Virus record (IMG/VR): IMGVR_UViG_2690316248_000012 | Span: 1 to 55,951 of that record | Strand: one strand, 5' to 3' | DNA from: a virus | Lineage: Duplodnaviria; Heunggongvirae; Uroviricota; Caudoviricetes | Length of the DNA stretch: 55,951 nucleotides | Shown here: positions 1-55,951 of the stretch, one piece after another | Numbering within the stretch: position 1 is the first letter of the stretch | How the letters are laid out: each line of letters begins with the position of its first letter | Made by a program: the position numbers and the translations under genes | Notes under the pieces: model-generated | Seen by the model: only the letters and a program-made list of their open reading frames with translations | What the model was told of the DNA's origin: nothing | The model's database searches: none

Positions 1-258
1 ATGCAAACCGTTATTTTTGGTCGTCCGGGTTGCCCTTACTGTGTGCGTGCAAAAGATCTGGCTGAGAAATTGAGCAATGAACGCGATGATTTCCAGTATC
101 AGTATGTAGATATTCGTGCGGAAGGGATCACTAAAGAAGATCTACAACAAAAGGCAGGTAAACCCGTAGAAACCGTGCCGCAGATTTTTGTCGATCAGCA
201 ACATATCGGCGGCTATACCGATTTTGCTGCATGGGCGAAAGAGAATCTGGACGCCTGA
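1..258 (+). CDS. grxA: glutaredoxin 1
   Basis: 85 aa with CPYC active-site motif; full-length match from memory to E. coli GrxA. Confidence 0.9.
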   Translation: MQTVIFGRPGCPYCVRAKDLAEKLSNERDDFQYQYVDIRAEGITKEDLQQKAGKPVETVPQIFVDQQHIGGYTDFAAWAKENLDA

Positions 259-267
259 TCGTCTGAC

Positions 268-295
268 AAGCCCTCGCGTTGAGGGCTTTATTGAT
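268..295. terminator. GC-rich hairpin plus T-tract between convergent grxA and ybjM
   Basis: gccctcgcgttgagggc stem-loop followed by a T-rich run; bidirectional position. Confidence 0.5.
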
Positions 296-665
296 TTTTT
301 CTGTGCTGTGGTTTAAACAAACTACTGATAAATAAGAAACACAATGCCCCCAGCGCACACCAGAACACCGCACTTAATAACCATGCCAGCTCTTGCCAGA
401 ATGAGCGCGTCGGTGAAAAAAACAGCCGCATAATGAGCATCGAACAGGGTGCCGCCAGCATTGCGCCAAACAGAGGTTTCAGGACTTCTCTACGATGTGA
501 AAAGAAGCTGGCAACTGCACCAGGAAGAATGAAAAATAGCAAACCGATTTCAGGATGCCCGGCAGCCCGAAAAGCGCCTTTCATGTGCGTCGCCAGAAAA
601 AGACACACCACAATGAAGAGGACAAAACAGCAGATTGCCCCCGCCCAACGTTGTTTATGTTTCAC
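288..665 (-). CDS. ybjM: inner membrane protein YbjM
   Basis: 125 aa hydrophobic protein; conserved grxA-ybjM-ybjL neighbourhood of E. coli. Confidence 0.8.
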   Translation of the reverse strand: MKHKQRWAGAICCFVLFIVVCLFLATHMKGAFRAAGHPEIGLLFFILPGAVASFFSHRREVLKPLFGAMLAAPCSMLIMRLFFSPTRSFWQELAWLLSAVFWCALGALCFLFISSLFKPQHRKNQ

Positions 666-934
666 TCGTTCCTCCTGACACTGCGTCTATCGAACACATT
701 TTTCGCCAGTGTGGCGTTCAGTAAGATAAAGCCGCTTCGCATTCCATGCTAATATAGGCCAACGCAATTCATATAGCCGTTGATACCTAATGTGATTACA
801 CTAGTAAAATATATTGTTACTTTACTATCTTTTAGGTGCGCTGAATGAATCTGCGCCCTGAATTCTGGTAAAAAACATTATCGTAAATTACCATTTCTTT
901 CAACAGCTTACTAGTAAACAAGAAGTTAGCCTCC

Positions 935-2620
935 GTGAATATAAACGTCGCCGAATTGTTAAATGGGAATTACATTCTGTTATTATTTGTGGTCCTCGCG
1001 CTTGGGCTATGTCTCGGGAAATTACGACTTGGTTCGATCCAACTGGGTAATTCCATTGGCGTTTTAGTCGTATCGCTGTTATTAGGCCAACAACATTTCA
1101 GCATTAACACCGACGCGCTTAATCTTGGCTTTATGCTGTTTATTTTCTGCGTCGGGGTCGAAGCCGGACCGAACTTTTTTTCCATTTTTTTTCGCGATGG
1201 GAAAAATTACCTAATGTTAGCACTGGTGATGGTTGGCAGTGCGCTGGTGATCGCCTTAGGGTTAGGTAAGCTGTTTGGCTGGGATATTGGCCTGACGGCC
1301 GGTATGTTAGCTGGCTCTATGACGTCGACACCGGTTCTGGTCGGTGCTGGCGATACACTGCGTCATTCCGGCATGGAAAGCAGGCAGCTCTCACTGGCAC
1401 TGGATAATCTGAGCCTCGGGTATGCCTTAACCTATTTAATCGGTCTGGTGAGTTTGATTGTTGGTGCGCGTTACTTGCCGAAATTGCAGCATCAGGACTT
1501 ACAGACCAGCGCCCAGCAAATCGCCCGCGAACGTGGCCTGGACACTGATGCCAACCGTAAGGTTTATTTACCGGTGATCCGCGCCTACCGCGTCGGCCCG
1601 GAGCTGGTGGCCTGGACCGACGGCAAAAATCTGCGTGAACTGGGTATTTATCGACAAACTGGCTGCTACATTGAACGTATTCGACGTAACGGGATTCTGG
1701 CGAATCCAGACGGTGATGCTGTGCTACAAATGGGCGATGAAATAGCGTTGGTAGGCTATCCCGACGCCCACGCACGACTCGATCCCAGCTTCCGTAACGG
1801 CAAAGAAGTTTTCGATCGTGACCTTCTCGACATGCGTATCGTCACTGAAGAAGTGGTCGTTAAAAACCATAACGCCGTGGGCAAACGTCTCGCACAACTG
1901 AAGTTGACCGATCACGGTTGCTTCCTTAACCGCGTCATTCGTAGCCAGATTGAGATGCCGATAGATGACAACGTCGTGCTTAACAAAGGTGACGTTTTAC
2001 AAGTCAGCGGCGATGCCCGTCGCGTAAAAACCATCGCCGATCGCATCGGCTTTATCTCGATTCACAGCCAGGTCACTGACTTGCTGGCATTCTGCGCCTT
2101 CTTTGTTATTGGGCTGATGATCGGGATGATCACCTTCCAGTTCAGCACATTCAGTTTCGGCATGGGGAACGCTGCCGGGTTGTTATTCGCCGGAATTATG
2201 CTGGGATTTATGCGCGCTAACCACCCGACCTTCGGTTACATTCCGCAGGGTGCATTAAGCATGGTGAAAGAGTTCGGCTTAATGGTGTTTATGGCAGGCG
2301 TTGGTCTGAGCGCCGGTAGCGGTATTAATAACGGCCTAGGCGCGATTGGCGGTCAGATGTTGATTGCCGGATTGATTGTCAGTCTTGTGCCAGTGGTTAT
2401 CTGTTTCTTGTTCGGTGCTTATGTATTGCGAATGAACCGCGCACTGTTGTTCGGCGCAATGATGGGCGCACGCACCTGCGCGCCGGCAATGGAGATCATC
2501 AGTGATACAGCTCGCAGTAACATCCCGGCGCTGGGCTATGCGGGCACCTATGCAATCGCCAACGTCCTGCTGACGCTGGCAGGGACAATCATCGTCATGG
2601 TATGGCCAGGATTAGGATAA
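935..2620 (+). CDS. ybjL: putative transporter YbjL (two membrane domains flanking TrkA-C/RCK_C-like domains)
   Basis: 561 aa, GTG start, membrane-cytoplasmic-membrane architecture; matches E. coli YbjL from memory. Confidence 0.85.
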
Positions 2621-2732
2621 AACTGAAGTTGCCCTGAAAATGAAATTTTTTTGCACAACCGCAGAACTTTTCCGCAGGGCATCAGTCTTAATTAGTGCCA
2701 CTGCTTTTCTTTGATGTCCCCATTTTGTGGAG

Positions 2733-2776
2733 CCCATCAACCCCGCCATTTCGGTTCAAGGTTGATGGGTTTTTTG
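2733..2776. terminator. rho-independent terminator-like hairpin at chromosome/prophage junction
   Basis: cccatcaacc ... ggttgatggg stem followed by tttttt; lies between ybjL stop and ogr. Confidence 0.5.
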
Positions 2777-2855
2777 TTGCCTGAAATTTAAGATGTTTAA
2801 AATCATGATGTTAGAAGCACTGTTTTTTAACGATGGCGACAAAATGGCGGCAGCG

Positions 2856-3107
2856 TCAAAGAGAGAGCGCCACCTGTCCTGATTTCATTGGATGCGGCTG
2901 AACTGGATTAGACTCTTTTGGTGTTGCAATCGAACGAACAAAAGTTTCATGGGTAACAAAAGTATGGCTGCAGTTAATGTTCTGGCACTGGTTATAACGC
3001 TCTTTGGTCAATGAAGATACCTGAAAACTGCTGCGAGTATGGGCGGCACTTCCACACAGTGGGCAAATCATCATTTTTCGAGTTCTCCCCATTTTTGCTA
3101 AATTCAC
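2856..3107 (-). CDS. ogr: Ogr/Delta-family zinc-finger late transcription activator
   Basis: 83 aa with CPLCGSAAH...CQNINCSHTF four-Cys pattern as in P2 Ogr; terminal position next to D as in P2. Confidence 0.8.
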   Translation of the reverse strand: MNLAKMGRTRKMMICPLCGSAAHTRSSFQVSSLTKERYNQCQNINCSHTFVTHETFVRSIATPKESNPVQPHPMKSGQVALSL

Positions 3108-3164
3108 AACAATGATACCGTATTATTCCATTTTGCAAACTTAAAAGTTCTCCATTGCGAAGAA

Positions 3165-4265
3165 TCATTCCATTTCGAAATCATCAATCCTCACTTCAAG
3201 CTCCAGACTGGTCGTAAAACCGTTATCCGGGCTGACGGTATGTGTCAGAGTCGTAATGGTCCATTCCGCATCATCTATCGGCTGTTTAAAACCACTGACC
3301 TTCACAGGCATTTCCGTGTAGAGATCTGCCCGCCCTTCCGCCAGTTGTAGCGAGAATGACGCAACGCCACGTTGCAGGCGTTCCCACTGCATTTTCGCTG
3401 CCCGTTCGGCGTTACTCCGATTGGCATAGGTGCGATTGAGTACCAGCACGTTTTCATCCGTACCCACCAGGTAATCACCCTGCTTCACTTCCGGCTCTTT
3501 CTTCTGCTTCTTAGTTCTGCGCTTACGCTTCACCGTGGTGCTTTCTTTCTTCGCAGGTTCGCGGGTATGCAACCAGCTGGCAATGACGCCCGTGTAGGCT
3601 CCGCGATCTGCCAGGGTAAAGCGGTGACTGTCGCCGTCCTTGCGTGTGATAGTGATCACTGGCAGTGGTTTACCAGTGGCGCTTTTGCCCTGCCCCTGCC
3701 GGATGAATAACAGATTGCCATTTTTCACCGACGCGATGGCACCGTACTGTCGCGCCAGCCGCATCAGAAAACTGCCGTCACTCTCATTAGTCTGGTCTAT
3801 ATGCTCCACGGGCTTATCCGACAGGTCTTTACCCAGTGCCATCTTCAGCTTGTGACGCGCGGCTATTTCCTTAACCACTTCCCCGATGGTGGTGTTATGC
3901 CACGATTTTTCACGGCGGGTATTCAGGGTTTCCCGAAAATCAGCACTTCGCGCCCGGATAGTCAGGCGGTCCGGTGCGCCAGTGTGTTCAATCTCGTCCA
4001 CCGTGAATGCCCCTTTCGGGAAAAGCGGCTGCCCCTTCCAGCCCAGCGCCAGCGTAATGACCGCACCACGGCGCGGCAGCACGATTTTTCCGTCAGCGTC
4101 GTCCAGCTCCAGATCAAGCTGGTCCGCTTCAAAGCCCCGGTTATCCGTCAGCGTAAGCCCCATCAGGCGGTTGTCCAGCACAGTGGTGATATCCTTGCCT
4201 GCAATACTGATGCTGAATGCCGGAGTTTTGTTGCTTTTGTTAAGCAGTTCAGAGCTGAAATTCAC
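3165..4265 (-). CDS. D: P2 gpD-like tail protein (late control D)
   Basis: 366 aa; position after U and before ogr; a paralogous gpD-like protein occurs at 50662-51834. Confidence 0.8.
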   Translation of the reverse strand: MNFSSELLNKSNKTPAFSISIAGKDITTVLDNRLMGLTLTDNRGFEADQLDLELDDADGKIVLPRRGAVITLALGWKGQPLFPKGAFTVDEIEHTGAPDRLTIRARSADFRETLNTRREKSWHNTTIGEVVKEIAARHKLKMALGKDLSDKPVEHIDQTNESDGSFLMRLARQYGAIASVKNGNLLFIRQGQGKSATGKPLPVITITRKDGDSHRFTLADRGAYTGVIASWLHTREPAKKESTTVKRKRRTKKQKKEPEVKQGDYLVGTDENVLVLNRTYANRSNAERAAKMQWERLQRGVASFSLQLAEGRADLYTEMPVKVSGFKQPIDDAEWTITTLTHTVSPDNGFTTSLELEVRIDDFEME

Positions 4266-4747
4266 GACAGCAGCCCTCCAACCGTTTTACTGATATCGCT
4301 TAAAGCAGACGTTGCCGTGTCCTGCAGATTATTCAGTTGAGTACTGAGATCACCGAACATATCGGACAGGGATTCATCCACCCGTTTTAGCGACAGGGTG
4401 AACTCAATCCGGCGCGGCATACCGTCGCGGAAAAACTCCGTTTTAGTCTGATTCAGTCCCTCAATCACATACATGCCGTAAATCGTGCCGCTTCCTTCAA
4501 TCAGGGGCCATGCTTTCCCCTGTTCTGCCATCTGCTCCAGTGCCAGTAACGACAGCCTGCCGCCTGTTATCTCCGGCATAAGAACACCGGAAAGCGTCAG
4601 CATGTCGTTTTCCGGTCCCAGAAACTGCGTGGACGGACGACGGTTTACCCTGCTGTTTGCCGCATGTCGCCAGCTGCGTTGATACTGCAGCTCCTGATAC
4701 GGCACGGTGCGCAGCATAAACACGTACAATCCCAGCACCATCATCAT
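4262..4747 (-). CDS. U: P2 gpU-like tail protein
   Basis: 161 aa; start overlaps the tape-measure stop; P2 gene order T-U-D. Confidence 0.8.
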   Translation of the reverse strand: MMMVLGLYVFMLRTVPYQELQYQRSWRHAANSRVNRRPSTQFLGPENDMLTLSGVLMPEITGGRLSLLALEQMAEQGKAWPLIEGSGTIYGMYVIEGLNQTKTEFFRDGMPRRIEFTLSLKRVDESLSDMFGDLSTQLNNLQDTATSALSDISKTVGGLLS

Positions 4748-7700
4748 GCGTCGTATCCCCCCTGATCGCTGTAGTTACTCCTGGCTTTTGCCTTCAGCCT
4801 GCGTTCACGTTCATCAAGCTGACGGGCCACCTCCCGCGCAATATCCTGCGCACTTTGTCCTGGCTGCGTCTGAATGATGATCTGCGTCGGTGCCTCAATC
4901 CGTTGAACGGGCGGCACAGTGGCTGCACGACTCACCATCGCTTCGCCGCCTTTCGCGGGAAGTGCCAAAGGATGTAACGGTGGAAGCTCTGCAGGCGCGG
5001 CAGCAACGCCCATCATTCCGGCAACAACAGCAGCCAGTGCAGCGGTATTTTTCCGGCTGGTCACATTTGCCGGGCCGTTAACAATTTCCGGCCCGTTTTC
5101 ACCGACGATGCCAAACTGCCCGCGCGGGATATAGCCGCCGCTGTCATACATCCCCGCAAAGCCATATCCCCATGACGGAAAACCACCCGATGGCATCATC
5201 ACTTTGCCGTCTGCATTCACCGTCGCAGGTTGCTGACGCGTCACGCGTTCCGGCAGTTTTGCCTTTGCGGCCTCTTTACTGACAATGCCGAGTTTTTCCA
5301 GCAACCAGGATACGCCGGATTTCAGGGAGTCCAGCGGATGCATGACCATATTCAGTCCTTCCGCCAGTGCCTCCCCGAATCGTTGCCCCATTGCCGCTGC
5401 GCTCTGCAGTTCAGCAGAGGTCGACTTAACGGGCGTCAGCAGATCAGTAAACCAGCCCCACAACGCCTGCACTTTGTCGCCAATCCACTGGAACACAGGC
5501 TTAAGTGGTTCGAATGCGGCACTGACGGGACCAGCCGCTGCTTTGAATCCTTCCACCACGCCACCGAGAAATGCGGTGATGGGTTGCCAGTATTTCCAGA
5601 CAACCAGTGCCACACCCGCCAGTGCTGTAACCACAAGACCTATTGGACTAAGCAGAGCACCTAACAGACCAGATACGGCATACAGGGCAACGCGCAACAT
5701 CGCCAGTGGACCAGATGCCAGTACTCGCAGCACCGCGCCTGCGGCGGTCAGTCCACCGCGTAGTGCTGCCAGTGGATTCATAAACATCACAGCAACCGCA
5801 CGTAAACCGGATAATCCAGACCGCAACAGTGCAACCGGCGCACCTGCTACAGTTTTCAGGACATTTCCCGTCAGTGATGCCGTGCGGCGCAAAGACGACA
5901 ACGGCGCAGTAAGTAAACCCGCGGCGTTGCCCGATGAAGCAAGCCCGCGTCGCAGCTGTGCCAGTGGTGCGCCAGCCAGCCAGGACAACGCGCTGCTGGT
6001 TCGAGTTACTGCTGCCGTAACGGAAGGTAACGTTTTGATACCCAGCACAGAGAATCCCAGACGGATCACTGCCAGCGGCCCCAGCACTGCAGCCAGCGCT
6101 ACCGCTAAGGTGCCGAGGCCTACGGTAACCGCAGCCACCACAGCGGCTACTTTCATCAGTGTGCCTGTCAGTCCCGGGTTAGCTTCCACCCAGCGGCGCA
6201 ACGCCCCCGTGATGCTTTTCACCGTGTACAGAATATCCATCAGCGGCTGGCGCAGCGTCTCGCCCAGGCTGCTGAAGGTGTTCTGCGCTCCGGTTTTGAT
6301 CAGCAACCACTGCGCAGAAAGTGAGTCCTTGTTAATGTCGGATTCTTTCTGCATGGAAGCGAGCGCATCATTGCCCGCTGTCAGTTTTAGCTGGCGCTGC
6401 AGTTCCGGAAGGTTGTTTGCCAGTTTCGCCGCGTCATCACCAAACTCTTTACCAAACAACATGGTCATGGCAGACAGACGCTTGTCCTGCGGCAGTGCGT
6501 TCACCTTCTCCAGCACACGCTGGATAGTTCCCATCGCATCCTTCGTCATCTGCTTTTCAATCACTTCAGGATTGAGTTTCAGCAGATTCATCCCTTCAAA
6601 GAAACTCTTGCTTTGCATGGTGGCAATGGACAATTCACGCACCATCGCGTTTGCTGCACTGGCTGCAACCTCCGGCGCAGCGCCCAGTGTCAGAAAGGTG
6701 GAACCCAGTGCCGCCGCTTTACGATAATCCAGACGGTCAGCCACACCGCCCAGACGTTGCATCACATCAATGATGTCCGCCCCTTTCGACATGGCGTTAT
6801 CATCCAGATAGTTCAGTGCATCGCCGAGCTGTTCAATATTGCGGGTAGGTATTTTGTAGAGCTGGGCGATTTTCCCCAGACTTTCTGACAGTTCATCCGC
6901 TGGCAGCTCAAAGGCTGTTGCCGCCTTTGCTGCCGTACTGGCGAAGGCCAGCAGGTCACGTTTCTGGTCTTCCCAGCTGTCGTCAGGGTTTGCGACGTTC
7001 ATGCGCGCACCACCTTCAACCAGTGCAGCGAAGTCCACCGCACCGTTTTCCATCGGCAACTGTTCGCTGGCAGCCTTGATGGCATCCTGCATTTCATAAA
7101 AACGTACAGTGCGGTTGCCATTATCGTCACGCAGACCATTGACCTGCTTTGCCACACCTTTCATGGCATCTTCCATGCTGGTATAGCTTTTTACTGCCGC
7201 CATCACTGGCGCACCCATTGCCAGCCCTGCAGCCGTGGTAGTGGCTCCGGCTCCTGCGATGCGATCGCGCACTTCAAGCCGTCTTGAGTATTGTTCTCTG
7301 GCAGCGTTCATCCGTGCCTGTTGTTCACCCAGACGTTTAAGTGCTTTTTGCTGACCCTCCAGTGCCTGCCTTGTTTCTTCAGCATTTTTCTTAAGTTCTC
7401 GCTGGGCACTACTGAGTTGTCTGGTATCAATCCCTGATTCTTTAAGTGCCTGACGTTGTCTTTGGACCGCCCCCAACAAGCCGTTATAGGTCTGCTGAAG
7501 TTCCTGTACTCGTGTTTTGGCCTGACTGAATAACTTTGCCTGCGCGGCGGTTGGCCTGTTAGTGGCAGCAAATTGTGTGGCGAGTTTTGCCGCCTCTTCG
7601 CGGGCTGCGTTCAGGTTGTTGGCTGTTATGGCTAGTTGCGAGCGCGTCTTGCGAAATTCATCAATTCTGCCAGCCTGCTTATTCAGTTCTTTGAGGCTGT

Positions 7701-7821
7701 TTCGGGTATTCTGAATTGCGCCAGCCAGCTCTTTCGAACTGGCCTGTGCAGCACGGAATGGGCGGGTGAGTTTGTCAACCGCATTAAGAATGACCTGCAG
7801 GCGCAGGTTATTATCACTCAT
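4744..7821 (-). CDS. T: tail tape measure protein (gpT-like)
   Basis: 1025 aa, coiled-coil-rich N-terminus, Ala/Gly-rich hydrophobic middle; follows E/E'. Confidence 0.85.
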   Translation of the reverse strand: MSDNNLRLQVILNAVDKLTRPFRAAQASSKELAGAIQNTRNSLKELNKQAGRIDEFRKTRSQLAITANNLNAAREEAAKLATQFAATNRPTAAQAKLFSQAKTRVQELQQTYNGLLGAVQRQRQALKESGIDTRQLSSAQRELKKNAEETRQALEGQQKALKRLGEQQARMNAAREQYSRRLEVRDRIAGAGATTTAAGLAMGAPVMAAVKSYTSMEDAMKGVAKQVNGLRDDNGNRTVRFYEMQDAIKAASEQLPMENGAVDFAALVEGGARMNVANPDDSWEDQKRDLLAFASTAAKAATAFELPADELSESLGKIAQLYKIPTRNIEQLGDALNYLDDNAMSKGADIIDVMQRLGGVADRLDYRKAAALGSTFLTLGAAPEVAASAANAMVRELSIATMQSKSFFEGMNLLKLNPEVIEKQMTKDAMGTIQRVLEKVNALPQDKRLSAMTMLFGKEFGDDAAKLANNLPELQRQLKLTAGNDALASMQKESDINKDSLSAQWLLIKTGAQNTFSSLGETLRQPLMDILYTVKSITGALRRWVEANPGLTGTLMKVAAVVAAVTVGLGTLAVALAAVLGPLAVIRLGFSVLGIKTLPSVTAAVTRTSSALSWLAGAPLAQLRRGLASSGNAAGLLTAPLSSLRRTASLTGNVLKTVAGAPVALLRSGLSGLRAVAVMFMNPLAALRGGLTAAGAVLRVLASGPLAMLRVALYAVSGLLGALLSPIGLVVTALAGVALVVWKYWQPITAFLGGVVEGFKAAAGPVSAAFEPLKPVFQWIGDKVQALWGWFTDLLTPVKSTSAELQSAAAMGQRFGEALAEGLNMVMHPLDSLKSGVSWLLEKLGIVSKEAAKAKLPERVTRQQPATVNADGKVMMPSGGFPSWGYGFAGMYDSGGYIPRGQFGIVGENGPEIVNGPANVTSRKNTAALAAVVAGMMGVAAAPAELPPLHPLALPAKGGEAMVSRAATVPPVQRIEAPTQIIIQTQPGQSAQDIAREVARQLDERERRLKAKARSNYSDQGGYDA

Positions 7822-8250
7822 CGTTGGCCCCGCTTCTCTGAATCGCTTTATACCGCCATTCCAGCACTTCGGTCAGCGCCATAACGTCAGTAACGGATGG
7901 CGGCCAGTGAAAGATGGTGGCGATATCAGCCACCAGATCGTCAACCGTCAGGCTGTCGGTAAACCGGCAAGCACCGACTTCTTCAACAAAAAAGTGACAA
8001 CCTCAACCGACATGGCAGTGAGATCTGCCGGGTCCATCTCTGCAATTTCCTGTGCAGTCAGTGCCGGACTGGAGATGCGGGGGATCACGGTCATCATCGC
8101 GTTCACATCCATATCCATAATGGCCTGCAGGCGTGTACCGCGCAGCGCACCGGACTGCGGTTTACGCAGCACAATTTCGGTAATTTCTGTTTTACCGCGC
8201 TTGATAGGGGTATCCAGTTGAATGGTCTTTTCAGTCTGCTTATCGCTCAT
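7814..8250 (-). CDS. gpE+E' frameshift product (programmed -1 frameshift at TTTTTTG)
   Basis: Hand translation: -1 slip at the T6G heptamer (plus coords about 7987-7993) opens a frame running to a TGA at 7814-7816, overlapping the T start codon; classic P2 E/E' arrangement. Confidence 0.6.
7948..8250 (-). CDS. E: tail assembly chaperone gpE
   Basis: 100 aa ORF immediately upstream of the tape measure gene; contains a TTTTTTG slippery site near its 3' end. Confidence 0.75.
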   Translation of the reverse strand: MSDKQTEKTIQLDTPIKRGKTEITEIVLRKPQSGALRGTRLQAIMDMDVNAMMTVIPRISSPALTAQEIAEMDPADLTAMSVEVVTFLLKKSVLAGLPTA

Positions 8251-8304
8251 TTTGTTGTCCTGTAAATTGGGTTCTGGCGCGGCATTCCGCGCCGTTCAGA
8301 TACA

Positions 8305-8820
8305 TCAGAGGCCGAGAGCGTTGCGGTGCGCTTCCATCAGGTCCACACCGTCCACAATTTCCACCATGTTGATAAGGTCCACTTCATAGAGCACCTCACC
8401 ATTGATGGTCAGCTTCGCGTAGCTGTTGGTACTGGTCACTTTGGTGGTGTTGCTTTCGCCCGTCTTCCACTCACCGGAATCCACTTCTTTGTGACGTCCA
8501 CGCACCACAAGCTCCACGGCCTGCACTTCCCCGGTATCGTCACGCTGGATAGAGCCGGTAAAGCGCAACTGGATGCCATCCACCGTGGCTTTGCCTATCT
8601 GCTTAAACAGCAGCAGTTCAGTACCACCAATGGAAAATTCTGTGTCCAGCGCACTGTCATCAAGCCCCAGATCCACATCCACTGCCCCCGGCATTCCGCC
8701 GCCGCGATACTTCTCATATTTGCGGGTGAATTTCGGCAGCGTCAGCGACTCAACGATCCCCTGCCAGTTGTTCCCGTCGTTAAACAGGTTCAGGTGTTTT
8801 AATTTGCGTGGTAAAGCCAT
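8305..8820 (-). CDS. FII: tail tube protein (gpFII-like)
   Basis: 171 aa; directly downstream of sheath gene as in P2. Confidence 0.8.
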   Translation of the reverse strand: MALPRKLKHLNLFNDGNNWQGIVESLTLPKFTRKYEKYRGGGMPGAVDVDLGLDDSALDTEFSIGGTELLLFKQIGKATVDGIQLRFTGSIQRDDTGEVQAVELVVRGRHKEVDSGEWKTGESNTTKVTSTNSYAKLTINGEVLYEVDLINMVEIVDGVDLMEAHRNALGL

Positions 8821-8829
8821 GTTGTCCCC

Positions 8830-10002
8830 TTACGCGCTGACCTGGCTGGCGAAATTCACCAGGTACTGATCGGTGATGCGCTGACGCAACATCAGGTTTT
8901 CAAGTGGCGGCACTGGCGTGTAGTCGTAGTCGATGGTGAGTTTTCCGGCTTTCAGAGTGTCTTTGTCGTTCACCGACTCATCCAGCCAGCAATCACCACC
9001 AATGAGATACCCCTGACTGACCAGGCTGCGCATTTTGGCGCGGATGCCCTCGATAATGTCGCGCGCCAGCGACGGGTTCAGCGGTTTGTCCACTGCCCAC
9101 ATGTGCGCTTCTGCCATTGTGTCCGTCAGCACCTGCGCCGTGCGGGTGTAGTTTTCGAAGGCAAAGAGCGGGTCATCACTCAGGCAGCGGGAACCCCAGA
9201 AGCGAAAACCGTCTTTGCGGATAAGGGTGGTGACGTCGTTCTGGTTCAGCAGTCCCGCATCGCTTGCCGGGTCCTGCAGATCCCAGAACACATCAGCAGA
9301 AATTCCGGTGACACCGTTAACGCCTACGTTGGACAGGCTTTTGTGCCATCCGGTCTGCTCGTCAATTTTGGCGCGCAGACCAAGCGCACGGGCGGTGGCA
9401 TAAGCCGTTGCTTCGGCATTCAGCACCGTGTCCCAGCCAGTAAAGTCGGGCCAGATCAGCATTCCTTCACGCTGACTGAAGTTTTCACGGTAAGTGATTG
9501 CTTCCTGCACCGTCTTGCAACCATACGCTGACAGGTAAGCAAATCCACGCAGGCTTTGCGCCACGCTCAGCAACTCAGTAGCTACCGCCTTCGTGTCGTG
9601 ACCTGGCACGCCGAGAATGCGCGGTTTAACGCCGAGCTGTGACTGGGCAGATAACAGGGCTTTCATGCCTGTTTTTTTACCTTCAGCAGTCACTGCGCCG
9701 ATGATATTGGTCGTGGTTTCTTCTTCCGTTTCACCCTGCGGCACACGCACAACAACGGTCACGGGTTTTGCCTGGTCAGCGATGGCATCCAGCGAACGGG
9801 CCAGCGTACCGGACTCGCCCGCTTTACCGCTGGCAGTCAGCACATCAGTGATCAGCACGGGTTTATTAAGAGGAAACATTTTTGCATCGGCATCATCGCC
9901 CGTGCAGACCATACCCACGATGGCGGTGCTCACCGTGGTAATGGATCGGGTGCCTTCGTTGACTTCAACAACGCGCACTCCGTGGTGGTAATCCTGAGCC
10001 AT
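8830..10002 (-). CDS. FI: contractile tail sheath protein (gpFI-like)
   Basis: 390 aa; size and position match P2 FI. Confidence 0.85.
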
Positions 10003-10078
10003 AGTGGCGAACCTCCTGATTGGATTAGGCTTCGCCCTATGTTGAAGTGATTGTGCCTGACAAACAGCTAAGCGCAGT

Positions 10079-10096
10079 TGTACCGTTATTCACACA
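10079..10096. promoter_or_regulatory. TGT-N12-ACA element upstream of FI (candidate Ogr-dependent late promoter box)
   Basis: tgt accgttattcac aca read directly; centred about 85 bp upstream of the FI start codon; P2 late promoters carry this dyad near -55. Confidence 0.4.
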
Positions 10097-10144
10097 AAAT
10101 GACGGTATTTGTCTGCTTTCAGGGATAATCAAAATAAAGCTGAT

Positions 10145-10717
10145 TCAGGGAGATTCATTGCTCTTATTTGCCGGAAATTTTCTATAAATGGTAGAAACGC
10201 CTACATCAAAAATCAGTGCAATACGCTGTCTTGATTCTCCGGCCTCGAGTAAACGCCCAATCTGTGCCCACTGTTCGGTAGTCAACTTAGGACGGCGTCC
10301 ACCTACTCTGCCTTTAGCACGAGCTGCAGCCAGCCCTGCCCTGGTACGTTCAACTATCAGTTCGCGTTCCATTTCAGCCAGGGCACCCATGACATGAAAA
10401 AAGAAACTGCCCATTGGGGTACTGGTATCAATACTGTCAGTCAGACTTCGGAAATTCACGCCGCGCTGGCGCAACTCTTCTATCAGCGTAACAAGATGCC
10501 GCATACTGCGCCCCAACCTGTCCAGCTTCCAGACAACCAGTGTGTCACCTGCCGATAGTGTCCTGAGCAGTTTTTTAAGCCCCGGTCTGTCGGACTTAGT
10601 GCCACTGATTTTGTCCTCAAAAATCCGCTCACATCCCGCGCAGTTCAGCGCACTACGTTGCAAATCGGTGTTCTGGTCATTTGTTGACACGCGTACATAG
10701 CCAATAAGCATGATCAT
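10145..10717 (-). CDS. serine DNA invertase (Gin/Pin/Hin/Cin family)
   Basis: 190 aa; N-terminal GYVRVSTNDQ catalytic serine motif, C-terminal HTH; adjacent to the invertible segment. Confidence 0.9.
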   Translation of the reverse strand: MIMLIGYVRVSTNDQNTDLQRSALNCAGCERIFEDKISGTKSDRPGLKKLLRTLSAGDTLVVWKLDRLGRSMRHLVTLIEELRQRGVNFRSLTDSIDTSTPMGSFFFHVMGALAEMERELIVERTRAGLAAARAKGRVGGRRPKLTTEQWAQIGRLLEAGESRQRIALIFDVGVSTIYRKFPANKSNESP

Positions 10718-10797
10718 CTCCTTGAATAAAAACCGGGGATGATGCCAGTTAGTCGTAATCGCTGCATTTTCTTAAACGTTGGTTTAGGAGAAGGCTC

Positions 10798-11194
10798 TGC
10801 ATTACCCGTAGGTGTGCCTGTTCCGTGGCCTTCAGTCACACCGCCAACAGGCTGGCTGAAATGCAACGGTGCAGCTTTTTCTGCCGAAGAGTATCCGGAA
10901 CTGGCAAAAGTTTATCCGACAAATAAATTGCCAGATTTACGCGGCGAATTCATTCGTGGGTGGGATGATGGAAGAGGAATTGATTCAGGACGGACTCTCC
11001 TGTCTGCTCAGGACGGGAGCATTGAGGCACACGGCCATGATTACAATGGGGTCATCTATACTTCTAGCGGTCCTTCCTGGGCTAATACGACGGATGCGGG
11101 ACACCGGGCATATTCGGGATTTACATCATCATATGGCGGAAGCGAAACCCGTCCACGAAATATTGCATTTAACTATATCGTAAGGGCTGCATAA
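10798..11194 (+). CDS. alternative tail-fibre C-terminal variable segment (no own start; expressed only after inversion)
   Basis: Frame reads GLGEGSALPVGVPVPWP...NIAFNYIVRAA, homologous to the C-terminus of the fibre at 54497-55951; begins at the crossover site. Confidence 0.6.
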
Positions 11195-11796
11195 TGGATA
11201 ACGCCGTATTAAATAGCGAGATTATTGCCACGAAGGCGGGGAATATTACCGTCTATAACTATGATGGTAAAACTCGGGAATATATTTCTACTTCAAATGA
11301 ATATCTTGCCATTGGTGTCGGTATCCCTGCATATTCCTGTTTAGATTCACCAGTTACATGTAAAGCTGGTTATGCAATCTGCCGTTCTGCAGATTTTAAC
11401 TCATGGGAATATGTGCCAGACCATCGCGGTGAAATCGTTTTTAGCACCGAAACAGGAGAATCAAAAGAAATCACAGCACCAGGTGATTACCCTGAAAATA
11501 CAACCACTATCGCCCCGTTAACGCCATACGATGAATGGGATGGTGAGAAATGGGTGACAGATACTGAGGCACAGCATAGCGCCACACTAGACGCGGCAGA
11601 AGCACAGCGTCAGTCACTGATTGATACTGCAATGGCTTCCATTAGTCTGATTCAACTGAAATTGCAGGCCGGGCGGAAGCTGACGCAGACAGAAAACACC
11701 CGACTTAACGCTGTGCTGGATTACATTGATGCGGTGACGGCAACAGATACCAGCACAGCGCCGGACGTCATCTGGCCTGAACTGCCGGAGGCGTAG
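11194..11796 (+). CDS. tail fibre assembly protein (alternative-orientation chaperone)
   Basis: 200 aa; C-terminal TATDTSTAPDVIWPELPE motif shared with the opposed chaperone; position after the variable fibre segment. Confidence 0.7.
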   Translation: MDNAVLNSEIIATKAGNITVYNYDGKTREYISTSNEYLAIGVGIPAYSCLDSPVTCKAGYAICRSADFNSWEYVPDHRGEIVFSTETGESKEITAPGDYPENTTTIAPLTPYDEWDGEKWVTDTEAQHSATLDAAEAQRQSLIDTAMASISLIQLKLQAGRKLTQTENTRLNAVLDYIDAVTATDTSTAPDVIWPELPEA

Positions 11797-12211
11797 GCCA
11801 TTCAATATCTGGAGCACTGGAGGTATCAACCAGTTCCAGTGCGTCCAGATAATCCAGCCACAAATTATATTGCGCCAGTTCCTCACCTTTCAGGCGACCA
11901 ATCGCTGCTTTACCAGGCCATTGCTTACTGTATATGTATTCGTTGACCTGATTAATCAATTGCTGCTTTTCCAGTTCGGCTGCGGCAATTTGTTCCTCAT
12001 GAGTTGGCGGTGGAATTTCCCCCCAGGTGGGAAGGCCATCATCACCCGCGATGCGTACTTTCCCTTGCAACGTTCTGTCTTCAATAAATTCCAGGTAAGT
12101 GTCATATGTCACTTCGACAATATCAGCAAGTTCCCATCCGGCCTGTTCATATTTCGCCACATCATTTTTAGCGAAAAAACTATTATTTGAGGCGCTATAA
12201 ACCATTTCCAT
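11768..12211 (-). CDS. G: tail fibre assembly protein (gpG-like)
   Basis: 147 aa directly downstream of H; C-terminal LVDTSSAPDIEWPTPP motif. Confidence 0.75.
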   Translation of the reverse strand: MEMVYSASNNSFFAKNDVAKYEQAGWELADIVEVTYDTYLEFIEDRTLQGKVRIAGDDGLPTWGEIPPPTHEEQIAAAELEKQQLINQVNEYIYSKQWPGKAAIGRLKGEELAQYNLWLDYLDALELVDTSSAPDIEWPTPPAVQAR

Positions 12212-12212
12212 A

Positions 12213-13619
12213 TTAATACCCTACTGCAATATAAAAAACTGATTCACCAGCGTCCTGAGCACCTGTCCCCGGAATTCCAGACCAGGCTTTGTTAATGAAT
12301 GCAAAACTGGTATTACTCAGATCAGATGCTCTGTACATCGGGCTGAACATCCAGTAGTTGGCTCCATATGTTTGTCCGAAAACAATGCCATAGCACTGAT
12401 TTGTAAATGGCGTAGAAAATAATTTTCCACCATTACCAGCGATAGCACCGAATCGCATCTGGAATCCATTAGGGAAATTAACGCCACCCGATGCGGAAGA
12501 CCAGAAAGACATATCCGGTATCTGATTATCTCCTGTGCCCACATCCCTTTTCGCCGCTTCTCCTAAACCAAGGTATGCGAGAAGACCAGCAACATCCTTT
12601 CCACTCAAATTAGTCAGCGTATTGTCCAGCGGTTGTTTACCTGCTAGCGCATTAAGCATTGTCGTGGCAAAGTTCGGGTCATTCCCCAGCGCCGCCGCCA
12701 GTTCGTTCAATGTATCCAGTGCCGCAGGTGCAGACCCCACCATTGCTGCAATCGCCGATTTCACAAAAGCCGTAGTGGCAATCTGTGTATTGTTAACCGA
12801 CTGTGCGGCAGTAGGGGCTGTTGGCGTTCCGGTGAGTGCCGGACTCGACAGCGGCGCTTTCAGTGCCAGCGCATTGTTAATGGTGGTACTGAATTTCGGA
12901 TCATTGTTAATGGCTGCGGCTATTTCTTTTAGCGTGTCCAGCGTGGCTGGCGCACCATTAATAAGGGCCGTCAGTGCCGCCTGAACAAACGCGGTGGTCG
13001 CAAGTTGCGTGGTATTATTCCCCGCCGCTGGCGTCGGCGCTTTGGGGGTTCCGGTAAATATCGGGCTGGCTTTTGGCGCATACTGTGAATGTGGGTCCGC
13101 TGCGGCAAGGTGTTTTGCCATTTGGTCATCCACATACACCTTCAGCTCCAGTGCCTTATCATCCACATACTTGCGAGTTGCCAGTACTACAGCAGGGTCG
13201 ATTTTCAGGGTGATATTGTCCGTACTGCTGGTAATCAGCACCATGCGCACGGTCTGGGTACGCCCGCTGCCTTCAGCCAGTTGCGGCTTATAGCTTTCCG
13301 GGCAGTTTCCCACGGCAATCAATACCCCGGACTCATCAAACAGGCCCACTTCACGTATCCACCAACCACCCTCATTTTCAGGGATCACCTGTTCAGCAAT
13401 AATCTGGCTGCTGTTCTGCGGGTCGATATAGAGCATATTCAGCGCAGCCCGGCGTTTCTCATTTACCAATGCTGTCTGCTTGGCGTCCGGCGTTGGCAAT
13501 GTTCCGCCGCCATCGCCGACCGCCATATGGGTAATTTTTAAAGGCACACCGAGCGCGGCGGCGCTGGCGAGTTTCGCCGCGCCAATATCCGTCAGCAGGG
13601 TATAAAATTTTGTGCTCAT
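12213..13619 (-). CDS. H: tail fibre protein (gpH-like), C-terminus encoded within the invertible segment
   Basis: 468 aa; repeated TQLATTAFV / TPKAPT motifs; crossover sequence falls near codon 348 (YLGLGE). Confidence 0.8.
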   Translation of the reverse strand: MSTKFYTLLTDIGAAKLASAAALGVPLKITHMAVGDGGGTLPTPDAKQTALVNEKRRAALNMLYIDPQNSSQIIAEQVIPENEGGWWIREVGLFDESGVLIAVGNCPESYKPQLAEGSGRTQTVRMVLITSSTDNITLKIDPAVVLATRKYVDDKALELKVYVDDQMAKHLAAADPHSQYAPKASPIFTGTPKAPTPAAGNNTTQLATTAFVQAALTALINGAPATLDTLKEIAAAINNDPKFSTTINNALALKAPLSSPALTGTPTAPTAAQSVNNTQIATTAFVKSAIAAMVGSAPAALDTLNELAAALGNDPNFATTMLNALAGKQPLDNTLTNLSGKDVAGLLAYLGLGEAAKRDVGTGDNQIPDMSFWSSASGGVNFPNGFQMRFGAIAGNGGKLFSTPFTNQCYGIVFGQTYGANYWMFSPMYRASDLSNTSFAFINKAWSGIPGTGAQDAGESVFYIAVGY

Positions 13620-14221
13620 GGATTCACTCTCATTGTGTCAATAACATGGACCGCTCCGCCTTCATGCGCGGTGCCGCCGGAAATAATTGTTTCGTTGATA
13701 TACGGATAGATCGTGATTTCTTCGCCAAGATAGCTGGCAGCTCCCACCCAATGCGGGCCGCTGGTCTGCAGGTTGATGGACATGCCGATCATGTGACGGC
13801 TACATGGTTTGGCATCGCTTATCAGTCGCTCAAGTTCCAGATAGGTATCTTCAGTGATGCCCTGGTCCTGCACGCCGATATCCAGACGAAACGTGCCCGG
13901 AGTCTCTCCGGTCTGCCACCACTCAATAATGCGGATCAGAAAGCCGAACGGCTCCACCACCCGCCGCACGGCACTGGTGGTCCCTTTATGCTGATGAATA
14001 TAAAAAGCATCCTTCACCACCTGGCGCTTGACGCTTTCTGTCCAGCCCTCGTCCCAGCGATCCACAGAGAACGCCCAGGCGAGATAAGGCAGGAAACTGA
14101 CCGGACAGGTTGCCGGATTCCACAAGTCACGCAGCGGCACCTGCAGATCAGAAATCCCGCTACAGGTCTGCGCCAGTCGGCGCTCCAGTGAAGTTGAACC
14201 CAGTGGCAGCAGACTATTCAT
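13616..14221 (-). CDS. I: baseplate protein gpI-like
   Basis: 201 aa; position between J and H. Confidence 0.75.
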   Translation of the reverse strand: MNSLLPLGSTSLERRLAQTCSGISDLQVPLRDLWNPATCPVSFLPYLAWAFSVDRWDEGWTESVKRQVVKDAFYIHQHKGTTSAVRRVVEPFGFLIRIIEWWQTGETPGTFRLDIGVQDQGITEDTYLELERLISDAKPCSRHMIGMSINLQTSGPHWVGAASYLGEEITIYPYINETIISGGTAHEGGAVHVIDTMRVNP

Positions 14222-15122
14222 CCGTTCCTCCGTTGGTTACGCTCCACTGCGTACATGATGCGGCCTGTGTTTTGTTCAGGACCACATCAGCCAGCGGTGA
14301 AGCCAGCTCCACACGTTGAACCCCCTCAACATGCAGCGCGGCAAAAATGGCACTACGGCGAATATCCCGACCAAGCCGCGTCTGACTGGCGATGTACTTC
14401 TGCAGGCTGGCTTTTGCCGCTGCCATTACCGGCTCCGCTTCCGGTCCCGGATAGAGAAAAATGGTGGCTTCCACACGGTACGGGATGATTTCTGCGCTGC
14501 GAACCGTCAGACGGTCAGCCACCGGGCGGACGTTCTCACTGTTCAGGGCTTTCTCCACCACATCCAGCAAGTCTTTTTCTGCTGTTCCGTCGCCTTCACG
14601 GCTCAGGACAGTAAGCACCACCTCTGCAGGAGCCGGACTGGTTGCACTGGCATCCGCCACCCGACCGTCGGCGCTTCGGGCATGAAATTCATAAGCTGCA
14701 GTTGGTCCCGCAACTGAAAGCCCCTCAAAGGCTGCAGGCACACGCAGGCGTAACGCTTCATCGCTTTCCATCACTGCTGCAACGGGCGGCACAGCGTCAT
14801 TATCAGCAGGTGTCACCGTCAGGCGTTTCACGTTGTAGTTGGCAGCGAGCTGGTCAAGATCGCCGCCCATCGCGTAAGCCACCATCACCGCCTGCGCGGC
14901 TTCGTTAATGCGTTGGCGCAGAAGCAACTCACGGTAAGTATTCTCCTGCAACAATTTGGTGACGGGTTCAGATTCCAGTTCCAGCGTGCGGATCACTGCT
15001 TCCTGCTCATCTTTCGGATGAAGCGCCACAAATTCTGCCTTGCGTTCGGTAAGCAGCGTCTCAAAGTCCGGCACATCCACAATCTGCGGCGCAGGCAACT
15101 GCGAAAGGTCAATCACTGCCAT
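14214..15122 (-). CDS. J: baseplate protein gpJ-like
   Basis: ORF track gives 315 aa; start trimmed to the MAVIDLSQLP methionine (about 302 aa, P2 gpJ size). Confidence 0.75.
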   Translation of the reverse strand: MAVIDLSQLPAPQIVDVPDFETLLTERKAEFVALHPKDEQEAVIRTLELESEPVTKLLQENTYRELLLRQRINEAAQAVMVAYAMGGDLDQLAANYNVKRLTVTPADNDAVPPVAAVMESDEALRLRVPAAFEGLSVAGPTAAYEFHARSADGRVADASATSPAPAEVVLTVLSREGDGTAEKDLLDVVEKALNSENVRPVADRLTVRSAEIIPYRVEATIFLYPGPEAEPVMAAAKASLQKYIASQTRLGRDIRRSAIFAALHVEGVQRVELASPLADVVLNKTQAASCTQWSVTNGGTDE

Positions 15123-15468
15123 TCTCTGCTCCTGTCGATACGGAAAGGGACACAGGTACACCGTTATTCCGCCGCCCGGTCAGCTCCACCACCATAGAAC
15201 CGTCAAAGTTGCTGTTGATGGTGATGGAATCCAGCGTCAGCCGTGGCTCCCAGCGACTCAGCGCCACATACACTGCCGACATGACCTGCAGGCGTAACGC
15301 CGGATTTTGTGGCTGGTCTATCAGTGCCGACAGCAGGGAACCATATTCCCGGCGGGCAATGCGGCTACCCTGCGGTGTCAGCAGAATGTCCCGCACCGAC
15401 TGGCGCAGATGGTCAATATCAGTAATAGCTTTGCCGCTGGTATTGTTCATCCCGCTATAAAGCGTCAT
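15109..15468 (-). CDS. W: baseplate wedge protein gpW-like (GPW/gp25 family)
   Basis: 119 aa; position between V and J. Confidence 0.75.
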   Translation of the reverse strand: MTLYSGMNNTSGKAITDIDHLRQSVRDILLTPQGSRIARREYGSLLSALIDQPQNPALRLQVMSAVYVALSRWEPRLTLDSITINSNFDGSMVVELTGRRNNGVPVSLSVSTGAENGSD

Positions 15469-16043
15469 ACCGGGCCTCCGGTTGTGTCGCCGCCTTTCAG
15501 GACGCCAGTATGCTGATGTGCATCAACCACAATTCCGTTAGAACTCATTGCACCGCCGCCCTGGGTAACACCACCATTGATCACTACTTCGCTGTTAATA
15601 CGCGTGCGGTCAGCCTCCAGCACAAACTCTCTGGTTTTCAGGGTGATGTTGTCAGCAGCCTCAATGACCATGGATTTGATGCCCCTGACATACCAGCGCC
15701 CGGTGGCTGGTTCGTATTCAAACCAGCCACCGTCAGGATGTTCTGTCACGCAGGCTTCCGCCGACGTCGACGGTGGTGCGAACTGATTCGAATAGACAGC
15801 GGGCAGCGCAAAGGCGGTTTCCAGATTTCCTCCCAGACTCAGCAGCACCACCTGCTCACCTTCCGATGGTCGCCACCATGTGCGGGCATTACCCGCGCGC
15901 AGCGTCAGCCAGTTAATCCAGTTGGTTTCAAGGTCGCCCGTTTTCACCCGACAAAGCCAGTTTTCCTTGTCCACTTCAGTGACTACCCCTGTGCGGATCA
16001 GGTTGGTGATAAGGCGCATGATTTCTGTGAGTTGTGTATTCAT
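15465..16043 (-). CDS. V: baseplate spike/assembly protein gpV-like
   Basis: Start trimmed to MNTQLTEIMRL; alignable by eye to P2 gpV; paralogous to 51831-52427. Confidence 0.8.
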   Translation of the reverse strand: MNTQLTEIMRLITNLIRTGVVTEVDKENWLCRVKTGDLETNWINWLTLRAGNARTWWRPSEGEQVVLLSLGGNLETAFALPAVYSNQFAPPSTSAEACVTEHPDGGWFEYEPATGRWYVRGIKSMVIEAADNITLKTREFVLEADRTRINSEVVINGGVTQGGGAMSSNGIVVDAHQHTGVLKGGDTTGGPV

Positions 16044-16090
16044 AAGATTATTTTTCCATGCTTTACACAACCTCTTCAAACAGCTTATTT

Positions 16091-16108
16091 TGTATAAAAG
16101 AAGATACA
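16091..16108. promoter_or_regulatory. TGT-N12-ACA element upstream of V (candidate Ogr-dependent late promoter box)
   Basis: tgt ataaaagaagat aca read directly; about 50-65 bp upstream of the V start codon; spacing to ATG is shorter than expected. Confidence 0.3.
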
Positions 16109-16136
16109 ATTTTCTTTGAAAAGAAATAAACCCTCT

Positions 16137-16185
16137 GGTTAGAGGTTAGAGGTTAGAGGTTAGAGGTTAGAGGTTAGAGGTTAGT
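16137..16185. repeat. tandem heptanucleotide repeat (GGTTAGA) x6 plus one imperfect unit
   Basis: ggttaga repeated head-to-tail from 16137; lies between the Old-like gene stop and the V promoter region. Confidence 0.9.
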
Positions 16186-16218
16186 AGAATATCGCAGGGT
16201 TTCCCCTGCGACCATTTA

Positions 16219-18177
16219 TCAATTAAACTTTACAGGTTTATCACTTATAAAAAAATTTTCAATTTTGGCAATCCACTCTGGCCTTTTCCGCTCATTTCGC
16301 TCACAGATTGAAATATATTCCTTTGAAAAATCAAACTTAATTCCTTCACGGTCAAAAAAAGCATCAAGCGTTTTTTTGTTCTTGGGTGACAAATCCATCG
16401 CAGCAAACGATGAATGTCTTTCATCTATCATAACATTACTATTAGGCAGCAATGCCTGAAGCTCAGGAAAACGTGAAGAAAATGATGTTAAAGCCTCTAT
16501 AAACGATACAGGATTAAGACAATCCTCTATTTCTGTTGCAGGAGAAACTGGATTGGAAGAAATATCAACCAACTTCACTGAATCACCTACACTAACAATT
16601 CGCTTACAAACAACATGCGGCATAACTGGGGTATCATATGACACCAACTCTGAATCTGTATCGGTTAGTAAGAACACTTTTCCTTTGAGGTCTTTTTTGA
16701 ACTCTTCATAAGAAGCTTCTAAATGCTTAAATATTTTTTTAACTTCACTAGCTCCCCCTACAGGCACAATCCTTAGCCTTTTATTTTCTACCAAGTCCTT
16801 TAGATAATGCGAAAGATATATTTTTTCTGTAGTACCCTCACAAATCAACCAATTGTAAGGTTTCTCAGCCAAACAGCTAGATATTATGGATTGTATAAGG
16901 TCATTTACACTTTTTATTTTTATATCAAATGGCATACCCGGGGAAGAGGTTTTTACTTTCTTCCTGACTTCTTCTCTATAACTGGCAAGATCATATAATT
17001 CAAAATGATGAGTTGAATCTGTTTTAAGGATAGTTGTGGTACATCCATTTTCGACGGTTGGAAGATAGCCATACCAATGTGAAGTAAATATTAATTGTTC
17101 ACATATACCACTAATAGAATAGAGCTTTTCAAATTGTTCAAAACATGCAGACATATGAAGAGAACATTCTGGCTCATCAATTCCAATAATCAGATTATCG
17201 CCATTTTCTCTATGATTGGTAAGAAACCCATATGCAATATCCATTATTGCACGTTGCTTCTCCCCTGAACTTAGCGAGCTAATTTCAATCCAACCTGAAT
17301 TCTGCTTTTTATTTAATTTCCTAACTTTGAAGAATGCTTCGATAATCAAATTATAAACATCTTTCTTTTTTAATCGCGATTGTCTCTCGCCAGATGTTCT
17401 ATAACCATATTCTTCAAGCTCCTCTTCAACACCATCCAGAAATTTGGCAAGCCCTGTATTGATTTGACTTATGGTTCTATCAGATATTCTATCTTTAATT
17501 ATCTGCTCTAAAGACTCACCCATCAACTTTTGTACTTCACTTGTTTCTAGCTTCGTAAACGATTCAGAGTCTATATCCTTTGGAATATATATATATTCAT
17601 ACTTATGGCGGACATGATGTAATAAATACCCAAAGTGCTTACTAAGCAACTCGCTCGAAACTTTATTATCGGGATTATCAACCTCCAAAAGTCGACATAA
17701 ACTCTTCCCATTAAGAATCGAAATACTTACATCACCATCTTTCTCGACACCCAGAGGGATCAAAAAATAATCTTGGAGATTTAAATTTCTTTTTAATTTG
17801 TTAATATGTTCAAAAAACGTATTAATTATATTTCGTGTTGTTGGCGTCAATGTAACATCAGCATTACTATTGCTATATTCTAATACTAATTGCGTTAAGA
17901 TTTCAGCTTTAGCATGATGATCTTCATGTAATTCCTCTCGCTTTATAAGATATAAAGGAACAATATGTGGAGAAGGTCTGTCACTGGAGGTTCTTTTAAA
18001 TGAAGAATTAATATTCCATGGTTTGTTATTAATAAACGAATCTAAAGCCTCAAGAACAGAACTTTTGCCAATTCCATTGTTACCAACAATTCCACAAAAC
18101 TGACTTCCAGAAGATAACGGTATGTAATGATTTCCGTTGTATGTTTTAAAATACCTTAAAAAAATCCCTACTATCAT
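16219..18177 (-). CDS. old: OLD-family overcoming-lysogenization-defect nuclease (ABC-type ATPase + TOPRIM), P2 Old-like
   Basis: 652 aa; Walker A GNNGIGKSS, signature LSSGEKQ, Walker B IGIDEPECSLH, H-loop FTSHW, TOPRIM Glu in LICEGTTE and DxD in LLTDTDSE; same motif order as P2 Old; AT-rich gene. Confidence 0.8.
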   Translation of the reverse strand: MIVGIFLRYFKTYNGNHYIPLSSGSQFCGIVGNNGIGKSSVLEALDSFINNKPWNINSSFKRTSSDRPSPHIVPLYLIKREELHEDHHAKAEILTQLVLEYSNSNADVTLTPTTRNIINTFFEHINKLKRNLNLQDYFLIPLGVEKDGDVSISILNGKSLCRLLEVDNPDNKVSSELLSKHFGYLLHHVRHKYEYIYIPKDIDSESFTKLETSEVQKLMGESLEQIIKDRISDRTISQINTGLAKFLDGVEEELEEYGYRTSGERQSRLKKKDVYNLIIEAFFKVRKLNKKQNSGWIEISSLSSGEKQRAIMDIAYGFLTNHRENGDNLIIGIDEPECSLHMSACFEQFEKLYSISGICEQLIFTSHWYGYLPTVENGCTTTILKTDSTHHFELYDLASYREEVRKKVKTSSPGMPFDIKIKSVNDLIQSIISSCLAEKPYNWLICEGTTEKIYLSHYLKDLVENKRLRIVPVGGASEVKKIFKHLEASYEEFKKDLKGKVFLLTDTDSELVSYDTPVMPHVVCKRIVSVGDSVKLVDISSNPVSPATEIEDCLNPVSFIEALTSFSSRFPELQALLPNSNVMIDERHSSFAAMDLSPKNKKTLDAFFDREGIKFDFSKEYISICERNERKRPEWIAKIENFFISDKPVKFN

Positions 18178-18322
18178 AAAATTAGCTCCATTAGTGAGGT
18201 GAAGACATTAAAGTACAACAAGATTAATCTCAAAAAAAGAGCTTTATAGTATATTCAAGCAAGGTATCTTATGTAGAACGATAAAGTCTCCCTCCACTAA
18301 TTCTCTTAACCCACTATTTACT

Positions 18323-18760
18323 TTAGCGTTTTAAGTAAACACCCAAGTTCAAGTTACTAATATCCTTAGTAAATCCTAAAAGCCTTCTCTCAGGGTACTG
18401 TACTTTTAAACCTCTTCGACTAACACGGTCACGCAGTCCATAGTGGTGTACACAGGCGATGCGCTGGACTTTTCCATCAAAATACACGCAGGCATAATCC
18501 GCTGTGGCGGCAGTTTTCAGGTATTTATTAGTGCGCAATTTGGCGAACATCTGGCGTTTGATGCGCCCCTTCTTACTGCGGGCTGCTACCCGGCGCGGCT
18601 CAAAGCCGCTGCCATCAGGGTTAAGCTGCAGCCTGATATTCTTCTGCTGATTGCGGCGCAACTCCTGCGCCAGTTCCCGCATCATACGCTGGCGTGTGGC
18701 AGGCTCCAGATTCGCCAGCAAGGCCGCCAGCCACTCATCCACCTTCTGCAGTTCAGCCAC
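18323..18760 (-). CDS. S: tail completion protein gpS-like
   Basis: 145 aa; position after R and before V as in P2. Confidence 0.65.
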   Translation of the reverse strand: MAELQKVDEWLAALLANLEPATRQRMMRELAQELRRNQQKNIRLQLNPDGSGFEPRRVAARSKKGRIKRQMFAKLRTNKYLKTAATADYACVYFDGKVQRIACVHHYGLRDRVSRRGLKVQYPERRLLGFTKDISNLNLGVYLKR

Positions 18761-19184
18761 GTTTCACCGTCCACATTTCTTCAGGTTCATCAGGTTCCGC
18801 TATAGCTTCAACGCTCGACACACTGCCGTCAGTGCTGACCAGCACACGCTCCGTCAGTTGCAGGTTAAGGCTGATATCACAGACATCGTTGCGCAGAATA
18901 TCCACCTCAAAGGTGAATAACTTTTCCCGTAACGCCGGATTATTGATGGCATCGGGCTGGTTATCCCGCAGCCACAGCAAAACCGGGGCCATCAGCAGAT
19001 TCTGGTCGCCGCTGAAATCCTCAATCACCACGTTCAGGGTGTAGCGGTACTCCCATGACATGGAGCTGGCCCCCGTGGCAACCAGCGAACCGTTATCCAC
19101 AAACAGATGCAGTTTGTCCGGGTTATTGCGGACATAAGGCACCGCCTTATTGAGGGCGTGGCGCAGGGATTGTGGTTTGTTCAC
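18753..19184 (-). CDS. R: tail completion protein gpR-like
   Basis: KPQSLRHALNKAV aligns with the P2 gpR N-terminus; start set to the GTG before it (ORF track start 19205). Confidence 0.65.
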   Translation of the reverse strand: MNKPQSLRHALNKAVPYVRNNPDKLHLFVDNGSLVATGASSMSWEYRYTLNVVIEDFSGDQNLLMAPVLLWLRDNQPDAINNPALREKLFTFEVDILRNDVCDISLNLQLTERVLVSTDGSVSSVEAIAEPDEPEEMWTVKRG

Positions 19185-19437
19185 TGTTTCGCTCCTGACA
19201 CGCAATAATCATGTCCACTTTGTCTGCACAGACCGCCCAGGCGGCCTCCGTTTCATCCAACAACGCGTTCAGATCACCGTTAATGCGCGGCGCTGCCTGA
19301 TCCAGCCGACACGGCGTCACTCGCGGACAACCACTGACGGTAAGCTGCACCTCCGGTGAGCGTGGGGCGTTCCCGCAGCCGGATAATGTCAGCAGGCAAA
19401 GGAGTATCAGCCCAGCGGCGTAAATCCTCGTTCTCAC
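19147..19437 (-). CDS. lysC: o-spanin (LysC/Rz1-like outer-membrane lipoprotein)
   Basis: 96 aa; signal peptide with lipobox LTLSGC; overlaps the lysB 3' end in another frame. Confidence 0.75.
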   Translation of the reverse strand: MRTRIYAAGLILLCLLTLSGCGNAPRSPEVQLTVSGCPRVTPCRLDQAAPRINGDLNALLDETEAAWAVCADKVDMIIACQERNSEQTTIPAPRPQ

Positions 19438-19708
19438 GTTTCAGTTCCTCAATCCGGTGTTGTCGTTGTCTCAGCAGTGCGCTGGTCTGTTCTGCGTCGG
19501 CATAGAGCCGCGCCTGCTCCCGGTTGTTGGTTTCAGCCAGAATGGACAGGCTGATAAGCTGGCTGTTGCTCTTTGCCAGTGCCTGGCTTTTGCTCTGCAG
19601 CTCGTCTGCCTGCGTGCTAATGGTCTGGCTGGCATCAGCCAGCCGCCACGTCTGCCAGCCCAGCGCCGCCAGTAATAACGCCAGCACAACCAGCAGCAAC
19701 CGGTTCAT
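19280..19708 (-). CDS. lysB: i-spanin (LysB/Rz-like)
   Basis: 142 aa; N-terminal transmembrane anchor then coiled coil; o-spanin gene overlaps in another frame. Confidence 0.75.
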   Translation of the reverse strand: MNRLLLVVLALLLAALGWQTWRLADASQTISTQADELQSKSQALAKSNSQLISLSILAETNNREQARLYADAEQTSALLRQRQHRIEELKRENEDLRRWADTPLPADIIRLRERPTLTGGAAYRQWLSASDAVSAGSGSAAH

Positions 19709-20001
19709 GCTGCTACCTGTTGCGCCATCTGATTACGGGTGATCCAGAAGGCAATAACGGTCAGTAGATAAAACACCAGGGTAATAGCCCACCCCGTCCA
19801 GGCGAGACTTACAACAATCAGCAATCGCATCACCCAACTGGTAAATACGTTTTCTTTTCGGGTAATTGTCTTCAGCAAAGATGCCCTTAACTCCTGCCAG
19901 AGCGGTCCATTCTTAATTAACGCAGCCAGTGCTACCGGAATTACCGCCCATGTCAGCAAACAGGCTACCCAAACGCCGGACGCTGCCAGTTGATCAGACA
20001 T
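19705..20001 (-). CDS. LysA-like/holin-like small membrane protein
   Basis: 98 aa with two to three hydrophobic helices; immediately upstream of the spanins; shorter than P2 LysA. Confidence 0.5.
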   Translation of the reverse strand: MSDQLAASGVWVACLLTWAVIPVALAALIKNGPLWQELRASLLKTITRKENVFTSWVMRLLIVVSLAWTGWAITLVFYLLTVIAFWITRNQMAQQVAA

Positions 20002-20351
20002 GAGATAAATGAAGGGGGATCCGTGAGATAAATAACGAATTGGAGTGGGTTAACATGGGTTCTGGTGAACAGAACTGAAATTCTTTTCCGCTATACGATA
20101 GATAAGTCGGGCATTGAAATCATCCTTCCTGGCAACTTAGAATCGAGTTTGCTGAAACATGACCCGCAACAAAAAGGATGATTCCAATGACTACTCAAAA
20201 CAATAAGCATGATAGCCTGGATTACTCAGAAAAGCCCAAAAGCAAGCACATCGTGACGTTCGAGCGCGATTCCGGTAGAAAAGGAGAATCGTCTTCCTCT
20301 GCCAATAAAACCACTATGCCGGCAGCCCCTGCCCCAGGGAAAAAATAAACA

Positions 20352-20986
20352 TCATTCATCGTTCGTTGCACGAACGCGCCTGATCTCCACTCTGGCAATC
20401 TGATCTGCTGGAATATAGGTTGCCAGAGCTCCCCAATACTTATCAACCACGCCTTTATACTCTTCCCATTCGTTACTGCCTGAAGGGCTGCTGTGCGTGA
20501 CGTAAAGAACCATATCGCCTTTATTCCCCAGGGTAAACGGACCGTTAGGCCACTCTTCAAAATTCCCTGGCAGCCGTGACATCATACCGGAACCATCGCG
20601 AAGAATCACTCTGACCTCGGTAACGCTGAAGCCTGTTTGATCAAACATTGCCTGCCATGCTGAGCTGGTATCGTCAGACCATGAAATATCATTATTCCAC
20701 AGTAATCTGTACATCCATTTGCGACCGTACCTGCGCCACCACGCACCGCATGTAACGGCACACAGAAGTGCTGGTGGTGTTGCCAGCCAGGCATTCAGAC
20801 CTGCCCACATAACAGCCTGGTAAGCCATCATTGCCGTCAGGCCAAAAATCAGCGAAGAAAAAGTCACCTCAATGGGCTTGTGGTGATCCTTCAGTCCCAC
20901 ATTCGCAATAAAATACCCAATATAGCCACTGGTCAGGGTCACCAGTGTTGCCCATGGCAGATTTAACAACGAAACGTCAAACATAT
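20352..20986 (-). CDS. membrane protein of unknown function (N-terminal transmembrane helices, C-terminal soluble domain)
   Basis: Start trimmed to MFDVSLL with GGAG 7 nt upstream (ORF track start 21062); no recognisable catalytic motif. Confidence 0.5.
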
Positions 20987-21098
20987 TTTCTCCCTGTATC
21001 CTGAATACTACAGAGAGAGCATAAAAAAAGCACGGTAAGGGGTCTACCGTGCTTTTATACAATAAGGGGATTTTTGAAAGGACTTTAACAAGCAGGAA

Positions 21099-21497
21099 TT
21101 ATCTGGATTTGTTAACGTCTCTCGTCTCCTCCGGCAGATCTTCATCAAATAACCTGCCCTGCATCCGATCCAGTTCTTCTTTTCTGACCCGCTTAACCAC
21201 GCTGTAGACCCACTGAAGCGAAACACCAAACTTGCGGGCCAGTTCATGGTGGTTACGTCCGTTAAACTCCCTGAATATTTCCCGGTCGCGCTGACTGACC
21301 TTCCATACCATGCCCATCGGGAAATAAACGTTTTGCCCGCCCCAGACCTGCATCATGCGGTTCGCGACGGCCTGACCAATCTGGTCGGCAATTGCGGGCT
21401 CAATATCAATAATCTCGCGAACGGTCTCAGAGGTATGCTGTGCCAGTTCCACCAGGAGTTCCGGCCCTTTACTTCGAAACTGATTCAGGTCGCTCAT
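21099..21497 (-). CDS. mor: Mor/C-family transcriptional activator
   Basis: 132 aa; follows gemA as in Mu; C-terminal HTH region (HELARKFGVSLQWVYSVV). Confidence 0.7.
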   Translation of the reverse strand: MSDLNQFRSKGPELLVELAQHTSETVREIIDIEPAIADQIGQAVANRMMQVWGGQNVYFPMGMVWKVSQRDREIFREFNGRNHHELARKFGVSLQWVYSVVKRVRKEELDRMQGRLFDEDLPEETRDVNKSR

Positions 21498-21918
21498 GTT
21501 TTACTCCTGCAGCTCTGCGCTGCCACTTCTTCAGTTTCTCAATAACACTGCTTGCCTGTTCAGTACTGAGCCAGCGCAGAGCGCTGATGTCCGTTTCCCG
21601 CTTGATCCACCGCGCTAATGCATTTTCTGAACGGTCACGAACAATGCCGGCAGCAGCCATTTCAAGCCATAGTGCACGGATTTTCCTGGACTGCGGATGG
21701 TTATCCAGCGGTAAACCGGAGCTGGCTTTTCCGGCAGGCTTAACGCGAAAGCCTTTCTTTTTCATGGACTCAAGCACGCAGTTTAGTTGTGTGATATCCA
21801 TTACTTTGGTTGAGGCCTTACCAGTCAGCCCCTGTAACACCTGGCGGTAGGTGTCTTCATCCATACCCAGTTCATTACGGGCAATATGGATAAGCTGAAT
21901 CAGTCGTTTTTTCTGCAT
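21469..21918 (-). CDS. gemA: GemA-like regulatory protein (Mu gp16 family)
   Basis: 149 aa; position immediately upstream of mor; basic C-terminal region. Confidence 0.6.
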   Translation of the reverse strand: MQKKRLIQLIHIARNELGMDEDTYRQVLQGLTGKASTKVMDITQLNCVLESMKKKGFRVKPAGKASSGLPLDNHPQSRKIRALWLEMAAAGIVRDRSENALARWIKRETDISALRWLSTEQASSVIEKLKKWQRRAAGVKHERPESVSK

Positions 21919-21919
21919 A

Positions 21920-22144
21920 TCAGCCCCGCTTTTTCAGTCTGCCAGCAGCAATGTCAGTTGCAGCCGGCAGGGTCACAGGCCAGAACAGTATGACAGCTGT
22001 CATATACAGGATGTAATACGCGGTGTCATAGTGGTTACCGAAGCCCAGTGCATAATGAAGCCGGGCACTGCATAATCCTGCATATGTGTACCAGAAAAGA
22101 AAACAGGCAATAGTTTCAGCCATTATATTTTTTCTCCAGTTCAA
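21920..22144 (-). CDS. small membrane protein, unknown function
   Basis: 74 aa, two hydrophobic helices; part of early accessory block. Confidence 0.4.
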   Translation of the reverse strand: MNWRKNIMAETIACFLFWYTYAGLCSARLHYALGFGNHYDTAYYILYMTAVILFWPVTLPAATDIAAGRLKKRG

Positions 22145-22526
22145 TATTTTTCAGGTCATTTTCCGCAAACAGGATTGCTGTTCTGGCACTCCGCAATCGT
22201 GCTTTCGCATTTTTTTCTTCACGTTCAAGGCCAGCGACAGATTCACGAAGAGCTTCTCGCTTTTTATGAAGACGATTAATTTCATGCACGATATTTTCAG
22301 CATTACGGGCACGGTCAAGGATAAATTCAAATGGATCCAGTACAGCCCCGCACAGTGAACAGGTCAGCGTCCGGTTGATTTCAGAGACTGTTGTCCGGGC
22401 ATGCCGGCACAGGTTTTGTTCGTTATTCTTTCGTTCAGAAATAACCACGTTCAGCAGTTTTTTGGCTTCTGCATCAGGAGCTGGCTGAAGCAAATGAATA
22501 ATGTTATCGCTGTCGTTATCCATTAT
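22116..22526 (-). CDS. hypothetical protein with Cys-rich segment and coiled coil
   Basis: Start trimmed to MDNDSDN; CRHARTTVSEINRTLTCSLCG segment then heptad-rich C-terminus. Confidence 0.4.
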   Translation of the reverse strand: MMDNDSDNIIHLLQPAPDAEAKKLLNVVISERKNNEQNLCRHARTTVSEINRTLTCSLCGAVLDPFEFILDRARNAENIVHEINRLHKKREALRESVAGLEREEKNAKARLRSARTAILFAENDLKNIELEKKYNG

Positions 22527-23241
22527 ATGCCTCCAGTTTCTGTTGTTCCTGCCCACTGACCGGTCGGTGCAGTCTGACGTTCTGCCCTTCTCGAAACCCC
22601 GCATAGCGCGAGGCGTCGCCATTGCGGCTTCTTCCCGGTTTACGCGCCCTGGTGGTTTGCGTCTGCGGGTATTTATGTTCCAGCCACTGCTGCATCAGTT
22701 CACGCTCATCATCGGTCAGGGCAAAGGACTGTATTTCACTGATAACGGCCAGCACCCAGCCTTCGGCAAACTGGTCTCCACGGCTGGTGCGGGTGGCGGT
22801 TTTTATTCTTTTGTTCTGTGCACTGATATACTGCTGACGCGCCTTTTTCAGCTGACGGGCCAGCACTTCCCAGGTGTATGCAGCCAGTGCCGCACGTTCC
22901 CGGTTGCCGTAGAACCCCACAGACGGATGCGTGCCGGGGTGAATGATGGAGTTAACACCAAATACCTCGCGGATGATGTTCATCAGGCCCAGCATGTAGC
23001 GCGGTGGACGGAGACTGCCTGTCGGCCAGTAGTGACTGATGGTTTCATCAATATCACTCATAGCAATGTCGGAATGTGTGATGCCGTGAACATCCATCAG
23101 TTTACGGGCTCGGCGCAGTGCCAGAGCGGCCTCGTGCGGGTTGCCGGATGCGGCCAGCGCCAGCAACTTTTTCAGTTTCTCAATGTGTTTATTCTGGTCT
23201 GTCATTGTTCTGTATCTCCGGTATTTTTCTGCCGTTTCCAT
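22516..23241 (-). CDS. hypothetical early protein (possibly DUF2786-like N-terminus)
   Basis: 241 aa; KLKKLLALAASGNPHEAALALRRARKLM helix pair; early accessory region. Confidence 0.4.
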   Translation of the reverse strand: METAEKYRRYRTMTDQNKHIEKLKKLLALAASGNPHEAALALRRARKLMDVHGITHSDIAMSDIDETISHYWPTGSLRPPRYMLGLMNIIREVFGVNSIIHPGTHPSVGFYGNRERAALAAYTWEVLARQLKKARQQYISAQNKRIKTATRTSRGDQFAEGWVLAVISEIQSFALTDDERELMQQWLEHKYPQTQTTRARKPGRSRNGDASRYAGFREGQNVRLHRPVSGQEQQKLEAYNG

Positions 23242-23417
23242 GCCCGGACAGCGTCGGACAGCTCTTTCAGGCTGTATGCTGCTTTAAGCTTTTCCCATAA
23301 CCACTGTGTTGTTATGTGCATCAGCAGGGCAGCCAGGGCTGCCCCCGCACTGAGGCATGTCGCCAGGCCAGTAAGAATCAGTATCCATGCGGTGATTTCC
23401 CTGAGTATGTCAGCCAT
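23202..23417 (-). CDS. small membrane protein
   Basis: 71 aa with one long hydrophobic helix. Confidence 0.35.
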   Translation of the reverse strand: MADILREITAWILILTGLATCLSAGAALAALLMHITTQWLWEKLKAAYSLKELSDAVRAWKRQKNTGDTEQ

Positions 23418-23431
23418 TGAATGCCTCCCGG

Positions 23432-23728
23432 TTACTCGTTCGTGTAAATCACGCCCAGTCGTGCAGCCAGACGTTCCAGTTTTTTCTGTTTGTGGAAGTC
23501 AATCAGCCGGTCCATCCCCTGAAGGCGCAATTGCTCTGTCATGATTTCCACGTCTGCCAGCTCTGCCGCGAGGTCGCTTTCGCTGCCCTGTCCGTTCAGA
23601 TTGCGGGCAGCACTGGCCGCCAGTTCAGCGGCCTCTTCTGTCAGTTTCAGGGCCTGTGCGTCCGGCCCGAAACGCTGCAGGGCCAGACGGTAGAGGGCGG
23701 TGCGGGTGAGTATGGTGTTCCGTGTCAT
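23432..23728 (-). CDS. hypothetical protein
   Basis: 98 aa, helical; tightly packed in early operon. Confidence 0.4.
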   Translation of the reverse strand: MTRNTILTRTALYRLALQRFGPDAQALKLTEEAAELAASAARNLNGQGSESDLAAELADVEIMTEQLRLQGMDRLIDFHKQKKLERLAARLGVIYTNE

Positions 23729-23737
23729 GCCGCGCCC

Positions 23738-24010
23738 TCAGTGCTTCCGGCTGACGGTGATGTGCAGGCCGCCTTCTGCAGTGGTTTCCATCCGGTACGG
23801 CACCTCATGCGCTGCCGTGTGGGTTAGTGTGTTCACCAGTACCTGCAGGGCAGCCGCCTTTCCGTTGGTCGCCACAATGGCTTGAGCGGTCATGCTGATT
23901 AGCGCCGTCAGGACGTGCTTCACATCGGTGAGGTCGCGGCATTCACACTCGTTGACATAGTGTTCAACAAGGGTTCGGGTGCGCTGTCGTGCTTCCTGTG
24001 GGGTAATCAT
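23738..24010 (-). CDS. hypothetical protein
   Basis: 90 aa; start overlaps upstream gene stop. Confidence 0.4.
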   Translation of the reverse strand: MITPQEARQRTRTLVEHYVNECECRDLTDVKHVLTALISMTAQAIVATNGKAAALQVLVNTLTHTAAHEVPYRMETTAEGGLHITVSRKH

Positions 24011-24201
24011 TGCGAGTCCTCCCTGTCAGGGCGGGAGAATTCCATGACGGGCACGTCTGCCGAAAAATGCTGGCTGCAGTACGGGCAGACCAGGGTGACG
24101 CGTACCGCAGGGATGTGGTATTTACCGGACATCACGGCGATGGCGCTGTGAAAACGCAGGGCTGTTATATCCCTCTCGCACTGAATACATTTAAATATCA
24201 T
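24007..24201 (-). CDS. small zinc-ribbon-like protein
   Basis: 64 aa with CxxC ... CPYC cysteine pairs. Confidence 0.4.
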   Translation of the reverse strand: MIFKCIQCERDITALRFHSAIAVMSGKYHIPAVRVTLVCPYCSQHFSADVPVMEFSRPDREDSQ

Positions 24202-24298
24202 GATTTAATTCTCCTCTGTTTCCGGCGTGCAGAAGCCCGCGGCGCTGACGTCGGAATAAAAAAGAAAATGTTTTTATTAAATAATTAACGTGGTGTGT

Positions 24299-24829
24299 TT
24301 ACTGCACATCCTGCTCAAAAGGAATTATTGAAAAATCCTCAATGTCGCTTTTAATGGAAATACCGGGAATATTTTTCACGGCCTCTTTTTCATTCAGGAT
24401 AGCGTCTTTATTTATTTCCTCTTTTACACGAATAAAGCGCTCAAGCCCCAGACGTCTCAGTAATTCAATAACATTATCCGCCCCACGGATACTGACTGAT
24501 GGCGGACGGTTTCGCCACTGCACCTCGCCGGTGGTGAGGTTAGCGAACTTCACCTTCCCGTTGCCGGTCAGTTCATCACGGTGTGCCTCACACCATGTCT
24601 GAATACCGGACTGCAGTTCGGCCATGCGTTTTTTCAGGCTCTCGGTGAGCGGGGCATAACGTGCGGTGATATCGCCAATGGCGTCATTCATTTCTGTTTC
24701 AGCCCTGACCAGTTCACGTTGTGCGTCACCGAGTAGTCTGATTCCCTCAATGACCTCTTCACGTGTCCCCGGCACCCAGAGTGCTGCTGCGGCCTTGATA
24801 CGTTTTGCACCTTTTGTACTTTTTGCCAT
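24299..24829 (-). CDS. gam: host-nuclease inhibitor Gam (Mu Gam family, DNA-end binding)
   Basis: 176 aa; strongly alignable by eye to Mu Gam (ETEMNDAI, WCEAHRDELT, RPPSVSIRG, GIEDFSIIPFEQ). Confidence 0.9.
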   Translation of the reverse strand: MAKSTKGAKRIKAAAALWVPGTREEVIEGIRLLGDAQRELVRAETEMNDAIGDITARYAPLTESLKKRMAELQSGIQTWCEAHRDELTGNGKVKFANLTTGEVQWRNRPPSVSIRGADNVIELLRRLGLERFIRVKEEINKDAILNEKEAVKNIPGISIKSDIEDFSIIPFEQDVQ

Positions 24830-24856
24830 TTTTTATGATTTCTCCAGTTGTGCTGA

Positions 24857-25126
24857 TTACCACAAAGATTCCGGCCACACGACGCGACAGCCGTGCAGTT
24901 CGAAAACGCCCTGACGGAAATATCCCCTGTGGTCATGTCCGGTATACAGATAACAGGCCTTTCCCTGCTCAAGCATGCGCATGCAATGCGCACTCCGGGA
25001 AACGCGGATGACAGGTTTGTTACCCCTGATGGTGATGCTTTGTACATCCGTGTTCGTCGCCTTAAGCGCCATAATGGCTGACTGCACTTTGCTGATTTGC
25101 TGGTTGATACCTGTGGTGGATTTCAT
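24857..25126 (-). CDS. hypothetical protein at the Mu kil position
   Basis: 89 aa between B and gam. Confidence 0.35.
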   Translation of the reverse strand: MKSTTGINQQISKVQSAIMALKATNTDVQSITIRGNKPVIRVSRSAHCMRMLEQGKACYLYTGHDHRGYFRQGVFELHGCRVVWPESLW

Positions 25127-25128
25127 TA

Positions 25129-26322
25129 TTAAACCCCTTTGACAACGTCAGCGTTGACCTGTGGAACCCCGATTTCAGCGGCCAGATTCATGGCGGCTAT
25201 TACCAGGTTACTGACGGCCAGCGGATACAGCAGGCTGACCATATTTTTACGGTGACTTCCCGGATTGCTCAGGCGGGCACGTATGGCATCCACTGCACCG
25301 GCGTCCATAATGTCCGTCAGCTGTTTACCGGCCCGTTGCAGTTTGAACGTCAGAAATTCTTCAAGGTTATTGTCCAGAGGCAGAAGTTCGACCACCTCAC
25401 AGCGCTGAACGACTTCACGGACTTCCATATTGCGTTCAGACAGTTTTGTCGCCAGTTCCGGCTGGCCAATCAGCACGATGGACAGCAGTTTTTTGAAACC
25501 GGACTCCAGCTCAAAAAAGCGTTTGAGGTGTTTCAGTGTCGGAATGGGCAGACTGTGGGCCTCCTCAATCACCAGAACGTGGCTGAACCCCGCCTGGCTG
25601 CTGTCTTTCAGGACGCGATGCAACTGGCGAAAGCGGGCGTCCTGACTGCGTCTGATGCTTTCCAGTGGTGCGATGGTACTGATAATGGCTTCGGCAATCG
25701 CTGCTGCCTTCAGGGTTTTCCCTTTCACATCGTTGTCTTCCATAGCGATGATGTATGGCTCGATAACAATTACCGGCGCATTCTCGCGGTTGATACGTTC
25801 AGTCAGGTCGCGGCGCAGCGTGGATTTACCCGCACCGGACTCACCGATGACGGCCATAAACCCACCATGACGGGCTGTCTGGTACAACGCCTCACGCACG
25901 TAGCGAATGTCCGGGGTGGTGAACACATCATCAGAACCCTGCATGGCTTCATCGGCGAACGGGTCACGGAAAAGACCAAACGCTTTTTTGGTTGCTGGAA
26001 ATAACACCTGTTTTTTGAGTAACATATTCTCTTCCTCACTGAGGCTCGTTTTATCTGTGGTACCCGCTGTACGGGGCGTGGCTGCGCCCTGTACAGCATC
26101 AAAACTCTTCGTTGTATCAATCCCCTGACTTTCCAGCCAGGACGCAAGACGCCGGCGCACTTCTCCGGGGCTGGTGCGGGGCCACGCGTTATGATTCACA
26201 ATCTGGGCCAGCGTGGCCTCAGAAACATCGACAGCTCTCGCCACCACCGCCTGTGGAATACGGGCCTCTTTCAGTTGCTGCTTCAGTACCAGCATGTTTC
26301 CCTCCTCAGTTGCCGTTAACAA
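25129..26322 (-). CDS. transposition ATPase (MuB/TniB-like AAA+ protein)
   Basis: 397 aa; Walker A GESGAGKST, Walker B VLVIEEAHSL; N-terminal HTH; directly downstream of the transposase. Confidence 0.8.
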   Translation of the reverse strand: MLTATEEGNMLVLKQQLKEARIPQAVVARAVDVSEATLAQIVNHNAWPRTSPGEVRRRLASWLESQGIDTTKSFDAVQGAATPRTAGTTDKTSLSEEENMLLKKQVLFPATKKAFGLFRDPFADEAMQGSDDVFTTPDIRYVREALYQTARHGGFMAVIGESGAGKSTLRRDLTERINRENAPVIVIEPYIIAMEDNDVKGKTLKAAAIAEAIISTIAPLESIRRSQDARFRQLHRVLKDSSQAGFSHVLVIEEAHSLPIPTLKHLKRFFELESGFKKLLSIVLIGQPELATKLSERNMEVREVVQRCEVVELLPLDNNLEEFLTFKLQRAGKQLTDIMDAGAVDAIRARLSNPGSHRKNMVSLLYPLAVSNLVIAAMNLAAEIGVPQVNADVVKGV

Positions 26323-28075
26323 TGCTGATAACGCTGCTGCGGGCCGGTGTGGTCAGCGTGGCCATGACTTCATCCAGTGCGGCTTCCGGTACGCCGTCCG
26401 GGTACTGTGCCGTTAACTGGCGGTAATGTTCCGGCGTCCAGGTAAGGCCGTCGGTGCTGAACTTATCGCGCAGGGCTTTCGCGGCCTCCACATGAGTCAT
26501 GGGACGTTGTTCAGTGCGCGGCCCGCGTACGTCAGAGGCCTGACCACGCTTCGGCATATAGGCCGGAAGTGTGGTGTCGTCGATATGTTTATACGGGTCA
26601 AGCCGCCCGCCGAACGGCAGCGCCTTCGCCTTGCGTGCGGCGGCTGCATCTGCGGCGTTGTCTGTACCGGTAACCAGCGCTTCGGTTTCTTTTGCCGCCA
26701 TCTGTGCCGGGGTTTCCGGCAGGGCTTTGTAACTTTCGCCAAATACCGCCGCGCCTTCAGCAAAGCCAAACTCGTTCTTTCTGACCTCTTCGACCAGGAA
26801 GAACGTCTCGTGGCCGTCCTCACCAGTCAGAACCACCTGTGCCACATCGCTGCGCCATGGGTTACGGGTAATCATCAGTTTTTCACCAACCAGTACGCCC
26901 GGTACCGTTGATACGTCAAATTCAGTGCCCCGGAACGAGACACGAAGTTTTGGCGTGACTTTGCGGAGTTCTGGTGCCGCCACAGCCAGTTCACGACATA
27001 CCTTAACGGAAGGCGCTTTTTTCAGCTGCTCAGCAGTAATCTTCAGCCAGATATCCGTGCGGGTTTTACCGTGGCGGCTGTGAACAGCCGTGGCGTTAAA
27101 GTGGCTGCGCCATTTCGCGGCCAGCGCGTTGAGTTCTTCCAGACTGTGAACCGGCCGGAACTTCAGACCCGGCTCCAGCTTGCGTTCGATAATGTCACGC
27201 GCCTTTTCCACCTGTCCGGTGGCGCGGGCGTTATGCGGCTTGTGCGCTATCAGGTCGATGCCCAGTGAGCGGCACATGTTTTTCGTCATACCCGCGGTGT
27301 TTGCCGAGCCGGGGTCGAGATAGAGTATTTTCGGCACGCCGTGCAGCACGTCTGCGCCGCCACGCTCCTGCATGGCGTTGATAAGCACAGAACACAGGTT
27401 CTCACCTGATTCCGCGCCCGTCACATACTCAACGTAAATCCAGCCGCTGGCATGGTCGGTAATCTCGTAACTCCACACGCGGTCACTGGCGATACGGGCA
27501 AGGTTAGCGGGCTTGTTCTTGTAGAACTTCGCGCTGTCCATCACCTGCAGCCCTTTATGTCCATTGCTCAGGTAGTAAAGCGTGCAGAGTGAGGCGTCAA
27601 TCTGCCAGACATGATTGGGATGCAGACTGGCCACTTCGGTATGTGGTGCAGGGGCATCCAGTTGTTCCGGGTGCAGGCCATAGTTACGCAGAGCACGGCT
27701 GATGGCATCTTCAGACAACGGGAAAAACTCACCGGTGGTTTCATCTGTTCTGCCTGCGGTGATAAAGCCGTTAGCCCGCAGGGTTTCCACTGCATCTGCG
27801 ATGGAATAGAGACGCTTACCGTTCTTGCGGGTGGCCTCACGCAGTGTGGCAGATATCAGCGCGGCTTCGTCGCGGGTCAGGGCGCTGCGCCCGGCATCGG
27901 CGCGTTTTTTGCGTTTATCAGTCACAGATACCTCCTTCAGCCTGCGCAGCAGAGTGGCGCGGGACATGCCAAGTTCAGCACAGGCAGCGTCGTATATTGC
28001 ACCGCGTTTACCATGCCCCGCGTCACGTGCCGCGCGGGCTGTTTCAACCAGTTTTTCAGTCAGTGCCGGGGTCAT
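26306..28075 (-). CDS. DDE transposase (Mu A-like, integrase-core fold)
   Basis: 589 aa; N-terminal HTH, catalytic core with HVWQIDAS and YLDPGSAN motifs; upstream of the AAA+ partner. Confidence 0.8.
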   Translation of the reverse strand: MTPALTEKLVETARAARDAGHGKRGAIYDAACAELGMSRATLLRRLKEVSVTDKRKKRADAGRSALTRDEAALISATLREATRKNGKRLYSIADAVETLRANGFITAGRTDETTGEFFPLSEDAISRALRNYGLHPEQLDAPAPHTEVASLHPNHVWQIDASLCTLYYLSNGHKGLQVMDSAKFYKNKPANLARIASDRVWSYEITDHASGWIYVEYVTGAESGENLCSVLINAMQERGGADVLHGVPKILYLDPGSANTAGMTKNMCRSLGIDLIAHKPHNARATGQVEKARDIIERKLEPGLKFRPVHSLEELNALAAKWRSHFNATAVHSRHGKTRTDIWLKITAEQLKKAPSVKVCRELAVAAPELRKVTPKLRVSFRGTEFDVSTVPGVLVGEKLMITRNPWRSDVAQVVLTGEDGHETFFLVEEVRKNEFGFAEGAAVFGESYKALPETPAQMAAKETEALVTGTDNAADAAAARKAKALPFGGRLDPYKHIDDTTLPAYMPKRGQASDVRGPRTEQRPMTHVEAAKALRDKFSTDGLTWTPEHYRQLTAQYPDGVPEAALDEVMATLTTPARSSVISIVNGN

Positions 28076-28090
28076 AGCTTGTCTTCCCTG

Positions 28091-28408
28091 TTATCCGATT
28101 CTGGCGGCAATTTTTCTGGCGAGGTCGCACAGTGTTTCGCCATCGCAGGTTTTCACCACGGTATTTACCGGTTGCGGTGCAACTACCGGGCGTAATGCTG
28201 ACTGATTCTGCAGACGTCTTATCTGCTGCATCAGCATCACCTCCATCGTCAGTACAAACGGGTGCGTCTCCTGTGCGGGTACGCAGATTTCACCGGAAGG
28301 GGTCACCACGCGGAAACCCTGCACCATCTCCGGCAGCAGATTACACAGTGCGTGCCCCAGTGCCTCCGGGCTGTCCATCAGGGTATTTTGTGTGTTATTC
28401 GTATTCAT
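28091..28408 (-). CDS. hypothetical protein
   Basis: 105 aa, immediately upstream of transposase. Confidence 0.4.
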   Translation of the reverse strand: MNTNNTQNTLMDSPEALGHALCNLLPEMVQGFRVVTPSGEICVPAQETHPFVLTMEVMLMQQIRRLQNQSALRPVVAPQPVNTVVKTCDGETLCDLARKIAARIG

Positions 28409-29328
28409 TACTGCATATCCTCCGGTCGGTTGATTTCAGGTTCCGGTTCGGTCAGCCAGGCGGGGGCATCGTTACCCGATGGAGCGGCCTCAAGGTCAAA
28501 CGTCTCACGTAATGCATGAACACTGCGTTCAATCTGGCAGACCAGACCGGCCATGAAATCTCTGGGGGTATCGATCATGTTTTTGGTGCAGTATTCACAC
28601 AGGGTCTCAAAAACACTGGACAGCCGGACGGCGATAGCCGATTCGGCCTCAACCGCTAATGCCGTCACTTCCGCCCGCAATTTTTTCAGTTCTTCGTCTG
28701 GCGGCGGAGGTTGCAGGCGCGATTTCTTCTCCAGTTTTGTGGCCAGTTCGTTGATTTTTTCGTCCTTTCCGGCAAGCACCTGTTGCTGAGCTGCGTTGGT
28801 TTCGCGCGCTTCACGCAGGGCGGCCTTCAGTTCGCGGCTGGTCATGCGATCAATATCATCAAGCGTTGCACCGGCGACGGTTCCACCATCAGCTAATGCG
28901 TCGAGTTCTTCGTCATCCAGAACCATCAGTTCATATAACTTGGTTTTTCCCAAAACGCTCAGCGCTGAGCGTTTTGGCTGTTCATCTCCATTGCCGAGAA
29001 ATTTCACGCTGGCCTGCATCATGCGACGAGCTACCTGTGGTGCTAATCCGAGGTCGTTTTCCAGAATATTTGTGAAATCACCATGCGGTTCATTTTCTTT
29101 TAAGATGATCAGCCGCTTACCCGCTTCCAACATAGATTCAGCACTCTGCGCCATATAAAAACGTGCTTCGTGAACGATGCGTTCACGTTCATAAGGCAGT
29201 CCATCACCAAACTGCTGCATGATCTCCATGCGATGCTGTGTCATGGCATTCAGGCTGACGTTGAGATCATCCGACAGCGGTACATCGGCGTTCAGTTCAG
29301 TGTTAATCGGTGATTTGGTACGTCCCAT
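28408..29328 (-). CDS. hypothetical protein (possibly DUF3102-like)
   Basis: 306 aa, acidic, coiled-coil centre; between ner and transposase. Confidence 0.4.
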   Translation of the reverse strand: MGRTKSPINTELNADVPLSDDLNVSLNAMTQHRMEIMQQFGDGLPYERERIVHEARFYMAQSAESMLEAGKRLIILKENEPHGDFTNILENDLGLAPQVARRMMQASVKFLGNGDEQPKRSALSVLGKTKLYELMVLDDEELDALADGGTVAGATLDDIDRMTSRELKAALREARETNAAQQQVLAGKDEKINELATKLEKKSRLQPPPPDEELKKLRAEVTALAVEAESAIAVRLSSVFETLCEYCTKNMIDTPRDFMAGLVCQIERSVHALRETFDLEAAPSGNDAPAWLTEPEPEINRPEDMQ

Positions 29329-29338
29329 TGATTACTCC

Positions 29339-29653
29339 TTACAAACGACTACCTGAAATGACACGTTGGTTAATTTCGTTAATACGATCCTGTGCACGTG
29401 CCATCTCGTTACTGTGGGCCATGGCGATCTGCAGTAACTGGATGCCCGGTGCAAAACGTCCGTTCTCCAGTTTCAGAGCCAGCCCTTCTTCAATGAGGGT
29501 GTTGAGTGCCCGGTTGATGTTTGCCGGTGACTCGTGCAGTGCTGTCGCCAGTTCACCGTTAGAAATACCGTTCAGGGCATGACCGCGCAGCGCTTTGAGT
29601 ACCCGGAGGATGCGACTGCCGGAGCTTGAAACATTCGTCTTACTCATCTGCAT
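29339..29653 (-). CDS. winged-helix DNA-binding protein (MarR/IclR-like HTH)
   Basis: 104 aa; ILRVLKAL...GELATALHESPANINRALNTL helix-turn-helix. Confidence 0.45.
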   Translation of the reverse strand: MQMSKTNVSSSGSRILRVLKALRGHALNGISNGELATALHESPANINRALNTLIEEGLALKLENGRFAPGIQLLQIAMAHSNEMARAQDRINEINQRVISGSRL

Positions 29654-29699
29654 ACCTCTTTTGCGATATGTGATAACCTTTTACAAAGACTCAAAATAT

Positions 29700-29888
29700 T
29701 TAGGCCGCCTGAGCTGTTGATTTCAGTCCCAACTTCACGGCGATTTCATGGGATTTACCGTAACGGGCTTTGGTCTGCCCGTTGAGAACGCGGTATACCT
29801 CATTGCGGTTGTAGCCGTTTTCTTCTGCCCAGCGGGTGAAAGTGATCCCGCGCTGGCGGAAGAGAGCTTTGACTTGTTCTGCAGTCAT
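29700..29888 (-). CDS. ner: Ner-like/Cro-like small DNA-binding protein
   Basis: 62 aa; first gene of the early operon, divergent from the repressor. Confidence 0.6.
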   Translation of the reverse strand: MTAEQVKALFRQRGITFTRWAEENGYNRNEVYRVLNGQTKARYGKSHEIAVKLGLKSTAQAA

Positions 29889-29940
29889 CGTTGTCTCCTT
29901 TGTTGATGCAATGATGTTTGCCTTATATGTGTTAGATTAT

Positions 29941-29958
29941 TGCTCATAATTATGAGCA
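29941..29958. promoter_or_regulatory. 18-bp perfect palindrome in the c/ner divergent promoter region (candidate operator)
   Basis: tgctcataattatgagca is self-complementary; half-site tatgagca recurs at the c start codon (29981-29988). Confidence 0.6.
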
Positions 29959-29981
29959 TATCAAGATAGAGATTCACTTTT

Positions 29982-30338
29982 ATGAGCAAAGATATAGGAG
30001 AGCGCGTTATTTCTGTGAGGAAGAAAGCAGGGTTGAACCAGAGAGAATTTGCAGCTCGTTTAGGTATTTCTAATGGTGGTATCAGTCAGATTGAAAATGG
30101 AAAGGCGATGCCTGGAGGGGAGTTTCTGTTAAAGATGCATCAAGAGTTTAATGTTGATGTAAATTGGTTGCTCACTGGAATGAGCACAGATGGTATGACT
30201 AGAAACCAGAATCAAATTTCCCCAGAAAAACAAAAACTAATAGATACTTTTGACGACATGACACCAGACCAACAACGCTCATTTCTTGAGATTGGGCGAT
30301 TCTATACTCAGCCAAAACCAGGAAAAATCGCAGGCTGA
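29982..30338 (+). CDS. XRE-family HTH repressor (phage c repressor-like)
   Basis: 118 aa; N-terminal HTH QREFAARLGISNGGISQIENG; divergent from ner. Confidence 0.75.
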   Translation: MSKDIGERVISVRKKAGLNQREFAARLGISNGGISQIENGKAMPGGEFLLKMHQEFNVDVNWLLTGMSTDGMTRNQNQISPEKQKLIDTFDDMTPDQQRSFLEIGRFYTQPKPGKIAG

Positions 30339-30423
30339 TACTGACCCGGACACAAAGGACAGGTGGTTGATCTGGATGCTTTCAGAAAACATCGCCAGTG
30401 ACATAGTGGAAGTTGTTTGGTTT

Positions 30424-30452
30424 ACCGGAAAGCATTGTGCTTTCCGGTTTTG
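30424..30452. terminator. hairpin plus T-tract between convergent c and dam genes
   Basis: accggaaagc attgtgc tttccggt followed by tttgttt. Confidence 0.5.
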
Positions 30453-30454
30453 TT

Positions 30455-31219
30455 TCAGAAGTTGCAGATTAGCAGTTCACGGCGCGGCGTGGGTTTACCC
30501 GCCAGACTGTAGTTGATATTCACTGTCTGTATGTTCAGTCCAGTGAACACCTCGCGCATCTGCGGGATGTCGTTCACCGAAATTATCATTTTTCCTCTGA
30601 TGCACCGGGCCAGCTCTGCCAGCCGCGAGTAGTTCCCTTCAGGAAAATCCACACCATAGCCTTCCGTACCCAGGTACGGTGGGTCGCAGTAGAACAGCGT
30701 GTGCGGACGATCATAACGCTCAATGCACTGTTGCCAGTCCATGTGTTCTATGACTGTTCTGGAAAGCCGCAGGTGTGCCGCTGACAGTTCTTCTTCAATA
30801 CGTAGCAGGTTGAAGCGTGGCGGGGATGTGGTGGAGGTACCGAAGCTGTGCTCTGCCACCTTGCCGCCAAACGCCTGCTTCTGAAGGTAGTAGAACCGTG
30901 CCGCACGCTGGATATCCGTCAGTGTTTCTTCCGGGGTGATCTGCAGCCATTTGTAGATCTGACGGCTGACCAGCGCCCATTTGAACTGGCGGACAAATTC
31001 TTCCAGGTGATGCTTTACCACCCGGTACAGATTCACCAGTTCACCGTTGATATCATTGATGACTTCGATCTTGCCGGGTGTCTTAAGAAAATAGAGCGCT
31101 GCTGCCCCACAAAACGGCTCCACATAACATTCATGCGCCGGAAACAGCGGCAGAATGTGTTTTGCAAGGCGGCGTTTGCCACCAATCCATGGAACGATGG
31201 GTAATGTCTGCATTTTCAT
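30455..31219 (-). CDS. dam: DNA adenine methyltransferase (Dam-like, D12 class N6-adenine MTase)
   Basis: 254 aa; FCGAAA AdoMet motif near N-terminus and DPPY catalytic motif. Confidence 0.85.
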   Translation of the reverse strand: MKMQTLPIVPWIGGKRRLAKHILPLFPAHECYVEPFCGAAALYFLKTPGKIEVINDINGELVNLYRVVKHHLEEFVRQFKWALVSRQIYKWLQITPEETLTDIQRAARFYYLQKQAFGGKVAEHSFGTSTTSPPRFNLLRIEEELSAAHLRLSRTVIEHMDWQQCIERYDRPHTLFYCDPPYLGTEGYGVDFPEGNYSRLAELARCIRGKMIISVNDIPQMREVFTGLNIQTVNINYSLAGKPTPRRELLICNF

Positions 31220-31410
31220 AATCTGTAAGCCTTTTACAATTATTAAAAATATGGCAGGCTAGTCTGGTCTCGCGAGACTGACTGAACCTCGGTCGGCTCA
31301 CAGCCACTTCTGTGGGACGATGGCCAGCCCGGTGGGTCCGAAGCACCGGGCTGGTCGTTCTTTCATGATGCGGCAGGGATAGTGGGATTTCTGTTAATGT
31401 GGTTTAGGGA

Positions 31411-31626
31411 TTATCCGGGGCGATTTTCTGACCTTATCCGGTCCAGGGCATAAGTAATACCTTCTGCAAAAACAGAAGTATCAAACTGCTTTTGTATTCC
31501 CTGAAAATGAAAAGCGGCACGACAGACACTCAGTTCTCCGCGATGTAACCGGATAATATCTTCCAGAACATTGTTCACTGCTTCAGCACGGCGCTGATGT
31601 TCTGTTAACGTTAATCGGGGATTCAT
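31411..31626 (-). CDS. hypothetical small protein
   Basis: 71 aa; between P-loop gene and dam. Confidence 0.35.
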   Translation of the reverse strand: MNPRLTLTEHQRRAEAVNNVLEDIIRLHRGELSVCRAAFHFQGIQKQFDTSVFAEGITYALDRIRSENRPG

Positions 31627-31679
31627 GATGCACTCCTTAAATGATGATTTTTATGTACTCACCGGCAAAATATTCTGCG

Positions 31680-32423
31680 CTACGTGTTTGATGAACGTAA
31701 GTGAGGTTTATCTGCTGTCTGCATAATCCCGATAGCCAGTGCGAGGGGCAGTAATTCCGGGGAAACTCTTTCAAACAGCGACTCCCATTCTCCTCTCGCC
31801 ATCACTCTGTCCAGCCCGCCCCCCAGTTGCATTTCAGCAATCTTCCTGATTTCCCGGAACAACGCCTCTTTGATCTCTTCATGCTCAGCTTTATTTTCCG
31901 GTGTCAGAATGTATTCGTCGAAGAACCGGGGAGGCTGGTTAACGGGGATTGTGTTCACCGGGATGTGTTCCTGCTTCCCGTACTTCGGGGCCGAAAAACA
32001 TTCTGTTGGCTGACCGGTGAGTTTACGTAACTCCTTCATGAGCAGTTCCTGATCGTAAACTGTCATCAGTGCCGCAATGGTGGCATGCAGTGCATCGGGC
32101 AGTATCCAGGGTTGCCGGCCCGCGGGGCATATAACATCCAGCAGCTCATTCGTCCGACAGATACGCTCCTCGCCGTATGACAACAGGCCCTGTCCCGTGT
32201 ATTCCTCCAGCCTGATCACTGTGCCAGCCCGTGGCTTCTGCCAGGTCGTCAGATCATCGCCACTCATACGGCGCTCATTCTCCACGTCAGCAGCATCGAC
32301 AATGACGCTGTTTCCGAGTTCCTGTTTCACCATCTCTTCTATCCGCGCCAGTACGTAACTTTTACCGCTGCCCACAGGACCGGACACAGTGACAGTGATG
32401 ACCGGATTCAGTGTGTGCGTCAT
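31680..32423 (-). CDS. P-loop NTPase of unknown function
   Basis: 247 aa; Walker A GPVGSGKS near N-terminus; no further family recognised by eye. Confidence 0.5.
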   Translation of the reverse strand: MTHTLNPVITVTVSGPVGSGKSYVLARIEEMVKQELGNSVIVDAADVENERRMSGDDLTTWQKPRAGTVIRLEEYTGQGLLSYGEERICRTNELLDVICPAGRQPWILPDALHATIAALMTVYDQELLMKELRKLTGQPTECFSAPKYGKQEHIPVNTIPVNQPPRFFDEYILTPENKAEHEEIKEALFREIRKIAEMQLGGGLDRVMARGEWESLFERVSPELLPLALAIGIMQTADKPHLRSSNT

Positions 32424-32555
32424 ATCGTATTCTCCTCTGTGAATAATTCATCGTTTATTCTGCGCATCCCGTATCCCCGGCTCTCTTAACGCGCTTTAAA
32501 ATCCTTCGCGCCCCGTATTTGTGATGCTGTCTCCACTACACAAGGAGACATCTTT

Positions 32556-32906
32556 ATGAAAAAACTCACCTCCCTTATCGCAGACGTACAAAAAACCCGC
32601 CTGCGTGGCTGGCTTGTTGCCGCCGTACTGCTGCTCCTCATCATCGCGCTGGTCTCACCCCAGCAGTTGCCGGTGGTGGTGTACAAGCTCTCTCTCATCT
32701 CCCTCGCCGCCGTGCTCGGCTACTGGCTGGACCGCTCACTCTTCCCGAAGGCCCGTCCGGGGCAGTACCTGAAGCATGACGAGCGCCTCATGGCTGAGGG
32801 GCGCTGGCCCGTACAGACCGGCCTTCACCTGGTGTTTTCTGCTGCGTTAATCCGCCGTGCACTGATTGTTGCAGCTGTCTGTCTGGCTGTTGCGATGGGG
32901 CTTTAA
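32556..32906 (+). CDS. holin-like membrane protein
   Basis: 116 aa, three hydrophobic helices; first gene of the late operon, upstream of endolysin. Confidence 0.5.
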   Translation: MKKLTSLIADVQKTRLRGWLVAAVLLLLIIALVSPQQLPVVVYKLSLISLAAVLGYWLDRSLFPKARPGQYLKHDERLMAEGRWPVQTGLHLVFSAALIRRALIVAAVCLAVAMGL

Positions 32907-32908
32907 TC

Positions 32909-33643
32909 ATGAACTGGCCACAGAGCACCTGGATTGTATGCATGTCCCTGAAACTGGCTTTCGAAGCCTTTCTGGTCTTCATCAGAACCGAACGCCTGTC
33001 AGTCCGCGCCGGGACCTTTCTGGTTCATATGGCATGGGTATTCTTTGTCGCAATGTTGCTCTGGTGTGGCGGCTTCTTCAGTCAGGCCCGCGCAGCGCAG
33101 CCTCCGCAGGCTGCGCTGCAGTATCGCGATGATGTGATCCGTAATGCCCGGCTTGAATGGGGGCTGTCTGCGCCGGTGGCCGATTTCGCCGCGCAACTGC
33201 ATCAGGAAAGCGGCTGGCGGACTGATGCGGTCTCGCCGGTGGGCGCTCAGGGGCTGGCGCAGTTTATGCCCGCCACCGCTGACTGGATAAGCCAGTTGAT
33301 GCCGGCGTTGAGCAGTCGTGAGCCGTTTAATCCGGCATGGGCCATCCGGGCGCTGGTCAGCTATGACCGCTGGCTGTGGCAGCGCATCAGCGCCGCCAGT
33401 GACTGCGAGCGTATGGCCATGACACTGTCGGGCTATAACGGTGGTCTGGGTTGGGTACAACGGGACAGGCGGCTCGCATCACAGAAAGGTCTGGACAGCA
33501 CCCGCTGGTTCGGACATGTCGCCACGGTGAATGCCGGACGCAATGCTGCCAGCTGGCGGGAGAACCGCCATTATCCGCAGCGCATCCTGCACGAACTGGC
33601 CCCCCGTTATCTGACATGGGGGGGCGGCAGCTGTGTGGACTAA
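32909..33643 (+). CDS. endolysin, lytic transglycosylase (SLT domain), with N-terminal hydrophobic segment
   Basis: LHQESGWRTDAVSPVGAQGLAQFMPATA catalytic Glu-Ser motif; true start may be internal. Confidence 0.75.
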   Translation: MNWPQSTWIVCMSLKLAFEAFLVFIRTERLSVRAGTFLVHMAWVFFVAMLLWCGGFFSQARAAQPPQAALQYRDDVIRNARLEWGLSAPVADFAAQLHQESGWRTDAVSPVGAQGLAQFMPATADWISQLMPALSSREPFNPAWAIRALVSYDRWLWQRISAASDCERMAMTLSGYNGGLGWVQRDRRLASQKGLDSTRWFGHVATVNAGRNAASWRENRHYPQRILHELAPRYLTWGGGSCVD

Positions 33644-34286
33644 CCTGCTAAAAAATCTGCCGTGGCGCAGTCTGCTGCTGGCAGTGCTCATAAATGCTTT
33701 TCTGATTGGACTTTATTACCTGGGCTACAAAAGCGGGCATGAAAACGCCACGCGCGACGGCGATAAGGCGATCAGTGAGTTGCAGTCAGCATTCGACACA
33801 TACAAAACGGAGCAGGCAATGCTTGAGAACGCTGCATTGCGAGCATGGGCAAAACGGTATCAGGAGCAGGTGGCCGCTGGGCAGCAGGCTGAGGCCGGTT
33901 ATCTTGAGCAGATTGCTCAACTGGAGAGTCAGAACAAACAACTACAGGGGCAAATTAACGATGTCACACAGCGCTGGATTGATGAAAAAGGTAAGAGCCA
34001 TCCCATTGAGTGCGTGTTTACTCGCGGTTTCGTGCGCCAGTACAACGCCGCACTCGGATACGACAACGCATCCGTCGACACCGGTCATTCAGACTCAGTT
34101 GCCGCCGCTGGCACCGGCACTGGCGCAGCGACCGGGCAACCTGAAACCGCTGACGCCCGGTTACGCAATTCGGGTGTCTCCCAGCTTGACGTCCTTGCCA
34201 ACATCATCGACAACGCAGGGCAATGTCGTCGCTGGCGAAACCAGATAAACGCGCTACTGGATGAACGGGAAGGATTACAGAAATGA
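33633..34286 (+). CDS. i-spanin (Rz-like)
   Basis: 217 aa; N-terminal transmembrane helix and coiled coil; embedded lipoprotein ORF in +1 frame. Confidence 0.6.
   Translation: MWTNLLKNLPWRSLLLAVLINAFLIGLYYLGYKSGHENATRDGDKAISELQSAFDTYKTEQAMLENAALRAWAKRYQEQVAAGQQAEAGYLEQIAQLESQNKQLQGQINDVTQRWIDEKGKSHPIECVFTRGFVRQYNAALGYDNASVDTGHSDSVAAAGTGTGAATGQPETADARLRNSGVSQLDVLANIIDNAGQCRRWRNQINALLDEREGLQK
33982..34248 (+). CDS. o-spanin (Rz1-like lipoprotein) embedded in the i-spanin gene
   Basis: MKKVRAIPLSACLLAVSCAS signal/lipobox then Pro-rich region; ATG at 33982. Confidence 0.55.
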   Translation: MKKVRAIPLSACLLAVSCASTTPHSDTTTHPSTPVIQTQLPPLAPALAQRPGNLKPLTPGYAIRVSPSLTSLPTSSTTQGNVVAGETR

Positions 34287-34609
34287 CACTGCAGGTTGAA
34301 TTCTGGACGGTGGTGAGTTTTTTGCTCACCTTCATGGGGTTTGTGGGAGGGCTCGCCAAATGGTTGTTCAGTAAAACAGAAGAACGCCAGGCGGCACGAT
34401 TCGCCTCCCTTGAGCAGGCCCTGCAACAGTCCGCCTCCAACTGGGGCGAACTGGAAAAAGAATTTATGCGATTTAAAGCGGATTTACCGCTGAATTATGT
34501 CCGTCGCGAGGATTATATCCGTGGCCAGACAGTCATCGAGGCCAAACTGGACGCGCTCTACAACAAACTGGAAGTGGTACAGCAGTACCGCAATACCGGA
34601 GGTCAATAA
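34283..34609 (+). CDS. hypothetical membrane protein
   Basis: 108 aa, N-terminal hydrophobic helix. Confidence 0.4.
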   Translation: MTLQVEFWTVVSFLLTFMGFVGGLAKWLFSKTEERQAARFASLEQALQQSASNWGELEKEFMRFKADLPLNYVRREDYIRGQTVIEAKLDALYNKLEVVQQYRNTGGQ

Positions 34610-34920
34610 TGGTCGATATTACCCGGGTACGCCGCGAATCCCTGCGCTGGAGTCTGCTGGTTGCCCTGAACAAAACCCGCCCTTATACCGCCAGCGAGAC
34701 GCTGCTGCTGGAAGTGTCCCGCGCCATCTACCCGGACACCACGCAACTGGAGCTGCGCCGTGAGCTTGATTACCTGGCAGATCGCAAGATGGTGGAACTG
34801 GAGAAGAGGCCTTCCGGTGACTGGTTTGCCGATCTGAGTCGCCTTGGTGTGGATATTGTGGAATACACCGTGGAATGCGGCCCCGGTATTGCCCGCCCGG
34901 AAAAATACTGGAGTGAGTGA
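34609..34920 (+). CDS. hypothetical protein (Mu gp26 position)
   Basis: 103 aa preceding the small terminase-like gene. Confidence 0.4.
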   Translation: MVDITRVRRESLRWSLLVALNKTRPYTASETLLLEVSRAIYPDTTQLELRRELDYLADRKMVELEKRPSGDWFADLSRLGVDIVEYTVECGPGIARPEKYWSE

Positions 34921-34922
34921 TT

Positions 34923-35465
34923 ATGGGACGTCGCAGCAGCATTGATTCTCTGCCGAAGGAGGTCCGTCGCTGGCTTGAGCGGGCACTGACGGAGAATAAT
35001 TTCACCGGCTATGCAGAGCTTGAAAGTCTGTTGAAGGAAAAGGGGTACAGCATCACCCGCTCTTCCCTGCAGCGGTTTGGCTACAAAATGGAGCAGCAAC
35101 TGGCCCGGGTGCGGGCGGCAACCGAGGCAGCGCGTCTGCTTGCCCGGGAGGCCGGAGACGATCCTGATGACCGTTCAGCCGGGCTGATAACCCTCGTCCA
35201 GACCGAAATGACGGATATCCTGATGCGCCTGCAGGAGTCGCGGGAAAACGACGATCCCTTCGCCCGGGCAAAACTGCTGGCAACGGCTTCAAAAAATATA
35301 GCCACACTGACCCGCGCCTCGGTCAACCTCAAGCGCTATCAGGCAGAAGTCAGAGAGAGGGTTGAACGTGCTGCCGCTGCCGCCGAGAAAATTGCCCGTA
35401 AGGGCGGGCTCTCTGCGGAAGCCGTACAGGCACTGCGCCGGGAAATTCTGGGGGTGGTATCATGA
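34923..35465 (+). CDS. terminase small subunit-like DNA-binding protein (Mu gp27-like)
   Basis: Start set to the ATG at 34923 (ORF track begins at a GTG at 34917); directly upstream of the large terminase. Confidence 0.55.
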   Translation: MGRRSSIDSLPKEVRRWLERALTENNFTGYAELESLLKEKGYSITRSSLQRFGYKMEQQLARVRAATEAARLLAREAGDDPDDRSAGLITLVQTEMTDILMRLQESRENDDPFARAKLLATASKNIATLTRASVNLKRYQAEVRERVERAAAAAEKIARKGGLSAEAVQALRREILGVVS

Positions 35466-36985
35466 CGGAGCTGCCGCCGCACATTCCTGACACCGCGAGT
35501 TATAAGGCCCCTCCCGTTCTGTTGCCCTACCAGCAGCGCTGGGTGGCAGATGCCTCTCCGCTTAAGGTGATAGAAAAGAGCCGTCGTACCGGTATTACAT
35601 GGGCTGAGGCATCCGATAACGTACTGACCGCCGCCTCTTCTGCGCCAGCAGGCGGGATGAATGTGTATTACATCGCTTATAACCAGGACATGACCGTCGA
35701 ATACATTCAGGCGTGTGCGATGTGGGCACGGGCATTCAACTATGCGGCCAGTGAAATTGAAGAAGGATTCTGGGAAGAGGACGACGACGACAAACACATC
35801 AGGACTTACACCATCAAATTTCCTGACTCCGGCTTTCGTATTGTTGCGCTCTCCAGCCGCCCGTCTAACCTGCGTGGCCGTCAGGGTATTATTGTTATCG
35901 ACGAAGCGGCGTTCCATGAGCAACTGGACGAACTGCTGAAAGCGGCGCTGGCGATGCTTATCTGGGGGGGAAAGGTACGCGTTATCTCCACCCATGACGG
36001 TGACGACAATCCGTTCAATACGCTTATCGGGGATATCCGTGCCGGACGTCAGGGAGGCAGCGTACATCGCATCACTTTCCGGGAAGCCGTATCTGAAGGG
36101 CTGTTCCGGCGCGTTTGTCTGCGCACCGGGAAGGAATGGTCGGAGGCATCCGAGCAGGCCTGGATGGCGTCGGTGTACAAATTCTACGGTGCCGGTGCAT
36201 CCGAAGAGCTTGACTGTATTCCGGCCAACGGTGGCGGTGCCTGGCTGTCCCGAGCCCTGATAGAGTCCCGCATGTCCGCTGATACGCCGGTATTGCGTCT
36301 GACCTGCAAGGAAGGTTATGAACTGCTGTCTGATGAGGTTCGCTTCCGCGAGACGCAGGACTGGCTTGATGAGCATCTGAAACCATTACTGGAGGCGCTC
36401 CCCGCTGGTGCCCGCTCTTTTCTGGGGCGTGACTTTGGCCGTAGCGGGGATTTGTCGGTGGACTACCCGTTGTTGCAGGAGAAGAACCTGATACGACGCG
36501 TGCCATTCGTACTGGAGTTGCGTAACGTGCCGTTCAGGCAGCAGGAGCAAATCACCTGGTATCTGATGGATGGCCTGCCCGGTCTGCTGGGTGCAGCGTT
36601 TGATGCCCGTGGTAATGGTGCCTATCTGGCTGAATACGCCATGCAGCGCTACGGCTCCGGCCGGGTTCAGCAGGTGATGCCAACCGAAGGCTGGTACCGG
36701 GAGCATATGCCTCCGGTCAAAGCTGCACTGGAAGACGGTAACCTGGTGGACTTACCAAAGGATGAAGACACACTGGATGACCTGCGGGCCGTTCAGGTGG
36801 TGAACGGTGTCCCCCGCGTGCCGGAGCAACGCTCAAAAGCAAAGGCTGATGGTGGTAAACGTCACGGGGATTCAGCCATCGCACTGGCGCTGGCGTATTT
36901 CGCCAGCCGTGAAATTAACAAAGGGCCGGTGAAGGCAAGCTCACGACGTCGTCGTCAGGCGGCCCGTATGCTGGAGGGATTCTGA
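35462..36985 (+). CDS. terminase large subunit (Mu gp28-like)
   Basis: 507 aa; Walker-B-like IVIDEAAF; position before portal. Confidence 0.75.
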   Translation: MTELPPHIPDTASYKAPPVLLPYQQRWVADASPLKVIEKSRRTGITWAEASDNVLTAASSAPAGGMNVYYIAYNQDMTVEYIQACAMWARAFNYAASEIEEGFWEEDDDDKHIRTYTIKFPDSGFRIVALSSRPSNLRGRQGIIVIDEAAFHEQLDELLKAALAMLIWGGKVRVISTHDGDDNPFNTLIGDIRAGRQGGSVHRITFREAVSEGLFRRVCLRTGKEWSEASEQAWMASVYKFYGAGASEELDCIPANGGGAWLSRALIESRMSADTPVLRLTCKEGYELLSDEVRFRETQDWLDEHLKPLLEALPAGARSFLGRDFGRSGDLSVDYPLLQEKNLIRRVPFVLELRNVPFRQQEQITWYLMDGLPGLLGAAFDARGNGAYLAEYAMQRYGSGRVQQVMPTEGWYREHMPPVKAALEDGNLVDLPKDEDTLDDLRAVQVVNGVPRVPEQRSKAKADGGKRHGDSAIALALAYFASREINKGPVKASSRRRRQAARMLEGF

Positions 36986-38481
36986 TGGCAAAAGGTATCT
37001 GGGTTTCACCCGATGAGTTCGTGGCGTTTGCCGAACCCAAAAAGTCACTGACCGCGCAGATTGCCTCCCGCAGCCGCGCCATCGACTTTTACGCTCTGGG
37101 AATGTACCTGCCCAACCCTGATCCCATTCTCAAGGCTCAGGGACGGGATATCCGTATCTACCGCGAACTGCGCACCGACCCGCTGGTCGGGGGCTGTATC
37201 CGCAGACGTAAAGCAGCGGTCAAATCGCTGGAACGTGGACTGGAGCGCGGTCACGCTTCTGCCCGGGTCTTCCGTTTCATCCGCGACATGCTCGACGATC
37301 TGGATCTGTCCCGCATCATCGGTGAGATGAGCGATGCCGTGCTCTACGGGTATCAGCCCTGTGAAATCATGTGGGGCCGTTCGGTCAGGGCGTGGACGGT
37401 GACGGATATTGTCGGCAAACCGCCTGAGTGGTTTCAGTTTGATACGGACAACTGCCTGCGCTTCCGGGCTCGTGATGCGGGTGTGGAGGGTGAGCTGCTG
37501 TCACCGTCAAAATTCGTGGTGCCGGCACAGGATGCCTCGTATGACAATCCTTACGGTTTCCCGGACCTGTCCATGTGCTTCTGGCCGGTCGCCTTCAAGA
37601 AAGGCGGGATGAAATTCTGGCTCCGCTTTGCCGAAAAGTTTGGCTCCCCCTGGGTCATCGGTAAGCACCCGAGGGGTGCAAATGATGCAGAGATTGAAAA
37701 ACTGCTGGACTCCATGGAGCAGATGGTGGAGGACGCGGTGGCCGCCATCCCTGATGACAGCAGCATCGAACTCAAAGCAGCGGATGGCAAGGCGGACAGC
37801 AGCGAGGTATTCCGCGAGCTGATCACACTGTCACGCAGTGAGATCTCCATTGCATTACTCGGTCAGAATCAGACCACGGAAGCGAACAGTAACAAGGCCT
37901 CTGCACAGGCCGGGCTGGAGGTGACGGCTGATATCCGCGATGCGGATGCGGACATCATTCAGGCGGCAGTGAATCAGGTCATAAGAACGGTGGTCACCCT
38001 GAACTTCGGCGATGTGCCGTGTCCGGTCTGGGCCATGTGGGAACAGGAGGCCATTGATGACACCCGTGCCACCCGCGATGAAAAACTCACCCGGGCGGGT
38101 CTGCGTCTGACCCCGCAATACTTCAAGCGTGAGTACCAGCTGCAGGACGGCGATATTGACGAGACACCACCGTCAGAATGCGAGAAGAACATGCTGCCGC
38201 TGTCATTTGCCGAGGCGATTGATGCCGATATTCAGGCTCAGCAGCAGCTTGACGACGCGCTGGACATTCTGATGAACGGAGGTGTGTTAAATGGCACGCT
38301 GGAACCCGTCCTGGCACCTCTGTTCAGACGGGTCGAAAACGGGGTTAACCCGTCTGAGCTGCTGGGCGAACTGGCGGAGCTCTACCCTCAGATGAACACG
38401 GACGATCTGCAGGAGCGGCTGGCCCGCATTCTCTTTGTGGCAAATATCTGGGGGCATCTGCATGAGCGTGACAACGGCTGA
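36985..38481 (+). CDS. portal protein (Mu gp29-like)
   Basis: 498 aa following the terminase. Confidence 0.7.
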   Translation: MAKGIWVSPDEFVAFAEPKKSLTAQIASRSRAIDFYALGMYLPNPDPILKAQGRDIRIYRELRTDPLVGGCIRRRKAAVKSLERGLERGHASARVFRFIRDMLDDLDLSRIIGEMSDAVLYGYQPCEIMWGRSVRAWTVTDIVGKPPEWFQFDTDNCLRFRARDAGVEGELLSPSKFVVPAQDASYDNPYGFPDLSMCFWPVAFKKGGMKFWLRFAEKFGSPWVIGKHPRGANDAEIEKLLDSMEQMVEDAVAAIPDDSSIELKAADGKADSSEVFRELITLSRSEISIALLGQNQTTEANSNKASAQAGLEVTADIRDADADIIQAAVNQVIRTVVTLNFGDVPCPVWAMWEQEAIDDTRATRDEKLTRAGLRLTPQYFKREYQLQDGDIDETPPSECEKNMLPLSFAEAIDADIQAQQQLDDALDILMNGGVLNGTLEPVLAPLFRRVENGVNPSELLGELAELYPQMNTDDLQERLARILFVANIWGHLHERDNG

Positions 38482-39283
38482 ACTGGCGTACTGCATGACG
38501 CTTCCCCCGAAGCGGGCAGTCAGCTACCTGAAGTCCAAAGGGTATCAGATTACCTGGGACCAGGAAGAAATGTGGCAGGAAGCCCATGCCCGCGCCTTTA
38601 CCGTCGCTAAAGTGACCCGCCTGGATATTCTGGAAGATATTCGCGGGACACTGCAGCAGGCTGTTGATGAAGGAAAAACCGATCGCTGGTTCCGGCAGGA
38701 GCTGGAGCCGGCGCTGAAGCGCAGGGGATGGTGGGGACCGCGTGACACGACTGACCCGGTAACGGGTGAGCCGGTCACCATTCAGCAGGGCAGTCCGTGG
38801 CGGCTCGATACCATCTTTCGCACCAATATGTCCGTACTCTACAGCGCCGGTCGTTGGGCGGAGCAGATGGAAAACGTCGACGACAGGCCGTACTGGATGT
38901 ATACCGGCATCAACGACAGCCATACCCGCAGGAGCCATCTGGCGCTGCATGGTCTGGTGCTGCGCTGGGATGACCCGTTCTGGCAGGCATTTTACCCGCC
39001 GAACGGCTGGCGCTGCCGCTGTAGTGTAATTGCCCTGAGTGCGGCGGATGTACGTGCCCGTGGCCTGAAGGTTATCAGCTCCGGCTCTGCCATGGGCCAG
39101 GAACTGAAACTGGTCTCAGAGAAAACCGGCGAAATGCGGAACGTGGCCACCTTTAATACCGGCACCACGAAGGTGACCACCGACGTCGGCTGGTCTTATG
39201 CACCGGGGGCAGCATACCGTCCCGACCTGGCCCGCTATCAGGGTACGCTTCAGACACTGGCACAACAGGAACTGAGAGGATAA
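38462..39283 (+). CDS. head morphogenesis protein (Mu F / SPP1 gp7 family)
   Basis: FYPPNGWRCRCSV motif characteristic of the family. Confidence 0.8.
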   Translation: MSVTTAELAYCMTLPPKRAVSYLKSKGYQITWDQEEMWQEAHARAFTVAKVTRLDILEDIRGTLQQAVDEGKTDRWFRQELEPALKRRGWWGPRDTTDPVTGEPVTIQQGSPWRLDTIFRTNMSVLYSAGRWAEQMENVDDRPYWMYTGINDSHTRRSHLALHGLVLRWDDPFWQAFYPPNGWRCRCSVIALSAADVRARGLKVISSGSAMGQELKLVSEKTGEMRNVATFNTGTTKVTTDVGWSYAPGAAYRPDLARYQGTLQTLAQQELRG

Positions 39284-39285
39284 CA

Positions 39286-39744
39286 ATGGCTTCCGATAAC
39301 CTGGTCAGTATCACCATTAATGATAAATCCCTGCGCCGGAGCCTCCGTGCGCTGGATCTTGCTGCCACAGACCTGGAGCCCGCGATGCGCAAAATCGCCG
39401 GAACCCTGCTGGCGGAAACACAGTTTAACTTTCTTGATGAGGGGCGTCCGGGGTGGATGCCCTCGCTGGCAGCGGAAGAACGTGACGGGCAGACACTGCA
39501 GGATACCGGGCGTCTGATGGGGTCAGTATCAACCGACCATGACGACCGGCAGGCTGTTGTGGGGACCAACGTTGTTTACGGTGCCATTCACCAGTTCGGG
39601 GGTAAAACGGGGCGTAATGAGTCTGTTGAACTTCCGGCCCGCCCGTTCCTGCCGGTGACGGGGGATGGAGAACTACAGCCTGAAGTGGTAATCCCCATCC
39701 TCGATACCATTGTCCGCCATCTTGAATCAGCGGCCCGTCGCTGA
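39286..39744 (+). CDS. virion morphogenesis protein (Mu G-like)
   Basis: 152 aa, position after F. Confidence 0.55.
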   Translation: MASDNLVSITINDKSLRRSLRALDLAATDLEPAMRKIAGTLLAETQFNFLDEGRPGWMPSLAAEERDGQTLQDTGRLMGSVSTDHDDRQAVVGTNVVYGAIHQFGGKTGRNESVELPARPFLPVTGDGELQPEVVIPILDTIVRHLESAARR

Positions 39745-39958
39745 GTTTTCTCTCTTCAGGCGGGTGATTTATCATTGCCAGCGAATGAGGGGCTGTATTA
39801 CCTTTATAAAGGCTTTACAGCCTCTGTTTTATAACCGCCTCCGGTTCACCGCATTGCTTTCCCTGTCCTTCTCCCCTGATGTTTTCTAAAGCAGATTAAA
39901 ATCGCCGGGCCTGCATTTCTCACAAACTGTCTCCGACAACATAACGCGGGACAGCAAA

Positions 39959-41074
39959 ATGTCAGCCATTCACATTTTTAAAGCCGGTACTCATACCGAT
40001 ATGCACGGCAAAAAACTGCCGTTCACGCCAGACGATCTTGCCGCCTGCGTGAAAGCCTATGACCCGTCCGTCCATGAAGCACCACTCGTGATTGGTCATC
40101 CCAGAACGGAAGACCCGGCGTGGGGCTGGGTGAAAGCCCTGTCGCTCAGCGGCGTCGATCTGATGGCAGAGCCTGCCCAGCTGGACCCGCAGTTTGCTGA
40201 GATGGTCACCGACGGACGATTCAAAAAAGTGTCCGCCTCTTTCTACCTCCCGGATTCACCGTCCAATCCGAAGCCCGGCGTGCTCTACCTTCGCCATGTG
40301 GGCTTTCTCGGGGCACAGCCACCTTCCGTCAAGGGGCTGAAACAGGTGTCCTTCAGTGAGCAGGAAGAAGGTGTGGTGGAGTTCGCCGACTGGCAGGCCA
40401 TCACGAATGCCTCCCTGTGGGGAAAGCTGCGCGATTTTCTGATCGCCCGCTTCAGTCTGGACGAGGCAGAAAAAGTCCTGCCGGAATGGCAGCTCAACAG
40501 TCTGCGCGAAGAGGCGTACCGCGACACACTGTCGCAGGATGCAGCAGGTGCACAATTCAGTGAGACAGGCCCGGGGCCGTCTTCCGCAAGTAACGAGGAA
40601 TCATCGATGACAAAAGAAGAGATTGAAGCCCTTCAGGAGGAGAACCGCCGCCTGAAGCAGCAGGCTGCTGATCGCGATGCGCGTGATGCACAGGTCAGAC
40701 AGGAGCAACTGCATAAGGACAATGTGGCCTTTGCAGAAAAACTGGTCGCAGAGGGCCGTCTGGCTCCCCGCGCCTCCTCCGTGGTGGTTGCCCTGCTGGA
40801 TGCCGTCGCCGGTGGCGACAAGCCGGTGGAGTTTGCTGAGGGGGAAAGCCGCACACCGCTGGCCACCGCCTTTCGTTCATTGCTCTCCGACGGGGAGCCG
40901 GTGATGAATTTCGCCGAACAGGCCACAAAAGAGCGTGTCGGCGACACGGTGAAGGTGGATGTGGCAGAGTTTGCGGAAGCCGATCCTGAGCGTCTGGCCC
41001 TGCATCAGAAAGCAGTGGCCCTGTCCAAAAAAGAAGGCATCAGCTATGAGGCTGCTGTCGCACGCTGCCTGTAA
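39959..41074 (+). CDS. head maturation protease/scaffold (Mu I-like)
   Basis: 371 aa with coiled-coil C-terminus; precedes the major capsid gene; 214-bp gap upstream. Confidence 0.6.
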   Translation: MSAIHIFKAGTHTDMHGKKLPFTPDDLAACVKAYDPSVHEAPLVIGHPRTEDPAWGWVKALSLSGVDLMAEPAQLDPQFAEMVTDGRFKKVSASFYLPDSPSNPKPGVLYLRHVGFLGAQPPSVKGLKQVSFSEQEEGVVEFADWQAITNASLWGKLRDFLIARFSLDEAEKVLPEWQLNSLREEAYRDTLSQDAAGAQFSETGPGPSSASNEESSMTKEEIEALQEENRRLKQQAADRDARDAQVRQEQLHKDNVAFAEKLVAEGRLAPRASSVVVALLDAVAGGDKPVEFAEGESRTPLATAFRSLLSDGEPVMNFAEQATKERVGDTVKVDVAEFAEADPERLALHQKAVALSKKEGISYEAAVARCL

Positions 41075-41088
41075 TTTAAGGAGAGAGC

Positions 41089-42042
41089 ATGTCTGATTAC
41101 TTAAAAGGTAAACGTGTCGTTGATCCGGTACTGACCAGTATCGCCCGTGGCTATAAAAATGCCGCATTCATCGGCGAACGTATTTTCCCCGTCGTGCTGA
41201 CGGACAAGGAAGGCGTGCGTGTACCGACCTTCGGGAAAACCGCCTTTGTGGAATATGACACCGAGCGTGCCGTCGGGGCGGACAGCAATGTTCTGGTCCG
41301 TGAAAAAACAGGCACGCTGGACCTGGTGCTGGGTGAACACGATCTGGCTGCGCCGGTGGACTATCGCGAGCAGGCGGAGTCCATGTTTAACGAAGAGAGC
41401 AAGGCCATCCGTCGCGCCACGAATGGCGTGAACCTGCGCCGTGAACTTATCGCTGCCCGTCTGGCTCAGGATGAAAAGGTCTACCGTACCGGGCACGTCA
41501 AAAAACTGACAGCCAGTGATCGCTGGGCCGGTGGTAAGGGGGACCCCATCGGGGTGATTGAAGCCGGTATGGAAGCGGTCCGTACGGCCACGGGGCTGCG
41601 TCCTAACCTGATGACCATGGGGGCCGGCGTGATGGCGCTGCTGAAGTTCCACCCGGCGATTCAGGCCGCCATCGGAGCCAACGAACGCAAGCGCATCACC
41701 ACAGAAATCCTGCAGGACCTCTTTCAGATCGAAGAGATCGTCATCGGTGCCCCAGTCTCCCTGCCGTCCATGAAAGCGGCAATGGATAAGAACAGCGTGC
41801 CGGCGGATATCTGGGGAGACAATCTGATGCTGCACTATGTCGGCAAACCGCAGCCGGGGGCGGACAGCGCGGACGAGAACGAGCCGTCCTTCGGCTACAC
41901 CCTGCGTCGTAAGGGGATGCCTGTTGCCGACAAATACGACGGAGCCGGTGGCAAGGTGAAGTACTGCCGTTATACCGATATCTACAAAGTCGCCGTGGTT
42001 GGTGGCGATGCCGGGTATCTCATTACCGGTATCAGTAAATAA
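41089..42042 (+). CDS. major capsid protein (Mu T-like)
   Basis: 317 aa following protease/scaffold. Confidence 0.7.
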   Translation: MSDYLKGKRVVDPVLTSIARGYKNAAFIGERIFPVVLTDKEGVRVPTFGKTAFVEYDTERAVGADSNVLVREKTGTLDLVLGEHDLAAPVDYREQAESMFNEESKAIRRATNGVNLRRELIAARLAQDEKVYRTGHVKKLTASDRWAGGKGDPIGVIEAGMEAVRTATGLRPNLMTMGAGVMALLKFHPAIQAAIGANERKRITTEILQDLFQIEEIVIGAPVSLPSMKAAMDKNSVPADIWGDNLMLHYVGKPQPGADSADENEPSFGYTLRRKGMPVADKYDGAGGKVKYCRYTDIYKVAVVGGDAGYLITGISK

Positions 42043-42051
42043 GGAGGCGTT

Positions 42052-42390
42052 ATGGGAACCACTCAGCAGGTCATTCTGATCACAACCGTAACGGCAGGGG
42101 CAGCACTGGCACAGCAGCGTTTTGTCGGGGCAGATAATACCCCCTGTAAAGCCGGTGCCGCAGCGCTCGGGGTTGCCGAAGTGGATGCTGTTACCGGCGA
42201 CAGCACGCCGGTGAGCGTTCTGGGCATTATTGCTGTCGAGGCCGGGGCCGCTGTCAGCCGTGGTGTGGCTGTTCAGTCAGATGCTCAGGCCAGAGCCGTG
42301 CCGCAGTCCGGCGACGGTAAATCCTGTGGTATTGCACTTGATGAAGCCGGGGGTGAAGGCGACGTCATTCGTATCCTGCGCGGGGTGTGA
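42052..42390 (+). CDS. head-associated protein (decoration/DUF2190-like)
   Basis: 112 aa, Ala/Gly/Val-rich. Confidence 0.45.
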   Translation: MGTTQQVILITTVTAGAALAQQRFVGADNTPCKAGAAALGVAEVDAVTGDSTPVSVLGIIAVEAGAAVSRGVAVQSDAQARAVPQSGDGKSCGIALDEAGGEGDVIRILRGV

Positions 42391-42391
42391 C

Positions 42392-42838
42392 ATGTACTGC
42401 ACCCTGGAGGATTTGCTTGCGCAGGTGCCGGAGCGGACGCTTATCGAGCTCACCAGTGAAGAGATGGACTTCGACTCACCTGCAACAGTGAATACCCGTG
42501 TGGTGGACAGCTGTATCCGCTATGCCGACGAGCTGATTGATGCCCATCTGCGCGGACGCTATATCCTGCCACTGGCAGAGATACCGACTGTTCTGCGGGA
42601 CATTGCCATCACGCTGGTCCGTTACCGGCTCTACGCCCGCCGCCCGGAAGGTGACCTCCCGGATACGGTGAAGGATGACCACAAAGAAGCGCTGCGGCAA
42701 CTCAGGGAGTTACGTGATAACAGGCTCACGCTGGGGCTGCCGTCCACTCAGAAAGATGTGCCTGAGCCTGGCGAGTTTCGTGTACGCAGTCGCCCGGCTA
42801 CTTTCGGCGGTCGTGACGGTTTACTGGAGAAATACTGA
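42392..42838 (+). CDS. head-tail connector-like protein (Mu gp36 position)
   Basis: Start trimmed to MYCTLEDLL right after the upstream stop. Confidence 0.5.
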   Translation: MYCTLEDLLAQVPERTLIELTSEEMDFDSPATVNTRVVDSCIRYADELIDAHLRGRYILPLAEIPTVLRDIAITLVRYRLYARRPEGDLPDTVKDDHKEALRQLRELRDNRLTLGLPSTQKDVPEPGEFRVRSRPATFGGRDGLLEKY

Positions 42839-43302
42839 TGAACGTTCTGCCCGTCCTTGATGCGGTACTGGCCCGGTTACGCGAGAAGCTGCCGCAACTG
42901 CAGGTGGAGTACTTCCCGGAGAAACCGGCTGAATATCGCCTGAACCATCCGGTTGGCGCGTTGCTGTTGAGCTATGCCGGTTCGCGCTTTGACAGGCCGG
43001 ATGATACCGGTGCGGTGATCCAGTCTCAGACTATCCAGCTCTGCGTCACGGTGGTCTTCCGCCAGCTCAACGGTAAAAAAGGGGCGATTAATGTCCTGGA
43101 TGCTGTCCGCCGCATTCTCGGTGGCCACACCCCGCCCGGCTGCCGCCGCCGTATCTGGCTGACCCGCGAGGTGTTTATCGGTGAAGTCAGGGGGCTGTGG
43201 CAGTACGCCCTCGACTTCGCGACTGAAAGCGTCTTTATCGAAGACAGCGATTTACCGTCCGGCCCGCTGTTAACCGAAGTGAACTATGAGGAAAGCGAGT
43301 GA
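42838..43302 (+). CDS. head-tail joining protein (hypothetical)
   Basis: 154 aa in the head-tail connector block. Confidence 0.45.
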   Translation: MNVLPVLDAVLARLREKLPQLQVEYFPEKPAEYRLNHPVGALLLSYAGSRFDRPDDTGAVIQSQTIQLCVTVVFRQLNGKKGAINVLDAVRRILGGHTPPGCRRRIWLTREVFIGEVRGLWQYALDFATESVFIEDSDLPSGPLLTEVNYEESE

Positions 43303-43553
43303 TGAAAGAATACCGCTATTCCGGCCCGGCCAGCGGCGTCACGCTGTCGGACGGAACCGAAATCCTGCTCTGGCCGGGGAAGACGGTTTCCCTGCCGGAG
43401 GAGCATGACTACGTGAAGGTACTGGTGGCGCTGAAACATCTGACGCCGGTACCTGAAGAGACTAAACCCGCCGGCACACCGGCTGTGCAGTCACCAAAGC
43501 GCAGAAGCAGCAGTGACAGCGAAGTGAAAACGGAGGACACCCATGGCAGCTAA
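43299..43553 (+). CDS. hypothetical protein
   Basis: 84 aa preceding the sheath gene. Confidence 0.4.
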   Translation: MMKEYRYSGPASGVTLSDGTEILLWPGKTVSLPEEHDYVKVLVALKHLTPVPEETKPAGTPAVQSPKRRSSSDSEVKTEDTHGS

Positions 43554-44970
43554 CTATCTGCATGGTCCCGAAACCATTGAGGTGGAAAACGGTGCCCGCC
43601 CGGTTAAAACGGTGAAATCTGCCGTTATTGGCCTGATTGGTACCGCCCCGATGGGGGATGTCAATACGCTGGTACAGTGCCTGTCTGAGAAAGACGCAGC
43701 GGCATTTGGCAGCCAGTTCACCGGCTTTACCATTCCGCAGGCGCTGGATGCGATTTATGACCATGGTGCAGGCACCGTTCTGGTCATTAACGTCCTCGAC
43801 CCGGCGAAACATAAAACGGCGATCGAGGATGAGGTGGTTACCTTTGACAAATCGACAGGGCAGGCCAGACTGGCGCATCCGGTTGTCGCTAATGTGGTGG
43901 TGAAAAACAGTGAAGGCAGCACCACCCACACGGCGAACACGGACTACCGTGTTGATGCGCAGGCGGGTGTGCTCACGAACCTGGGCAAGGCTATTGAGGC
44001 CGGTGGCAGCGTGAAGGTGAGCTATGAGTACGCGGACCCGTCGAAGGTGACTGCGGCGGACATCATCGGCGGGGTGAACAGCGCCGGAAACCGAACCGGC
44101 ATGAAGCTGCTTAACGACAGCTTCAACCTGTACGGCTATTTCGCCAAAATTCTGATTGCGCCGGTGTTCTGCACCCAGAAGAGTGTCGCAGTTGAGCTTA
44201 TCGCCATGGCAGAGAAGCTGGGCGCGGTAACCTACATTGATGCGCCTGTCGGTACCACCTTTGCACAGGCTCTGGCAGGTCGTGGCCCGGAAGGCACCAT
44301 CAACTTCAATACCAGCTCCGACCGCGTCCGTCTGTGCTATCCGCATGTGAAGGTATATGACCCGGTGACAAACACAGAGCGTCTGGAGCCGCTCAGCCAG
44401 CGTGCAGCAGGTCTGCGTGCCAGAGTCGATCTGGACAAGGGCTACTGGTGGTCATCCTCCAATCAGGAGATTCTGGGGATCACCGGCGTGGAGCGCCAGC
44501 TGTCCGCGATGATTGATGACCCGCAGAGTGAGGTGAACCTGCTTAACGAACAGGGGATCACCACGGTATTCAGCAGTTACGGCAGCGGCCTTCGTCTGTG
44601 GGGTAACCGGACGGCAGCATGGCCAACGGTCACCCATATGCGTAACTTTGAGAACGTTCGCCGCACCGGTGATGTGATCAACGAGTCCATTCGTTATTTC
44701 AGCCAGCAGTACATCGACATGCCGATTACTCAGGCGCTGATTGATGCACTGACGGAGTCGGTCAACGCCTACGGTCGCAAAATGACTGGTGATGGTGCGG
44801 TACTGGGCTTCCGTTGCTGGTTTGATCCGGCCCGCAATCCGGAGACGGAGCTGGCCGCCGGGCACCTGTTGCTGAGCTACAAATATACGCCACCACCGCC
44901 GCTGGAGCGACTGACGTTTGAGACTGAGATCACCTCGGAATACCTGTTAACCCTGAAAGGGGGCAACTGA
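43543..44970 (+). CDS. contractile tail sheath protein (Mu L-like)
   Basis: 475 aa followed by the tube gene. Confidence 0.8.
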   Translation: MAANYLHGPETIEVENGARPVKTVKSAVIGLIGTAPMGDVNTLVQCLSEKDAAAFGSQFTGFTIPQALDAIYDHGAGTVLVINVLDPAKHKTAIEDEVVTFDKSTGQARLAHPVVANVVVKNSEGSTTHTANTDYRVDAQAGVLTNLGKAIEAGGSVKVSYEYADPSKVTAADIIGGVNSAGNRTGMKLLNDSFNLYGYFAKILIAPVFCTQKSVAVELIAMAEKLGAVTYIDAPVGTTFAQALAGRGPEGTINFNTSSDRVRLCYPHVKVYDPVTNTERLEPLSQRAAGLRARVDLDKGYWWSSSNQEILGITGVERQLSAMIDDPQSEVNLLNEQGITTVFSSYGSGLRLWGNRTAAWPTVTHMRNFENVRRTGDVINESIRYFSQQYIDMPITQALIDALTESVNAYGRKMTGDGAVLGFRCWFDPARNPETELAAGHLLLSYKYTPPPPLERLTFETEITSEYLLTLKGGN

Positions 44971-45491
44971 TGTCAAAGATTGAGATAAACCGCATCACGA
45001 ATGCCAACATCTATCTGGATGGTACTAACCTGCTGGGACGGGCTGAGGAAGTCAAACTCCCCGATGTCTCCATGATTATGCAGGAACACAAGGCGCTGGG
45101 GATGGTGGGTAAGGTGGAACTCCCGGCTGGTTTTGACAAGCTGGAAGGCGAAATCAAATGGAACAGCTTTTACCGCGATGCGATGCTGTCTGCCGCGAAC
45201 CCGTACAGGTCGCTGGCACTGCAGTGTCGTTCCAGCGTCCAGCGCTACAGCTCGCAGGGGCTGATTGACGAAATCCCGCTGGTCACCTTCCTGACGATTA
45301 TGTTCAAGAAGAACCCGCTGGGGACGTTCAAACAGCACGAGAACGCCGAGTTCTCCAGTAGCTTCACCTGCACGTATATCAGACAGGTACTGGATGGTGA
45401 AGAGCTGCTGCAACTGGACTATCTGGCCAACATCTTCCGGGTCGGCGGTGTTGATCAACTGACTGACTACCGTATCAATATCGGGGGCTGA
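44970..45491 (+). CDS. tail tube protein (Mu M-like)
   Basis: 173 aa directly after the sheath gene. Confidence 0.75.
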   Translation: MSKIEINRITNANIYLDGTNLLGRAEEVKLPDVSMIMQEHKALGMVGKVELPAGFDKLEGEIKWNSFYRDAMLSAANPYRSLALQCRSSVQRYSSQGLIDEIPLVTFLTIMFKKNPLGTFKQHENAEFSSSFTCTYIRQVLDGEELLQLDYLANIFRVGGVDQLTDYRINIGG

Positions 45492-45493
45492 CG

Positions 45494-45775
45494 GTGAGTG
45501 TTGAACTGACGGATAAAGGAGGACGATGTGCGGCACTGGGCATGTCAAATGGTACGTGGTTTACCCTCCTTGATATTCCGGGGGTGGAAACCCTTTTTAA
45601 TACCCGTAAAACCAATGACCCGATTGACTGCACACGTTCAAAGGCCCGCAAACTGGCGGATTTGATTGAAGCATGGGAGCCTCCCGACCACTGGTTCTCC
45701 GGCATCGGCAAATCTGAGGGAAAGACGCTTCTCATCGCTTTCCTGCGTAACTGCAAGGGGTTTCGCACTTGCTGA
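45494..45775 (+). CDS. hypothetical tail-region protein
   Basis: 93 aa between tube and chaperone. Confidence 0.4.
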   Translation: MSVELTDKGGRCAALGMSNGTWFTLLDIPGVETLFNTRKTNDPIDCTRSKARKLADLIEAWEPPDHWFSGIGKSEGKTLLIAFLRNCKGFRTC

Positions 45776-45872
45776 CATCACAGGGGCTCCGGCCCCTTCT
45801 TCTTAATCTCCTTTAATATCCGTCACGCGCTTCTCCCGACATACTGCCCTGAACTTACACAGGAGCACAATC

Positions 45873-46208
45873 ATGTCACAGACCCCATCCGATACTTTTA
45901 AATTGTCTTATCCCTTCACCACTGCTGCAGGCACCAGAATTGAGCTGGTTGAACTGAAACGCCTGACGGTAAAAGACCTGAAGCAGGTGCGCAAAATCAG
46001 CAAAAACCCGGCAGACTGGGACGAACCGCTGATTGCCCGCAGTACTGGTCTTCTCCCGGAAGATCTCGACAATATGGATCTGGCTGATTACCTGCAGTTA
46101 CAGAAACGATTTCAGCTCATCACGGGGATGGGTGAGAGCAACCAGGGCGCTGACGCAGGCGCAGGGGCTGCTGGCGAGATGGTTCCGGTTTCAGCCGGGG
46201 GAGATTGA
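45873..46208 (+). CDS. tail assembly chaperone (tape-measure chaperone)
   Basis: 111 aa immediately upstream of the tape measure gene; overlapping ORF in another frame at its 3' end. Confidence 0.55.
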   Translation: MSQTPSDTFKLSYPFTTAAGTRIELVELKRLTVKDLKQVRKISKNPADWDEPLIARSTGLLPEDLDNMDLADYLQLQKRFQLITGMGESNQGADAGAGAAGEMVPVSAGGD

Positions 46209-46290
46209 TGCCCTCGATACTGACGATCTGGAGATGTGGCTGGAGCAGGCTGAAGAGCAAATCAAAAGCGAGTACGGCGACAAATCATAG
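46033..46290 (+). CDS. possible frameshift extension of the tail assembly chaperone
   Basis: +1 frame relative to 45873-46208; only its last ~30 codons look protein-like; overlap includes a ccggggg run. Confidence 0.3.
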   Translation: MPAVLVFSRKISTIWIWLITCSYRNDFSSSRGWVRATRALTQAQGLLARWFRFQPGEIDALDTDDLEMWLEQAEEQIKSEYGDKS

Positions 46291-46365
46291 TACAGACAGC
46301 CGCCAGTAGCGGCTGTTCTGCGTTATCCCCTCACGTCTTTTCACCTTCCCCGGAGGTTAACCACT

Positions 46366-49300
46366 ATGTCGGGACAGTTTTCAGTCGGCGTTGTTATCGG
46401 CGGGATGATTGGCAGCACATTCCGTTCTGCAATGAGCGGTACCCGCCGTGCGCTTGATTCCCTGAGCGATACCTCACGCCGCCTGCAGGAACGTCAGAAC
46501 GCTTTAACCCGTGCAACAGAACGTTATGGTCAACTGGGTTCTTCCCGGATGCAGCATCTCAACAGCGAGCTGCTGCGGGTAAGCCGCACCATGGAGCAAA
46601 TTGAGCGCCAGCAGCGCCGTCTGTCAGCGGCATCCGCTACCAGTGATGCGCTGAAAGCTAACCGCATGGCGCTGTATGGTCAGGGGATTGAAGCGTATGG
46701 CATGGCACAGACTGTTTATCATACGGTTTCCCCTGCCGTTCAGCAGTCCATGTCTTTTCAGGACAAAATGATTGATATGTCGATCACCGCAAAATATGAC
46801 AATAAAACGCGGGATGCACTTGCCGGACAGATAAAAGGCTGGGCGCTTAAATACAATCAGTATCAGGATGAGCTGCAGGAGGCGGTGGGTTCACTCATCA
46901 GCGACAATATTGATAATGTGTCAGATATCGGTTTTCTGATGCCGGATATTGCCCGCGCGGCAACGGCAACACGCACGTCTGCTCAGGACTGGGCAAAAGT
47001 GGCCGCAGTCTGGCAAAACTCCCTGAAAGGTGCGGCCAGAGATTTTGGTGCCGTTCAGAATATTATGGCTTATGCCGGTGACCAGGGGTCATTTGAAATC
47101 CCGGATCAGGTCAAGTGGATGCAGTCCCTGGCCCCAATGATGGCGGGTCTTGCCAGTGGAAAAGAGGCTGTTGCTGAAATCGGGGCCAGTCTCCAGATAG
47201 CAAAAATCGGTGCAGGTTCCACCGACGAAGCAGCCAATAATTTTAAAAACTTTCTTACCAAAATTTTTGCCCGCGATACTCAGAAACAGTTTGCTGATCT
47301 GGGTATTGATTTGCAGGGATCTATTGCGAGTTATAAAGCTGCGGGGATCTCTCCGATTGAAGGGATGTTGAGTGTTATAGAACGTTACCTCAATGCCAAA
47401 AGCCCCGAAGCGCTGGCCGGCTTCAAATCAGCCATGAAAATAAAGAATGATACGGCAAGAGATGAGGCACTTCAGGCTCTGGCGAAAAACTTTGGTCTGG
47501 GCGATATGTTCGCGGATATGCAGGTCATGGCATTTATCCGCCCGATGCTGGCCAACATGGACAGATATCGAGAGATCCGTGCCGGTGCTCTCAGGGCTGC
47601 GGATAACGATTTGCTTGCCAGTGCTTATGATCAGCGGCTGAAATCTCCCCTTGAAGCCACTAAAACACTTATGGTCAGCAGTCGCGATCTGGCAATTACG
47701 CTGGGCGATCAATTAGCTCCATCTTTTATTTCTCTGACTCAGGAACTGCTCCCACTCATTCAGGGGACAAAACACTGGGTAGCGACTCACCCGCAATTTG
47801 TCAGTGGGGCTTTTAAGCTCATCAGTGCGCTCCTTGCGATTAAGATAGCGACTATTGGTCTCAAACTGGGGCTGAATCTCCTTATTTCCCCCTTTGTGAA
47901 CGTCTGGAAAACTACTGTTTTACTCCGGACCAACTGGCATCGACTGACTACCGCACTCGGAGAAGGTGGCAAATTACGCTGGCTTGTCACTGGATTCAGC
48001 CGACTGACCAGCGGAGGACTGAAACTCAGCAAAGTTCTGGCGGGCAGCCTCGTTCGCGGTTTTATGAGCGCTGCACGTGCCGTTCTCTGGATTGGGCGAG
48101 CGCTGATGATGAATCCCATCGGTCTCGTTATCACCGCTGTCGCGACAGCAGCTTACCTTATCTACCGCAACTGGGGGGCTGTCAGTGGTTGGTTTAAACA
48201 GCGCTGGGCTGACATTCAGGAAGCCTTTAACGGCGGCATTGTGGGAATTGGTAAGTTGCTGATTAACTGGTCGCCGGCAGGCCTGCTCTATAAAGCCTTT
48301 GCGGCTGCGCTGAAATATTTCGGCGTTGCTCTGCCGGCAAAGTTCACCGACTTCGGTGGCCATCTTATCGACGGTCTGATTAACGGTATCAAAAGCAAAT
48401 GGGGGTCGCTCAAATCCAGTGTAACCGGAATGGGTGACAGCATCAGTAGCTGGTTTAAACAGCGCTGGGCTGACATTCAGGAAGCCTTTAACGGCGGCAT
48501 TGTGGGAATTGGTAAGTTGCTGATTAACTGGTCGCCGGCAGGCCTGCTCTATAAAGCCTTTGCGGCTGCGCTGAAATATTTCGGCGTTGCTCTGCCGGCA
48601 AAGTTCACCGACTTCGGTGGCCATCTTATCGACGGTCTGATTAACGGTATCAAAAACAAATGGGGGTCGCTCAAATCCAGTGTAACCGGAATGGGTGACA
48701 GCATCAGTAGCTGGTTTAAACAGTGCTGGGCTGACATTCAGGAAGCCTTTAACGGCGGTATCGCGGGAACTGGTAAGCTGCTGATTAACTGGTCGCCGGC
48801 AGGTCTGCTCTATAAAGCCTTTGCAGCTGCGCTGAAATATCTTGGTGTTGATCTGCCGGCAAAGTTCACCGACTTCGGTGGCCATCTTGTCGACGGTCTG
48901 ATTAACGGTATCAAAAACAAATGGGAGTCGCTCAAATCCAGTGTAACCGGAATGGGTGACAGCATCAGTGGCTGGTTCAGCGAAAAGCTGGGCATTCATT
49001 CGCCGAGCCGCGTGTTTATGGGCTTTGGTGACAATATCGCGCAGGGGGCCGCCATTGGCCTGCAGCGGACCACTCCGCTTGCAGCTCTGGCCGGGCAGCG
49101 AATGGCCAGTGAACTGCTCCCCAGAATGCCCGTGAGCATTCAGGGGCCAGAAATACGGGATAACACTTCAGGTGTTCGCTTCAGTATGCCGTTGCCCGAT
49201 ATCAATGGGTTTATGTCGTCTGCTAAAAATGCGATCGGAGCCGTAATCAATAGTTTGTCTTCCATGCCCGTTATTCCGCTCTCCACCCGGGCATCGATTT

Positions 49301-49578
49301 TACCAGGGCAACGTCTGGCAAATGAGATGACACCGGATGTTCCCCGTATCCCCTCGCCTGAAATCCTGGCTGCCGGATATTCAGGCCGTGGTGCAGCTGC
49401 AACCGGCGGTGGAACGTCTGGTGGTATCCAGGTCAGCTTTAATCCTCAGTTTTTCCTCAATGGCAGGGAAACCACAGCGCCTGCAGGACTGACTGGTGCC
49501 CTGAATATGAGTCTGCATGAGCTGGAAAAAATGCTGGAGCGTCTGCTGGCTCAGAAACAACGTAAGGAGTACCGCTGA
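46366..49578 (+). CDS. tail tape measure protein with three tandem 87-aa repeats
   Basis: 1070 aa; coiled-coil N-terminus; triplicated SGWFKQRWADIQEAFNGG... unit. Confidence 0.85.
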   Translation: MSGQFSVGVVIGGMIGSTFRSAMSGTRRALDSLSDTSRRLQERQNALTRATERYGQLGSSRMQHLNSELLRVSRTMEQIERQQRRLSAASATSDALKANRMALYGQGIEAYGMAQTVYHTVSPAVQQSMSFQDKMIDMSITAKYDNKTRDALAGQIKGWALKYNQYQDELQEAVGSLISDNIDNVSDIGFLMPDIARAATATRTSAQDWAKVAAVWQNSLKGAARDFGAVQNIMAYAGDQGSFEIPDQVKWMQSLAPMMAGLASGKEAVAEIGASLQIAKIGAGSTDEAANNFKNFLTKIFARDTQKQFADLGIDLQGSIASYKAAGISPIEGMLSVIERYLNAKSPEALAGFKSAMKIKNDTARDEALQALAKNFGLGDMFADMQVMAFIRPMLANMDRYREIRAGALRAADNDLLASAYDQRLKSPLEATKTLMVSSRDLAITLGDQLAPSFISLTQELLPLIQGTKHWVATHPQFVSGAFKLISALLAIKIATIGLKLGLNLLISPFVNVWKTTVLLRTNWHRLTTALGEGGKLRWLVTGFSRLTSGGLKLSKVLAGSLVRGFMSAARAVLWIGRALMMNPIGLVITAVATAAYLIYRNWGAVSGWFKQRWADIQEAFNGGIVGIGKLLINWSPAGLLYKAFAAALKYFGVALPAKFTDFGGHLIDGLINGIKSKWGSLKSSVTGMGDSISSWFKQRWADIQEAFNGGIVGIGKLLINWSPAGLLYKAFAAALKYFGVALPAKFTDFGGHLIDGLINGIKNKWGSLKSSVTGMGDSISSWFKQCWADIQEAFNGGIAGTGKLLINWSPAGLLYKAFAAALKYLGVDLPAKFTDFGGHLVDGLINGIKNKWESLKSSVTGMGDSISGWFSEKLGIHSPSRVFMGFGDNIAQGAAIGLQRTTPLAALAGQRMASELLPRMPVSIQGPEIRDNTSGVRFSMPLPDINGFMSSAKNAIGAVINSLSSMPVIPLSTRASILPGQRLANEMTPDVPRIPSPEILAAGYSGRGAAATGGGTSGGIQVSFNPQFFLNGRETTAPAGLTGALNMSLHELEKMLERLLAQKQRKEYR
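48181..48963. repeat. three near-identical tandem copies of a 261-bp unit inside the tape measure gene
   Basis: Unit boundaries at about 48181, 48442 and 48703; antisense ORFs at 48288, 48549 and 48810 confirm the 261-nt period. Confidence 0.85.
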
Positions 49579-50462
49579 TGTTTGCCGTACTGGGTGATAT
49601 TGAGTTTGAGCTGATTACCTACTGGGACGGCTTCGAGGCCACGTTCGGCGTCGATTATGCGGAGCATGCCCGCATCGGGGGTAAGCCTGGCCTGCAGTTC
49701 GTCGGCGACAGGCTGGACGAAATCCAGATAACTCTGGTTTTCCATCAGCATTATTGTGTACCCGATGTGGAGCTGGCGAGACTGCGAACAGCCATGAAAG
49801 CCCATCAGGCACTGGCGCTGGTCTTCGGCAACGGTGACTATCGCGGCTGGTTCGTGATTACCGATGTGACTGCAACCAGCGAGCAGACTGACAGTACCGG
49901 CAACGTGCTGGCTGTCAGTGCCACCGTGTCTCTCCGGGAATACACCGGTGACCCGAAAAATCCTCTGCAACCACCGGCAATACGCACGAAGCTCCCGGGT
50001 GTCGGGGCGGTCTCCGGTGCCATTCCTTCACCTTCCGGGGTGGCGCAGTTCATCCGCAACGGCGTCAACTATGCGAAACAGGCGCAGTCTGTACTCCAGA
50101 CCACTATCAGCGCCGTTCGGGTGACACAGAAAATGAAGGATAACCCCGTTGTCGCACTGACCCGTGTGCCGGGGCTGATGAGCGGACTGGGTAATATCTC
50201 CGGGGCTCTGGGGAAAAGTGTTCCGGCGTTTAACGCACTCTCTGAATCCATGCCCGATGCCATCAGTCTGGCCAGAACAGCCAGCGAAGCAGCCACGTAT
50301 GTACAGCAGGCACAGTCTGCGCTGAGTGGTGTGGACAAAAGAAATATTGCAGGTGCTCTGGATACCGTTTCCGGGCAGCTTAACGCCGTCGGAACAGCAT
50401 TCAACCGCATGTCTCCGGGATTAAGTGCAATGGCCGCCAGAATACTGACGAGGAGTGTGTGA
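49578..50462 (+). CDS. tail protein (gpU-like N-terminus; Mu N position)
   Basis: 294 aa; start overlaps tape measure stop; N-terminus resembles the gpU-like protein at 4262-4747. Confidence 0.5.
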   Translation: MFAVLGDIEFELITYWDGFEATFGVDYAEHARIGGKPGLQFVGDRLDEIQITLVFHQHYCVPDVELARLRTAMKAHQALALVFGNGDYRGWFVITDVTATSEQTDSTGNVLAVSATVSLREYTGDPKNPLQPPAIRTKLPGVGAVSGAIPSPSGVAQFIRNGVNYAKQAQSVLQTTISAVRVTQKMKDNPVVALTRVPGLMSGLGNISGALGKSVPAFNALSESMPDAISLARTASEAATYVQQAQSALSGVDKRNIAGALDTVSGQLNAVGTAFNRMSPGLSAMAARILTRSV

Positions 50463-50674
50463 TGTTTCTTGAACATGTTACCCGTGACGGAGAGCGCTGG
50501 GATTCGCTGGCATGGCAGTACTACGGTGACCCGCTGGGCTATCCCCGGATTATTGCCGCCAATCCGCACGTGGCCATCACGCCGGTGCTGCCCTCCGGGC
50601 TGTTGTTACTGATCCCGGTGATTGAGGCTGAAGAAGCCCGTACAGAAGAGGATATTGCCCCATGGCTGAGATAA
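50459..50674 (+). CDS. tail protein X-like (P2 gpX family)
   Basis: 71 aa; WQYYGDP...IIAANP...VLP pattern matches P2 gpX by eye. Confidence 0.55.
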   Translation: MMFLEHVTRDGERWDSLAWQYYGDPLGYPRIIAANPHVAITPVLPSGLLLLIPVIEAEEARTEEDIAPWLR

Positions 50675-51834
50675 ACAGCACTGCGCAAGTCACATCAGCG
50701 TTAACCGGCGTCAGCGATGTGCTGACACCGGTGTTCACTCTGTGGTATCTGCAGAAAAACATCACCTCTGATATCGCGCCTTATGTCACCCGTGTGACCT
50801 GGAGCGATAACATCAAAAATGAGTCCGATACCATTGAGGTGGAGCTGGACGACACCGATGGCCGCTGGCTGGATAAGTGGTATCCGGGCAAGGGTGACAC
50901 GCTGACGCTGAAAATGGGCTATCAGGACGAGAAGCTGCTGTCCTGCGGTACGTTCTCTATAGACGAGATCGAAGTGAGTTCGCCCGCTTCCGTTGTTTCT
51001 ATCCGTGGGGTGGCCACCTCGGTTAACAGTGCCCTGCGGACTAAAACCAGTCGTGGTTTTGAGAACACCACGCTGGCAGCTGTTGCGGGGCGGATTGCCA
51101 GAAAGCACCGGCTGAAACTGGTGGGCAGCATTGAGTCCATCAGAATCGACCGGGTGACCCAGTATGCTGAAACCGACGTGGGTTTTCTGCGCCGGCTGGC
51201 CAGCGAGTATGGTTATGCAGTGAAAGTGGTCAGTGACCAGCTGATTTTTTCTCATCTGGCCACACTGCGCAGTCAGGAGCCGGTCAGGCAGTTAAAACCG
51301 CAGGATGTGGCCCGCTTTTCCCTGCGTGACACCATCAACCGGGTCTATAAATCTGCAAAGGTAAAACACCAGAAAAGCAGCAGTAAAAAACTGATCGTCT
51401 ACGAAGCTGATGGTGGTACCCGTGAAAGCGACAAAAAGCTCAAAGGTGGTAAGGTTACCAGCGCTGACTCACTTAAAGTTAACAGCCGCGTCAGCGACCC
51501 GGACAGTGCCCGGATTAAAGCGGATTCAGCACTGGCCAGACATAACGAATACCAGCAGAACGGCTCCCTGACGCTGACGGGAACACCTCAACTGACAGCA
51601 GGCAACAAAATTGAACTGGTGGGTTTTGGGCAGTTATCCGGGCCATGGCTCATAACCACTGCCCGCCATGCGTTTGACCGTAACAGCGGCTACACCACAG
51701 AGCTGGAAGTGGCACGGGGGCCGATCACACAGGGCAAGGCGAAGAAAGGTAAAAAAATCGGCAAAACCCGGATGCTGACCATCTATAAACCGGACGGCAG
51801 CACGTCCACAGTAATAAGAGAGAAGAAAAAATGA
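50662..51834 (+). CDS. gpD-like tail protein (Mu P position)
   Basis: 390 aa; paralogous to the P2-like D at 3165-4265. Confidence 0.7.
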   Translation: MAEINSTAQVTSALTGVSDVLTPVFTLWYLQKNITSDIAPYVTRVTWSDNIKNESDTIEVELDDTDGRWLDKWYPGKGDTLTLKMGYQDEKLLSCGTFSIDEIEVSSPASVVSIRGVATSVNSALRTKTSRGFENTTLAAVAGRIARKHRLKLVGSIESIRIDRVTQYAETDVGFLRRLASEYGYAVKVVSDQLIFSHLATLRSQEPVRQLKPQDVARFSLRDTINRVYKSAKVKHQKSSSKKLIVYEADGGTRESDKKLKGGKVTSADSLKVNSRVSDPDSARIKADSALARHNEYQQNGSLTLTGTPQLTAGNKIELVGFGQLSGPWLITTARHAFDRNSGYTTELEVARGPITQGKAKKGKKIGKTRMLTIYKPDGSTSTVIREKKK

Positions 51835-52427
51835 CTGGTGTCACTCGTCAGGTCGGTACGGTCAGTGCCGTTGATGCCGACAGGGTTCAGGCCCGCGTTC
51901 GTCTGCCTGAATGCGATAACCTGCGCACAAACTGGCTTAACGTGCTGCAGCGCAATACCCAGGATAACAAAGATTACTGGCTCCCTGACGTGGGGGAGCA
52001 GGTTGAGGTGCTGCTCGATGCCAACGGCGAGGATGGTGTTATTCTGGGCGCGGTGTATTCAGACGTCGATAAACCACCGTTCAGTGACAAAAATATCCGG
52101 GGAACCCGGTTTGCTGATGGTGCAGAGTACAGCTACAACCGGAAGACGCACACTCTGATCATCCGGGGCGGCATTGAGCATATTGTCATTGAGTGTGGTG
52201 CTGATGTGGTATTGAAAACACAGAAAGCCACGATTGACGCACCGGAAACCGAACTTACCGGAGATCTGCGTGTCAGGGGTAAGCTGATTTACGAAGGAGG
52301 CATGGCGGGTTCTGGTGGTGAAGGTGTTACCGCGACCATCCATGGCAATATCGAGATTAAAGGGAATGCCCATGCCACGGGCAGTATGTTGTCTGATGGC
52401 GAAAACTCCAGCCACCACTCCCACTGA
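51831..52427 (+). CDS. baseplate spike/assembly protein (gpV-like)
   Basis: 198 aa; alignable by eye with 15465-16043. Confidence 0.7.
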   Translation: MTGVTRQVGTVSAVDADRVQARVRLPECDNLRTNWLNVLQRNTQDNKDYWLPDVGEQVEVLLDANGEDGVILGAVYSDVDKPPFSDKNIRGTRFADGAEYSYNRKTHTLIIRGGIEHIVIECGADVVLKTQKATIDAPETELTGDLRVRGKLIYEGGMAGSGGEGVTATIHGNIEIKGNAHATGSMLSDGENSSHHSH

Positions 52428-52481
52428 GCTTTTTAAACGCCTTTAATATCAGCGTTCCCGCACGGGGGCAATACTGCCCCC

Positions 52482-52829
52482 ATGAAAACAACCTCAGTAT
52501 TCTGGCAACCGACCCTGCAGGCTCCCGGCGAAATTGTCCGGGGGCTGGATGATATCCGGCAGGCGATTCAAATTATCCTGCGGACTCCCCGCGGCAGCGA
52601 CCCGCATCGCCCGGAGTTCGGCAGCAATCTGCATCTTTATATCGACTGGCCTGTAGACCGGGCCATTCCGCATGTGGTGCGCGAATCCGTCGATGCCATC
52701 CGACGCTGGGAGCCCCGCTGCCAGCTTATGTCAGTTAAACCCGCCGTCGACGGCGAACATCTTACGCTCCGGGTGAGCTGGAAAGGCTCAGACGGACAGA
52801 CCCGGACTCAGGAGTTGCTATGGCGCTGA
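52482..52829 (+). CDS. baseplate wedge protein (GPW/gp25-like)
   Basis: 115 aa; paralogous to 15109-15468. Confidence 0.7.
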   Translation: MKTTSVFWQPTLQAPGEIVRGLDDIRQAIQIILRTPRGSDPHRPEFGSNLHLYIDWPVDRAIPHVVRESVDAIRRWEPRCQLMSVKPAVDGEHLTLRVSWKGSDGQTRTQELLWR

Positions 52830-53923
52830 CAGAACCCGATTTTATTGAACGCGATGCCGACAAAATCACGGCAGAAATGATTGCGAAGTATGAAGCGGAT
52901 ACCGGCAAAACGCTGTACCCGGCACAGGCAGAACGTCTGCTGATTGATCTGTGGGCCTATCGCGAAATGCTGGTCAGGGTTGCGGTACAGGAGGCAGCAA
53001 AGCAGAATCTGGTCGCCTTTTCACGAGAGCCGATGATTGATTACCTCGGAGAACTGGTTGGTGTATACCGCCTTGCCGCGCAGCCTGCCACCACCACACT
53101 TCAGTTCTCTGTGGATGAGGCACTGACCATTGATGTGCTGATCCCGGCAGGCACCCGCGTCAGCGCTTCCGACAGCGTTATTTTTGCCACCGATACAGAT
53201 GTGGTACTGAAGGCCGGATTGCTGCTGGTCAATGTCACGTCCACCTGTACCGAACCCGGTACCGCTGGTAACGGCTGGCAACCTGCGCAGGTCAGTCAGT
53301 TACTCGATGAGATTGATAACGTCGACCTGCTGGTGAGCAATCTGACGGCCAGTTCCGGCGGTTCAGAACAGGAAGACGATGACAGGCTCCGGGAGCGTAT
53401 CAGGCTGGCCCCGGAGTCATTCACCAATGCCGGAAGCCGTGGCGCATACCGCTTTCATGCCATGCAGGCCCATCCCAACATTGTCGATGTTGCTGTGCTT
53501 TCCCCGGTTCCCGGGACCGTAGATCTGTATCCGCTGCTCAGTACCGGTCTGCCGGACGGCGGTGTTCTCACGCTGGTAGAGAGTTTCTGCTCTGATGAGA
53601 AAGTCAGGCCACTCACTGATACAGTGCGGGCTAAAACACCAGTGAAGGTGGATTACACCATTGAAGCCAGGATTACGATCTATCGTGATCAGGATGCCAG
53701 GTCTGTAAAAGATGCCGCTAACAGCGCCATACAGAACTGGGTGGCATCACGTGCCGCCACGCTGGGGCGTGATATTGTCCCCAGCCAGATTATCAGTGCA
53801 TTGTCCGTTTCCGGGGTGTACCAGGTTGAACTGGTGACACCGGCACTGAGGGTGGTGGCAGAAAACGAATGGGCAAACTGTACGGCGATCACACTTAACA
53901 TGAGTGGAGTGTCTGATGACTGA
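52820..53923 (+). CDS. baseplate protein J-like
   Basis: 367 aa following the gpW-like gene. Confidence 0.7.
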   Translation: MALTEPDFIERDADKITAEMIAKYEADTGKTLYPAQAERLLIDLWAYREMLVRVAVQEAAKQNLVAFSREPMIDYLGELVGVYRLAAQPATTTLQFSVDEALTIDVLIPAGTRVSASDSVIFATDTDVVLKAGLLLVNVTSTCTEPGTAGNGWQPAQVSQLLDEIDNVDLLVSNLTASSGGSEQEDDDRLRERIRLAPESFTNAGSRGAYRFHAMQAHPNIVDVAVLSPVPGTVDLYPLLSTGLPDGGVLTLVESFCSDEKVRPLTDTVRAKTPVKVDYTIEARITIYRDQDARSVKDAANSAIQNWVASRAATLGRDIVPSQIISALSVSGVYQVELVTPALRVVAENEWANCTAITLNMSGVSDD

Positions 53924-54494
53924 GCCATTACAACTCCCGCCACCGCTTGAGGGTGATATCAGTCTCAGGACGCTGGGAAGACTGGCAGGGCGGCTGGATA
54001 ACATCGACCTGAGCGTACTGATGGTCTTTCTCGTCGATATCGTCGACAGTTCTGCGCTGCCATGGCTGGGCGAGCAGTTCTCACTGTCTGGCGATGGCTG
54101 GGAGCTGGCGGAATCGGACGATGTTCGCCGCATGCTTATAAAAGCAGCCATCGAACTACACCGGTATAAAGGGACGCCGTGGTCAATCCGGGAAGTTATC
54201 CGCCGTTTTGGCTTTGGTGAAGTGGATCTGATTGAAGGCACAGGTCGTCTCAGTTACGACGGCAATCGCAGCTATAACGGACTGTTTGTTCATGGAGATG
54301 CAGCCGCCTGGGCGGTTTATCGCGTTATTCTGAAACAGCCCATTACTAACGATCAGGCCGCGATGCTGCGTCAGACGCTCGCTGCATTTGCACCGGCCCG
54401 CTGCCATCTGGCCAGCCTGGAGTATCAGTCTGTGGCCATTCGCTATAACAATACCGCCATCCATGATGGCAGTTATAACCACGGGAGCAGTTGA
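53904..54494 (+). CDS. baseplate/tail protein gpI-like
   Basis: 196 aa between J-like and the fibre gene. Confidence 0.6.
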   Translation: MECLMTEPLQLPPPLEGDISLRTLGRLAGRLDNIDLSVLMVFLVDIVDSSALPWLGEQFSLSGDGWELAESDDVRRMLIKAAIELHRYKGTPWSIREVIRRFGFGEVDLIEGTGRLSYDGNRSYNGLFVHGDAAAWAVYRVILKQPITNDQAAMLRQTLAAFAPARCHLASLEYQSVAIRYNNTAIHDGSYNHGSS

Positions 54495-54496
54495 TT

Positions 54497-55951
54497 ATGG
54501 GAAACCTGAATGAAACAGAAAAGTGGGAAGAAAAAATCTATCAACTGGAGACATCAGATCCGGTTCTGGGTGGTGCTGACGGGATATCAAATCGAGCCCC
54601 CCGGCAACTGGCAAACAGGACGAAATGGCTGAAGAAAAAAACGGAGGAAGCCGCACAGTCACTGGCTGAACACGTACGTTCCCGTAACCACCCGGACGCG
54701 ACACTGACAGCTAAGGGGTTCACCCAACTGAGCAGTGCCACCAACAGCACCTCTGAAACGCTGGCCGCCACACCAAAGGCCGTCAAGGCTGCATATGACC
54801 TAGCTGCCGGCAAGGCCCCCGTCAGCCACACTCACCCGTGGAGTCAGATAACGGGAGTGCCTGCTGCCTCGCTGACGGCAAAAGGCACCGTACAACTGAG
54901 CAGCGCCACGGACAGTCAATCAGAAACTGAGGCTGCCACGCCGAAGGCTGTGAAAATCGCGTATGATCTGGCCCGGGGAAAATACACAGCCCAGGATGCA
55001 ACAACGACCCGTAAAGGGATCGTACAACTGAGCAGTGCCACCAACAGCACCTCTGAAACGCTGGCCGCCACACCAAAGGCCGTCAAGGCTGCATATGACC
55101 TGGCTGCCGGCAAGGCCCCCGTCAGCCACACTCACCCGTGGAGTCAGATAACGGGAGTGCCTGCTGCCTCGCTGACGGCAAAAGGCACCATACAATTGAG
55201 CAGTGCCATCAACAGCACGTCTGAAATACTGGCCGCCACACCGAAAGCGGTCAAGGCTGCATACGATCTGGCAAACGGAAAACAACCGGCAGATGCCACG
55301 CTCACTGCTCTGGCAGGACTTGCCACTGCAGCAGATCGGTTGCCTTATTTTACCGGAGCAGACCGCGCAGCGCTGGCAACCCTTACAGCTATTGGTCGCG
55401 CTATTATCGCTAAGGGCAGTATAAAAGATGTCCTCAATTACCTTGGTTTAGGAGAAGGCTCGGCGCTACCCGTTGGTGTGCCTGTTCCGTGGCCCACCGC
55501 CACACCGCCAGCAGGCTGGTTAAAGTGCGACGGGCGCGCCTTTACAAAAGAACAATATCCTGTTCTGGCCAGAGTCTACCCGACCCTCCGTCTTCCCGAT
55601 TTACGCGGTGAGTTTATCCGTGGATGGGACGACGGGCGCAAAGTTGATACAGGACGTTCATTGCTAAGTGGTCAGGCTGCAACATTTATTCGTACAGCTT
55701 TGCAGGATTATTACGGTTACGATCTGAATACTAATGTCAAAGTAGGTATCGCTTTTGCTACTGCTGATTCTGTTATAACCGTTGGAAACCCAGCTAATCC
55801 TAAAGCAGGAAATAATAGCGATTATGTTCCTGCATCAGCAGATAACTCTATAACGGGTATTCAAAGGACAGCGGAGGATAATTTTACCGGGGCATGGATA
55901 TCAATGCGCCCCCGCAATGTTGCGTTTAATTACATCGTAAGGGCCGCATAA
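54497..55951 (+). CDS. tail fibre protein with internal repeats and crossover-site-containing C-terminus
   Basis: Repeated TAKGxxQLSSATNSTSET / ATPKAVKAAYDLA motifs; C-terminal GLGEGSALPVGVPVPWP...NVAFNYIVRAA matches the alternative fibre segment at 10798-11194. Confidence 0.8.
   Translation: MGNLNETEKWEEKIYQLETSDPVLGGADGISNRAPRQLANRTKWLKKKTEEAAQSLAEHVRSRNHPDATLTAKGFTQLSSATNSTSETLAATPKAVKAAYDLAAGKAPVSHTHPWSQITGVPAASLTAKGTVQLSSATDSQSETEAATPKAVKIAYDLARGKYTAQDATTTRKGIVQLSSATNSTSETLAATPKAVKAAYDLAAGKAPVSHTHPWSQITGVPAASLTAKGTIQLSSAINSTSEILAATPKAVKAAYDLANGKQPADATLTALAGLATAADRLPYFTGADRAALATLTAIGRAIIAKGSIKDVLNYLGLGEGSALPVGVPVPWPTATPPAGWLKCDGRAFTKEQYPVLARVYPTLRLPDLRGEFIRGWDDGRKVDTGRSLLSGQAATFIRTALQDYYGYDLNTNVKVGIAFATADSVITVGNPANPKAGNNSDYVPASADNSITGIQRTAEDNFTGAWISMRPRNVAFNYIVRAA
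54728..55190. repeat. two near-identical ~160-bp copies spaced 300 bp apart inside the tail fibre gene
   Basis: ctgagcagtgccaccaacagcacctctgaaacgctggccgccacaccaaaggccgtcaaggctgcatatgacct... at about 54728 and 55028. Confidence 0.8.
55443..55458. repeat. crossover-like site (ttggtttaggagaagg) inside the tail fibre gene
   Basis: Same core as the inverted repeats at 10779-10793 and 12558-12572. Confidence 0.6.

Follow-up and report, generated by a model that had tools for sequence, protein, structure and literature searches.

The window, by which we mean the whole stretch of 55,951 nucleotides that was analysed (IMG/VR virus record IMGVR_UViG_2690316248_000012), contains a P2-like Escherichia coli prophage, which adjoins ybjL, and a Mu-like prophage inserted in it. 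In the P2-like tail module, a DNA invertase gene and the gene for an H-like tail fibre flank an invertible segment of 1.79 kb with two opposed cassettes, each comprising a fibre tip and a chaperone (Table 1). The preliminary description of this DNA had recognised a Gin/Pin-family invertible fibre switch here, and the sites, the invertase and the opposed cassettes were all confirmed. We refer to this locus (10145-12583) as switch 1 and to the corresponding system of the Mu-like prophage as switch 2.

Table 1 Features of the two prophages and their switches in the window.
Feature	Position	Strand	Remarks
Gin/Pin-family serine DNA invertase gene	10145-10717	-	190-aa ORF; 188 aa from the likely start at 10711
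Presumed Fis-dependent recombinational enhancer	10622-10693	-	Invertase gene nt 19-90; homologous to the annotated P1 cin enhancer
Crossover site L, invertase-proximal	10767-10792		26 bp; central TT at 10779-10780; reverse complement TTCTCCTAAACC-AA-CGTTTAAGAAAA
Silent fibre C-terminal cassette	10794-11194	+	Pfam Collar, 1e-14
Tfa chaperone for silent cassette, TfaE-like	11194-11796	+	200 aa; Pfam Caudo_TAP, 7e-32
Tfa chaperone for expressed cassette	11768-12211	-	147 aa; Pfam Caudo_TAP, 3.5e-30
Expressed fibre C-terminal cassette	12213-12556	-	Part of the 468-aa ORF 12213-13619
Crossover site R, within the fibre gene	12558-12583		26 bp; central AA at 12570-12571; TTCTCCTAAACC-AA-GGTATGCGAGAA
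Constant N-terminal part of P2 H-like tail fibre	12572-13619	-	Pfam Phage_tail_fib N-terminal domain, 3.6e-65
Left end of transposable Mu-like prophage	19990-19991		Inserted in the P2-like lysA gene
Tail-fibre gene of Mu-like prophage	54497-55951	+	484 aa; Pfam Phage_fiber_2 repeats and Collar; window ends at the stop codon
Crossover site A, belonging to the switch of the Mu-like prophage (switch 2)	55431-55456		26 bp; reverse complement TTCTCCTAAACC-AA-GGTAATTGAGGA
Expressed C-terminal cassette of Mu-like fibre	55458-55951	+	Exact hybrid of two cassettes in relatives

The start of the invertase was placed at the position where its RefSeq relatives begin. The protein contained the Pfam domains Resolvase (8e-53) and HTH_7 (1.5e-15). 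Its alignment to the structures of Mu Gin (3UJ3 and 4M6F; E 3e-91) covered the full length of the protein and showed that the catalytic Ser is retained and the stretch ...YVRVSTNDQ... conserved. Its build is that of a Din recombinase: approximately 190 aa, with the catalytic domain at the N-terminus, a catalytic Ser close to residue 9-10, and an HTH at the C-terminus. Identity was 155/188 (82%) to PinE of e14, 143/188 to Cin of P1, and 136/188 (72%) to Gin of Mu. A putative enhancer in the 5' end of the gene was assigned by its homology to the annotated P1 enhancer; this stretch is identical to that of P1 at 55 of 72 positions and to pinE at 88%. A scan with a loose Fis consensus (G-N13-C, inner Y/R/W) gave one conserved match, a 15-mer that is found at nt 78 of both Mu gin and the KS21 gene, and in the homologous place in the invertase gene of the window; the second expected site fell outside the pattern. 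The presumed enhancer and the centre of site L are ~86 bp apart, and the corresponding distance in the hin system is roughly 100 bp (PMC3798978).

The exact 15-mer TTGGTTTAGGAGAAG occurs in the window at 10779-10793(+), 12557-12571(-), and 55443-55457(+); none of 100 shuffles reached an equal match count when up to 3 mismatches were allowed. Sites L and R are inverted relative to each other, and site A is direct relative to L and inverted relative to R. As expected of Din sites, L and R form an inverted 26-bp pair with imperfect half-sites of 12 bp and the same 2-bp core, AA. The preliminary description had called for a comparison with known gix and pix sites, and in this comparison both sites resembled e14 pix (21-24/26 identical), P1 cix, and Mu gix. 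Site L was 24/26 identical to the invertase-proximal pix site of e14, TTCTCCCAAACCAACGTTTATGAAAA, and site R was 22/26 identical to P1 cixR, TTCTCTTAAACCAAGGTATTGGATAA. The central AA is also that of cix and pix, whereas Mu gix has TC. The same core had been reported inside the Mu-like fibre gene; indeed, a genuine crossover-type site is present at 55443(+), inverted relative to that at 12557. The sites are alike because the crossover site overlaps the LGLGE codons at the junction between the constant and variable parts of the fibre throughout the family; LGLGE starts at residue 350 of the P2-like fibre. The shared core, which encodes this conserved junction, is thus family-wide and marks no special link between the P2-like and the Mu-like prophage.

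Both tips of switch 1 are in frame with the H constant part, giving a fibre of 468 aa in the state of the window and one of 487 aa when the silent cassette is joined after inversion. One N-terminus with alternative tips, each followed by its own chaperone gene, is the arrangement of the host-range switches of the Mu G and P1 C type. Homologues of the expressed cassette are named 'gp53-like' in RefSeq, and the region of the 200-aa chaperone has 90.7% nucleotide identity to the tfaE region of e14. The homologous C-terminus previously attributed to the two fibres holds for the silent P2-like cassette, which resembles the Mu-like tip (77% over the first 145 nt; 49% amino-acid identity overall), but not for the expressed one. 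Conservation between the silent cassette and the Mu-like tip concerns the collar part and the final 14 residues, and the receptor-binding middle differs. As a separate observation, one tip module is common to the P2-like and Mu-like families at 97-100% identity.

On the model of the invertasome mechanism described in PMC3798978, the invertase would bind the two inverted 26-bp sites of the P2-like prophage, Fis would act on the enhancer at the start of the invertase's own gene, and the 1.79-kb segment would flip in a supercoiling-dependent invertasome. We infer the dependence on Fis and the enhancer. State 1, that of the window, combines the constant part with the 'gp53-like' tip and the 147-aa chaperone, and state 2 combines it with the Collar-domain tip and the 200-aa chaperone.

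Both states occur in nature. The orientation of the window was found at 100% identity over 3,801 nt in four complete E. coli genomes, and the exactly flipped segment (10779-12571) was found in one piece, at 100% over 2,801 nt, in seven others. Inversion of switch 1 is therefore supported at the population level, across genomes, and the switch looks active.

The region from 19990 to 55951 is a transposable Mu-like prophage lying within the P2-like lysA gene and extending past the end of the window. Positions 1-19990 are 99.96% identical to an uninterrupted P2-like prophage (APEC 16-1068), and the match stops at 19990. Other E. coli genomes have the end of the Mu-like element at many loci that are unrelated, and the genes of the element include an rve (DDE) transposase, an AAA_22 (MuB-like) ATPase, Gam, GemA, and Mor; this gene set and the scattered insertions are those of a transposable Mu-like phage. 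The early operon is divergent from the late operon, and in this respect the element presumably resembles BcepMu/phiE255 rather than Mu itself. The same nested insertion was found in 0 of 5,426 complete E. coli genomes; the junction between lysA and the Mu-like element was present in the run ERR9839861, on one 32-kb Logan contig that ends before the fibre. The 'two tail sets' mentioned in the preliminary description are accordingly those of a Mu-like prophage sitting within a P2-like prophage.

The site at 55443 had been regarded as a partner of the P2-like switch. It belongs instead to the Mu-like prophage, where it appears to be the first site (A) of a three-site inversion system with its own invertase, a second switch independent of the first; the part beyond 55951 is deduced from relatives. 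A protein identical to the Mu-like fibre (54497-55951) is encoded on four metagenome contigs, and contigs L007 and L009 encode this identical protein. Both of these contigs and KS21 contain sites A(+), B(+), and C(-) together with additional cassettes and the genes for a Tfa protein and an invertase, so that the separate invertible segment downstream of the Mu-like fibre, for which a check had been proposed, is present in relatives. There, site B directly follows the fibre stop codon, the inverted site C adjoins the second invertase, which is 76% identical to the first, and the stretch between B and C holds two silent cassettes and one chaperone gene. Switch 2 also inverts naturally: L007 and L009 have the B-C segment of 1,617 bp in opposite orientations (1605/1617 identical once one copy is reverse-complemented; flanks 500/500). 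In B36, the Mu-like constant part appears to run into another cassette. Another three-site inversion system is the Min system of p15B.

Switch 1 is of an already known kind; public E. coli genomes contain it, annotated, at 100% identity. Among named systems, the P segment of e14 in E. coli K-12 provides the closest invertase, PinE, and is likewise ~1.8 kb long with two convergent Tfa genes that overlap by 29 nt, in addition to the similarities of the invertase-proximal site and the 200-aa chaperone region given above. However, e14 is a lambdoid remnant, whereas the present element is a P2-like myovirus prophage, and the window's fibre tips and 147-aa chaperone are unrelated to those of e14 at the DNA level. 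Mu G/Gin and P1 C/Cin share with switch 1 the constant part, the intragenic crossover site, the two opposed tip-plus-chaperone cassettes, and the adjacent invertase (identity 72-76%), whose gene contains an enhancer near its 5' terminus, which is presumed here; their segments measure 3 or 4.2 kb as opposed to 1.8 kb. Among enterobacteria, switches of this very kind occur within this family of phages, in the P2-like prophages of EPEC E2348/69 and in the phages Cartapus, pro483, 500465-1, and Klebsiella KP12. The deposited phage genomes match the present region at 88-95% and have a DNA invertase annotated between the fibre and sheath genes. These loci differ in nothing of substance, apart from the Mu-like prophage that additionally interrupts the present one.

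In EPEC, inversion of P2-like fibre loci has been observed at the read level, and active invertible fibre loci, one of them a three-repeat version, have been reported in E. coli P2-like and Mu prophages (PMC4272514). The P2-like 'shufflon' of that report, with three inverted repeats, four variants, and three C-termini, has a design that the Mu-like sites A, B, and C with their three tips match; here, however, the host element is a transposable Mu-like prophage, only one chaperone gene is present, and most of the system is beyond the window. The ST131 'Bone' isolates carry P88-like, BP-4795-like, and phiE255-like prophages, and their P88-like and phiE255-like prophages have homologous fibres as well as invertases and share the repeat that bounds the switch; the study describes inversions that are reversible, and also a 'translocation' (bioRxiv 10.1101/2022.05.07.487787). 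P2-like and Mu-like (phiE255-type) prophages are thus co-resident there as in the window, but nesting is not described and no inter-prophage inversion is reported in those isolates either.

The insertion of roughly 38 kb splits the P2-like prophage, which is probably unable to form phage, and switch 1 might accordingly be a fossil that keeps its sites and invertase after recombination was lost. We consider this very improbable, given both orientations at 100% identity among 11 complete genomes and an invertase that is full length, retains its catalytic serine, and matches the one in another P2-like prophage, that of strain NQ3, at 187/188 positions. Even less credible is a recent gene conversion within the same cell, by which the P2-like switch donated the 15-nt identity to the Mu-like fibre. 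Relatives with the identical fibre protein have TTGGTTTGGGGGAAG at site A and the window has the P2-like version, as such a donation would leave it. However, when the Mu-like cassette is numbered with the start of the 15-mer as position 1, its nt 1-215 match the second KS21 cassette, which is the Mu-like family's own, with 0 mismatches, and its nt 213-509 match the first KS21 cassette, again with 0 mismatches, whereas the patch and the P2-like silent cassette diverge at position 19 and beyond. The patch corresponds to the Mu-like second cassette and not to the P2-like silent cassette; therefore, the donor was the Mu-like prophage itself, and conversion from the P2-like switch was rejected. Judged from these alignments, the exact 15-nt match at site A derives from a silent patch of the Mu-like prophage's own second cassette.

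It had also been proposed that recombination between 12557 and 55443, site-specific or homologous, could invert about 43 kb and swap receptor specificities between the P2-like and Mu-like fibres. The geometry and chemistry of this proposal are feasible: R and A are inverted, they have the variable-side half-site and the central AA in common, and both fusions are in frame and open to a stop codon. The half-site of A on the constant side is weak, matching at 7 of 12 positions. Members of the invertase family act in trans on segments of other prophages, as PinQ does on e14 (PMC12529663), and an enhancer can work over many kb (PMC3798978); furthermore, the receptor-binding stretch of the Mu-like tip, 270 nt long, is 97-100% identical to a P2-like fibre tip of strain NQ3. 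However, no product was found. The junctions expected from R and A are GTCCTCAATTACCTTGGTTTAGGAGAAGCGGCGAAAAGGGATG and CTTCTCGCATACCTTGGTTTAGGAGAAGGCTCGGCGCTACCCG, and junction reads would take the form ...TCAATTACCTTGGTTTAGGAGAAGCGGCGAAAAGG...; the hybrid of the Mu-like constant part and the P2-like expressed cassette occurred in 0 of 5,426 complete E. coli genomes, and its junction, as an exact 40-nt query, was absent from JGI metagenome contigs in one scan. The reciprocal hybrid, a P2-like constant part with a Mu-type tip, was found in three genomes and rejected as evidence of inversion, these being ordinary, intact P2-like switches with a tip that is mosaic inside the cassette. In NQ3, the exchange breakpoint is ~210 nt inside the cassette and the P2-like switch is intact, which argues against an event at the crossover site; this one visible cassette exchange points to homologous recombination. 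Between R and A themselves, homologous recombination is implausible, with only 19 nt shared. Moreover, for the invertasome to assemble, the enhancer and the two sites must meet at a single plectonemic branch (PMC3798978), which we judge to be rare over 43 kb of chromosome, and a single inversion would place the Mu-like ends (19990 and the right end) in direct orientation, so that the element would be disabled and no new host range gained. A literature search for invertase-mediated inversions between prophages, partly swamped by plant-invertase papers, returned trans action (PinQ on e14) and no inter-prophage inversion. A 43-kb inversion as a working feature is thus unlikely. Slightly less likely still is a distributed shufflon, in which rare recombination among the five compatible sites by the two invertases would link the switches; an R x A inversion followed by an L x C inversion would restore the 43-kb backbone with whole cassette sets exchanged. 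Either invertase can probably act on both switches, and crosstalk between them is possible in principle, outside their normal function.

The reading that we prefer is that of two nested prophages, one P2-like and one Mu-like, each with its own independent switch of the Gin/Hin/Cin/Pin (Din) family, to which we assign a probability of approximately 0.85. The tail-fibre tip of the P2-like prophage is evidently under an ordinary and active DNA-inversion switch of the Gin/Pin type, and inversion of fibre tips is textbook bet-hedging on host range. The tip exchange that is visible between the phage families resulted from recombination where the conserved collar domain ends, and not at the crossover site. 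A distributed shufflon, if true, would be a site-specific route by which receptor-binding modules move between unrelated phage families, and recombination between the switches, if shown, would provide a mechanism both for the transfer of such modules and for prophage-driven inversions of the chromosome.

The 15-mer TTGGTTTAGGAGAAG was present in the window in three exact copies, at 10779-10793 (plus strand), 12557-12571 (minus strand), and 55443-55457 (plus strand), and 0 of 100 dinucleotide-preserving shuffles reached this match count. The first two copies overlap sites L and R, the inverted crossover sites of a P2-like fibre switch, and the third overlaps site A inside a Mu-like fibre gene, where the preliminary description had reported a further copy of the core. 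The three sites showed the anatomy of the Din-family crossover type, a 2-bp core flanked by two 12-bp half-sites. When they were compared with known sites, as had been suggested, L was identical to the invertase-proximal pix of e14 at 24 of 26 positions, and R to cixR of P1 at 22 of 26. The core AA is common to the window sites, pix, and cix, whereas that of Mu gix is TC; close variants of the window core sequence occur in e14, P1, and the Mu-like relatives. In every fibre compared, the LGLGE codons, which lie where the constant part meets the variable part, overlap the crossover site.

Features of the two fibre switches and of the prophages that carry them
Feature	Position	Strand	Details
Invertase ORF	10145-10717	-	Resolvase and HTH_7 domains
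Site L	10767-10792		26 bp; reverse complement TTCTCCTAAACC-AA-CGTTTAAGAAAA
Silent fibre tip	between L and R	+	Collar domain; with 200-aa Caudo_TAP chaperone
Expressed tip of 468-aa P2 H-like fibre	between L and R	-	with 147-aa chaperone
Site R	12558-12583		26 bp; TTCTCCTAAACC-AA-GGTATGCGAGAA
Truncated LysA ORF	19705-20001		start codon inside Mu-like end
Early-arm genes	from 19990 on	-	Mor, GemA, Gam, AAA_22 ATPase, rve transposase, regulators
Late-arm genes		+	lysis, head, contractile tail, fibre last
Site A	55431-55456		26 bp; reverse complement TTCTCCTAAACC-AA-GGTAATTGAGGA

A Gin/Pin-type invertase had been described beside a segment with inverted sites and two opposed tip/chaperone cassettes, and both the domains and the sites agreed with this. 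The invertase ORF aligned over its full length with solved Mu Gin structures, with the catalytic serine kept, and showed 82%, 76%, and 72% identity to PinE, Cin, and Gin, respectively. In the P1 record, the Cin enhancer is annotated at nt 19-90 of cin. The homologous stretch of the window invertase gene (10622-10693) was identical to the P1 enhancer at 55 of 72 positions and 88% identical to pinE. Some 86 bp separate it from the middle of site L, and the enhancer-to-hix distance in the hin system is ~100 bp (PMC3798978). Fis would be expected to bind at this presumed enhancer.

Subsequently, both orientations of the segment were searched for in complete E. coli genomes. When a 3,801-nt query in the window state was used, four genomes showed a 100% match in one piece. 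When 10779-12571 was reverse-complemented in place in a 2,801-nt query, seven other genomes showed 100% identity over all 2,801 nt, again in one piece. Identical DNA in either orientation, broken exactly at the predicted sites, is the trace expected of an active inversion switch in a population; the P2-like switch is real and apparently active. The fibre ORF is open in both versions (468 and 487 aa). The P2-like phages Cartapus, pro483, 500465-1, and Klebsiella KP12 have the same type of locus with an annotated DNA invertase, and in EPEC, sequencing reads have demonstrated inversion in P2-like as well as Mu prophages (PMC4272514). The window switch is an already well-known kind of system.

The Mu-like prophage (19990-55951) is nested within the P2-like prophage. 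Positions 1-19990 showed 99.96% identity to an uninterrupted P2-like prophage beside ybjL in APEC 16-1068, and this identity ended at 19990, within a lysA-like gene. The same end of the Mu-like element was found in other genomes at mdfA, gcl, ptsP, kefF, rstB, irp1, and many more loci, a scatter indicating that the element is a transposable phage. In its divergent early and late arms, it is similar to BcepMu/phiE255, and among deposited phages PhiKM is its closest relative. Within the collection, the lysA-like insertion at 19990/19991 was absent from every complete E. coli genome; a Logan contig from run ERR9839861 carries the junction.

Several other genes were observed in the two prophages. 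A 652-aa ATPase with an OLD-like Toprim domain, encoded between genes V and S of the P2-like prophage (16219-18177, minus strand), matched PADLOC AriA (1e-21) and Old (2e-11) and is probably the product of an anti-phage cargo gene; the gene is intact in the window, but the annotation of APEC 16-1068 splits it into two CDSs. Seven copies of the 7-nt repeat GGTTAGA (16137-16185) adjoin it, where a Logan contig breaks. Between the Mu-like early and late arms lies a DNA adenine methyltransferase gene (30455-31219, minus strand; PADLOC MTase_II, 6e-112), with an uncharacterised 247-aa ORF without a family match beside it (31680-32423). The Mu-like tape-measure gene contains three tandem 261-nt repeats (48182-48964; 93-100% identical), and its protein has 1,070 aa in the window versus 983 aa in one relative; the tail length of the Mu-like phage may vary with the repeat number.

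The window ends at the stop codon of the Mu-like fibre, and an identical 484-aa fibre was encoded on four metagenome contigs. On two of them, a second site followed the stop codon at once; beyond it came two more Collar-domain tips, a single Tfa gene, a third site in inverted orientation, and an invertase of 190 aa that shares 76% identity with that of the P2-like switch. The other two break 204 nt past the fibre gene. The 1,617-bp segment between the second and third sites was flipped between contigs L007 (11461-13077) and L009 (8245-9861): once reverse-complemented, it agreed at 1605/1617 positions, and the 500-nt flank on either side at 500/500. The layout of a further relative, KS21, equals that of L007 and L009. 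In another, B36, the same fibre constant part apparently reads directly into another tip, the gene being annotated there as fragments. Since relatives carry sites, tips, and an invertase past an identical fibre, position 55443 is considered part of a separate second switch; judging from these relatives, it is site A of a three-site inversion system. An invertible segment downstream of the Mu-like fibre, which the preliminary description had proposed to look for, is thus present in relatives with the identical fibre, in both orientations. A three-site design was described for an EPEC P2-like prophage (PMC4272514).

In relatives of the Mu-like prophage (L007, L009, and L002 at 11812-14581), three sites and three tips are accompanied by only one chaperone gene, some tips thus having no chaperone gene beside them, and the stop codon of the first tip directly adjoins the second site. 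The constant part of the window's Mu-like fibre contains a 292-nt direct repeat (54691-55282; 85% identical, 300-nt spacing) representing Phage_fiber_2 repeats, a possible source of length variation and assembly breaks.

In relatives with an identical fibre protein, site A reads TTGGTTTGGGGGAAG; the exact core match of the window sits in a 215-nt patch that is silent at the protein level. In the Mu-like tip (55443-55951), the first 215 nt matched the silent second cassette of the relatives at 100% identity and the remainder their first cassette, also at 100%, with the junction where the Collar domain ends. This hybrid tip looks like the result of internal gene conversion between cassettes. Acquisition of the core match from the P2-like switch was ruled out, as the P2-like silent cassette diverges from position 19 on. 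The resemblance of the P2-like switch to the distant fibre is a family likeness of two co-resident switches.

The preliminary description had proposed that recombination between R and A could invert about 43 kb and swap fibre specificities between the P2-like and Mu-like tails. Its structural part stood: R and A lie in inverted orientation with the same core AA and would give in-frame fusions on both sides. PinQ acts in trans on e14, showing that invertases of this family reach other prophages (PMC12529663). However, the predicted fusion of the P2-like expressed tip to the Mu-like constant part was absent from 5,426 complete genomes and had no match in a metagenome scan. Homologous recombination is unlikely because the stretch shared by R and A is only 19 nt. 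For an invertasome to form, the enhancer and the two sites have to meet at a single branch of supercoiled DNA (PMC3798978), a geometry that in our judgement would be rare across 43 kb of chromosome. Moreover, the left end of the Mu-like prophage would be flipped relative to its right end, and neither transposition nor packaging would be expected. We regard this inversion as quite improbable. Inversion between R and A followed by one between L and the inverted third site of the Mu-like system would swap the cassette sets whole and restore both backbones. Occasional recombination between the two switches, which we consider improbable, is the sole reading with some novelty.

The reciprocal fusion, a P2-like constant part with a Mu-type tip, was found in three genomes. 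In E. coli NQ3 (L006), it is located in a normal P2-like switch, and its tip (4486-4994) is a mosaic: the first ~210 nt are like the P2-like silent cassette, and the last ~270 nt share 97-100% identity with the Mu-like tip of the window. The breakpoint falls where the Collar domain ends, at the same place as the junction in the hybrid tip of the window. The nearest published pair is that of the ST131 'Bone' preprint (bioRxiv 10.1101/2022.05.07.487787), in which P88-like and phiE255-like prophages have homologous fibres, invertases, and a common repeat. The P2-like fibre with a Mu-like tip in NQ3 indicates that the tip module is common to two unrelated prophage families. Taken together, the mosaic tip and the coinciding breakpoint indicate that the P2-like and Mu-like families exchange tips, and the visible route of this exchange is homologous recombination within the conserved collar region.

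Follow-up and report, generated by a model that had tools for sequence, protein, structure and literature searches.

We analysed a stretch of 55,951 nucleotides (hereafter the window), whose positions 1–19990 are 100% identical to the chromosome of Escherichia coli SF-468, bar one inverted segment. In the annotation of SF-468, the matching region is a P2/186-like prophage whose late genes lie on the minus strand. Two genes of this strand, which have the same orientation, border the repeat that is the subject of this work. The downstream gene (15465..16043) encodes the baseplate assembly protein V and is the first of the pV tail operon, based on the RefSeq annotation of the identical sequence and on phage hits, which bears out the label V given earlier to the ORF 16043..15465. 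The upstream gene (16219..18177) encodes an OLD-family ATPase-TOPRIM protein of 652 amino acids, a defence-type moron inserted between the tail-completion gene S and V, in the slot where P2 carries orf30. The description of this gene as Old-like is fair, since the ORF is matched by AAA_15 (2e-17), AAA_21 and OLD-like_TOPRIM in Pfam and by the models AriA, Old and AriAB in PADLOC.

The OLD-like protein has no match in a tblastn search of 50,697 phage records, and the pV stretch (16036–16136) has none in phage records either. The homology with other P2-like phages ends at about 16044–16051. From there to the repeat (16044..16136, minus strand), the sequence is found by distant blastn only in 14 E. 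coli genomes, the same as those compared below, and always with the island that holds the OLD-like gene; the island therefore brought a promoter version of its own. The S–V slot of P2-like phages carries defence-type cargo plus its own version of pV. In one carrier, E. coli APEC 16-1068 (locus L005, 3327–5284), whose repeat has eight copies, an indel splits the OLD-like gene into two CDS, a case of defence-gene decay. Homologues of about 66% nucleotide identity are present in E. coli SY3626, MB07081 and ETEC6335, where they lie in the classical P2 hotspot between the portal gene Q and the replication gene A, so that one defence-gene family occupies two slots of P2-like prophages. The P2 literature describes this A–Q hotspot and a minor one "within the tail genes" (PMC9122126, PMC13586616); we found no mention of tandem repeats, gpV or the baseplate in these two papers.

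The repeat is a hypervariable heptanucleotide array at 16137..16184. TRF reports a period of 7, 6.9 copies, 100% matches, a score of 96 and the consensus GGTTAGA, that is, (GGTTAGA)6.9 on the plus strand and (TCTAACC)n on the transcribed minus strand, which is the sense strand here. The original prediction had described six perfect copies and an imperfect one, in a 175-bp spacer and 29 bp from a TGT-N12-ACA box, and all of this is confirmed: the T at position 16185 turns the seventh copy into GGTTAGT, the spacer extends over 175 bp from the OLD-like stop (16219) to the V ATG (16043), and the box at 16091–16108, 29 bp from the tract, is the only one that the spacer contains. Shuffled sequences predict about 3.6 occurrences of GGTTAGA in the whole 56-kb window, both strands included. 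There are seven, six of which are head to tail in the tract (the seventh is at 35864), so that the tract is not a chance occurrence. Direct reading shows that every unit carries TAA on the minus strand and TAG on the plus strand, which stop all frames of both strands and rule out that the tract is a coding sequence. On the transcribed strand, the OLD-like stop is followed after 9 nt by the hairpin CGCAGGG-GAAA-CCCTGCG, then by AUAUUCU and TAACC(TCTAACC)6; after the array come AGAGG, which pairs with the last CCUCU, then GUUUAUUUCUUUU, the TGT-N12-ACA box and the V ATG. By all sequence-based tests, the tract is a VNTR.

Length variation and origin of the array

The whole locus is present in 14 of the 5,426 complete E. 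coli genomes, and we compared all 14 loci. The array has 6 copies in five genomes, 7, 8 and 9 copies in two genomes each, and 10 copies in three; the units are always perfect and the junctions are identical in 14/14. When the array was removed and the flanks (6.55 kb) were aligned, eight genomes proved to share a single haplotype, with zero substitutions or indels over 6.55 kb, and yet they have 6, 6, 6, 7, 7, 8, 9 and 10 copies. Five alleles on one identical haplotype imply at least four length changes, versus no point change. Two dog isolates which are one substitution apart also differ (9 versus 10 copies). Other carriers are an NCBI genome assembly with 7 copies and a human-gut metagenome contig with 8. 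None of these 16 E. coli-type sequences has an allele shorter than 6 copies. The copy numbers fall in all three classes modulo 3 (7, 6 and 3 sequences), which indicates that no helical phase is favoured. The draft contigs L171 and L192 end inside arrays, which the behaviour of the assembler could explain in both cases.

The tract is a hypermutable simple-sequence repeat, which changes by whole-unit steps faster than by point substitution. It had been proposed from the sequence that the tract could change length by slipped-strand mispairing, and the range of 6–10 copies in 14 genomes, with five alleles on one 6.55-kb haplotype, is what this mechanism predicts; copy number is clearly not invariant among relatives. 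Slipped-strand mispairing during replication is most probably the mechanism.

As a length marker carried by a prophage, the tract evolves fast. It resembles the intergenic VNTR/MLVA loci of E. coli, which are made of short, perfect, non-coding units, differ by whole units between very close isolates, and have no demonstrated function; unlike these loci, it belongs to a P2-like prophage, where a defence gene and a late promoter are its direct neighbours. We found no description of the tract as a typing marker in the literature that we searched. Among the carriers are isolates of extraintestinal pathogenic E. coli from blood, CSF and poultry, and an identical OLD-like protein is encoded in at least 1,040 blocks of a public assembly index. 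The tract could separate isolates that core-genome SNPs do not distinguish, and short-read assemblies are expected to break there.

Homologues of the OLD-like gene were drawn from IMG/VR, metagenomes and public assemblies. A sister lineage (91% amino acid identity), of the Cronobacter type, consists of Cronobacter sakazakii and two IMG/VR contigs (L191, L166 and L167). It occupies the S–V slot and has kept the hairpin, which is followed by (TCTGCC) in 9, 13 and 14 copies. These arrays are at a position homologous to that of the heptamer, vary in length and start after the same TAACC; two units of the nine-copy array are interrupted. The lineages at 84% and at 77% are also in the S–V slot and have no array, but a G-poor, C/T-rich spacer of 25–30 nt, which at 84% lies between the terminator hairpin and the dyad of the promoter. 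The lineage at 59%, in the same slot, has neither array nor spacer, and that at 73–74%, which is found outside P2 phages, has no array. Upstream of V, no simple-sequence repeat of more than 3.2 copies was found in P2, in 186 or in 76 related contigs. The fact that the array is absent from the more distant S–V lineages and from P2, 186 and the 76 contigs implies that it is dispensable for pV and, judging from these homologues, the OLD-like gene does not require it either. Since the relatives at 84%, 77% and 59% occupy the same slot without an array, the latter expanded in place after the insertion. The expansion started from the 3' spacer of the island, either in the common ancestor of the two sister lineages or once in each of them.

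Arrays of three or more GGTTAGA units are also found elsewhere: at least 120 stretches of bacterial genomes (cyanobacteria, Bacteroidota, Acidobacteriota, Planctomycetota) have one, as do 26 IMG/VR stretches. These genomes and viral contigs have from 3 to 93 copies and belong to many unrelated taxa, in particular filamentous cyanobacteria. We also considered that heptamer arrays might share a genetic context, which is ruled out: a tblastn search of these stretches found no homologue of the OLD-like protein, V or S in any of them.

Promoter geometry and predicted RNA structure

The TGT-N12-ACA dyad (16091..16108, minus strand), which we located by pattern search, is a putative Ogr/B activator box of the late promoter pV, centred 56 nt before the V ATG. 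In the P2 record, the activator site of pV is at 10239–10266, about 55 nt before the start, and the pV start is the first base of V; the window and P2 align without a gap from the dyad to the V ATG. We also compared 76 P2-like contigs from IMG/VR, whose V proteins are 95–98% identical and which have 46 distinct upstream sequences: in 76/76, TGT-N12-ACA is 54–57 nt before the V ATG. The earlier assignment of a V promoter is thus well supported, and the dyad before V, some 55 nt upstream of the putative start, has the layout of a P2-type Ogr/B late promoter. By analogy with P2, we infer that the pV start of the source phage is at or near the V ATG.

Relative to this putative start, the tract spans positions −94 to −141, upstream of the activator box (whose centre is at −56) and downstream of the OLD-like stop codon. 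It is outside any ORF, outside the 5'-UTR, outside the −35/−10 interval and outside the interval between the activator box and the core promoter. This is not the position of a repeat that mediates phase variation, as in a contingency locus. Upstream of the tract, a pattern search found neither a second TGT-N12-ACA nor any other recognisable site. A scan of 15900–18500 for sigma-70 promoters gave 9 sites versus 9.3 expected, which is indistinguishable from chance. The TGT-N12-ACA box is part of a longer, imperfect dyad (TCTTTTCAAAG...CTGTTTGAAGAG) within 16066–16140. A lone AGAGGTT at 16067–16073 is the complement of one repeat unit and has not been kept in the Cronobacter-type lineage.

Two hairpins are predicted on either side of the repeat. 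Hairpin 1 (CGCAGGG-GAAA-CCCTGCG; 16192..16209, minus strand) is strong and GC-rich, has a 9-bp stem in the RNA fold and begins 9 nt past the OLD-like stop. It probably serves the OLD-like transcript as an intrinsic terminator or as a 3'-end hairpin; the AUAUUCU that follows it gives only 4 U in 8. It is kept in the Cronobacter-type lineage, and the lineage at 84% has a related but less complementary sequence. Hairpin 2 (CCTCT-AACC-AGAGG; 16132..16145, minus strand) emerged from a consensus scan and from the MFE fold. It is formed by the last unit and its flank, and is followed by GTTTATTTCTTTT; this weak, terminator-like element has 5 bp and a good U-run, and the Cronobacter-type lineage does not have it in this form. 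Between the two hairpins, the repeat RNA is G-free, C-rich and, in both MFE and centroid folds, unpaired. Nowhere else in the 56-kb window, whichever strand is read, is the excess of C over G as large as in the 78 nt at 16192–16115 of the minus strand, with 24 C and 4 G.

Rut sites of Rho-dependent terminators are C-rich, G-poor and unstructured stretches of RNA, of about 70–80 nt. The repeat RNA has this composition, is predicted to lack structure, and is untranslated RNA just past a stop codon; in composition and modelled structure it thus resembles a rut site. On the other hand, the tract alone is only 41–69 nt long, and there are relatives without it. No Rfam family was found in 15000–19000 (E ≤ 1). 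In a 481-nt fold, only the last units pair, with AGAGG and with the AGAGGTT at 16067–16073. A long hairpin like that of hmw (see below) was considered and rejected; the pairing is taken as a chance result, the Cronobacter-type lineage having no such complements.

Interpretation of the array

Repeats of similar size or position are known from other systems. The poly-psi heptanucleotide repeat of neuO, in the CUS-3 prophage of E. coli K1, is part of the coding sequence and, by shifting the frame, turns translation on or off (PMC9659370). Like the tract, it is a prophage-borne 7-nt repeat, subject to slipped-strand variation and associated with phage resistance (PMC9659370), and some carriers of the tract are O1:K1:H7. 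However, the tract is intergenic and has stops in all frames, which makes an action by frameshift impossible. The TTTTGAT heptads of PctxAB in CTX-phi also form a heptamer array of strain-variable copy number upstream of a prophage promoter; these AT-rich sites, within the promoter, are bound by ToxT, ToxR and H-NS (10.1101/2021.05.14.444153). By contrast, the tract is beyond the activator box, has no known binding protein, and its sister lineage has a different unit. In Haemophilus influenzae, the (ATCTTTC)n of hmw1A/hmw2A is in the 5'-UTR, where about 10 units pair with a G-rich arm and are cut by RNase III (PMC12721329, PMC8262952). The tract would likewise be a pyrimidine-rich, transcribed 7-nt repeat with a purine-rich complement downstream, but it is upstream of the putative pV start and the complement has just 5–7 nt (AGAGG, AGAGGTT). 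Last, the TAAA tract of nadA in Neisseria meningitidis is flanked by defined NadR operators and sets the spacing of the distal one (PMC2791445). Both repeats are upstream of the core promoter, where any effect would be exerted via the spacing of a distal element, and no such element was found near the tract. None of the mechanisms of neuO, PctxAB, hmw1A and nadA fits the geometry of the tract.

We think it rather probable that the tract is a genuine hypermutable VNTR, which arose in place and whose length changes are neutral, or nearly so, for the expression of the tail genes. Whole 7-bp units would be gained and lost, most probably via slipped-strand mispairing in replication, and the array would have grown in place from a short C/T-rich, G-poor spacer behind the terminator hairpin of the OLD-family gene, in the S–V ("orf30") slot. 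The tract appears to be upstream of every spacing-critical element of the Ogr/B-dependent pV, and this is why changes in its length are most likely (near-)neutral for the tail genes. If it has any effect, this may be through its RNA, G-free and unstructured, which is flanked by two hairpins at the 3' end of the defence transcript and could curb read-through into the tail operon there. We infer both the neutrality of the length changes and any such role in termination. A counterpoint to neutrality is that two sister lineages keep long, pure arrays at one site despite about 9% protein divergence. The retention of long arrays and the lack of any allele under 6 copies could result from selection for a minimum length and not from persistence through mutation, and the extreme C-over-G bias and the predicted unpaired state of the RNA fit a functional Rho-loading site.

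It may be, although we regard this as rather unlikely, that the G-free, C-rich (UCUAACC)n is a rut-like loader of Rho which, with hairpin 2 and its U-run, terminates defence (or late-operon) transcripts before they reach pV and the tail genes, the copy number setting the efficiency above a minimum length. The C/G ratio at 16192–16115 of the minus strand, the top one of the window, argues for such a role, as do the predicted single-stranded repeat between two hairpins, the first of which lacks a good U-tract, and the terminator-like site at 16145..16132. Like the tract, the sister unit UCUGCC is rich in C (50% C, 17% G), the array-free spacers at 84% and 77% are likewise G-poor, and read-through is a real problem when the OLD-like gene and V are co-oriented. 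However, C-richness is an automatic consequence of the repeat unit, hairpin 2 has just 5 bp and no conserved counterpart in the sister lineage, and some relatives do with a 25–30 nt spacer or with none. We consider it quite unlikely that the tract is a selected contingency element of the defence cassette, whose stochastic gain and loss of units would set either the stability of the defence mRNA or how far constitutive OLD-family transcription is halted before the tail operon, by loading Rho or by forming a 3' end. The cells of a lysogen population would then vary in their defence level or in leaky tail-gene expression, and the arrays of 6–10 × 7 nt and 9–14 × 6 nt, kept independently at one site, would be the trace of selection.

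The original prediction also raised the possibility that the tract modulates the tail operon, or that it is a scar of the insertion. In the former case, the copy number would tune pV by altering either the rotational or linear spacing between a candidate upstream element and the Ogr box, as in nadA, or the number of regulator sites, as in the heptads of ctxAB. In favour of this, contingency loci are typically hypervariable, the tract precedes a promoter, and precedents exist in the TTTTGAT heptads of PctxAB (10.1101/2021.05.14.444153), the TAAA tract of nadA (PMC2791445) and the (ATCTTTC)n of hmw1A (PMC12721329). This is nonetheless very unlikely: at −94..−141 the tract is beyond the activator box, and is not in the −35/−10 or box/−35 interval, in the 5'-UTR or in an ORF; upstream of it there is no second TGT-N12-ACA or recognisable site; 76 related pV regions, P2 and 186 work without an array; no class modulo 3 is preferred; and a late phage promoter that fires only after induction would be an odd target for bet-hedging. 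Regular direct repeats can also be protein-binding arrays, and this one travels with the island rather than with the phage backbone, so it might be an iteron-like array, unrelated to the spacing of pV, for a phage, host or island protein such as the OLD-like protein or a nucleoid protein. We find this highly improbable, since a 7-bp period does not hold the sites on one face of the helix, the sister unit differs in sequence and in period (6 bp), which leaves no conserved sequence-specific site, closer and more distant homologues have no array, and the heptamer arrays of at least 120 unrelated bacterial stretches and 26 viral contigs come without an OLD-like, V or S homologue. As to a scar, or a target-site duplication left by the island, the tract is indeed near the island edge, but this origin is hardly credible. 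Neither GGTTAGA nor TCTAACC was found at the other, S-proximal boundary (18178–18322), the sole other copy in the window being at 35864; the same island exists in the same slot without an array, in the relatives at 84%, 77% and 59%; and the array is 93 bp inside island-specific sequence, not at the homology breakpoint (about 16044–16051).

Most likely, the tract is not a switch but an unstable microsatellite of an ordinary kind. Regulation of the tail operon by the tract is unproven and disfavoured by its position, and a role in termination is possible. Should it be true that copy number tunes termination or the expression of the defence gene, this would be a rare case of bet-hedging based on a simple-sequence repeat in E. 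coli and in a phage defence module; none of the findings requires it.

The surrounding prophages

The inverted segment mentioned above (10779–12574) is 99.9% identical to its SF-468 counterpart. It adjoins a serine recombinase gene and spans tail-fibre and tail-fibre-assembly genes, and appears to be an invertible segment for host range, captured in its other orientation.

The P2-like colinearity with SF-468 ends at 19990, within the lysis region, in the gene between those for lysozyme and LysB. The rest of the window (19991–55951) is a Mu-like transposable prophage (Mor activator, gp16, DUF2786), so the P2-like prophage of the source strain appears to have been split by a Mu-like insertion. 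Among the best matches listed from the 5,426 complete genomes, none spans the 19990/19991 junction, and copies of the same Mu-like element in other E. coli genomes occupy unrelated positions (gcl, rstB, ptsP, flagellin). The Mu-like part contains two longer tandem repeats, one at 48182–48977 (261 bp, 3.0 copies, 96% identity), inside the 1070-aa ORF 46366–49578, and the other at 54725–55272 (300 bp, 1.8 copies, 89% identity), inside an ORF that starts at 54491; these ORFs probably encode the tape-measure protein and the tail fibre of the Mu-like prophage.

Follow-up and report, generated by a model that had tools for sequence, protein, structure and literature searches.

A single-gene OLD-family ATPase-TOPRIM cassette in the S-V hotspot of a P2-like Escherichia coli prophage, a candidate stand-alone defence gene

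The OLD family supplies effectors of Gabija, of some retrons, and of PARIS, a system that mobile elements often carry. GajA, Vc OLD and Ts OLD nick or degrade DNA. Among phage-borne ATPase/TOPRIM systems, P2 Old and PARIS AriB are, to our knowledge, the two whose in vivo targets have been established. The lone 'class 1' OLDs are, as far as we know, the least understood branch of the family, with phenotypes for P2 Old, Vc OLD and YbjD only.

P2 Old cleaves tRNA when activated by ATP (PMC12445682); it senses DNA structures and is switched on by a change from tetramer to dimer (bioRxiv 10.64898/2026.07.10.737580). Vibrio cholerae Vc OLD is a nickase whose action, through abortive infection, depends on the Walker A/B and DxD residues (PMC12392090). 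Substrates thus already diverge among lone OLDs, P2 Old cutting tRNA and Vc OLD nicking DNA. For YbjD, a lone OLD of E. coli, the TOPRIM domain was reported to be dispensable for the anti-phage phenotypes (PMC13261556). Work on the Ts, Bp (Burkholderia pseudomallei) and P2 OLDs established a metal A / metal B residue pattern, and the catalytic K562 of Bp OLD lies within its C-terminal helical domain (PMC7049728). In the same work, class 1 OLDs have a degenerate ABC signature and are shorter than class 2, and Ts OLD has no C-terminal helical domain, traits that are descriptive and not a formal definition of the class.

Here, we describe a gene of this family in a 55,951-nucleotide stretch of viral DNA (IMG/VR record IMGVR_UViG_2690316248_000012, hereafter the window), which holds a P2-like E. 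coli prophage (186/P2-type) disrupted at 19990 by the insertion of a Mu-like prophage. By k-mer comparison, the window corresponds to strain SF-468 only up to 19990, beyond which it is the Mu-like prophage, and a segment at 10779-12574 is inverted.

The S-V site and its cargo

The OLD-family ATPase-TOPRIM gene lies at 16219..18177 on the minus strand (ORF call, Pfam, Foldseek and dN/dS) and encodes 652 aa from an ATG start with GGAG 8 nt upstream. The RefSeq entry is WP_000635034.1, whose sole annotation is 'AAA family ATPase'. The gene is anchored on the left by the tail-completion gene gpS (18323..18760, minus strand; Phage_tail_S, E 1.2e-36) and on the right by the baseplate spike gene gpV (15465..16043, minus strand; Phage_base_V and Apex, RefSeq CDS), which begins with the ATG at 16043 and not with the TTG at 16109. 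All three ORFs are on the same strand. Homology to the empty S-V site ends at 18417, inside S, and restarts at 16044, and the swapped module is therefore 16045-18416, ~2.37 kb. A composition count gave a GC content of 0.337 and a GC3 of 0.26 for the gene, and GC is 0.31-0.38 across ~16050-18400 versus 0.54-0.59 in the tail genes on either side.

An earlier reading of the window from its sequence alone (the sequence-only reading) had described a low-GC insertion of ~2.2 kb between S and V, away from the tin/old position. The location between gpS and gpV and the low GC (0.34 against 0.54-0.59) were borne out, and the size has to be revised to ~2.37 kb, reaching into S. That reading had also taken S and V to be adjacent in P2, which is incorrect, as the P2 record has the non-essential orf30 (9439-10224, antisense) and a terminator between them. 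P2-like phages have three variable regions, of which the orf30 region is one (PMC3091744; PMC6823313), and S-V is therefore a known cargo site rather than an unusual place of insertion. P2 orf30 resembles the window gene in its S-V position, a site that holds non-essential, horizontally acquired, low-GC cargo, but Orf30 is an unrelated 261-aa protein, encoded on the opposite strand and with no Pfam or PADLOC match.

The flanks were matched in 1,066 E. coli genomes, and in an evenly spaced sample of records the S-V site was empty in ~27, about half. Other sampled cargo consisted of PARIS, TIR, GmrSD, DUF6216, DUF6602 or FRG proteins, hypotheticals and IS elements; the PARIS pair was recognised by PADLOC (AriA 6e-40, AriB 2e-24), and the cargo in other E. 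coli includes a GmrSD_N/Schlafen protein and a TIR protein. S-V (orf30) thus emerges as a working defence hotspot that hosts PARIS, TIR and GmrSD-type genes, and the main P2 hotspot surveys known to us concentrate on sites other than S-V. WP_000635034.1 is annotated at the S-V locus in SF-468, a UK blood-culture isolate and a Swedish CSF isolate. The gene is carried by 14 of 5,426 complete E. coli genomes; in one carrier, H9, two adjacent 'AAA family ATPase' CDSs are annotated at the locus and may represent a split gene.

The module also includes a cargo-linked variant 3' end of S, its last ~31 codons (18323..18416, minus strand), as delimited by the break in empty-site homology. S has 145 aa here, and its C-terminal ~25 aa vary with the type of cargo. 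A frameshift was considered for the shortened S and ruled out, the window S being in frame with that of Cronobacter and three codons shorter. On the V side, a TGT-N12-ACA dyad (16091..16108, minus strand) lies 65 nt upstream of the V ATG. It recurs across S-V variants: besides the window, four others have it 64-65 nt ahead of the V ATG, in otherwise unrelated sequence, and in the P2 record a binding site for an activator is annotated at the corresponding position. We regard the dyad as a candidate box for an Ogr/B-type activator of the late promoter pV, located within the swapped module. Every S-V cargo travels with its own S 3' end and with its own copy of this putative late promoter box.

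Flanking signals and stand-alone status

The upstream intergenic region (18178..18322, minus strand; 145 nt), which carries the GGAG ribosome-binding site, contains a block at ~18185-18255 that is conserved between E. coli and Cronobacter despite a dS of 0.89. This conserved non-coding block suggests that the gene has its own promoter, for which 18178..18322 is the likely place; because sigma-70-like matches in a scan of the AT-rich region were no commoner than chance (9 versus 8.9 expected), the promoter is one that we infer. Between S and the gene no terminator-like structure was found (RNA fold z-score -0.03). On the 3' side, RNA folding gave a hairpin with a 9-bp stem and a GAAA loop just past the stop codon (16191..16212, minus strand), which is kept in Cronobacter, and a second, terminator-like hairpin (CCTCT/AGAGG; 16122..16145, minus strand) that runs into a U-rich tract, with a z-score of -3.57 for the whole 113-nt stretch 16110-16222 that includes both. 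TRF detected a microsatellite, (CCTCTAA)x6.9 on the gene's strand (16137..16184, minus strand), with 5, 6 and 9 full copies of the heptamer in strains with an identical protein; Cronobacter has at the equivalent place a (CCTCTG)n hexamer array of over a dozen copies.

No second ORF or small ORF was found within the cassette, and a search of the cassette against Rfam returned no family, the only match being rliE (E 0.8; 23 bits versus a gathering score of 90). Neighbour clustering of 62 homologous loci revealed no recurrent neighbour family in more than three of them. The gene is stand-alone and has no conserved partner, in agreement with what had been read from the sequence: the cassette has no room for one, it holds no small ORF or RNA family, and the homologous loci share no conserved neighbour.

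Domain architecture and relatives

By its sequence motifs, the protein is a fusion of an ABC-type ATPase to an OLD-like TOPRIM nuclease domain, with a full predicted catalytic set. Pfam matches to AAA_15 (E 2.3e-17) and AAA_21 (E 5e-9) passed the gathering threshold, as did the match to OLD-like_TOPRIM (PF20469; 28.9 bits versus a cut-off of 23.2), which covers residues 443-508. The ABC-type ATPase region, residues 1-420 (16918..18177, minus strand), comprises the Walker A motif (G32-x-x-G35-x-G37-K38-S39), Q216, a canonical ABC signature that is conserved in the clade (LSSGEKQ, 302-308), the Walker B motif (D334-E335) and the H-loop (H367). In the AF2 model it is interrupted by a helical insertion at residues ~205-300 (17278..17565, minus strand), whose helices are modelled with low confidence (pLDDT <50 over 207-227 and 257-299); by analogy with Ts OLD and GajA (PMC7049728), the insertion is a candidate dimerisation domain.

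The TOPRIM nuclease core, residues 437-555 (16513..16869, minus strand), was delimited from PF20469, invariant columns and hhalign, and contains E447, E/D451, G474-G475, D506-x-D508 and T548-E549-x-E551. It is followed by a C-terminal helical region, residues 556-652 (16222..16512, minus strand; AF2 secondary structure, pLDDT 84-91), in which K614, Y621 and W635 are invariant among 72 sequences. The motif set is kept throughout the family. Across the 72 homologues, at 28-73% identity, K38, S303, D334, E335, H367, E447, D506, D508, E551 and K614 do not vary, every sequence has an acidic residue (E or D) at position 451, and T548 is nearly invariant. The conserved acidic residues appear to match the metal A / metal B pattern of OLD nucleases (PMC7049728), the metal B ligands being assigned from motif order and spacing by comparison with that work. 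K614, K422 and R526 are conserved in the 72-sequence alignment as candidates for the catalytic Lys/Arg, and its likeness to Bp OLD K562 points to K614 as a candidate for this role. Comparison of the E. coli copy with that of Cronobacter gave a dN/dS of 0.061 at a dS of 0.89; the gene is under strong purifying selection, and its set of motifs is far from anything that chance would give.

In structure comparison with Foldseek, the top matches were full-length OLDs, namely GajA (4.6e-13), the retron-Eco8 OLD (2.5e-12) and Ts OLD (2.9e-10), with AriA at 9e-6. In sequence searches of the PDB, the single protein or a 22-sequence profile gave weak matches to AriA and SMC proteins only; Ts OLD and GajA came within reach, marginally, once the profile was built from 72 sequences. 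With this family profile, Ts OLD was matched at Walker A only (E 1.3e-3), and the best match was AriA (1.2e-7), from the signature through Walker B to the H-loop. No PADLOC v2 model recognised the protein as a system, its best matches being generic AAA_15-type models. The sequence-only reading had assigned the 652-aa product to the OLD family, with the full motif set in the order of P2 Old; all motifs were found in that order, and the Pfam profile search that it had proposed, the full-length OLD matches in Foldseek and hhalign concur on the identity of the protein as an OLD-family ATPase-TOPRIM.

The gene belongs to a discrete, deep-branching and widespread clade of OLD-type proteins. Full-length homologues (28-91% identity) occur in several phyla, a length of ~640-655 aa is kept across phyla, and the clade comprises ~250 clusters at 50% identity, ranging over Proteobacteria, Bacteroidota, Cyanobacteria, Neisseria and Pasteurellaceae. 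PF20469 was matched by 46 of 72 members and DUF4435 by none. A further domain, DUF2813, which we take to be the one typical of YbjD, was matched by 25 of the 72, and the window protein is not among these.

Most of the homologues lie outside prophages, either alone on the chromosome or in R-M/integrase islands, across several phyla, and a tblastn search with the protein of 50,697 deposited phage genomes gave no homologue. The sole neighbourhood shared among the 62 loci is that of three related pseudomonads, where the gene is inside a type I R-M operon, between hsdS and hsdR, and its stop overlaps the hsdR start. Another homologue adjoins a SIR2 gene and integrases, and yet another integrase/IS genes. 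In Pantoea the homologue stands alone on the chromosome, flanked by the phn operon and mscS and with no defence genes near, and one from Sulfurimonas is beside aconitase, in an ordinary chromosomal neighbourhood without defence genes.

Proposed function and comparison with known systems

In our preferred reading, to which we give a probability of about 0.62, the locus is a single-gene defence cassette in the S-V hotspot that encodes a stand-alone OLD-family enzyme, a prophage-borne abortive-infection nuclease. It is a good candidate defence gene and not a new kind of system, and phage exclusion is a plausible function for it. The N-terminal half, an ABC ATPase that resembles SMC/Rad50 and bears a helical insertion, would probably be sensor and switch, and the C-terminal half, a two-metal TOPRIM nuclease, would be the effector. 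In the lysogen, the protein would be made from the cassette-borne promoter and held as an inactive oligomer. Upon infection by a competing phage, an ATP-dependent shift of conformation would unmask the TOPRIM site, and the cutting of nucleic acid would arrest the infected cell or block phage replication, giving abortive infection/exclusion. The family assignment, the conserved catalytic residues, the purifying selection, the lack of a partner, the defence cargo at S-V in sister prophages and the homologues beside R-M, SIR2 and integrase genes speak for this reading. Against it stand the want of a PADLOC v2 model that recognises the protein, the negative search of deposited phage genomes, the ordinary chromosomal surroundings of the Pantoea and Sulfurimonas homologues, and the chance level of promoter matches. 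Between tRNA and the nicking or degradation of DNA as the presumed target the balance is nearly even, and we lean slightly to tRNA because P2 Old and PARIS AriB both cut tRNA. Nuclease action is not guaranteed, since the TOPRIM domain of YbjD is reported to be dispensable (PMC13261556). The ~2.4 kb cassette is small, naturally delimited and clonable as is, and it raises the questions of whether a third-lineage lone OLD can defend alone, what it cuts and what triggers it.

We consider it unlikely that the protein is a fused PARIS-like system, grouped with 'class 4' and not with P2 Old, in which an AriA-type ATPase would sense a phage anti-restriction protein (e.g. Ocr) and release or activate the attached TOPRIM to cut tRNA. 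This alternative would account for AriA being the best sequence match of the family profile in the PDB (1.2e-7), for the 88.6% hhalign probability with an E. coli AriA, for a signature, LSSGEKQ, as canonical as the LSSGERQ of AriA where class 1 OLDs are described as degenerate (PMC7049728), for the presence of PARIS at the very S-V site in other E. coli, and for the three homologues in type I R-M operons, the position expected of an anti-restriction back-up; moreover, fused AriAB proteins exist (PMC9122126). However, the similarity to AriA spans only ~70 residues, which many ABC ATPases share, Foldseek gave 1e-10 to 1e-13 for full-length OLDs versus 9e-6 for AriA, and the nuclease half argues against the fusion, with OLD-like TOPRIM in 46/72 members and DUF4435 in 0/72, an hhalign probability of 1.1% with AriB, and a match to the PADLOC fused AriAB model limited to a 47-residue stretch.

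Two further explanations deny the gene a role in defence. From its co-direction with the late tail operons and the lack of an upstream terminator, it follows that the gene may be a late-expressed phage gene and not one for lysogenic conversion, and it could then encode a nuclease for the prophage's lytic cycle, made by read-through of the S operon, that would degrade host or competitor nucleic acid or process DNA in the course of P2-type development. The gene has the orientation of S and V, with no terminator-like structure after S (z = -0.03) and two hairpins 3' of the gene (z = -3.57); P2 cargo (orf30, fun, tin and old) is all antisense to the late genes, an arrangement from which the window differs, and the TIR cargo at S-V is likewise co-directional. 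We nevertheless find this improbable: some half of the sister prophages sampled have an empty site, and the gene is therefore dispensable for the phage; the homologues are mostly outside prophages; the conserved upstream block suggests a promoter of its own; and the Mu-like insertion separates the late promoter pO from the gene, yet the ORF is intact. That the gene is an inert hitch-hiker, AT-rich acquired DNA silenced (e.g. by H-NS) and now functionless in E. coli, is very improbable given its dN/dS of 0.061 at dS 0.89, its invariant catalytic residues, the annotation of WP_000635034.1 at the locus in SF-468 and two further strains, and the full length of ~640-655 aa kept by the clade across phyla, even though its composition (GC 0.34 and GC3 0.26 versus ~0.55 in the flanks), its rarity (14/5,426 complete E. 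coli genomes), the chance level of promoter matches and the possibly split copy in H9 would all be in keeping with it.

It is possible, and we propose it tentatively, that the protein represents a distinct OLD-type lineage, effectively a further 'class' working alone, which would combine an AriA-like canonical ABC ATPase with a class-2-like nuclease half having a C-terminal helical domain and a predicted catalytic Lys. If so, it might have its own trigger, for instance anti-restriction proteins, as suggested by the embedding between hsdS and hsdR, as well as its own substrate, and current detection tools would be missing a new single-gene defence system.

Among the described systems, P2 Old is likewise a prophage-borne single gene in a P2-type phage, with an ABC ATPase followed by a TOPRIM domain and the same motif order, and both proteins match AAA_15, AAA_21 and OLD-like_TOPRIM. 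The two were aligned by hhalign with 88% probability over 222 columns, bringing together the signature, Walker B, the H-loop and the TOPRIM Glu and pairing E447/E451 with P2 Old E398/E402, and BLASTP gave 30% identity over 79 residues only. As judged from these alignments, the kinship to P2 Old is remote, so that the likeness originally proposed stands for motif order and not for closeness; close sequence kinship was found neither to P2 Old nor to Ts OLD. The PADLOC Old model recognised P2 Old, its positive control, at 1e-214 and the window protein at 2.4e-11 over partial length, and the GajA models matched P2 Old at 1e-20 to 1e-32 and the window protein at Walker A only. The ABC signature is degenerate in P2 Old and canonical in the window protein, the spacing from DxD to metal B is 86 residues in the former and 43 in the latter, and the metal B motif is followed by ~43 and ~100 residues, respectively. 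The loci differ as well, the window gene being at S-V and co-directional with the late genes, whereas P2 old is at A-Q in the other orientation. The proposed assignment to class 1 holds by context, where it means a single gene without partner, helicase or RT, but not on the descriptive traits, given the canonical signature, the 652 aa and the helical region 556-652.

As in GajA and Bp OLD, a C-terminal helical region follows the TOPRIM core, with the invariant K614 in it. Identity is ~13%, the next gene downstream of the ORF is gpV, and no GajB/UvrD-like helicase was found in the window or in the 62 loci. The class 3 OLDs, effectors of type I-B retrons, differ in that there is neither a reverse transcriptase ORF between S and V nor a retron RNA. 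PARIS shares the ATPase-plus-TOPRIM logic and occupies the S-V hotspot in other E. coli, but the window protein is one polypeptide with an OLD-like TOPRIM, and none of the 72 members has DUF4435. Finally, Vc OLD and E. coli YbjD/OldB are, like the window gene, lone OLD genes, and they have anti-phage phenotypes (PMC12392090; PMC13261556); by published residue numbers only, Vc OLD differs from the window protein in motif spacing, with K48, D313 and D468/D470 against K38, D334 and D506/D508, respectively.

The OLD-type cassette and its boundaries

The gene under study (16219-18177, minus strand) encodes a protein of 652 aa from an ATG start with a GGAG 8 nt upstream, and lies where the GC content of the window drops to 0.31-0.38 (~16050-18400), against 0.54-0.59 in the flanking genes; its own GC content is 0.337 and its GC3 0.26. 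It is flanked by P2-type tail genes encoded on the same strand: R (P2_Phage_GpR match), S (18323-18760, Phage_tail_S), V (Phage_base_V and Apex, with its true start at the ATG at 16043), W and J. Pfam searches with the product returned AAA_15 (2.3e-17, residues 7-367), AAA_21 (5e-9) and OLD-like_TOPRIM (PF20469, residues 443-508, 28.9 bits versus a cut-off of 23.2). The sequence-only reading, which had described an AT-rich ATPase-TOPRIM gene between tail genes, was therefore correct.

When the window was aligned to an empty S-V site, homology ended within S at 18417, with approximately 31 codons left to the stop, and restarted at 16044, a single base ahead of the V start, which sets the exchanged module to 16045-18416. 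Each cargo type at this site has its own C-terminal ~25 residues of gpS (18323-18416 in the window) and its own V leader, as seen in four other variants (L007-L010), so that cassettes seem to be swapped through recombination within S and at the start of V, rather than at an intergenic attachment site. All S-V variants compared retain, 64-65 nt ahead of the V start codon, a TGT-N12-ACA dyad (16091-16108 in the window), at the position of the late-activator site annotated in the P2 record. Cargo direction differs, PARIS and GmrSD being antisense to the late genes, and TIR and the OLD-type gene co-directional with them.

No terminator-like structure was found upstream of the gene (RNA fold z = -0.03), and the stretch downstream (z = -3.57) holds a 9-bp hairpin closed by a GAAA loop, then a microsatellite and a second, U-tract-bearing hairpin. 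A Cronobacter P2-like prophage carries the same cassette at this site, in matching orientation, with a protein 91% identical, synonymous sites near saturation (dS 0.89) and a dN/dS of 0.061 relative to the E. coli gene. The upstream block, the hairpin, the CCTCT-based microsatellite and the V promoter box are kept there all the same. This non-coding layout and its conservation suggest that the cassette may carry its own promoter and that, in an intact prophage, the gene would also receive read-through from the late S operon.

The microsatellite, (CCTCTAA)n at 16137-16184, lies between the terminator hairpin of the gene and the V promoter, and has 5, 6 or 9 full copies among E. coli strains with an identical OLD-type protein. 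Its final unit forms the 5' arm of a CCTCT/AGAGG hairpin, and its sense RNA is anti-Shine-Dalgarno-like. At the same spot, Cronobacter has a (CCTCTG)n hexamer array of over a dozen copies.

A disrupted prophage and its sister in strain SF-468

The window is identical to the prophage of E. coli SF-468 over 1-10793 and 12557-19990, whereas the tail-fibre segment 10779-12574 is inverted (99.94% identity). This segment, which holds the tail-fibre gene's 3' part along with alternative tail-fibre assembly genes, adjoins a serine recombinase gene (invertase; 10145-10711, minus strand; Resolvase and HTH_7, E 8e-53). The two arrangements are the two states of an invertible host-range switch.

From the junction at 19990/19991, inside a lysA-like gene, to the window end at 55951 extends a Mu-like transposable prophage, with Gam-like (~24299-24829), DUF2786 (22516-23241), ExeA/MuB-like (25129-26322) and DDE transposase (26306-28075) genes on the minus strand, and late genes on the plus strand from ~33 kb. 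The element is Mu-like/BcepMu-like, and its first bases are TGATCAG. The junction is absent from every complete E. coli genome searched, and in other strains the same Mu-like end abuts the unrelated genes mdfA, ptsP, gcl, rstB or kefF. This insertion separates the P2-like prophage of the window from both its head genes and the late promoter pO, and the prophage is probably defective. Consequently, the OLD-type gene can here only rely on its own putative promoter.

In the uninterrupted prophage of SF-468 (NZ_CP012625.1, L011 27081-29041), the classical tin/old (A-Q) region, outside the window, holds two overlapping genes, coding for a hypothetical protein and an S1-family peptidase, with a further hypothetical gene nearby; this is possibly a second defence cassette.

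The S-V site as a cargo and defence hotspot

S and V had been taken to be neighbours in P2, which the P2 record (AF063097) contradicts: between S (8915-9367) and V (from 10308) are a terminator, orf30 and the pV activator site. The non-essential orf30 (9439-10224) lies on the opposite strand, and its product gave no match in PADLOC or Pfam. The orf30 position is one of three places for foreign genes in P2-like phages, together with the TO and Z regions (PMC3091744), and in phage R18C it is filled by a different ORF (PMC6823313). Recent hotspot surveys centre on the A-Q and Z/fun sites (PMC9122126; bioRxiv 2024.10.15.618418). One preprint from 2026 also notes minor hotspots for defence 'within the late genes'. 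The S-V hotspot is already known, but under-studied.

The S-V flanks occur in 1,066 of 5,426 complete E. coli genomes, only 14 of which carry the OLD-type gene. Among matching records sampled at even intervals, ~27 had just 68 nt between S and V, and the remaining sites held hypothetical proteins, DUF6216, a PARIS pair, TIR, GmrSD-type, DUF6602 and FRG proteins, or IS elements. PADLOC recognises the PARIS pair (AriA 6e-40, AriB 2e-24) and, for the GmrSD/Schlafen protein, points to defence models (NsnA 3e-23). Given such varied cargo with recognised defence genes, the S-V site is a real cargo and defence hotspot; it is variable or empty, and no conserved tail gene occupies it, so the objection foreseen in the sequence-only reading does not hold.

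The gene also stands alone, as initially proposed. No supported second ORF of at least 20 aa and no RNA family was found in the cassette. Single contexts were inspected in Sulfurimonas, Halopseudomonas, Stutzerimonas, Atlantibacter, Cronobacter, Pantoea and Enterobacter, and all ORFs within 4 kb were clustered for 62 loci, including Neisseria and Pasteurellaceae homologues; no neighbour family was present in more than three of these loci. The sole recurrent neighbours, in three pseudomonads, are hsdM and hsdS, 54-98 nt upstream, and hsdR, whose start overlaps the stop of the gene. These Stutzerimonas/Pseudomonas homologues (L004, L034 and L035) thus sit between hsdS and hsdR of a type I R-M operon, the kind of place also known for PrrC-type latent nucleases, and this may point to a tie with restriction or anti-restriction. 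Further contexts are a SIR2 and integrase island, an integrase/IS island, an Rhs/immunity cluster and plain chromosomal sites.

A predicted nuclease compared with known OLD systems

On sequence grounds, the protein belongs to a discrete family: a search of 1.84 billion representative proteins gave no more than 471 matches with E <= 1e-3, 250 of them with E <= 1e-30, nearly all full-length (625-670 aa). Members at 35-51% identity come from Gamma- and Betaproteobacteria, Bacteroidota, Cyanobacteria, Neisseria gonorrhoeae, Pasteurellaceae, Acinetobacter and a myxobacterium. Full-length homologues in N. gonorrhoeae DSM 9188 (L055) and Pasteurellaceae (L057, L066 and L075) are 40-43% identical; such host-restricted pathogens are unexpected carriers, as the gene is elsewhere mostly found in environmental bacteria.

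Across 72 sequences (down to 28% identity), N34, K38, S303, D334, E335, P336, H367, W368, K422, E447, Y454, D506, D508, E551 and K614 are invariant, and position 451 is always E or D. These residues correspond to the ATPase motifs and to the metal A ligands (Glu and DxD), and appear to match those of metal B (Glu+4 and xxE), as established in Ts, Bp and P2 OLD (PMC7049728). The AlphaFold model (pLDDT 76.5) comprises an ABC head, a poorly resolved helical insertion (~205-300), a TOPRIM core and a confident C-terminal helical region (556-652).

Our analyses show an intact, selected and stand-alone predicted ATPase-TOPRIM enzyme within a defence hotspot. In a lysogen, the protein would be expressed and kept inactive; infection would turn it on, nucleic acid would be cut and the infection aborted. 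Known relatives differ in their targets. AriB of PARIS cleaves tRNA. P2 Old, a tRNase activated by ATP, cuts through anticodon stems (PMC12445682); it becomes active by sensing DNA structures, then converting from tetramer to dimer (bioRxiv 10.64898/2026.07.10.737580). GajA, Ts OLD and Vc OLD target DNA, and the TOPRIM domain of YbjD was reported to be dispensable. By analogy, we lean slightly towards tRNA over DNA as the substrate.

The likeness to P2 Old had been overstated (BLASTP 30% identity over 79 residues), although a distant kinship is real (hhalign 88% probability over 222 columns, from the signature through the TOPRIM Glu). As a calibration, P2 Old itself was run against PADLOC: it matched the Old model at 1e-214 and, along most of its length, many GajA models at 1e-20 to 1e-32. 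The window protein matched Old at 2.4e-11, along part of its sequence, and GajA models at Walker A only, and so lies outside the cluster uniting P2 Old, GajA and retron OLDs. Its ATPase is nearest in sequence to AriA and PtuA-type ATPases, and its ABC signature is canonical (LSSGEKQ). The predicted nuclease half is of the OLD type, in agreement with the original family assignment: 46 of the 72 family members match PF20469 and none matches DUF4435, and hhalign gives PARIS AriB a probability of 1.1%. The gene is a new member of the OLD family with a predicted activity, and would gain interest if its clade turned out to be a distinct lineage that has a trigger or substrate of its own. By context it is class 1 (alone, without helicase or RT); however, in signature, length and a helical domain at the C-terminus with an invariant Lys, the protein departs from characterised class 1 OLDs and resembles those of class 2.

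Follow-up and report, generated by a model that had tools for sequence, protein, structure and literature searches.

A Mu-like prophage inserted into lysA of a P2-like prophage carries a two-gene cassette with a putative role in exclusion, abortive infection or addiction

Introduction

Morons that encode membrane proteins are classical. The HK97 protein gp15, associated with the Hendrix and Davidson laboratories, is reportedly a moron-encoded inner-membrane exclusion protein. Transmembrane (TM) helices combined with a small β-barrel are found in the CBASS effector Cap15 and in similar effectors. The core of MscS consists of three TM helices and an Sm-like middle β domain that forms a heptameric ring. 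IS10/Tn10 is said to inhibit externally initiated transcripts by fold-back (a 1985 report by Davis, Simons and Kleckner). In the Pseudomonas Mu-like phage Fc02, olg1 and gene 10 encode small prophage-expressed proteins that exclude superinfecting phages (PMC9936078).

We analyzed a 55,951-nt stretch of viral DNA (IMG/VR record IMGVR_UViG_2690316248_000012), hereafter the window. A sequence-only reading had singled out its interval 20002–20986, which contains a membrane-protein gene and a small ORF, and had taken it for the fusion junction of two phage types. Here, we describe the junction, the prophage to which the two genes belong, and the two-gene cassette that they form. The cassette resembles morons in several respects and is compared with the systems above.

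Results

The junction lies in lysA of a P2-like prophage

The window was aligned with E. coli STIN_95 and Klebsiella phage 4LV2017. Homology to 4LV2017 ended at 19990, and homology to STIN_95 began exactly at 19991, placing the breakpoint at 19990/19991. The segment 19600–19990 was a 98% match to P2-like Klebsiella phages. Megablast analysis of 19600–21600 indicated that 114 of the 5426 complete E. coli genomes matched ~19985–21600 at ~98.8% identity. Beyond the junction, each genome had a different gene (gcl, mdfA, kefF, ptsP, rstB, irp1, yodD, and others). A BcepMu-type transposable prophage has integrated into the lysA gene of a P2-like prophage; the interval 20002–20986 is wholly part of the Mu-like phage. 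Mu-type sequence does meet P2-type sequence here, as had been proposed, but it does so at 19990/19991 and not at the membrane-protein gene. The stretch 20002–20186, formerly regarded as spacer, is the terminal repeat region of the transposable prophage.

Phage 4LV2017 carries gpX, holin, endolysin, lysA-like, lysB, R, and S in this order, and its intact lysA-like gene encodes 125 aa. The match of the window to this phage ended 92 nt before the 5′ end of the lysA-like gene. The corresponding ORF of the window encodes 98 aa and lacks the first ~31 codons; its ATG (19999–20001) and first three codons come from the Mu-like end. Comparison with P2 LysA-type profiles (NF038378 and phrog_162) gave no full-length match, only positions 32–124 of the 124 positions of NF038378 being covered. 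As its ATG lies within the inserted element and its profile match is partial, the ORF is a truncated chimeric lysA.

Profile searches confirmed that the P2-type block within the window (truncated lysA, lysB, lysC, R, and S) contains no endolysin. The reason is that the Mu-like prophage transposed into the P2-like lysA. The insertion split the P2 lysis operon and cut off the upstream holin, the endolysin, and the 5′ end of lysA; this remaining part of the lysis block is presumably located past the window edge. The insertion is expected to have a polar effect on lysB, lysC, R, and S, and it probably inactivated the P2-like prophage.

A different explanation had been offered, in which a genuine Mu/P2 hybrid phage has a lysis cassette without endolysin and a membrane protein that replaces K/Y or C. 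The gene order inside the window, taken alone, is in line with such a fusion. However, the identical Mu-like end abuts a large variety of host genes, lysA is interrupted mid-gene, and the Mu-like prophage is also found by itself as a complete element that has lysis genes of its own. A comparison of the junction with related prophages, which the sequence-only reading had recommended, revealed an insertion into lysA and no hybrid (114 E. coli genomes, 4LV2017, and STIN_95). We consider the hybrid explanation almost certainly wrong.

The inserted element is a BcepMu-type transposable phage

Coordinates of the features are given in Table 1. According to the alignment of the window, STIN_95, and 4LV2017, the mobile element starts with 5′-TGATCAGACATGAGATAAATG. 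Its end contains two direct repeats of TGAGATAAAT (20001–20010 and 20024–20033), which are presumed to be transposase-binding sites. The end sequence was conserved in seven enterobacterial loci and in the cargo-less variant Eco889. In STIN_95, the opposite end of the prophage bears repeats of CATTTATCGC(A/G)C, which are inverted counterparts of the GTGAGATAAATG repeats at the left end. The element has the end structure 5′-TG...CA-3′, and its GTGAGATAAATG-type repeats face opposite ways at the two termini. In STIN_95, a complete element of ~39 kb interrupts gcl, with a GTCAGG duplication on both flanks. Many unrelated insertion sites, inverted terminal repeats, and a short target duplication (in STIN_95) are what is expected of a transposable prophage.

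The early operon provided the same indication. The repressor region and the genes for a DDE transposase, a MuB-like ATPase, Gam, GemA, and Mor form one operon that reads toward the junction end. The last core gene of this leftward operon is mor, with gemA nearby, and the same order is annotated in STIN_95 (RefSeq). An HTH repressor and a Dam-like methylase are encoded in the middle of the element. The late region runs rightward and contains a holin gene, an SLT endolysin gene, head genes, a P2-like tail, and an invertible fibre segment. The direction of the early operon, the mid-region repressor and methylase, and the rightward late region indicated a BcepMu-type transposable phage. A relative, phage PhiKM, is classified as Bcepmuvirus.

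Table 1. Features at and around the junction of the two prophages
Feature	Position in the window	Strand	Characteristics or basis
lysC, P2-type spanin overlapping lysB	19147–19437	-	Pfam LysC, E 2e-13
lysB, P2-type spanin	19280–19708	-	phrog_89, E 9e-46
lysA, truncated chimeric P2-type, 98 aa	19705–20001	-	NF038378, 32–124/124; phrog_162, 31–135/141
BcepMu-type prophage end	19991–20100	.	opens 5′-TGATCAG; breakpoint alignment
Hairpin and T-rich run	20058–20076	+	consensus scan only
Long-range inverted repeat	20112–20189	+	arms 20112–20127 and 20174–20189
Sigma-70-type promoter of the small ORF	20114–20143	+	TTGAAA, 18-nt spacer, TAGAAT
Small ORF, 53 aa	20187–20348	+	ATG 20187; AAGGA at 20174–20178
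210-aa membrane protein (MFDVSLLNLPW...)	20352–20984	-	RBS GGGAG
Intrinsic terminator between mor and the 210-aa gene	21026–21056	-	13-bp stem, then T-run
mor (Mor/C-family late activator)	21099–21497	-	Pfam Mor, E 1e-43
Phage_Mu_Gam	24299–24829		Pfam
AAA_22 (MuB-like ATPase)	25129–26322		Pfam
rve (DDE transposase)	26306–28075		Pfam
Holin of the Mu-like phage	32556–32906	+	Pfam Holin_2-3, E 1.7e-41; same gene RefSeq-annotated in STIN_95
SLT-domain endolysin of the Mu-like phage	32909–33643	+	Pfam SLT, E 1.5e-13; same gene RefSeq-annotated in STIN_95

The two genes form an optional cassette found in unrelated mobile elements

Of the 5426 E. coli genomes, 640 carried the mor–gemA region of this lineage. 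The cassette (20040–20990) was present in 119–133 genomes (~2% of complete genomes), including ST131 and ABU 83972 strains, and was missing from ~80% of the prophage lineage. Eco889 represents the commonest variant; its prophage ends ~160 bp past mor and only the terminal ~100 bp are common with the window, so that precisely the cassette is missing. These results showed that the ~0.95-kb cassette, located after mor and before the terminal transposase-binding repeats, is optional cargo. The membrane-protein gene had been assigned to the slot of P2 K/Y; its position as cargo, missing in most prophages of the lineage, contradicts that assignment. Such a distribution, together with a conserved promoter belonging to the small gene and a terminator that parts the cassette from mor, is that of a phage moron. 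The GC content of the cassette (0.46–0.51) was only slightly below that of the neighboring early genes; hence composition gives no evidence of foreign origin.

The arrangement of the two genes was also found elsewhere. Homologues of the membrane-protein gene at 40–70% identity were accompanied by a convergent ORF of 45–57 codons, ending 0–12 nt from the stop codon of the main gene. The convergent pair was found in Klebsiella, Citrobacter, Symbiopectobacterium, Salmonella, Bradyrhizobium, Afipia, S. marcescens, two Serratia copies, and Afipia-type metagenome contigs. It was present in a metagenomic HK97-like siphophage (L032), between the head–tail connector and head-closure genes, and in resolvase-linked elements of Bradyrhizobiaceae. 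In alpha-proteobacterial versions, a 156–160-aa gene precedes the small ORF and a serine recombinase gene precedes the membrane-protein gene. Judging from these contexts, the pair travels as a unit between unrelated mobile elements.

The 210-aa protein is predicted to be an inner-membrane protein with a cytoplasmic β-barrel

The membrane protein matched phrog_12870 end to end. It had been described as a 211-aa protein with N-terminal TM helices and an unrecognized C-terminal domain. The TM helices and a C-terminal domain without Pfam, NCBIfam, or PADLOC match were both borne out; the length is 210 aa. The whole protein had no match in Pfam, NCBIfam, or PADLOC, and a sequence-profile search of the PDB returned nothing below E 0.6, so these searches gave no homology to a characterized protein. 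With the PADLOC-DB v2 defence models, neither the 210-aa nor the 53-aa protein had a match at E ≤ 0.1.

The 3D structure was modeled using AlphaFold2 (pLDDT 85). The prediction of topology and structure, which the sequence-only reading had called for, gave three hydrophobic helices and a folded C-terminal domain. Helices were located at residues 11–28, 37–60, and 65–97, followed by a β-rich domain (119–205). The third TM helix spans ~65–83/97 and is followed by a basic juxtamembrane stretch, RRYGRK. Hydropathy and this stretch predicted an N-out/C-in topology with a cytoplasmic C-terminal domain. The model indicated an inner-membrane protein with three TM helices and a cytoplasmic Sm/SH3-like β-barrel (~119–205).

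A word-indexed search found 72 homologues in Enterobacterales, Bradyrhizobium, and Sphingomonadales. A profile search of 1.84 billion representative proteins retrieved 522 clusters at 50% identity, nearly all 200–215 aa long and matching over the full length. The few longer members carried no recognizable additional domain, and no domain fusions were found. Of 39 homologues, 20 gave weak matches to DUF6338 (PF19865), the best with E 1.4e-6; one listed match scored 23.4 bits against a gathering threshold of 26.5, and the window protein had none at E ≤ 1. These matches point to the protein being a distant relative or a sister group of DUF6338. Foldseek analysis against BFVD gave one significant full-length match, an uncharacterized viral protein. 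Literature on Bcepmuvirus in E. coli, on DUF6338, and on two RefSeq accessions contained nothing about the cassette genes.

Several identities were tried and rejected. The protein is not a Mu C-type activator. It has no muralytic catalytic domain, and a SAR endolysin was rejected. A standard holin was also rejected, as no holin profile in Pfam or PHROG matched and a Holin_2-3 gene adjoins the SLT gene 12 kb away. The expectation that the protein would turn out to be neither a signal-anchored endolysin nor a standard holin was correct. MS_channel domains, including the C-terminal α/β domain, were not found, and an MscS homologue was rejected.

The protein could still contribute to lysis of the Mu-like phage or to its timing, as a holin- or antiholin-like accessory factor that is expressed after mor in lytic growth. 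Three TM helices, the predicted N-out/C-in topology, and the basic juxtamembrane segment are like those of class I holins. The gene lies downstream of mor, and Foldseek matched the TM part weakly to holins (E 0.02–0.1). However, these structural matches were not significant, and the Mu-like phage already has its holin gene beside the SLT endolysin gene. The gene is missing in ~80% of the prophage lineage and also occurs in non-phage elements, and its product has a folded cytoplasmic domain of 110 aa. We regard a lysis role as decidedly unlikely.

The fold is also relevant to a role in host physiology. The cassette may be a lysogenic-conversion pair that alters the host as a channel, a transporter, or a stress factor, with no part in phage–phage conflict. 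The moron-like distribution and the own promoter agree with this, and three TM helices with an Sm-like cytoplasmic domain loosely recall MscS-type channels. We consider it quite unlikely.

The small ORF is conserved as a protein-coding gene

The small ORF and the 210-aa gene are convergent, with 3 nt between their stop codons and no overlap; the earlier label of an antisense ORF does not apply. An alternative ATG at 20178 would give a protein of 56 aa. The same earlier analysis had proposed a real plus-strand ORF with a ribosome-binding site, and this part was upheld. The ORF matched phrog_15726 (E 1e-41), is annotated in RefSeq as WP_001571575.1, and was conserved beside membrane-protein homologues in at least 13 further loci. 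Its protein had no match in Pfam, NCBIfam, or PADLOC. A profile of the small peptide retrieved only 27 clusters of 45–71 aa from the same taxa, all annotated as "hypothetical".

The 53-aa protein is hydrophilic, with an N-terminal MTTQNN..LDYSE.PKS and a C-terminal PAAPAPGKK. Its homologues share an MT(T/N)(Q/K)N N-terminus, a YSE.PK-like motif, and a C-terminal PPxP..KK tail, and these terminal motifs are common to Enterobacterales through Bradyrhizobiaceae. The AlphaFold2 model had no secondary structure (pTM 0.14). Disorder-promoting residues made up 75% of the protein, and the net charge was +4. The protein is predicted to be disordered.

Between the two copies in Serratia sp. Ag1, pS was 0.69 and pN was 0.23 (omega 0.145), suggesting that the small ORF is under purifying selection (dN/dS ~0.15). 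The conserved element might instead be an antisense RNA, a 3′-UTR RNA, or a terminator for the 210-aa gene, with no functional protein made. The convergent transcripts would overlap, no terminator was seen between the stop codons, and the peptide is low-complexity and disordered, all of which would suit an RNA element. However, the reading frame remains open in at least 13 diverged loci, their indels being in frame, synonymous differences per site exceed nonsynonymous ones threefold, and the SD, the ATG, and the promoter are conserved. The peptide motifs shared from Enterobacterales to Bradyrhizobiaceae also argue against an RNA element, and we regard it as very unlikely. By its pattern of conservation, the small ORF is a genuine gene.

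The small gene has its own promoter and a potential fold-back

The promoter of the small ORF fits 10 of 12 consensus positions. Both hexamers were kept in all 7–8 enterobacterial loci despite diverged flanks. The promoter is covered by an inverted repeat with arms of 16 nt that are 94% complementary and pair the −35 region with the SD and the start codon. Across seven loci, 82% of cells were paired versus 26–51% in slid controls, although the promoter and SD/ATG motifs by their own sequence impose part of this pairing. Three pairs had compensatory changes, and the covariation was modest (24 of 500 shuffles). The transcript of the small-ORF promoter starts inside the loop, so only read-in transcripts hold both arms. 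The fold-back would block translation of the small ORF in transcripts that start upstream of the promoter only. The hairpin with a T-rich run is a candidate terminator of transcripts entering from flanking DNA.

For the 210-aa gene, we found no convincing sigma-70 promoter and no motif shared with the late (holin) promoter region. The gene sits behind the intrinsic terminator that follows mor. A terminator hairpin of different sequence was present at the same post-mor position in all enterobacterial loci. The 210-aa gene may be expressed by terminator read-through, by Mor, or from an unrecognized promoter.

The barrel domain and the small gene vary together

Identity between the two Serratia sp. 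Ag1 copies was 96–100% in mor, the TM domain, the promoter, and the prophage end. It was only 55–80% over the segment that starts near codon 120 of the main gene and takes in most of the small ORF. Their dS rose from 0.12 to 0.80 and to 1.9, whereas omega was ~0.15 throughout, indicating a recombination tract rather than positive selection. Among eight enterobacterial loci, with non-independent pairs, the identity of the small protein tracked that of the barrel (rho 0.71) and not that of the TM domain (rho −0.42). These data showed that recombination swaps the barrel domain together with the small gene, as one unit. The co-variation is consistent with a cognate interaction, or with mere adjacency.

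Joint exchange would also suit a pure addiction module, in which a toxin-antitoxin-like pair of a membrane toxin and a labile small antidote stabilizes the prophage or mobile element and has no anti-phage role. The small partner has a constitutive promoter and is disordered, and the pair is transferred jointly among mobile elements. However, the convergent layout is atypical of a type II toxin-antitoxin operon, and the membrane protein is only a presumed toxin. In addition, two symbiont genomes (L018 and L019) lost the small ORF and keep an intact main gene, which argues against strict toxin/antitoxin dependence. We regard a pure addiction module as unlikely.

Discussion

The endolysin-less lysis cassette of the Mu/P2 "hybrid" has an ordinary explanation, the transposition of one prophage into another. 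What remains of value is a well-delimited, uncharacterized two-gene cassette with signs of partner co-variation. On balance, we lean toward a two-gene moron carried by the inserted Mu-like phage, in which a membrane effector and a small partner would serve in exclusion, abortive infection, or addiction. Superinfection exclusion or abortive infection seems the most plausible role. The evidence on the cassette does not distinguish defence from addiction or host conversion.

In the preferred reading, the cassette would be a prophage moron whose small protein is made constitutively in the lysogen. The fold-back would hide the ribosome-binding site of the small gene in read-in transcripts and so insulate it from outside transcription. 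The small protein may bind or regulate the cytoplasmic barrel of the membrane protein, possibly via its PxxP-K tail, which is pure inference. Once released or activated, the membrane protein might oligomerize and perturb the inner membrane. The prophage would then benefit through superinfection exclusion, abortive infection, or addiction.

A bolder proposal is that the DUF6338-like protein and its disordered partner are an unrecognized two-component defence or exclusion system that hops from one mobile element to another. A ring-forming, membrane-anchored Sm/SH3-like barrel would serve as a pore or depolarizing effector, gated by a proline-tailed peptide whose specificity region swaps with the barrel. 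We find this proposal conceivable but unlikely. Should the cassette serve in defence, exclusion, or addiction, the prophage-encoded conflict repertoire would gain a new family and the DUF6338 neighborhood a first function.

The cassette can be compared with several known systems. Like olg1 and gene 10 of Fc02, it is an accessory function of a Mu-like phage located away from the structural genes (PMC9936078). The two Fc02 genes differ in being located in the repressor region and in overlapping rather than converging, and they have no homology to the cassette.

Morons of the HK97 gp15 type are closer in organization. They are optional among close relatives, bracketed by transcription signals, and equipped with their own promoter, as the cassette is. 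They are also sited at operon ends or between structural genes and encode an inner-membrane protein. In contrast to them, the cassette has two convergent genes, one of them for a disordered peptide, and there is no sequence or structural similarity.

As for the 210-aa protein, members of DUF6338 (PF19865) have a similar size and an N-terminal TM region; DUF6338 is itself uncharacterized, and membership would therefore explain nothing. Cap15-like effectors share the order of N-terminal TM helices and a compact cytoplasmic β-barrel, with a possible ligand or partner switch for membrane disruption. MscS has three TM helices in N-out/C-in orientation followed by an Sm-like barrel, as the 210-aa protein is predicted to have.

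The small gene resembles IS10/Tn10 in that sequence upstream of its own start pairs with the ribosome-binding site, which would silence read-in transcripts only. The difference is that the fold-back would protect a cargo gene and not a transposase, and that it is supported only by conservation and limited covariation. Such protection is sensible for an element that inserts at random sites, and it would be a neat regulatory detail at the element's end.

Cassette variation and distant homologues

Two copies of the Mu-like prophage end were found in the genome of Serratia sp. Ag1, on separate contigs (L015 and L016). They are near-identical outside one recombination tract, which comprises the barrel domain of the membrane protein and the small ORF. 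These differences indicated that two cassette alleles are present together in one Serratia sp. Ag1 cell.

The cassettes of Afipia and Bradyrhizobium are accompanied by a further conserved gene, encoding a 156–160-aa protein. It forms a pair with the small ORF, which follows it after a gap of 3–16 nt. Searches of Pfam and PHROG gave no matches to this protein. The membrane-protein gene is immediately preceded by a serine recombinase gene, whole or fragmentary. In these bacteria the system may consist of three genes.

A distant homologue of the 210-aa membrane protein in Allosphingosinicella bears an Ala/Pro/Ser-rich C-terminal extension, and a DUF4411 and Peptidase_M78 gene pair is located about 1 kb away, surroundings that possibly resemble a defence-island neighbourhood. 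The convergent small ORF at this locus is doubtful, having only 33 codons. In a tblastn search with the 210-aa protein, just one record of the phage collection matched, that of Synechococcus phage Ssp-JY41 (29% identity). The matching gene is at the very end of a 20-kb record, which is itself labelled a complete genome.

Features of the cassette homologues and of the two prophages
Feature	Locus	Positions	Strand	Remark
Homologue of 210-aa protein, Allosphingosinicella	L010	9756-11371 (region)
Match to 210-aa protein, Ssp-JY41	L013	1-744		tblastn
156-160-aa protein, Afipia/Bradyrhizobium	L028	4509-4991
	L007	6802-7272
	L031	568-1050
ATPase-TOPRIM protein, 652 aa	window	16219-18177	−	AAA_15 + OLD-like TOPRIM
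'LysA' ORF, 98 aa	window	19705-20001	−	start codon 19999-20001; 5' end from Mu-like phage
D12-class (Dam-like) adenine methyltransferase	window	30455-31219	−
HTH_3 repressor-like gene	window	29982-30338	+	adjoins methyltransferase
Inverted tail-fibre and fibre-assembly gene fragments, serine recombinase, E. coli STIN_95	L003	37116-39400		past window's right end

Other genes of the two prophages

In the P2-like part, the ATPase-TOPRIM gene is flanked by the gpS and gpV genes of P2. The top PADLOC model was AriA (1e-21), and the Old model was matched too. The gene lies in an island that is strongly AT-rich, with a GC content of 0.31–0.36 versus about 0.55 on either side. A P2 cargo hotspot has probably taken up a defence gene here.

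The 'LysA' ORF owes its start codon and first three codons to the inserted Mu-like end; it is a chimeric remnant rather than a native small membrane protein.

Both the methyltransferase and the HTH_3 gene lie in the divergent control region of the Mu-like phage. The right end of the window falls within a fibre gene (54491–55951). In E. coli STIN_95, the complete prophage is closed by the fibre and fibre-assembly fragments and the serine recombinase; this terminal region is an invertible host-range region, like the G-segment of Mu.

Follow-up and report, generated by a model that had tools for sequence, protein, structure and literature searches.

A probable stand-in for mom, preceded by a covarying RNA leader, in the cargo arm of Mu-like Escherichia coli prophages

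Introduction

In bacteriophage Mu, the start site of mom is masked by structure in its mRNA, the translation-inhibition stem. Host Dam regulates Mu mom as well as IS10/Tn10. That methylases replace mom in Mu-like phages is a recorded pattern, with the activity of ORF48 of phage B3 untested (Drozdz paper, PMC3299994). The same work describes Hia5, Hin1523, and Nma1821 as non-specific adenine methyltransferases that are silent in the lysogen, and proposes Com-like control for them (PMC3299994). Another described enzyme is M.EcoMIV of prophage Phi2 from the ST131 strain EC958, a D12-class methyltransferase whose gene was transcribed significantly below dam in LB (RT-PCR, uninduced cells) and to which published SMRT data assigned no methylation motif (Forde et al. 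2015, PMC4659465). That paper describes neither a leader, nor the neighboring genes, nor a link to B3. The literature on the methylases of phages VP882 and phiE125 yielded nothing usable.

Here, we analyze a block of three minus-strand genes in a stretch of 55,951 nucleotides (IMG/VR record IMGVR_UViG_2690316248_000012, positions 1 to 55,951; the whole stretch is referred to below as the window). The stretch represents an E. coli BcepMu-like (Bcepmuvirus) transposable prophage, and the region containing the block matches E. coli B771 with 100% identity and phage PhiKM, a member of Bcepmuvirus, with 97%. One of the three genes encodes M.EcoMIV itself, and it is preceded by an RNA element that we find in front of the same clade of methyltransferase genes in many other phages.

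Results

The block is flanked by a gene for an HTH repressor (29982-30338, plus strand) and a holin gene (32556-32906, plus strand). Its three minus-strand reading frames of 254 residues (30455-31219), 71 residues (31411-31626), and 247 residues (31680-32423) lie where a first-pass annotation of the DNA had placed them. The block is carried by 635 of 5426 complete E. coli genomes, or about one in eight, the ST131 pandemic lineage among them. Its position had been taken for a discontinuity in the architecture of the genome; divergent early and late arms are, however, the standard BcepMu-like layout, which recurs in relatives and is found in the same form in phage PhiKM, in EC958 prophage Phi2, and in about 20 IMG/VR contigs. 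Despite this standard layout, the gene slot between the repressor and the lysis cassette is hypervariable. PADLOC detected no defense family among the alternative cargo genes of the slot.

Between the convergent repressor and methylase genes there is indeed a hairpin, with an 11-bp stem and a 3-nt loop (30424-30448, plus strand). Because its T-run is present on the plus strand only, it reads as a terminator of the repressor transcript and not clearly as a bidirectional one. A scar of a deleted opposite-strand gene was located at 31627-31679 (plus strand), with a junction near 31675/31676, by alignment and sequence comparison. Most relatives have about 325 bp extra at this point, coding for a 134-residue hypothetical protein (WP_000972294.1 in EC958), and most E. 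coli genomes align to the block in two pieces. The 134-residue product has no match in Pfam or PADLOC.

The P-loop gene, which encodes the 247-residue protein, and the holin gene diverge from a region (32424-32555) with blocks conserved across diverged prophages, and we infer that it acts as a promoter region. It contains a conserved dyad, TTAACGCGCTTTAA (32486-32499), which on each side is 30 nt from a weak −10-like hexamer, CAGAAT on the minus strand (32462-32457) and GATGCT on the plus strand (32523-32528). The assignment of both as −10 elements is weak, and for one of them it clashes with an inverted repeat that is conserved in the leader of the holin gene. A related motif, TTAAAATC-N-ATTT, was found on the plus strand only, at two late operons, once in this control region and once upstream of the head operon at 39896. 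On the minus strand, none of the three genes of the block was found to be preceded by a copy of this late-promoter motif, nor was a sigma-70-type promoter found for the minus-strand operon. Searching with the 16-bp dyad as a motif, allowing up to 3 mismatches, returned extra sites that were too few and too ambiguous to define a regulon. The prophage possesses a Mor-family gene. Judging from this arrangement, the minus-strand operon would start at a putative activator-dependent promoter sharing the conserved dyad with the divergent lysis promoter.

The 254-residue protein (30455-31219, minus strand) is an orphan alpha-class (D12/Dam-family) N6-adenine DNA methyltransferase, as identified by Pfam, TIGR00571, and orthology to B3 ORF48. 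It matches PF02086 with an E value of 6e-29 and 102 bits (cutoff 22) and the Dam family model TIGR00571 with 116.6 bits (cutoff 114.85). The N6-adenine methyltransferase motifs recognized in the first-pass annotation are both present in the translation, an FxGxG-type EPFCGAAA at residues 34-41 and DPPY at residues 179-182; both are invariant in an alignment of the clade. The order of an N-terminal AdoMet motif, a target-recognition region, and a C-terminal DPPY is that of the alpha class. The lack of an adjoining restriction endonuclease was likewise confirmed, as none is encoded by the neighboring genes. The protein is identical to the one named M.EcoMIV in REBASE, having the same accession (WP_000783854.1) in B771 and in EC958 prophage Phi2, where it occupies the same position in the same type of prophage.

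Although E. coli Dam, T4 Dam, and DpnM belong to the same Pfam family, share the motif order, and are matched in the PDB with E values of 1e-12 to 1e-17, they are only about 25-30% identical to the methylase. Against NF008152, the Dam equivalog model, the methylase scores 67 bits, far from the cutoff of 441 for GATC-specific Dam orthologues. The recognition hairpin of DpnM and EcoDam, NGLxRxN...FNVPxGRY, aligns with FGGKVAEHS...FGTSTTSPPRF of the methylase, and the GATC-contact residues, which we take to be N120, L122, R124, N126, and P134 in EcoDam, differ. Because the residues with which EcoDam and DpnM read GATC are not conserved, the label "Dam" applies to the methylase at the level of the family only. 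Identity with the non-specific methylases M.EcoGI and M.EcoGII was rejected, since those are beta-class enzymes of 349 residues (PMC5778455).

Phage B3 ORF48 and the methylase are orthologues that share 64% sequence identity. In B3, the gene is preceded by ORF47, a true Com (PF10122, E 4e-22). Other orthologues either close a late or lysis operon or occupy the right end of a Mu-like genome, which is the mom position: in phiE125 after the holin-endolysin-Rz genes, in KS9 and Lodos after lysis or lysozyme genes, in VP882 after tail gene D, and on many viral contigs as the last gene. These locations, the identity to the Com-following B3 ORF48, the orphan nature of this alpha-class m6A enzyme, and the poor transcription of M.EcoMIV and its lack of a motif in the lysogen (PMC4659465) all favor the earlier suggestion that the methylase serves in anti-restriction or self-marking. 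It probably stands in for mom, the anti-restriction gene of phage Mu. From the gene context and the one published RT-PCR experiment on uninduced cells, we infer that the methylase would be kept silent in the lysogen and made in lytic growth. Playing the part that Mom has in phage Mu, the enzyme would then add methyl groups to progeny phage DNA ahead of packaging, allowing that DNA to escape restriction in the next host. The link to B3 ORF48 and the replacement of mom gives the enzyme a concrete putative role in guarding progeny phage DNA against restriction, a role that would also account for methylome surveys of lysogens seeing nothing.

The analogy with mom and com is incomplete in one respect, because the window contains no Com homologue: a tblastn search with B3 Com returned nothing significant. 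The sole Com candidate in the window, an ORF with a C4/Zn-ribbon at 24007-24201, was rejected, as it neither matches PF10122 nor aligns with B3 Com.

Alternatively, the methylase could be mainly an epigenetic regulator that tunes the lysis-lysogeny decision or transposition of the phage, or the expression of host genes. It is an orphan methyltransferase adjoining the immunity region, its elaborate translational control (see below) suggests that dosage matters, and regulatory roles are generally known for Dam-family enzymes (PMC4659465, introduction). We nevertheless consider a mainly regulatory function unlikely: in phages of unrelated types, the orthologues occupy the distal end of late operons and are away from immunity regions, the B3 gene is coupled to Com, a dedicated regulator of the Mom modification function, and transcript levels in the lysogen are low (PMC4659465).

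Fold z-scores, a covariance model, and covariation revealed a structured RNA leader of about 147 nt in front of the methylase (31214-31360, minus strand). It contains the hairpins P1 (31358-31317), P2 (31314-31299), P3 (31289-31256), and P4 (31249-31232), as well as a closing helix formed by 31303-31295 with 31231-31223, all on the minus strand. The closing helix, the sequestor, covers the GG of the Shine-Dalgarno sequence and stops 3 nt short of the AUG at 31219, and P2 is the corresponding anti-sequestor hairpin. In several phages, the upstream gene is directly followed by P1, a hairpin that is long, perfect, and GC-rich; the apex of P3 is palindromic.

The leader in the window has a fold z-score of −4.6, and values of about −2 to −7 were obtained for 13 diverse sequences folded singly. 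In the minimum-energy folds of 13 leaders, the closing helix is present in ten and P2 in the remaining three. The covariance model matches 43 loci, and every match abuts the methylase start codon. A covariation score of 0.402 was found, versus 0.157 after shuffling, with none of 500 shuffles scoring as high; changes on both sides were seen in 41 of 44 pairs, a count that is inflated by the fitting of the alignment to the structure of the model, which the independent single-sequence folds mitigate. P2 and the closing helix display three-way covariation, an example being CGCAG / CUGCGAG / UUUGCAG. Rfam gave no match at E ≤ 1 in the window region and none over the leaders of seven other phage loci. 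Leader and methylase are kept together in KP12, VP882, phiE125, KS9, Lodos, MuM16-1, and many viral contigs. By these comparative criteria, the leader is a conserved and previously uncatalogued element, and it is a new finding of this analysis.

Comparative analysis indicates that the leader can take two mutually exclusive folds. One of these has a long-range helix between CUGUGAGCC and GGCUUACAG that buries the ribosome-binding site immediately ahead of the AUG; in the alternative fold, the same CUGUG segment pairs with an upstream CACAG to form hairpin P2, so that the start site would be freed. The leader thus envisaged appears to turn translation of the methylase on and off, and its candidate triggers are a protein, a ligand, and the kinetics of folding during transcription. 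By comparative analysis, the start site of the methylase is masked, a defining feature of the com-mom module of Mu.

Could the leader be something other than a translational switch? Processing or stability elements and transcription attenuators come to mind, for instance an RNase III site or a 3' stabilizer of the upstream message, and both a GC-rich hairpin such as P1 and a palindromic apex such as that of P3 would be usual at an RNase III or protein-binding site. However, P1 has no U-tract, and the end point of the element is the start codon in every case. In addition, the closing helix, which covaries, lies over the ribosome-binding site while the same segment covaries with its alternative partner in P2, a pattern that one can hardly account for unless mutually exclusive folds control initiation. 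A role in processing or attenuation therefore seems improbable to us.

Beyond the translational switch proposed for this locus, the leader might represent an undescribed class of phage riboregulators, a generalization that we advance as a tentative one. Such a class would consist of a three-hairpin element with a built-in sequestor/anti-sequestor switch, travelling with the B3-ORF48-type methyltransferase across BcepMu-like, Mu-like, lambdoid Burkholderia, hapunavirus, and Pseudomonas/Acinetobacter phages. Whereas the leader precedes the methylase here, in B3 it precedes com and ends at the com start codon, and from that position it would act as the uppermost control point of Mom-like DNA-modification modules. 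The specific signal to which it may respond could be a protein, SAM or another ligand, or the kinetics of transcription, and a potentially toxic methylase would be limited to a short late window.

The 247-residue protein (31680-32423, minus strand) consists of an N-terminal mini-domain of about 75 residues with a Walker A motif (32196-32423) and a mosaic, mostly helical C-terminal tail. The Walker A sequence, GPVGSGKS (residues 15-22; 32358-32381, minus strand), conforms to the pattern GxxxxGK[ST] following a beta strand, and its G20, K21, and S22 show little or no variation. In an exhaustive phmmer search, only residues 1-76 proved widely conserved, and the C-terminal modules are shuffled among relatives. 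Versions of 70-90 residues that stand alone also exist, and in all cases inspected the mini-domain, alone or fused to a tail, was found in phage or prophage contexts. Some members of the family have a degenerate Walker A (GAESSGKN). A scan of genome contigs, drawn to the generic Walker A pattern, gave 600 candidate stretches and two relatives.

The only Pfam match of the P-loop protein, to AAA_30, is below threshold, and sequence searches of the PDB showed similarity at the level of Walker A only. Its profile matches the Walker A strand-loop-helix of ABC ATPases; the segment concerned, strand-Walker A-helix-strand, is matched by ABC-type nucleotide-binding domains (best whole-sequence E 1.8e-5) and by minimal designed P-loop (phosphate-loop) proteins. 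ABC ATPases differ, however, in that the mini-domain of about 75 residues has no Q-loop, signature motif, or H-loop. Structure prediction, which had been proposed as a check, gave a pLDDT of 85 for the N-terminal domain with AlphaFold2, with no fold match, and a pLDDT of 47 for the full-length protein. A phage nucleotide kinase was rejected as an identification, since the matches to guanylate and cytidylate kinases are at chance level and confined to Walker A or a short C-terminal stretch.

The 71-residue product of orf71 (31411-31626, minus strand) is found only in BcepMu-like prophages of the E. coli type. It has no match in Pfam, NCBIfam, or PADLOC. The frame is intact in six alleles, but substitutions show no preference for third codon positions, and a coding function is only weakly supported. 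The first-pass annotation recognized nothing for this protein or the P-loop protein. This still stands with respect to Pfam above threshold and to the defense families of PADLOC, but both belong to PHROG families of unknown function, the P-loop protein to phrog_3787 (E 1e-162) and orf71 to phrog_4490 (E 2e-52).

It had also been proposed that the three genes belong to a methylation-linked defense or addiction system. If they formed one such system, the methylase would mark self and the P-loop protein with orf71 would act as an effector or toxin against unmarked DNA or upon loss of the prophage. The genes are co-oriented, closely spaced, and inherited together in hundreds of E. coli genomes, the best PADLOC match of the methylase is a Type II methyltransferase model, and the P-loop protein weakly resembles defense ATPases below threshold (SngB, HerA; E 0.01-0.04). 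The co-inheritance is, however, confined to a single prophage lineage with at least 95% DNA identity, and in diverged relatives the genes dissociate: the P-loop gene occurs without methylase or orf71 in L008, L011-L015, and L025, orf71 is absent from L024, L026, and L027, which keep methylase and leader, and Klebsiella phage KP12 has methylase and leader without the P-loop gene and orf71. Stand-alone homologues of the N-terminal domain occur in phage regions that are unrelated and contain no methylase. The P-loop protein has neither a nuclease nor a toxin domain, no cognate nuclease or effector co-occurs with the methylase, as the neighboring genes encode no nuclease domain and vary across relatives, and the PADLOC matches are limited to methyltransferase models. 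Moreover, a methylase reported to be essentially silent in the lysogen (PMC4659465) fits poorly with self-marking for a constitutive defense. We thus regard a single three-gene system as very improbable. As for the two outcomes that the first-pass annotation had set against its own proposal, the P-loop protein did not turn out to be a common nucleotide kinase, while the trio was found together only within one close E. coli prophage lineage.

From their distribution, the P-loop gene and orf71 would each be an independent accessory gene, sharing the hypervariable slot. In the E. coli-type prophages, the P-loop gene is always the first of the minus-strand operon, and there a functional link to the methylase may exist. 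With low confidence, we suggest that a nucleotide or a phosphate is the ligand of the mini-domain, with the shuffled tails picking the partner, in conflicts between phage and host or between phages. The family of such mini-domains with shuffled tails is another conserved, unexplained piece of the accessory genes of phages. That the P-loop protein or orf71 acts in trans on the leader, as a Com analogue that binds the RNA and opens the sequestered start site, is scarcely credible, for although both genes share the operon and lie shortly upstream in the E. coli prophages, and something must flip the leader where no Com homologue is present, neither protein has a recognizable RNA-binding domain, and KP12, VP882, phiE125, KS9, Lodos, MuM16-1, and many viral contigs keep leader and methylase without either of them.

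Discussion

The reading we favor, and consider likely, is that the block is an optional cargo arm of a common Mu-like (BcepMu-like) E. coli prophage and not a three-component system. The methylase would be silent in the lysogen and made lytically for a Mom-like role in anti-restriction, its expression would be gated at two levels, the promoter and the leader, and the P-loop gene and orf71 would be independent of it.

The leader is the more general result, a compact and strongly covarying predicted switch in front of one methyltransferase clade in many types of phage, and it offers a simple model for how phages might time a DNA-modifying enzyme without Com. In its design, with a sequestor helix and an upstream anti-sequestor hairpin sharing one strand, it resembles other leaders that sequester ribosome-binding sites, such as the translation-inhibition stem of Mu mom, the leader of the MS2 maturation gene, and the expression platforms of riboswitches. 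It has no relation to these in sequence or in Rfam and, unlike them, is tied to one methyltransferase clade in at least five types of phage.

Among the enzymes that replace mom in Mu-like prophages, Hia5, Hin1523, and Nma1821 are likewise alpha-class m6A methyltransferases (PMC3299994). The clade of B3 ORF48 is set apart from them by the statement of the authors that B3 ORF48 falls outside the 1000 sequences closest to Hia5 (PMC3299994), and the relaxed specificity that belongs to Hia5, Hin1523, and Nma1821 is not carried over to it here. The nearest parallel to the present locus is offered by ORF47-ORF48 of B3, a Com and a Dam-type methylase, with the same structured leader. With the com-mom module of Mu, the locus shares a DNA-modification gene of a transposable phage that is apparently silent in the lysogen and whose start site appears to be masked by RNA (for the mom mechanism, see PMC3299994). 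It differs in that the enzyme is a methyltransferase, whereas Mom is an acetamido-modifying enzyme, and, from both Mu and B3, in that the gene is not located at the right end but on the opposite strand between the repressor and the lysis cassette.

Organization of the block and of the slot that holds it

The ORF check on the window recovered, to the nucleotide, the three minus-strand ORFs of the first-pass annotation: the methylase (30455-31219, 254 aa), orf71 (31411-31626, 71 aa), and the P-loop ORF (31680-32423, 247 aa). They are flanked on the plus strand by an HTH repressor gene (29982-30338) and the holin gene (32556-32906). A hairpin at 30424-30448 (11 bp stem, 3-nt loop), previously taken as a terminator across which block and repressor converge, is real, but its T-run is restricted to the plus strand, and it therefore looks like the terminator of the repressor.

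E. coli B771 carries the region at 100% identity and phage PhiKM (Bcepmuvirus) at 97%; 635 of 5426 complete E. coli genomes match it. The leftward early arm (Ner-like, IclR-type HTH, DUF3102, DDE transposase, ExeA-like, and Gam genes, among others, with Mor as the last) and the rightward late arm (holin, SLT endolysin, Rz-like, and terminase, then head and tail genes) are laid out alike in the E. coli EC958 prophage Phi2 and about 20 IMG/VR contigs. What had been described as discontinuous architecture is therefore the normal layout of the phage group; the unusual feature is the hypervariability of the slot between repressor and lysis cassette.

Gene content of this slot was compared by tblastn over related viral contigs. 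The P-loop gene was the first gene divergent from holin in every case. The methylase and orf71 are both missing from L008, L011-L015, and L025, where the replacement genes lie on the repressor strand and have no Pfam or PADLOC assignment except domains of unknown function; L024, L026, and L027 have the methylase and lack orf71, and Klebsiella phage KP12, of the BcepMu-like type, has the methylase without either partner. In most E. coli copies, a fourth gene separates the P-loop gene from orf71, an opposite-strand ORF of 134 aa (WP_000972294.1; L035:27975-28379 and L005:8745-9122 in relatives) without a Pfam or PADLOC match. In the window it has been cleanly deleted (~325 bp, junction near 31675/31676), leaving its first ~16 codons (31627-31679).

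The proposal that the three genes form a defence or addiction system is not supported by this comparison: the trio splits in related contigs and occurs together only inside one closely related prophage lineage. Of the two outcomes that the first-pass annotation had set against its reading, resolution of the P-loop protein as a phage nucleotide kinase was not seen, and the lack of co-occurrence elsewhere holds outside that lineage. The block consists of an orphan prophage methylase already known and two cargo genes without a recognized function, in a slot of variable content, a finding that is real, though largely ordinary as first posed.

In B771, whose 2.7-kb block is identical to that of the window, the BcepMu-like prophage adjoins P2-like tail genes (sheath, tube, tape measure, gpD); the transposable phage may have inserted into or beside another prophage there. 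This flank, as read in B771, would correspond to window ~12800-20700. The G+C content of window 16001-18000 is markedly low, at 0.33-0.35 against ~0.55 around it.

A conserved RNA leader upstream of the methylase gene

Upstream of the methylase lies a 191-nt spacer whose folding is much stronger than that of shuffled sequence (z −4.6); it is conserved everywhere the methylase is, including loci without orf71. It contains a leader of about 147 nt (31214-31360, minus strand). A profile search also recovered this leader ahead of the methylases of VP882 and MuM16-1, and visual inspection shows its architecture in phiE125, KS9, Lodos, and Acba_3 as well. Thirteen diverse leaders were folded singly, independently of any alignment. 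Their common fold comprises a strong hairpin (P1), a hairpin with a palindromic apex (P3), and a multibranch domain; the helix that closes this domain is long-range and joins a segment like CUGUGAGCC to one like GGCUUACAG, the latter ending at the AUG or a few nucleotides before it. This closing helix, which covers the ribosome-binding site, formed in ten of the 13 folds; in the remaining three, the CUGUG segment pairs with an upstream CACAG to give hairpin P2.

A covariance model built from eight enterobacterial sequences gave 43 plus-strand matches among 92 sources searched, all just upstream of a methylase gene and nearly all ending at the annotated start codon. Paired cells in the leader alignment amount to 87% (70.6% in shuffles), changes occur on both sides in 41 of 44 pairs, and the covariation score is 0.402 versus 0.157, with 0 of 500 shuffles as high and slid controls at 0.04-0.08; the alignment was fitted to the model, so these figures lean towards the structure, whereas the single-sequence folds are independent of the fit. 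In phage B3, the leader runs up to the start codon of com (24 bits, E 1e-4; z −4.15).

P2 is present in nearly all distinct leader sequences, and the shared middle strand covaries with its P2 partner and its closing-helix partner alike, as in the three-strand sets CACAG/CUGUGAG/CUUACAG, CGCAG/CUGCGAG/UUUGCAG, CACUG/CAGUGAA/UUUCAC, UGCAG/CUGCAAG/CUUGCA, and UACAGUG/CACUGUAAACC/GGUUUACAUG. Such double covariation is the mark of two conformations that exclude each other and are both under selection, one the sequestor and the other the anti-sequestor of the ribosome-binding site. The conserved leader is new here, no family in Rfam 15 matching it, and it appears to gate methylase translation in many phage types. 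Both orf71 and the P-loop protein are missing from most leader-carrying phages, which speaks against a role for either as its trans-factor. The window contains no Com homologue.

A C4 zinc-ribbon ORF of 64 aa (CxxC...CPxC) lies at 24007-24201 (minus strand) in the early operon, directly downstream of gam; neither Pfam nor BLASTP places it in the Com family. The P3 apex (window 31270-31279; also in L044, L046, L049, and L132) is a perfect DNA palindrome whose sequence varies among phages (TCTCGCGAGA, CCTCGCGAGG, CCTACGTAGG, CACGTG), and could serve as a self-complementary kissing loop or be bound by a protein. Contig L005 (9351-9623 and 10004-10927) holds two leader copies: the first precedes only the first ~30 codons of a methylase, and after a ~540-bp insert follows a second, divergent leader with a full methylase gene, which looks like the trace of a recombination event within the leader that replaced one allele by another. 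The L025 prophage, from which the methylase gene has been lost, retains a leader remnant (8897-9034, 50.9 bits).

Transcription of the block

A search for a sigma-70-type promoter of the minus-strand operon gave none. The P-loop and holin genes are 132 bp apart, and blocks of the DNA between them are conserved among prophages diverged to about 50-70% identity. One such block is a near-perfect dyad (TTAACGCGCTTTAA in the window, TTAAAGCGCTTTAA in L025); on both sides, a spacing of exactly 30 nt separates it from a weak −10-like hexamer, so that its centre would be at −42.5 for each. Mor- and C-activated Mu promoters have a similar geometry. A motif related to the dyad, TTAAAATC-N(9-13)-ATTT, has exactly two copies in the window (32496-32520 and 39896-39918, plus strand; 0.02 expected by chance), upstream of the late operons beginning at holin and in the head protease/scaffold region; both sites are probably late promoters. 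Together with the Mor-family gene of the prophage, the dyad geometry and this motif suggest that the minus-strand operon may be co-activated with the lysis and late genes. One of the two −10 assignments is at odds with an inverted repeat that is conserved in the holin leader.

That repeat, GTCTCC-N10-GGAGAC (window 32527-32549, plus strand), has the Shine-Dalgarno sequence (AAGGAGAC) as its 3′ arm and does not vary among prophages whose identity has fallen to about 50-70%; it could form another hairpin masking a ribosome-binding site, that of the lysis operon.

The P-loop protein and orf71

Both proteins had been called unrecognizable; they indeed belong to no curated family, but both fall in PHROG families of unknown function. 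Compared exhaustively with 1.84 billion representative proteins, the P-loop protein, which carries a Walker A motif (GPVGSGKS), gave 53 matches. Wide conservation is limited to residues 1-76 (Walker A, E50, W61, E74). This unit occurs joined to C-terminal regions of shuffled, mostly helical modules, or as stand-alone proteins of 70-90 aa in unrelated phage and prophage accessory regions, for example in the early region of a Pseudomonas prophage beside ERF and YqaJ genes, between an HNH gene and a small terminase gene, and on a 73-kb metagenomic contig. The Walker A of some members is degenerate (GAESSGKN), so ATPase activity may not be universal in the family. Profile comparison gave a match to the strand-Walker A-helix-strand segment in ABC ATPases and designed phosphate-loop proteins; neither structure prediction nor fold searches were informative. 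As a low-confidence guess, the protein is a ligand-binding head with exchangeable partner-binding tails, acting in conflicts between phage and host or between phages. Two very long repetitive proteins, P0043 (2018 aa) and P0049 (1150 aa), one of them resembling a eukaryotic Ig-repeat protein, match its middle in multiple stretches, probably as compositional or repeat artefacts.

The putative coding sequence orf71 is confined to E. coli-type prophages. Its frame is intact in all alleles, but substitutions lack third-codon-position bias.

The methylase and its relatives

The N6-adenine methylase motifs noted at first are present, with no nuclease gene close by. The protein is a D12-class methyltransferase (PF02086, E 6e-29; TIGR00571 slightly above cutoff) with EPFCGAAA close to the N-terminus and DPPY at residues 179-182. 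In an alignment with DpnM and EcoDam, the recognition-hairpin residues of these enzymes are replaced, and the score against the Dam equivalog model is far below cutoff; GATC specificity should not be assumed for the predicted enzyme.

Because accession WP_000783854.1 is shared by B771 and EC958 Phi2, the predicted methylase is M.EcoMIV, a D12-class orphan on Phi2 to which Forde et al. could assign no methylation motif, whose transcript was significantly lower than that of dam in mid-log LB culture, and whose homologues above 65% identity include none of known specificity (PMC4659465). M.EcoGI and M.EcoGII were ruled out as its identity, being beta-class enzymes of 349 aa (PMC5778455).

Orthologues with 58-66% identity lie in late-gene contexts: downstream of holin-endolysin-Rz in phiE125, of lysis or lysozyme genes in KS9 and Lodos, and of tail gene D in VP882. 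On many IMG/VR contigs (L064, L072, L075-L078, L088, L090, L094, L096, and others), the methylase is the final gene, 0-30 nt from the contig end, consistent with the position of mom at the right end of transposable phage genomes. Phage B3 ORF48 is 64% identical to the methylase and overlaps the end of ORF47, which is a true member of the Com family (PF10122, E 4e-22). From this homology and the late-gene context of the orthologues, we infer that the methylase would be expressed late and modify the phage's own DNA as Mom does. Drozdz et al. described B3 as having a Com homologue and an adenine methylase, of untested activity, in place of Mom (PMC3299994); with the window methylase now placed in this B3 ORF48/mom-replacement clade, its role becomes testable.
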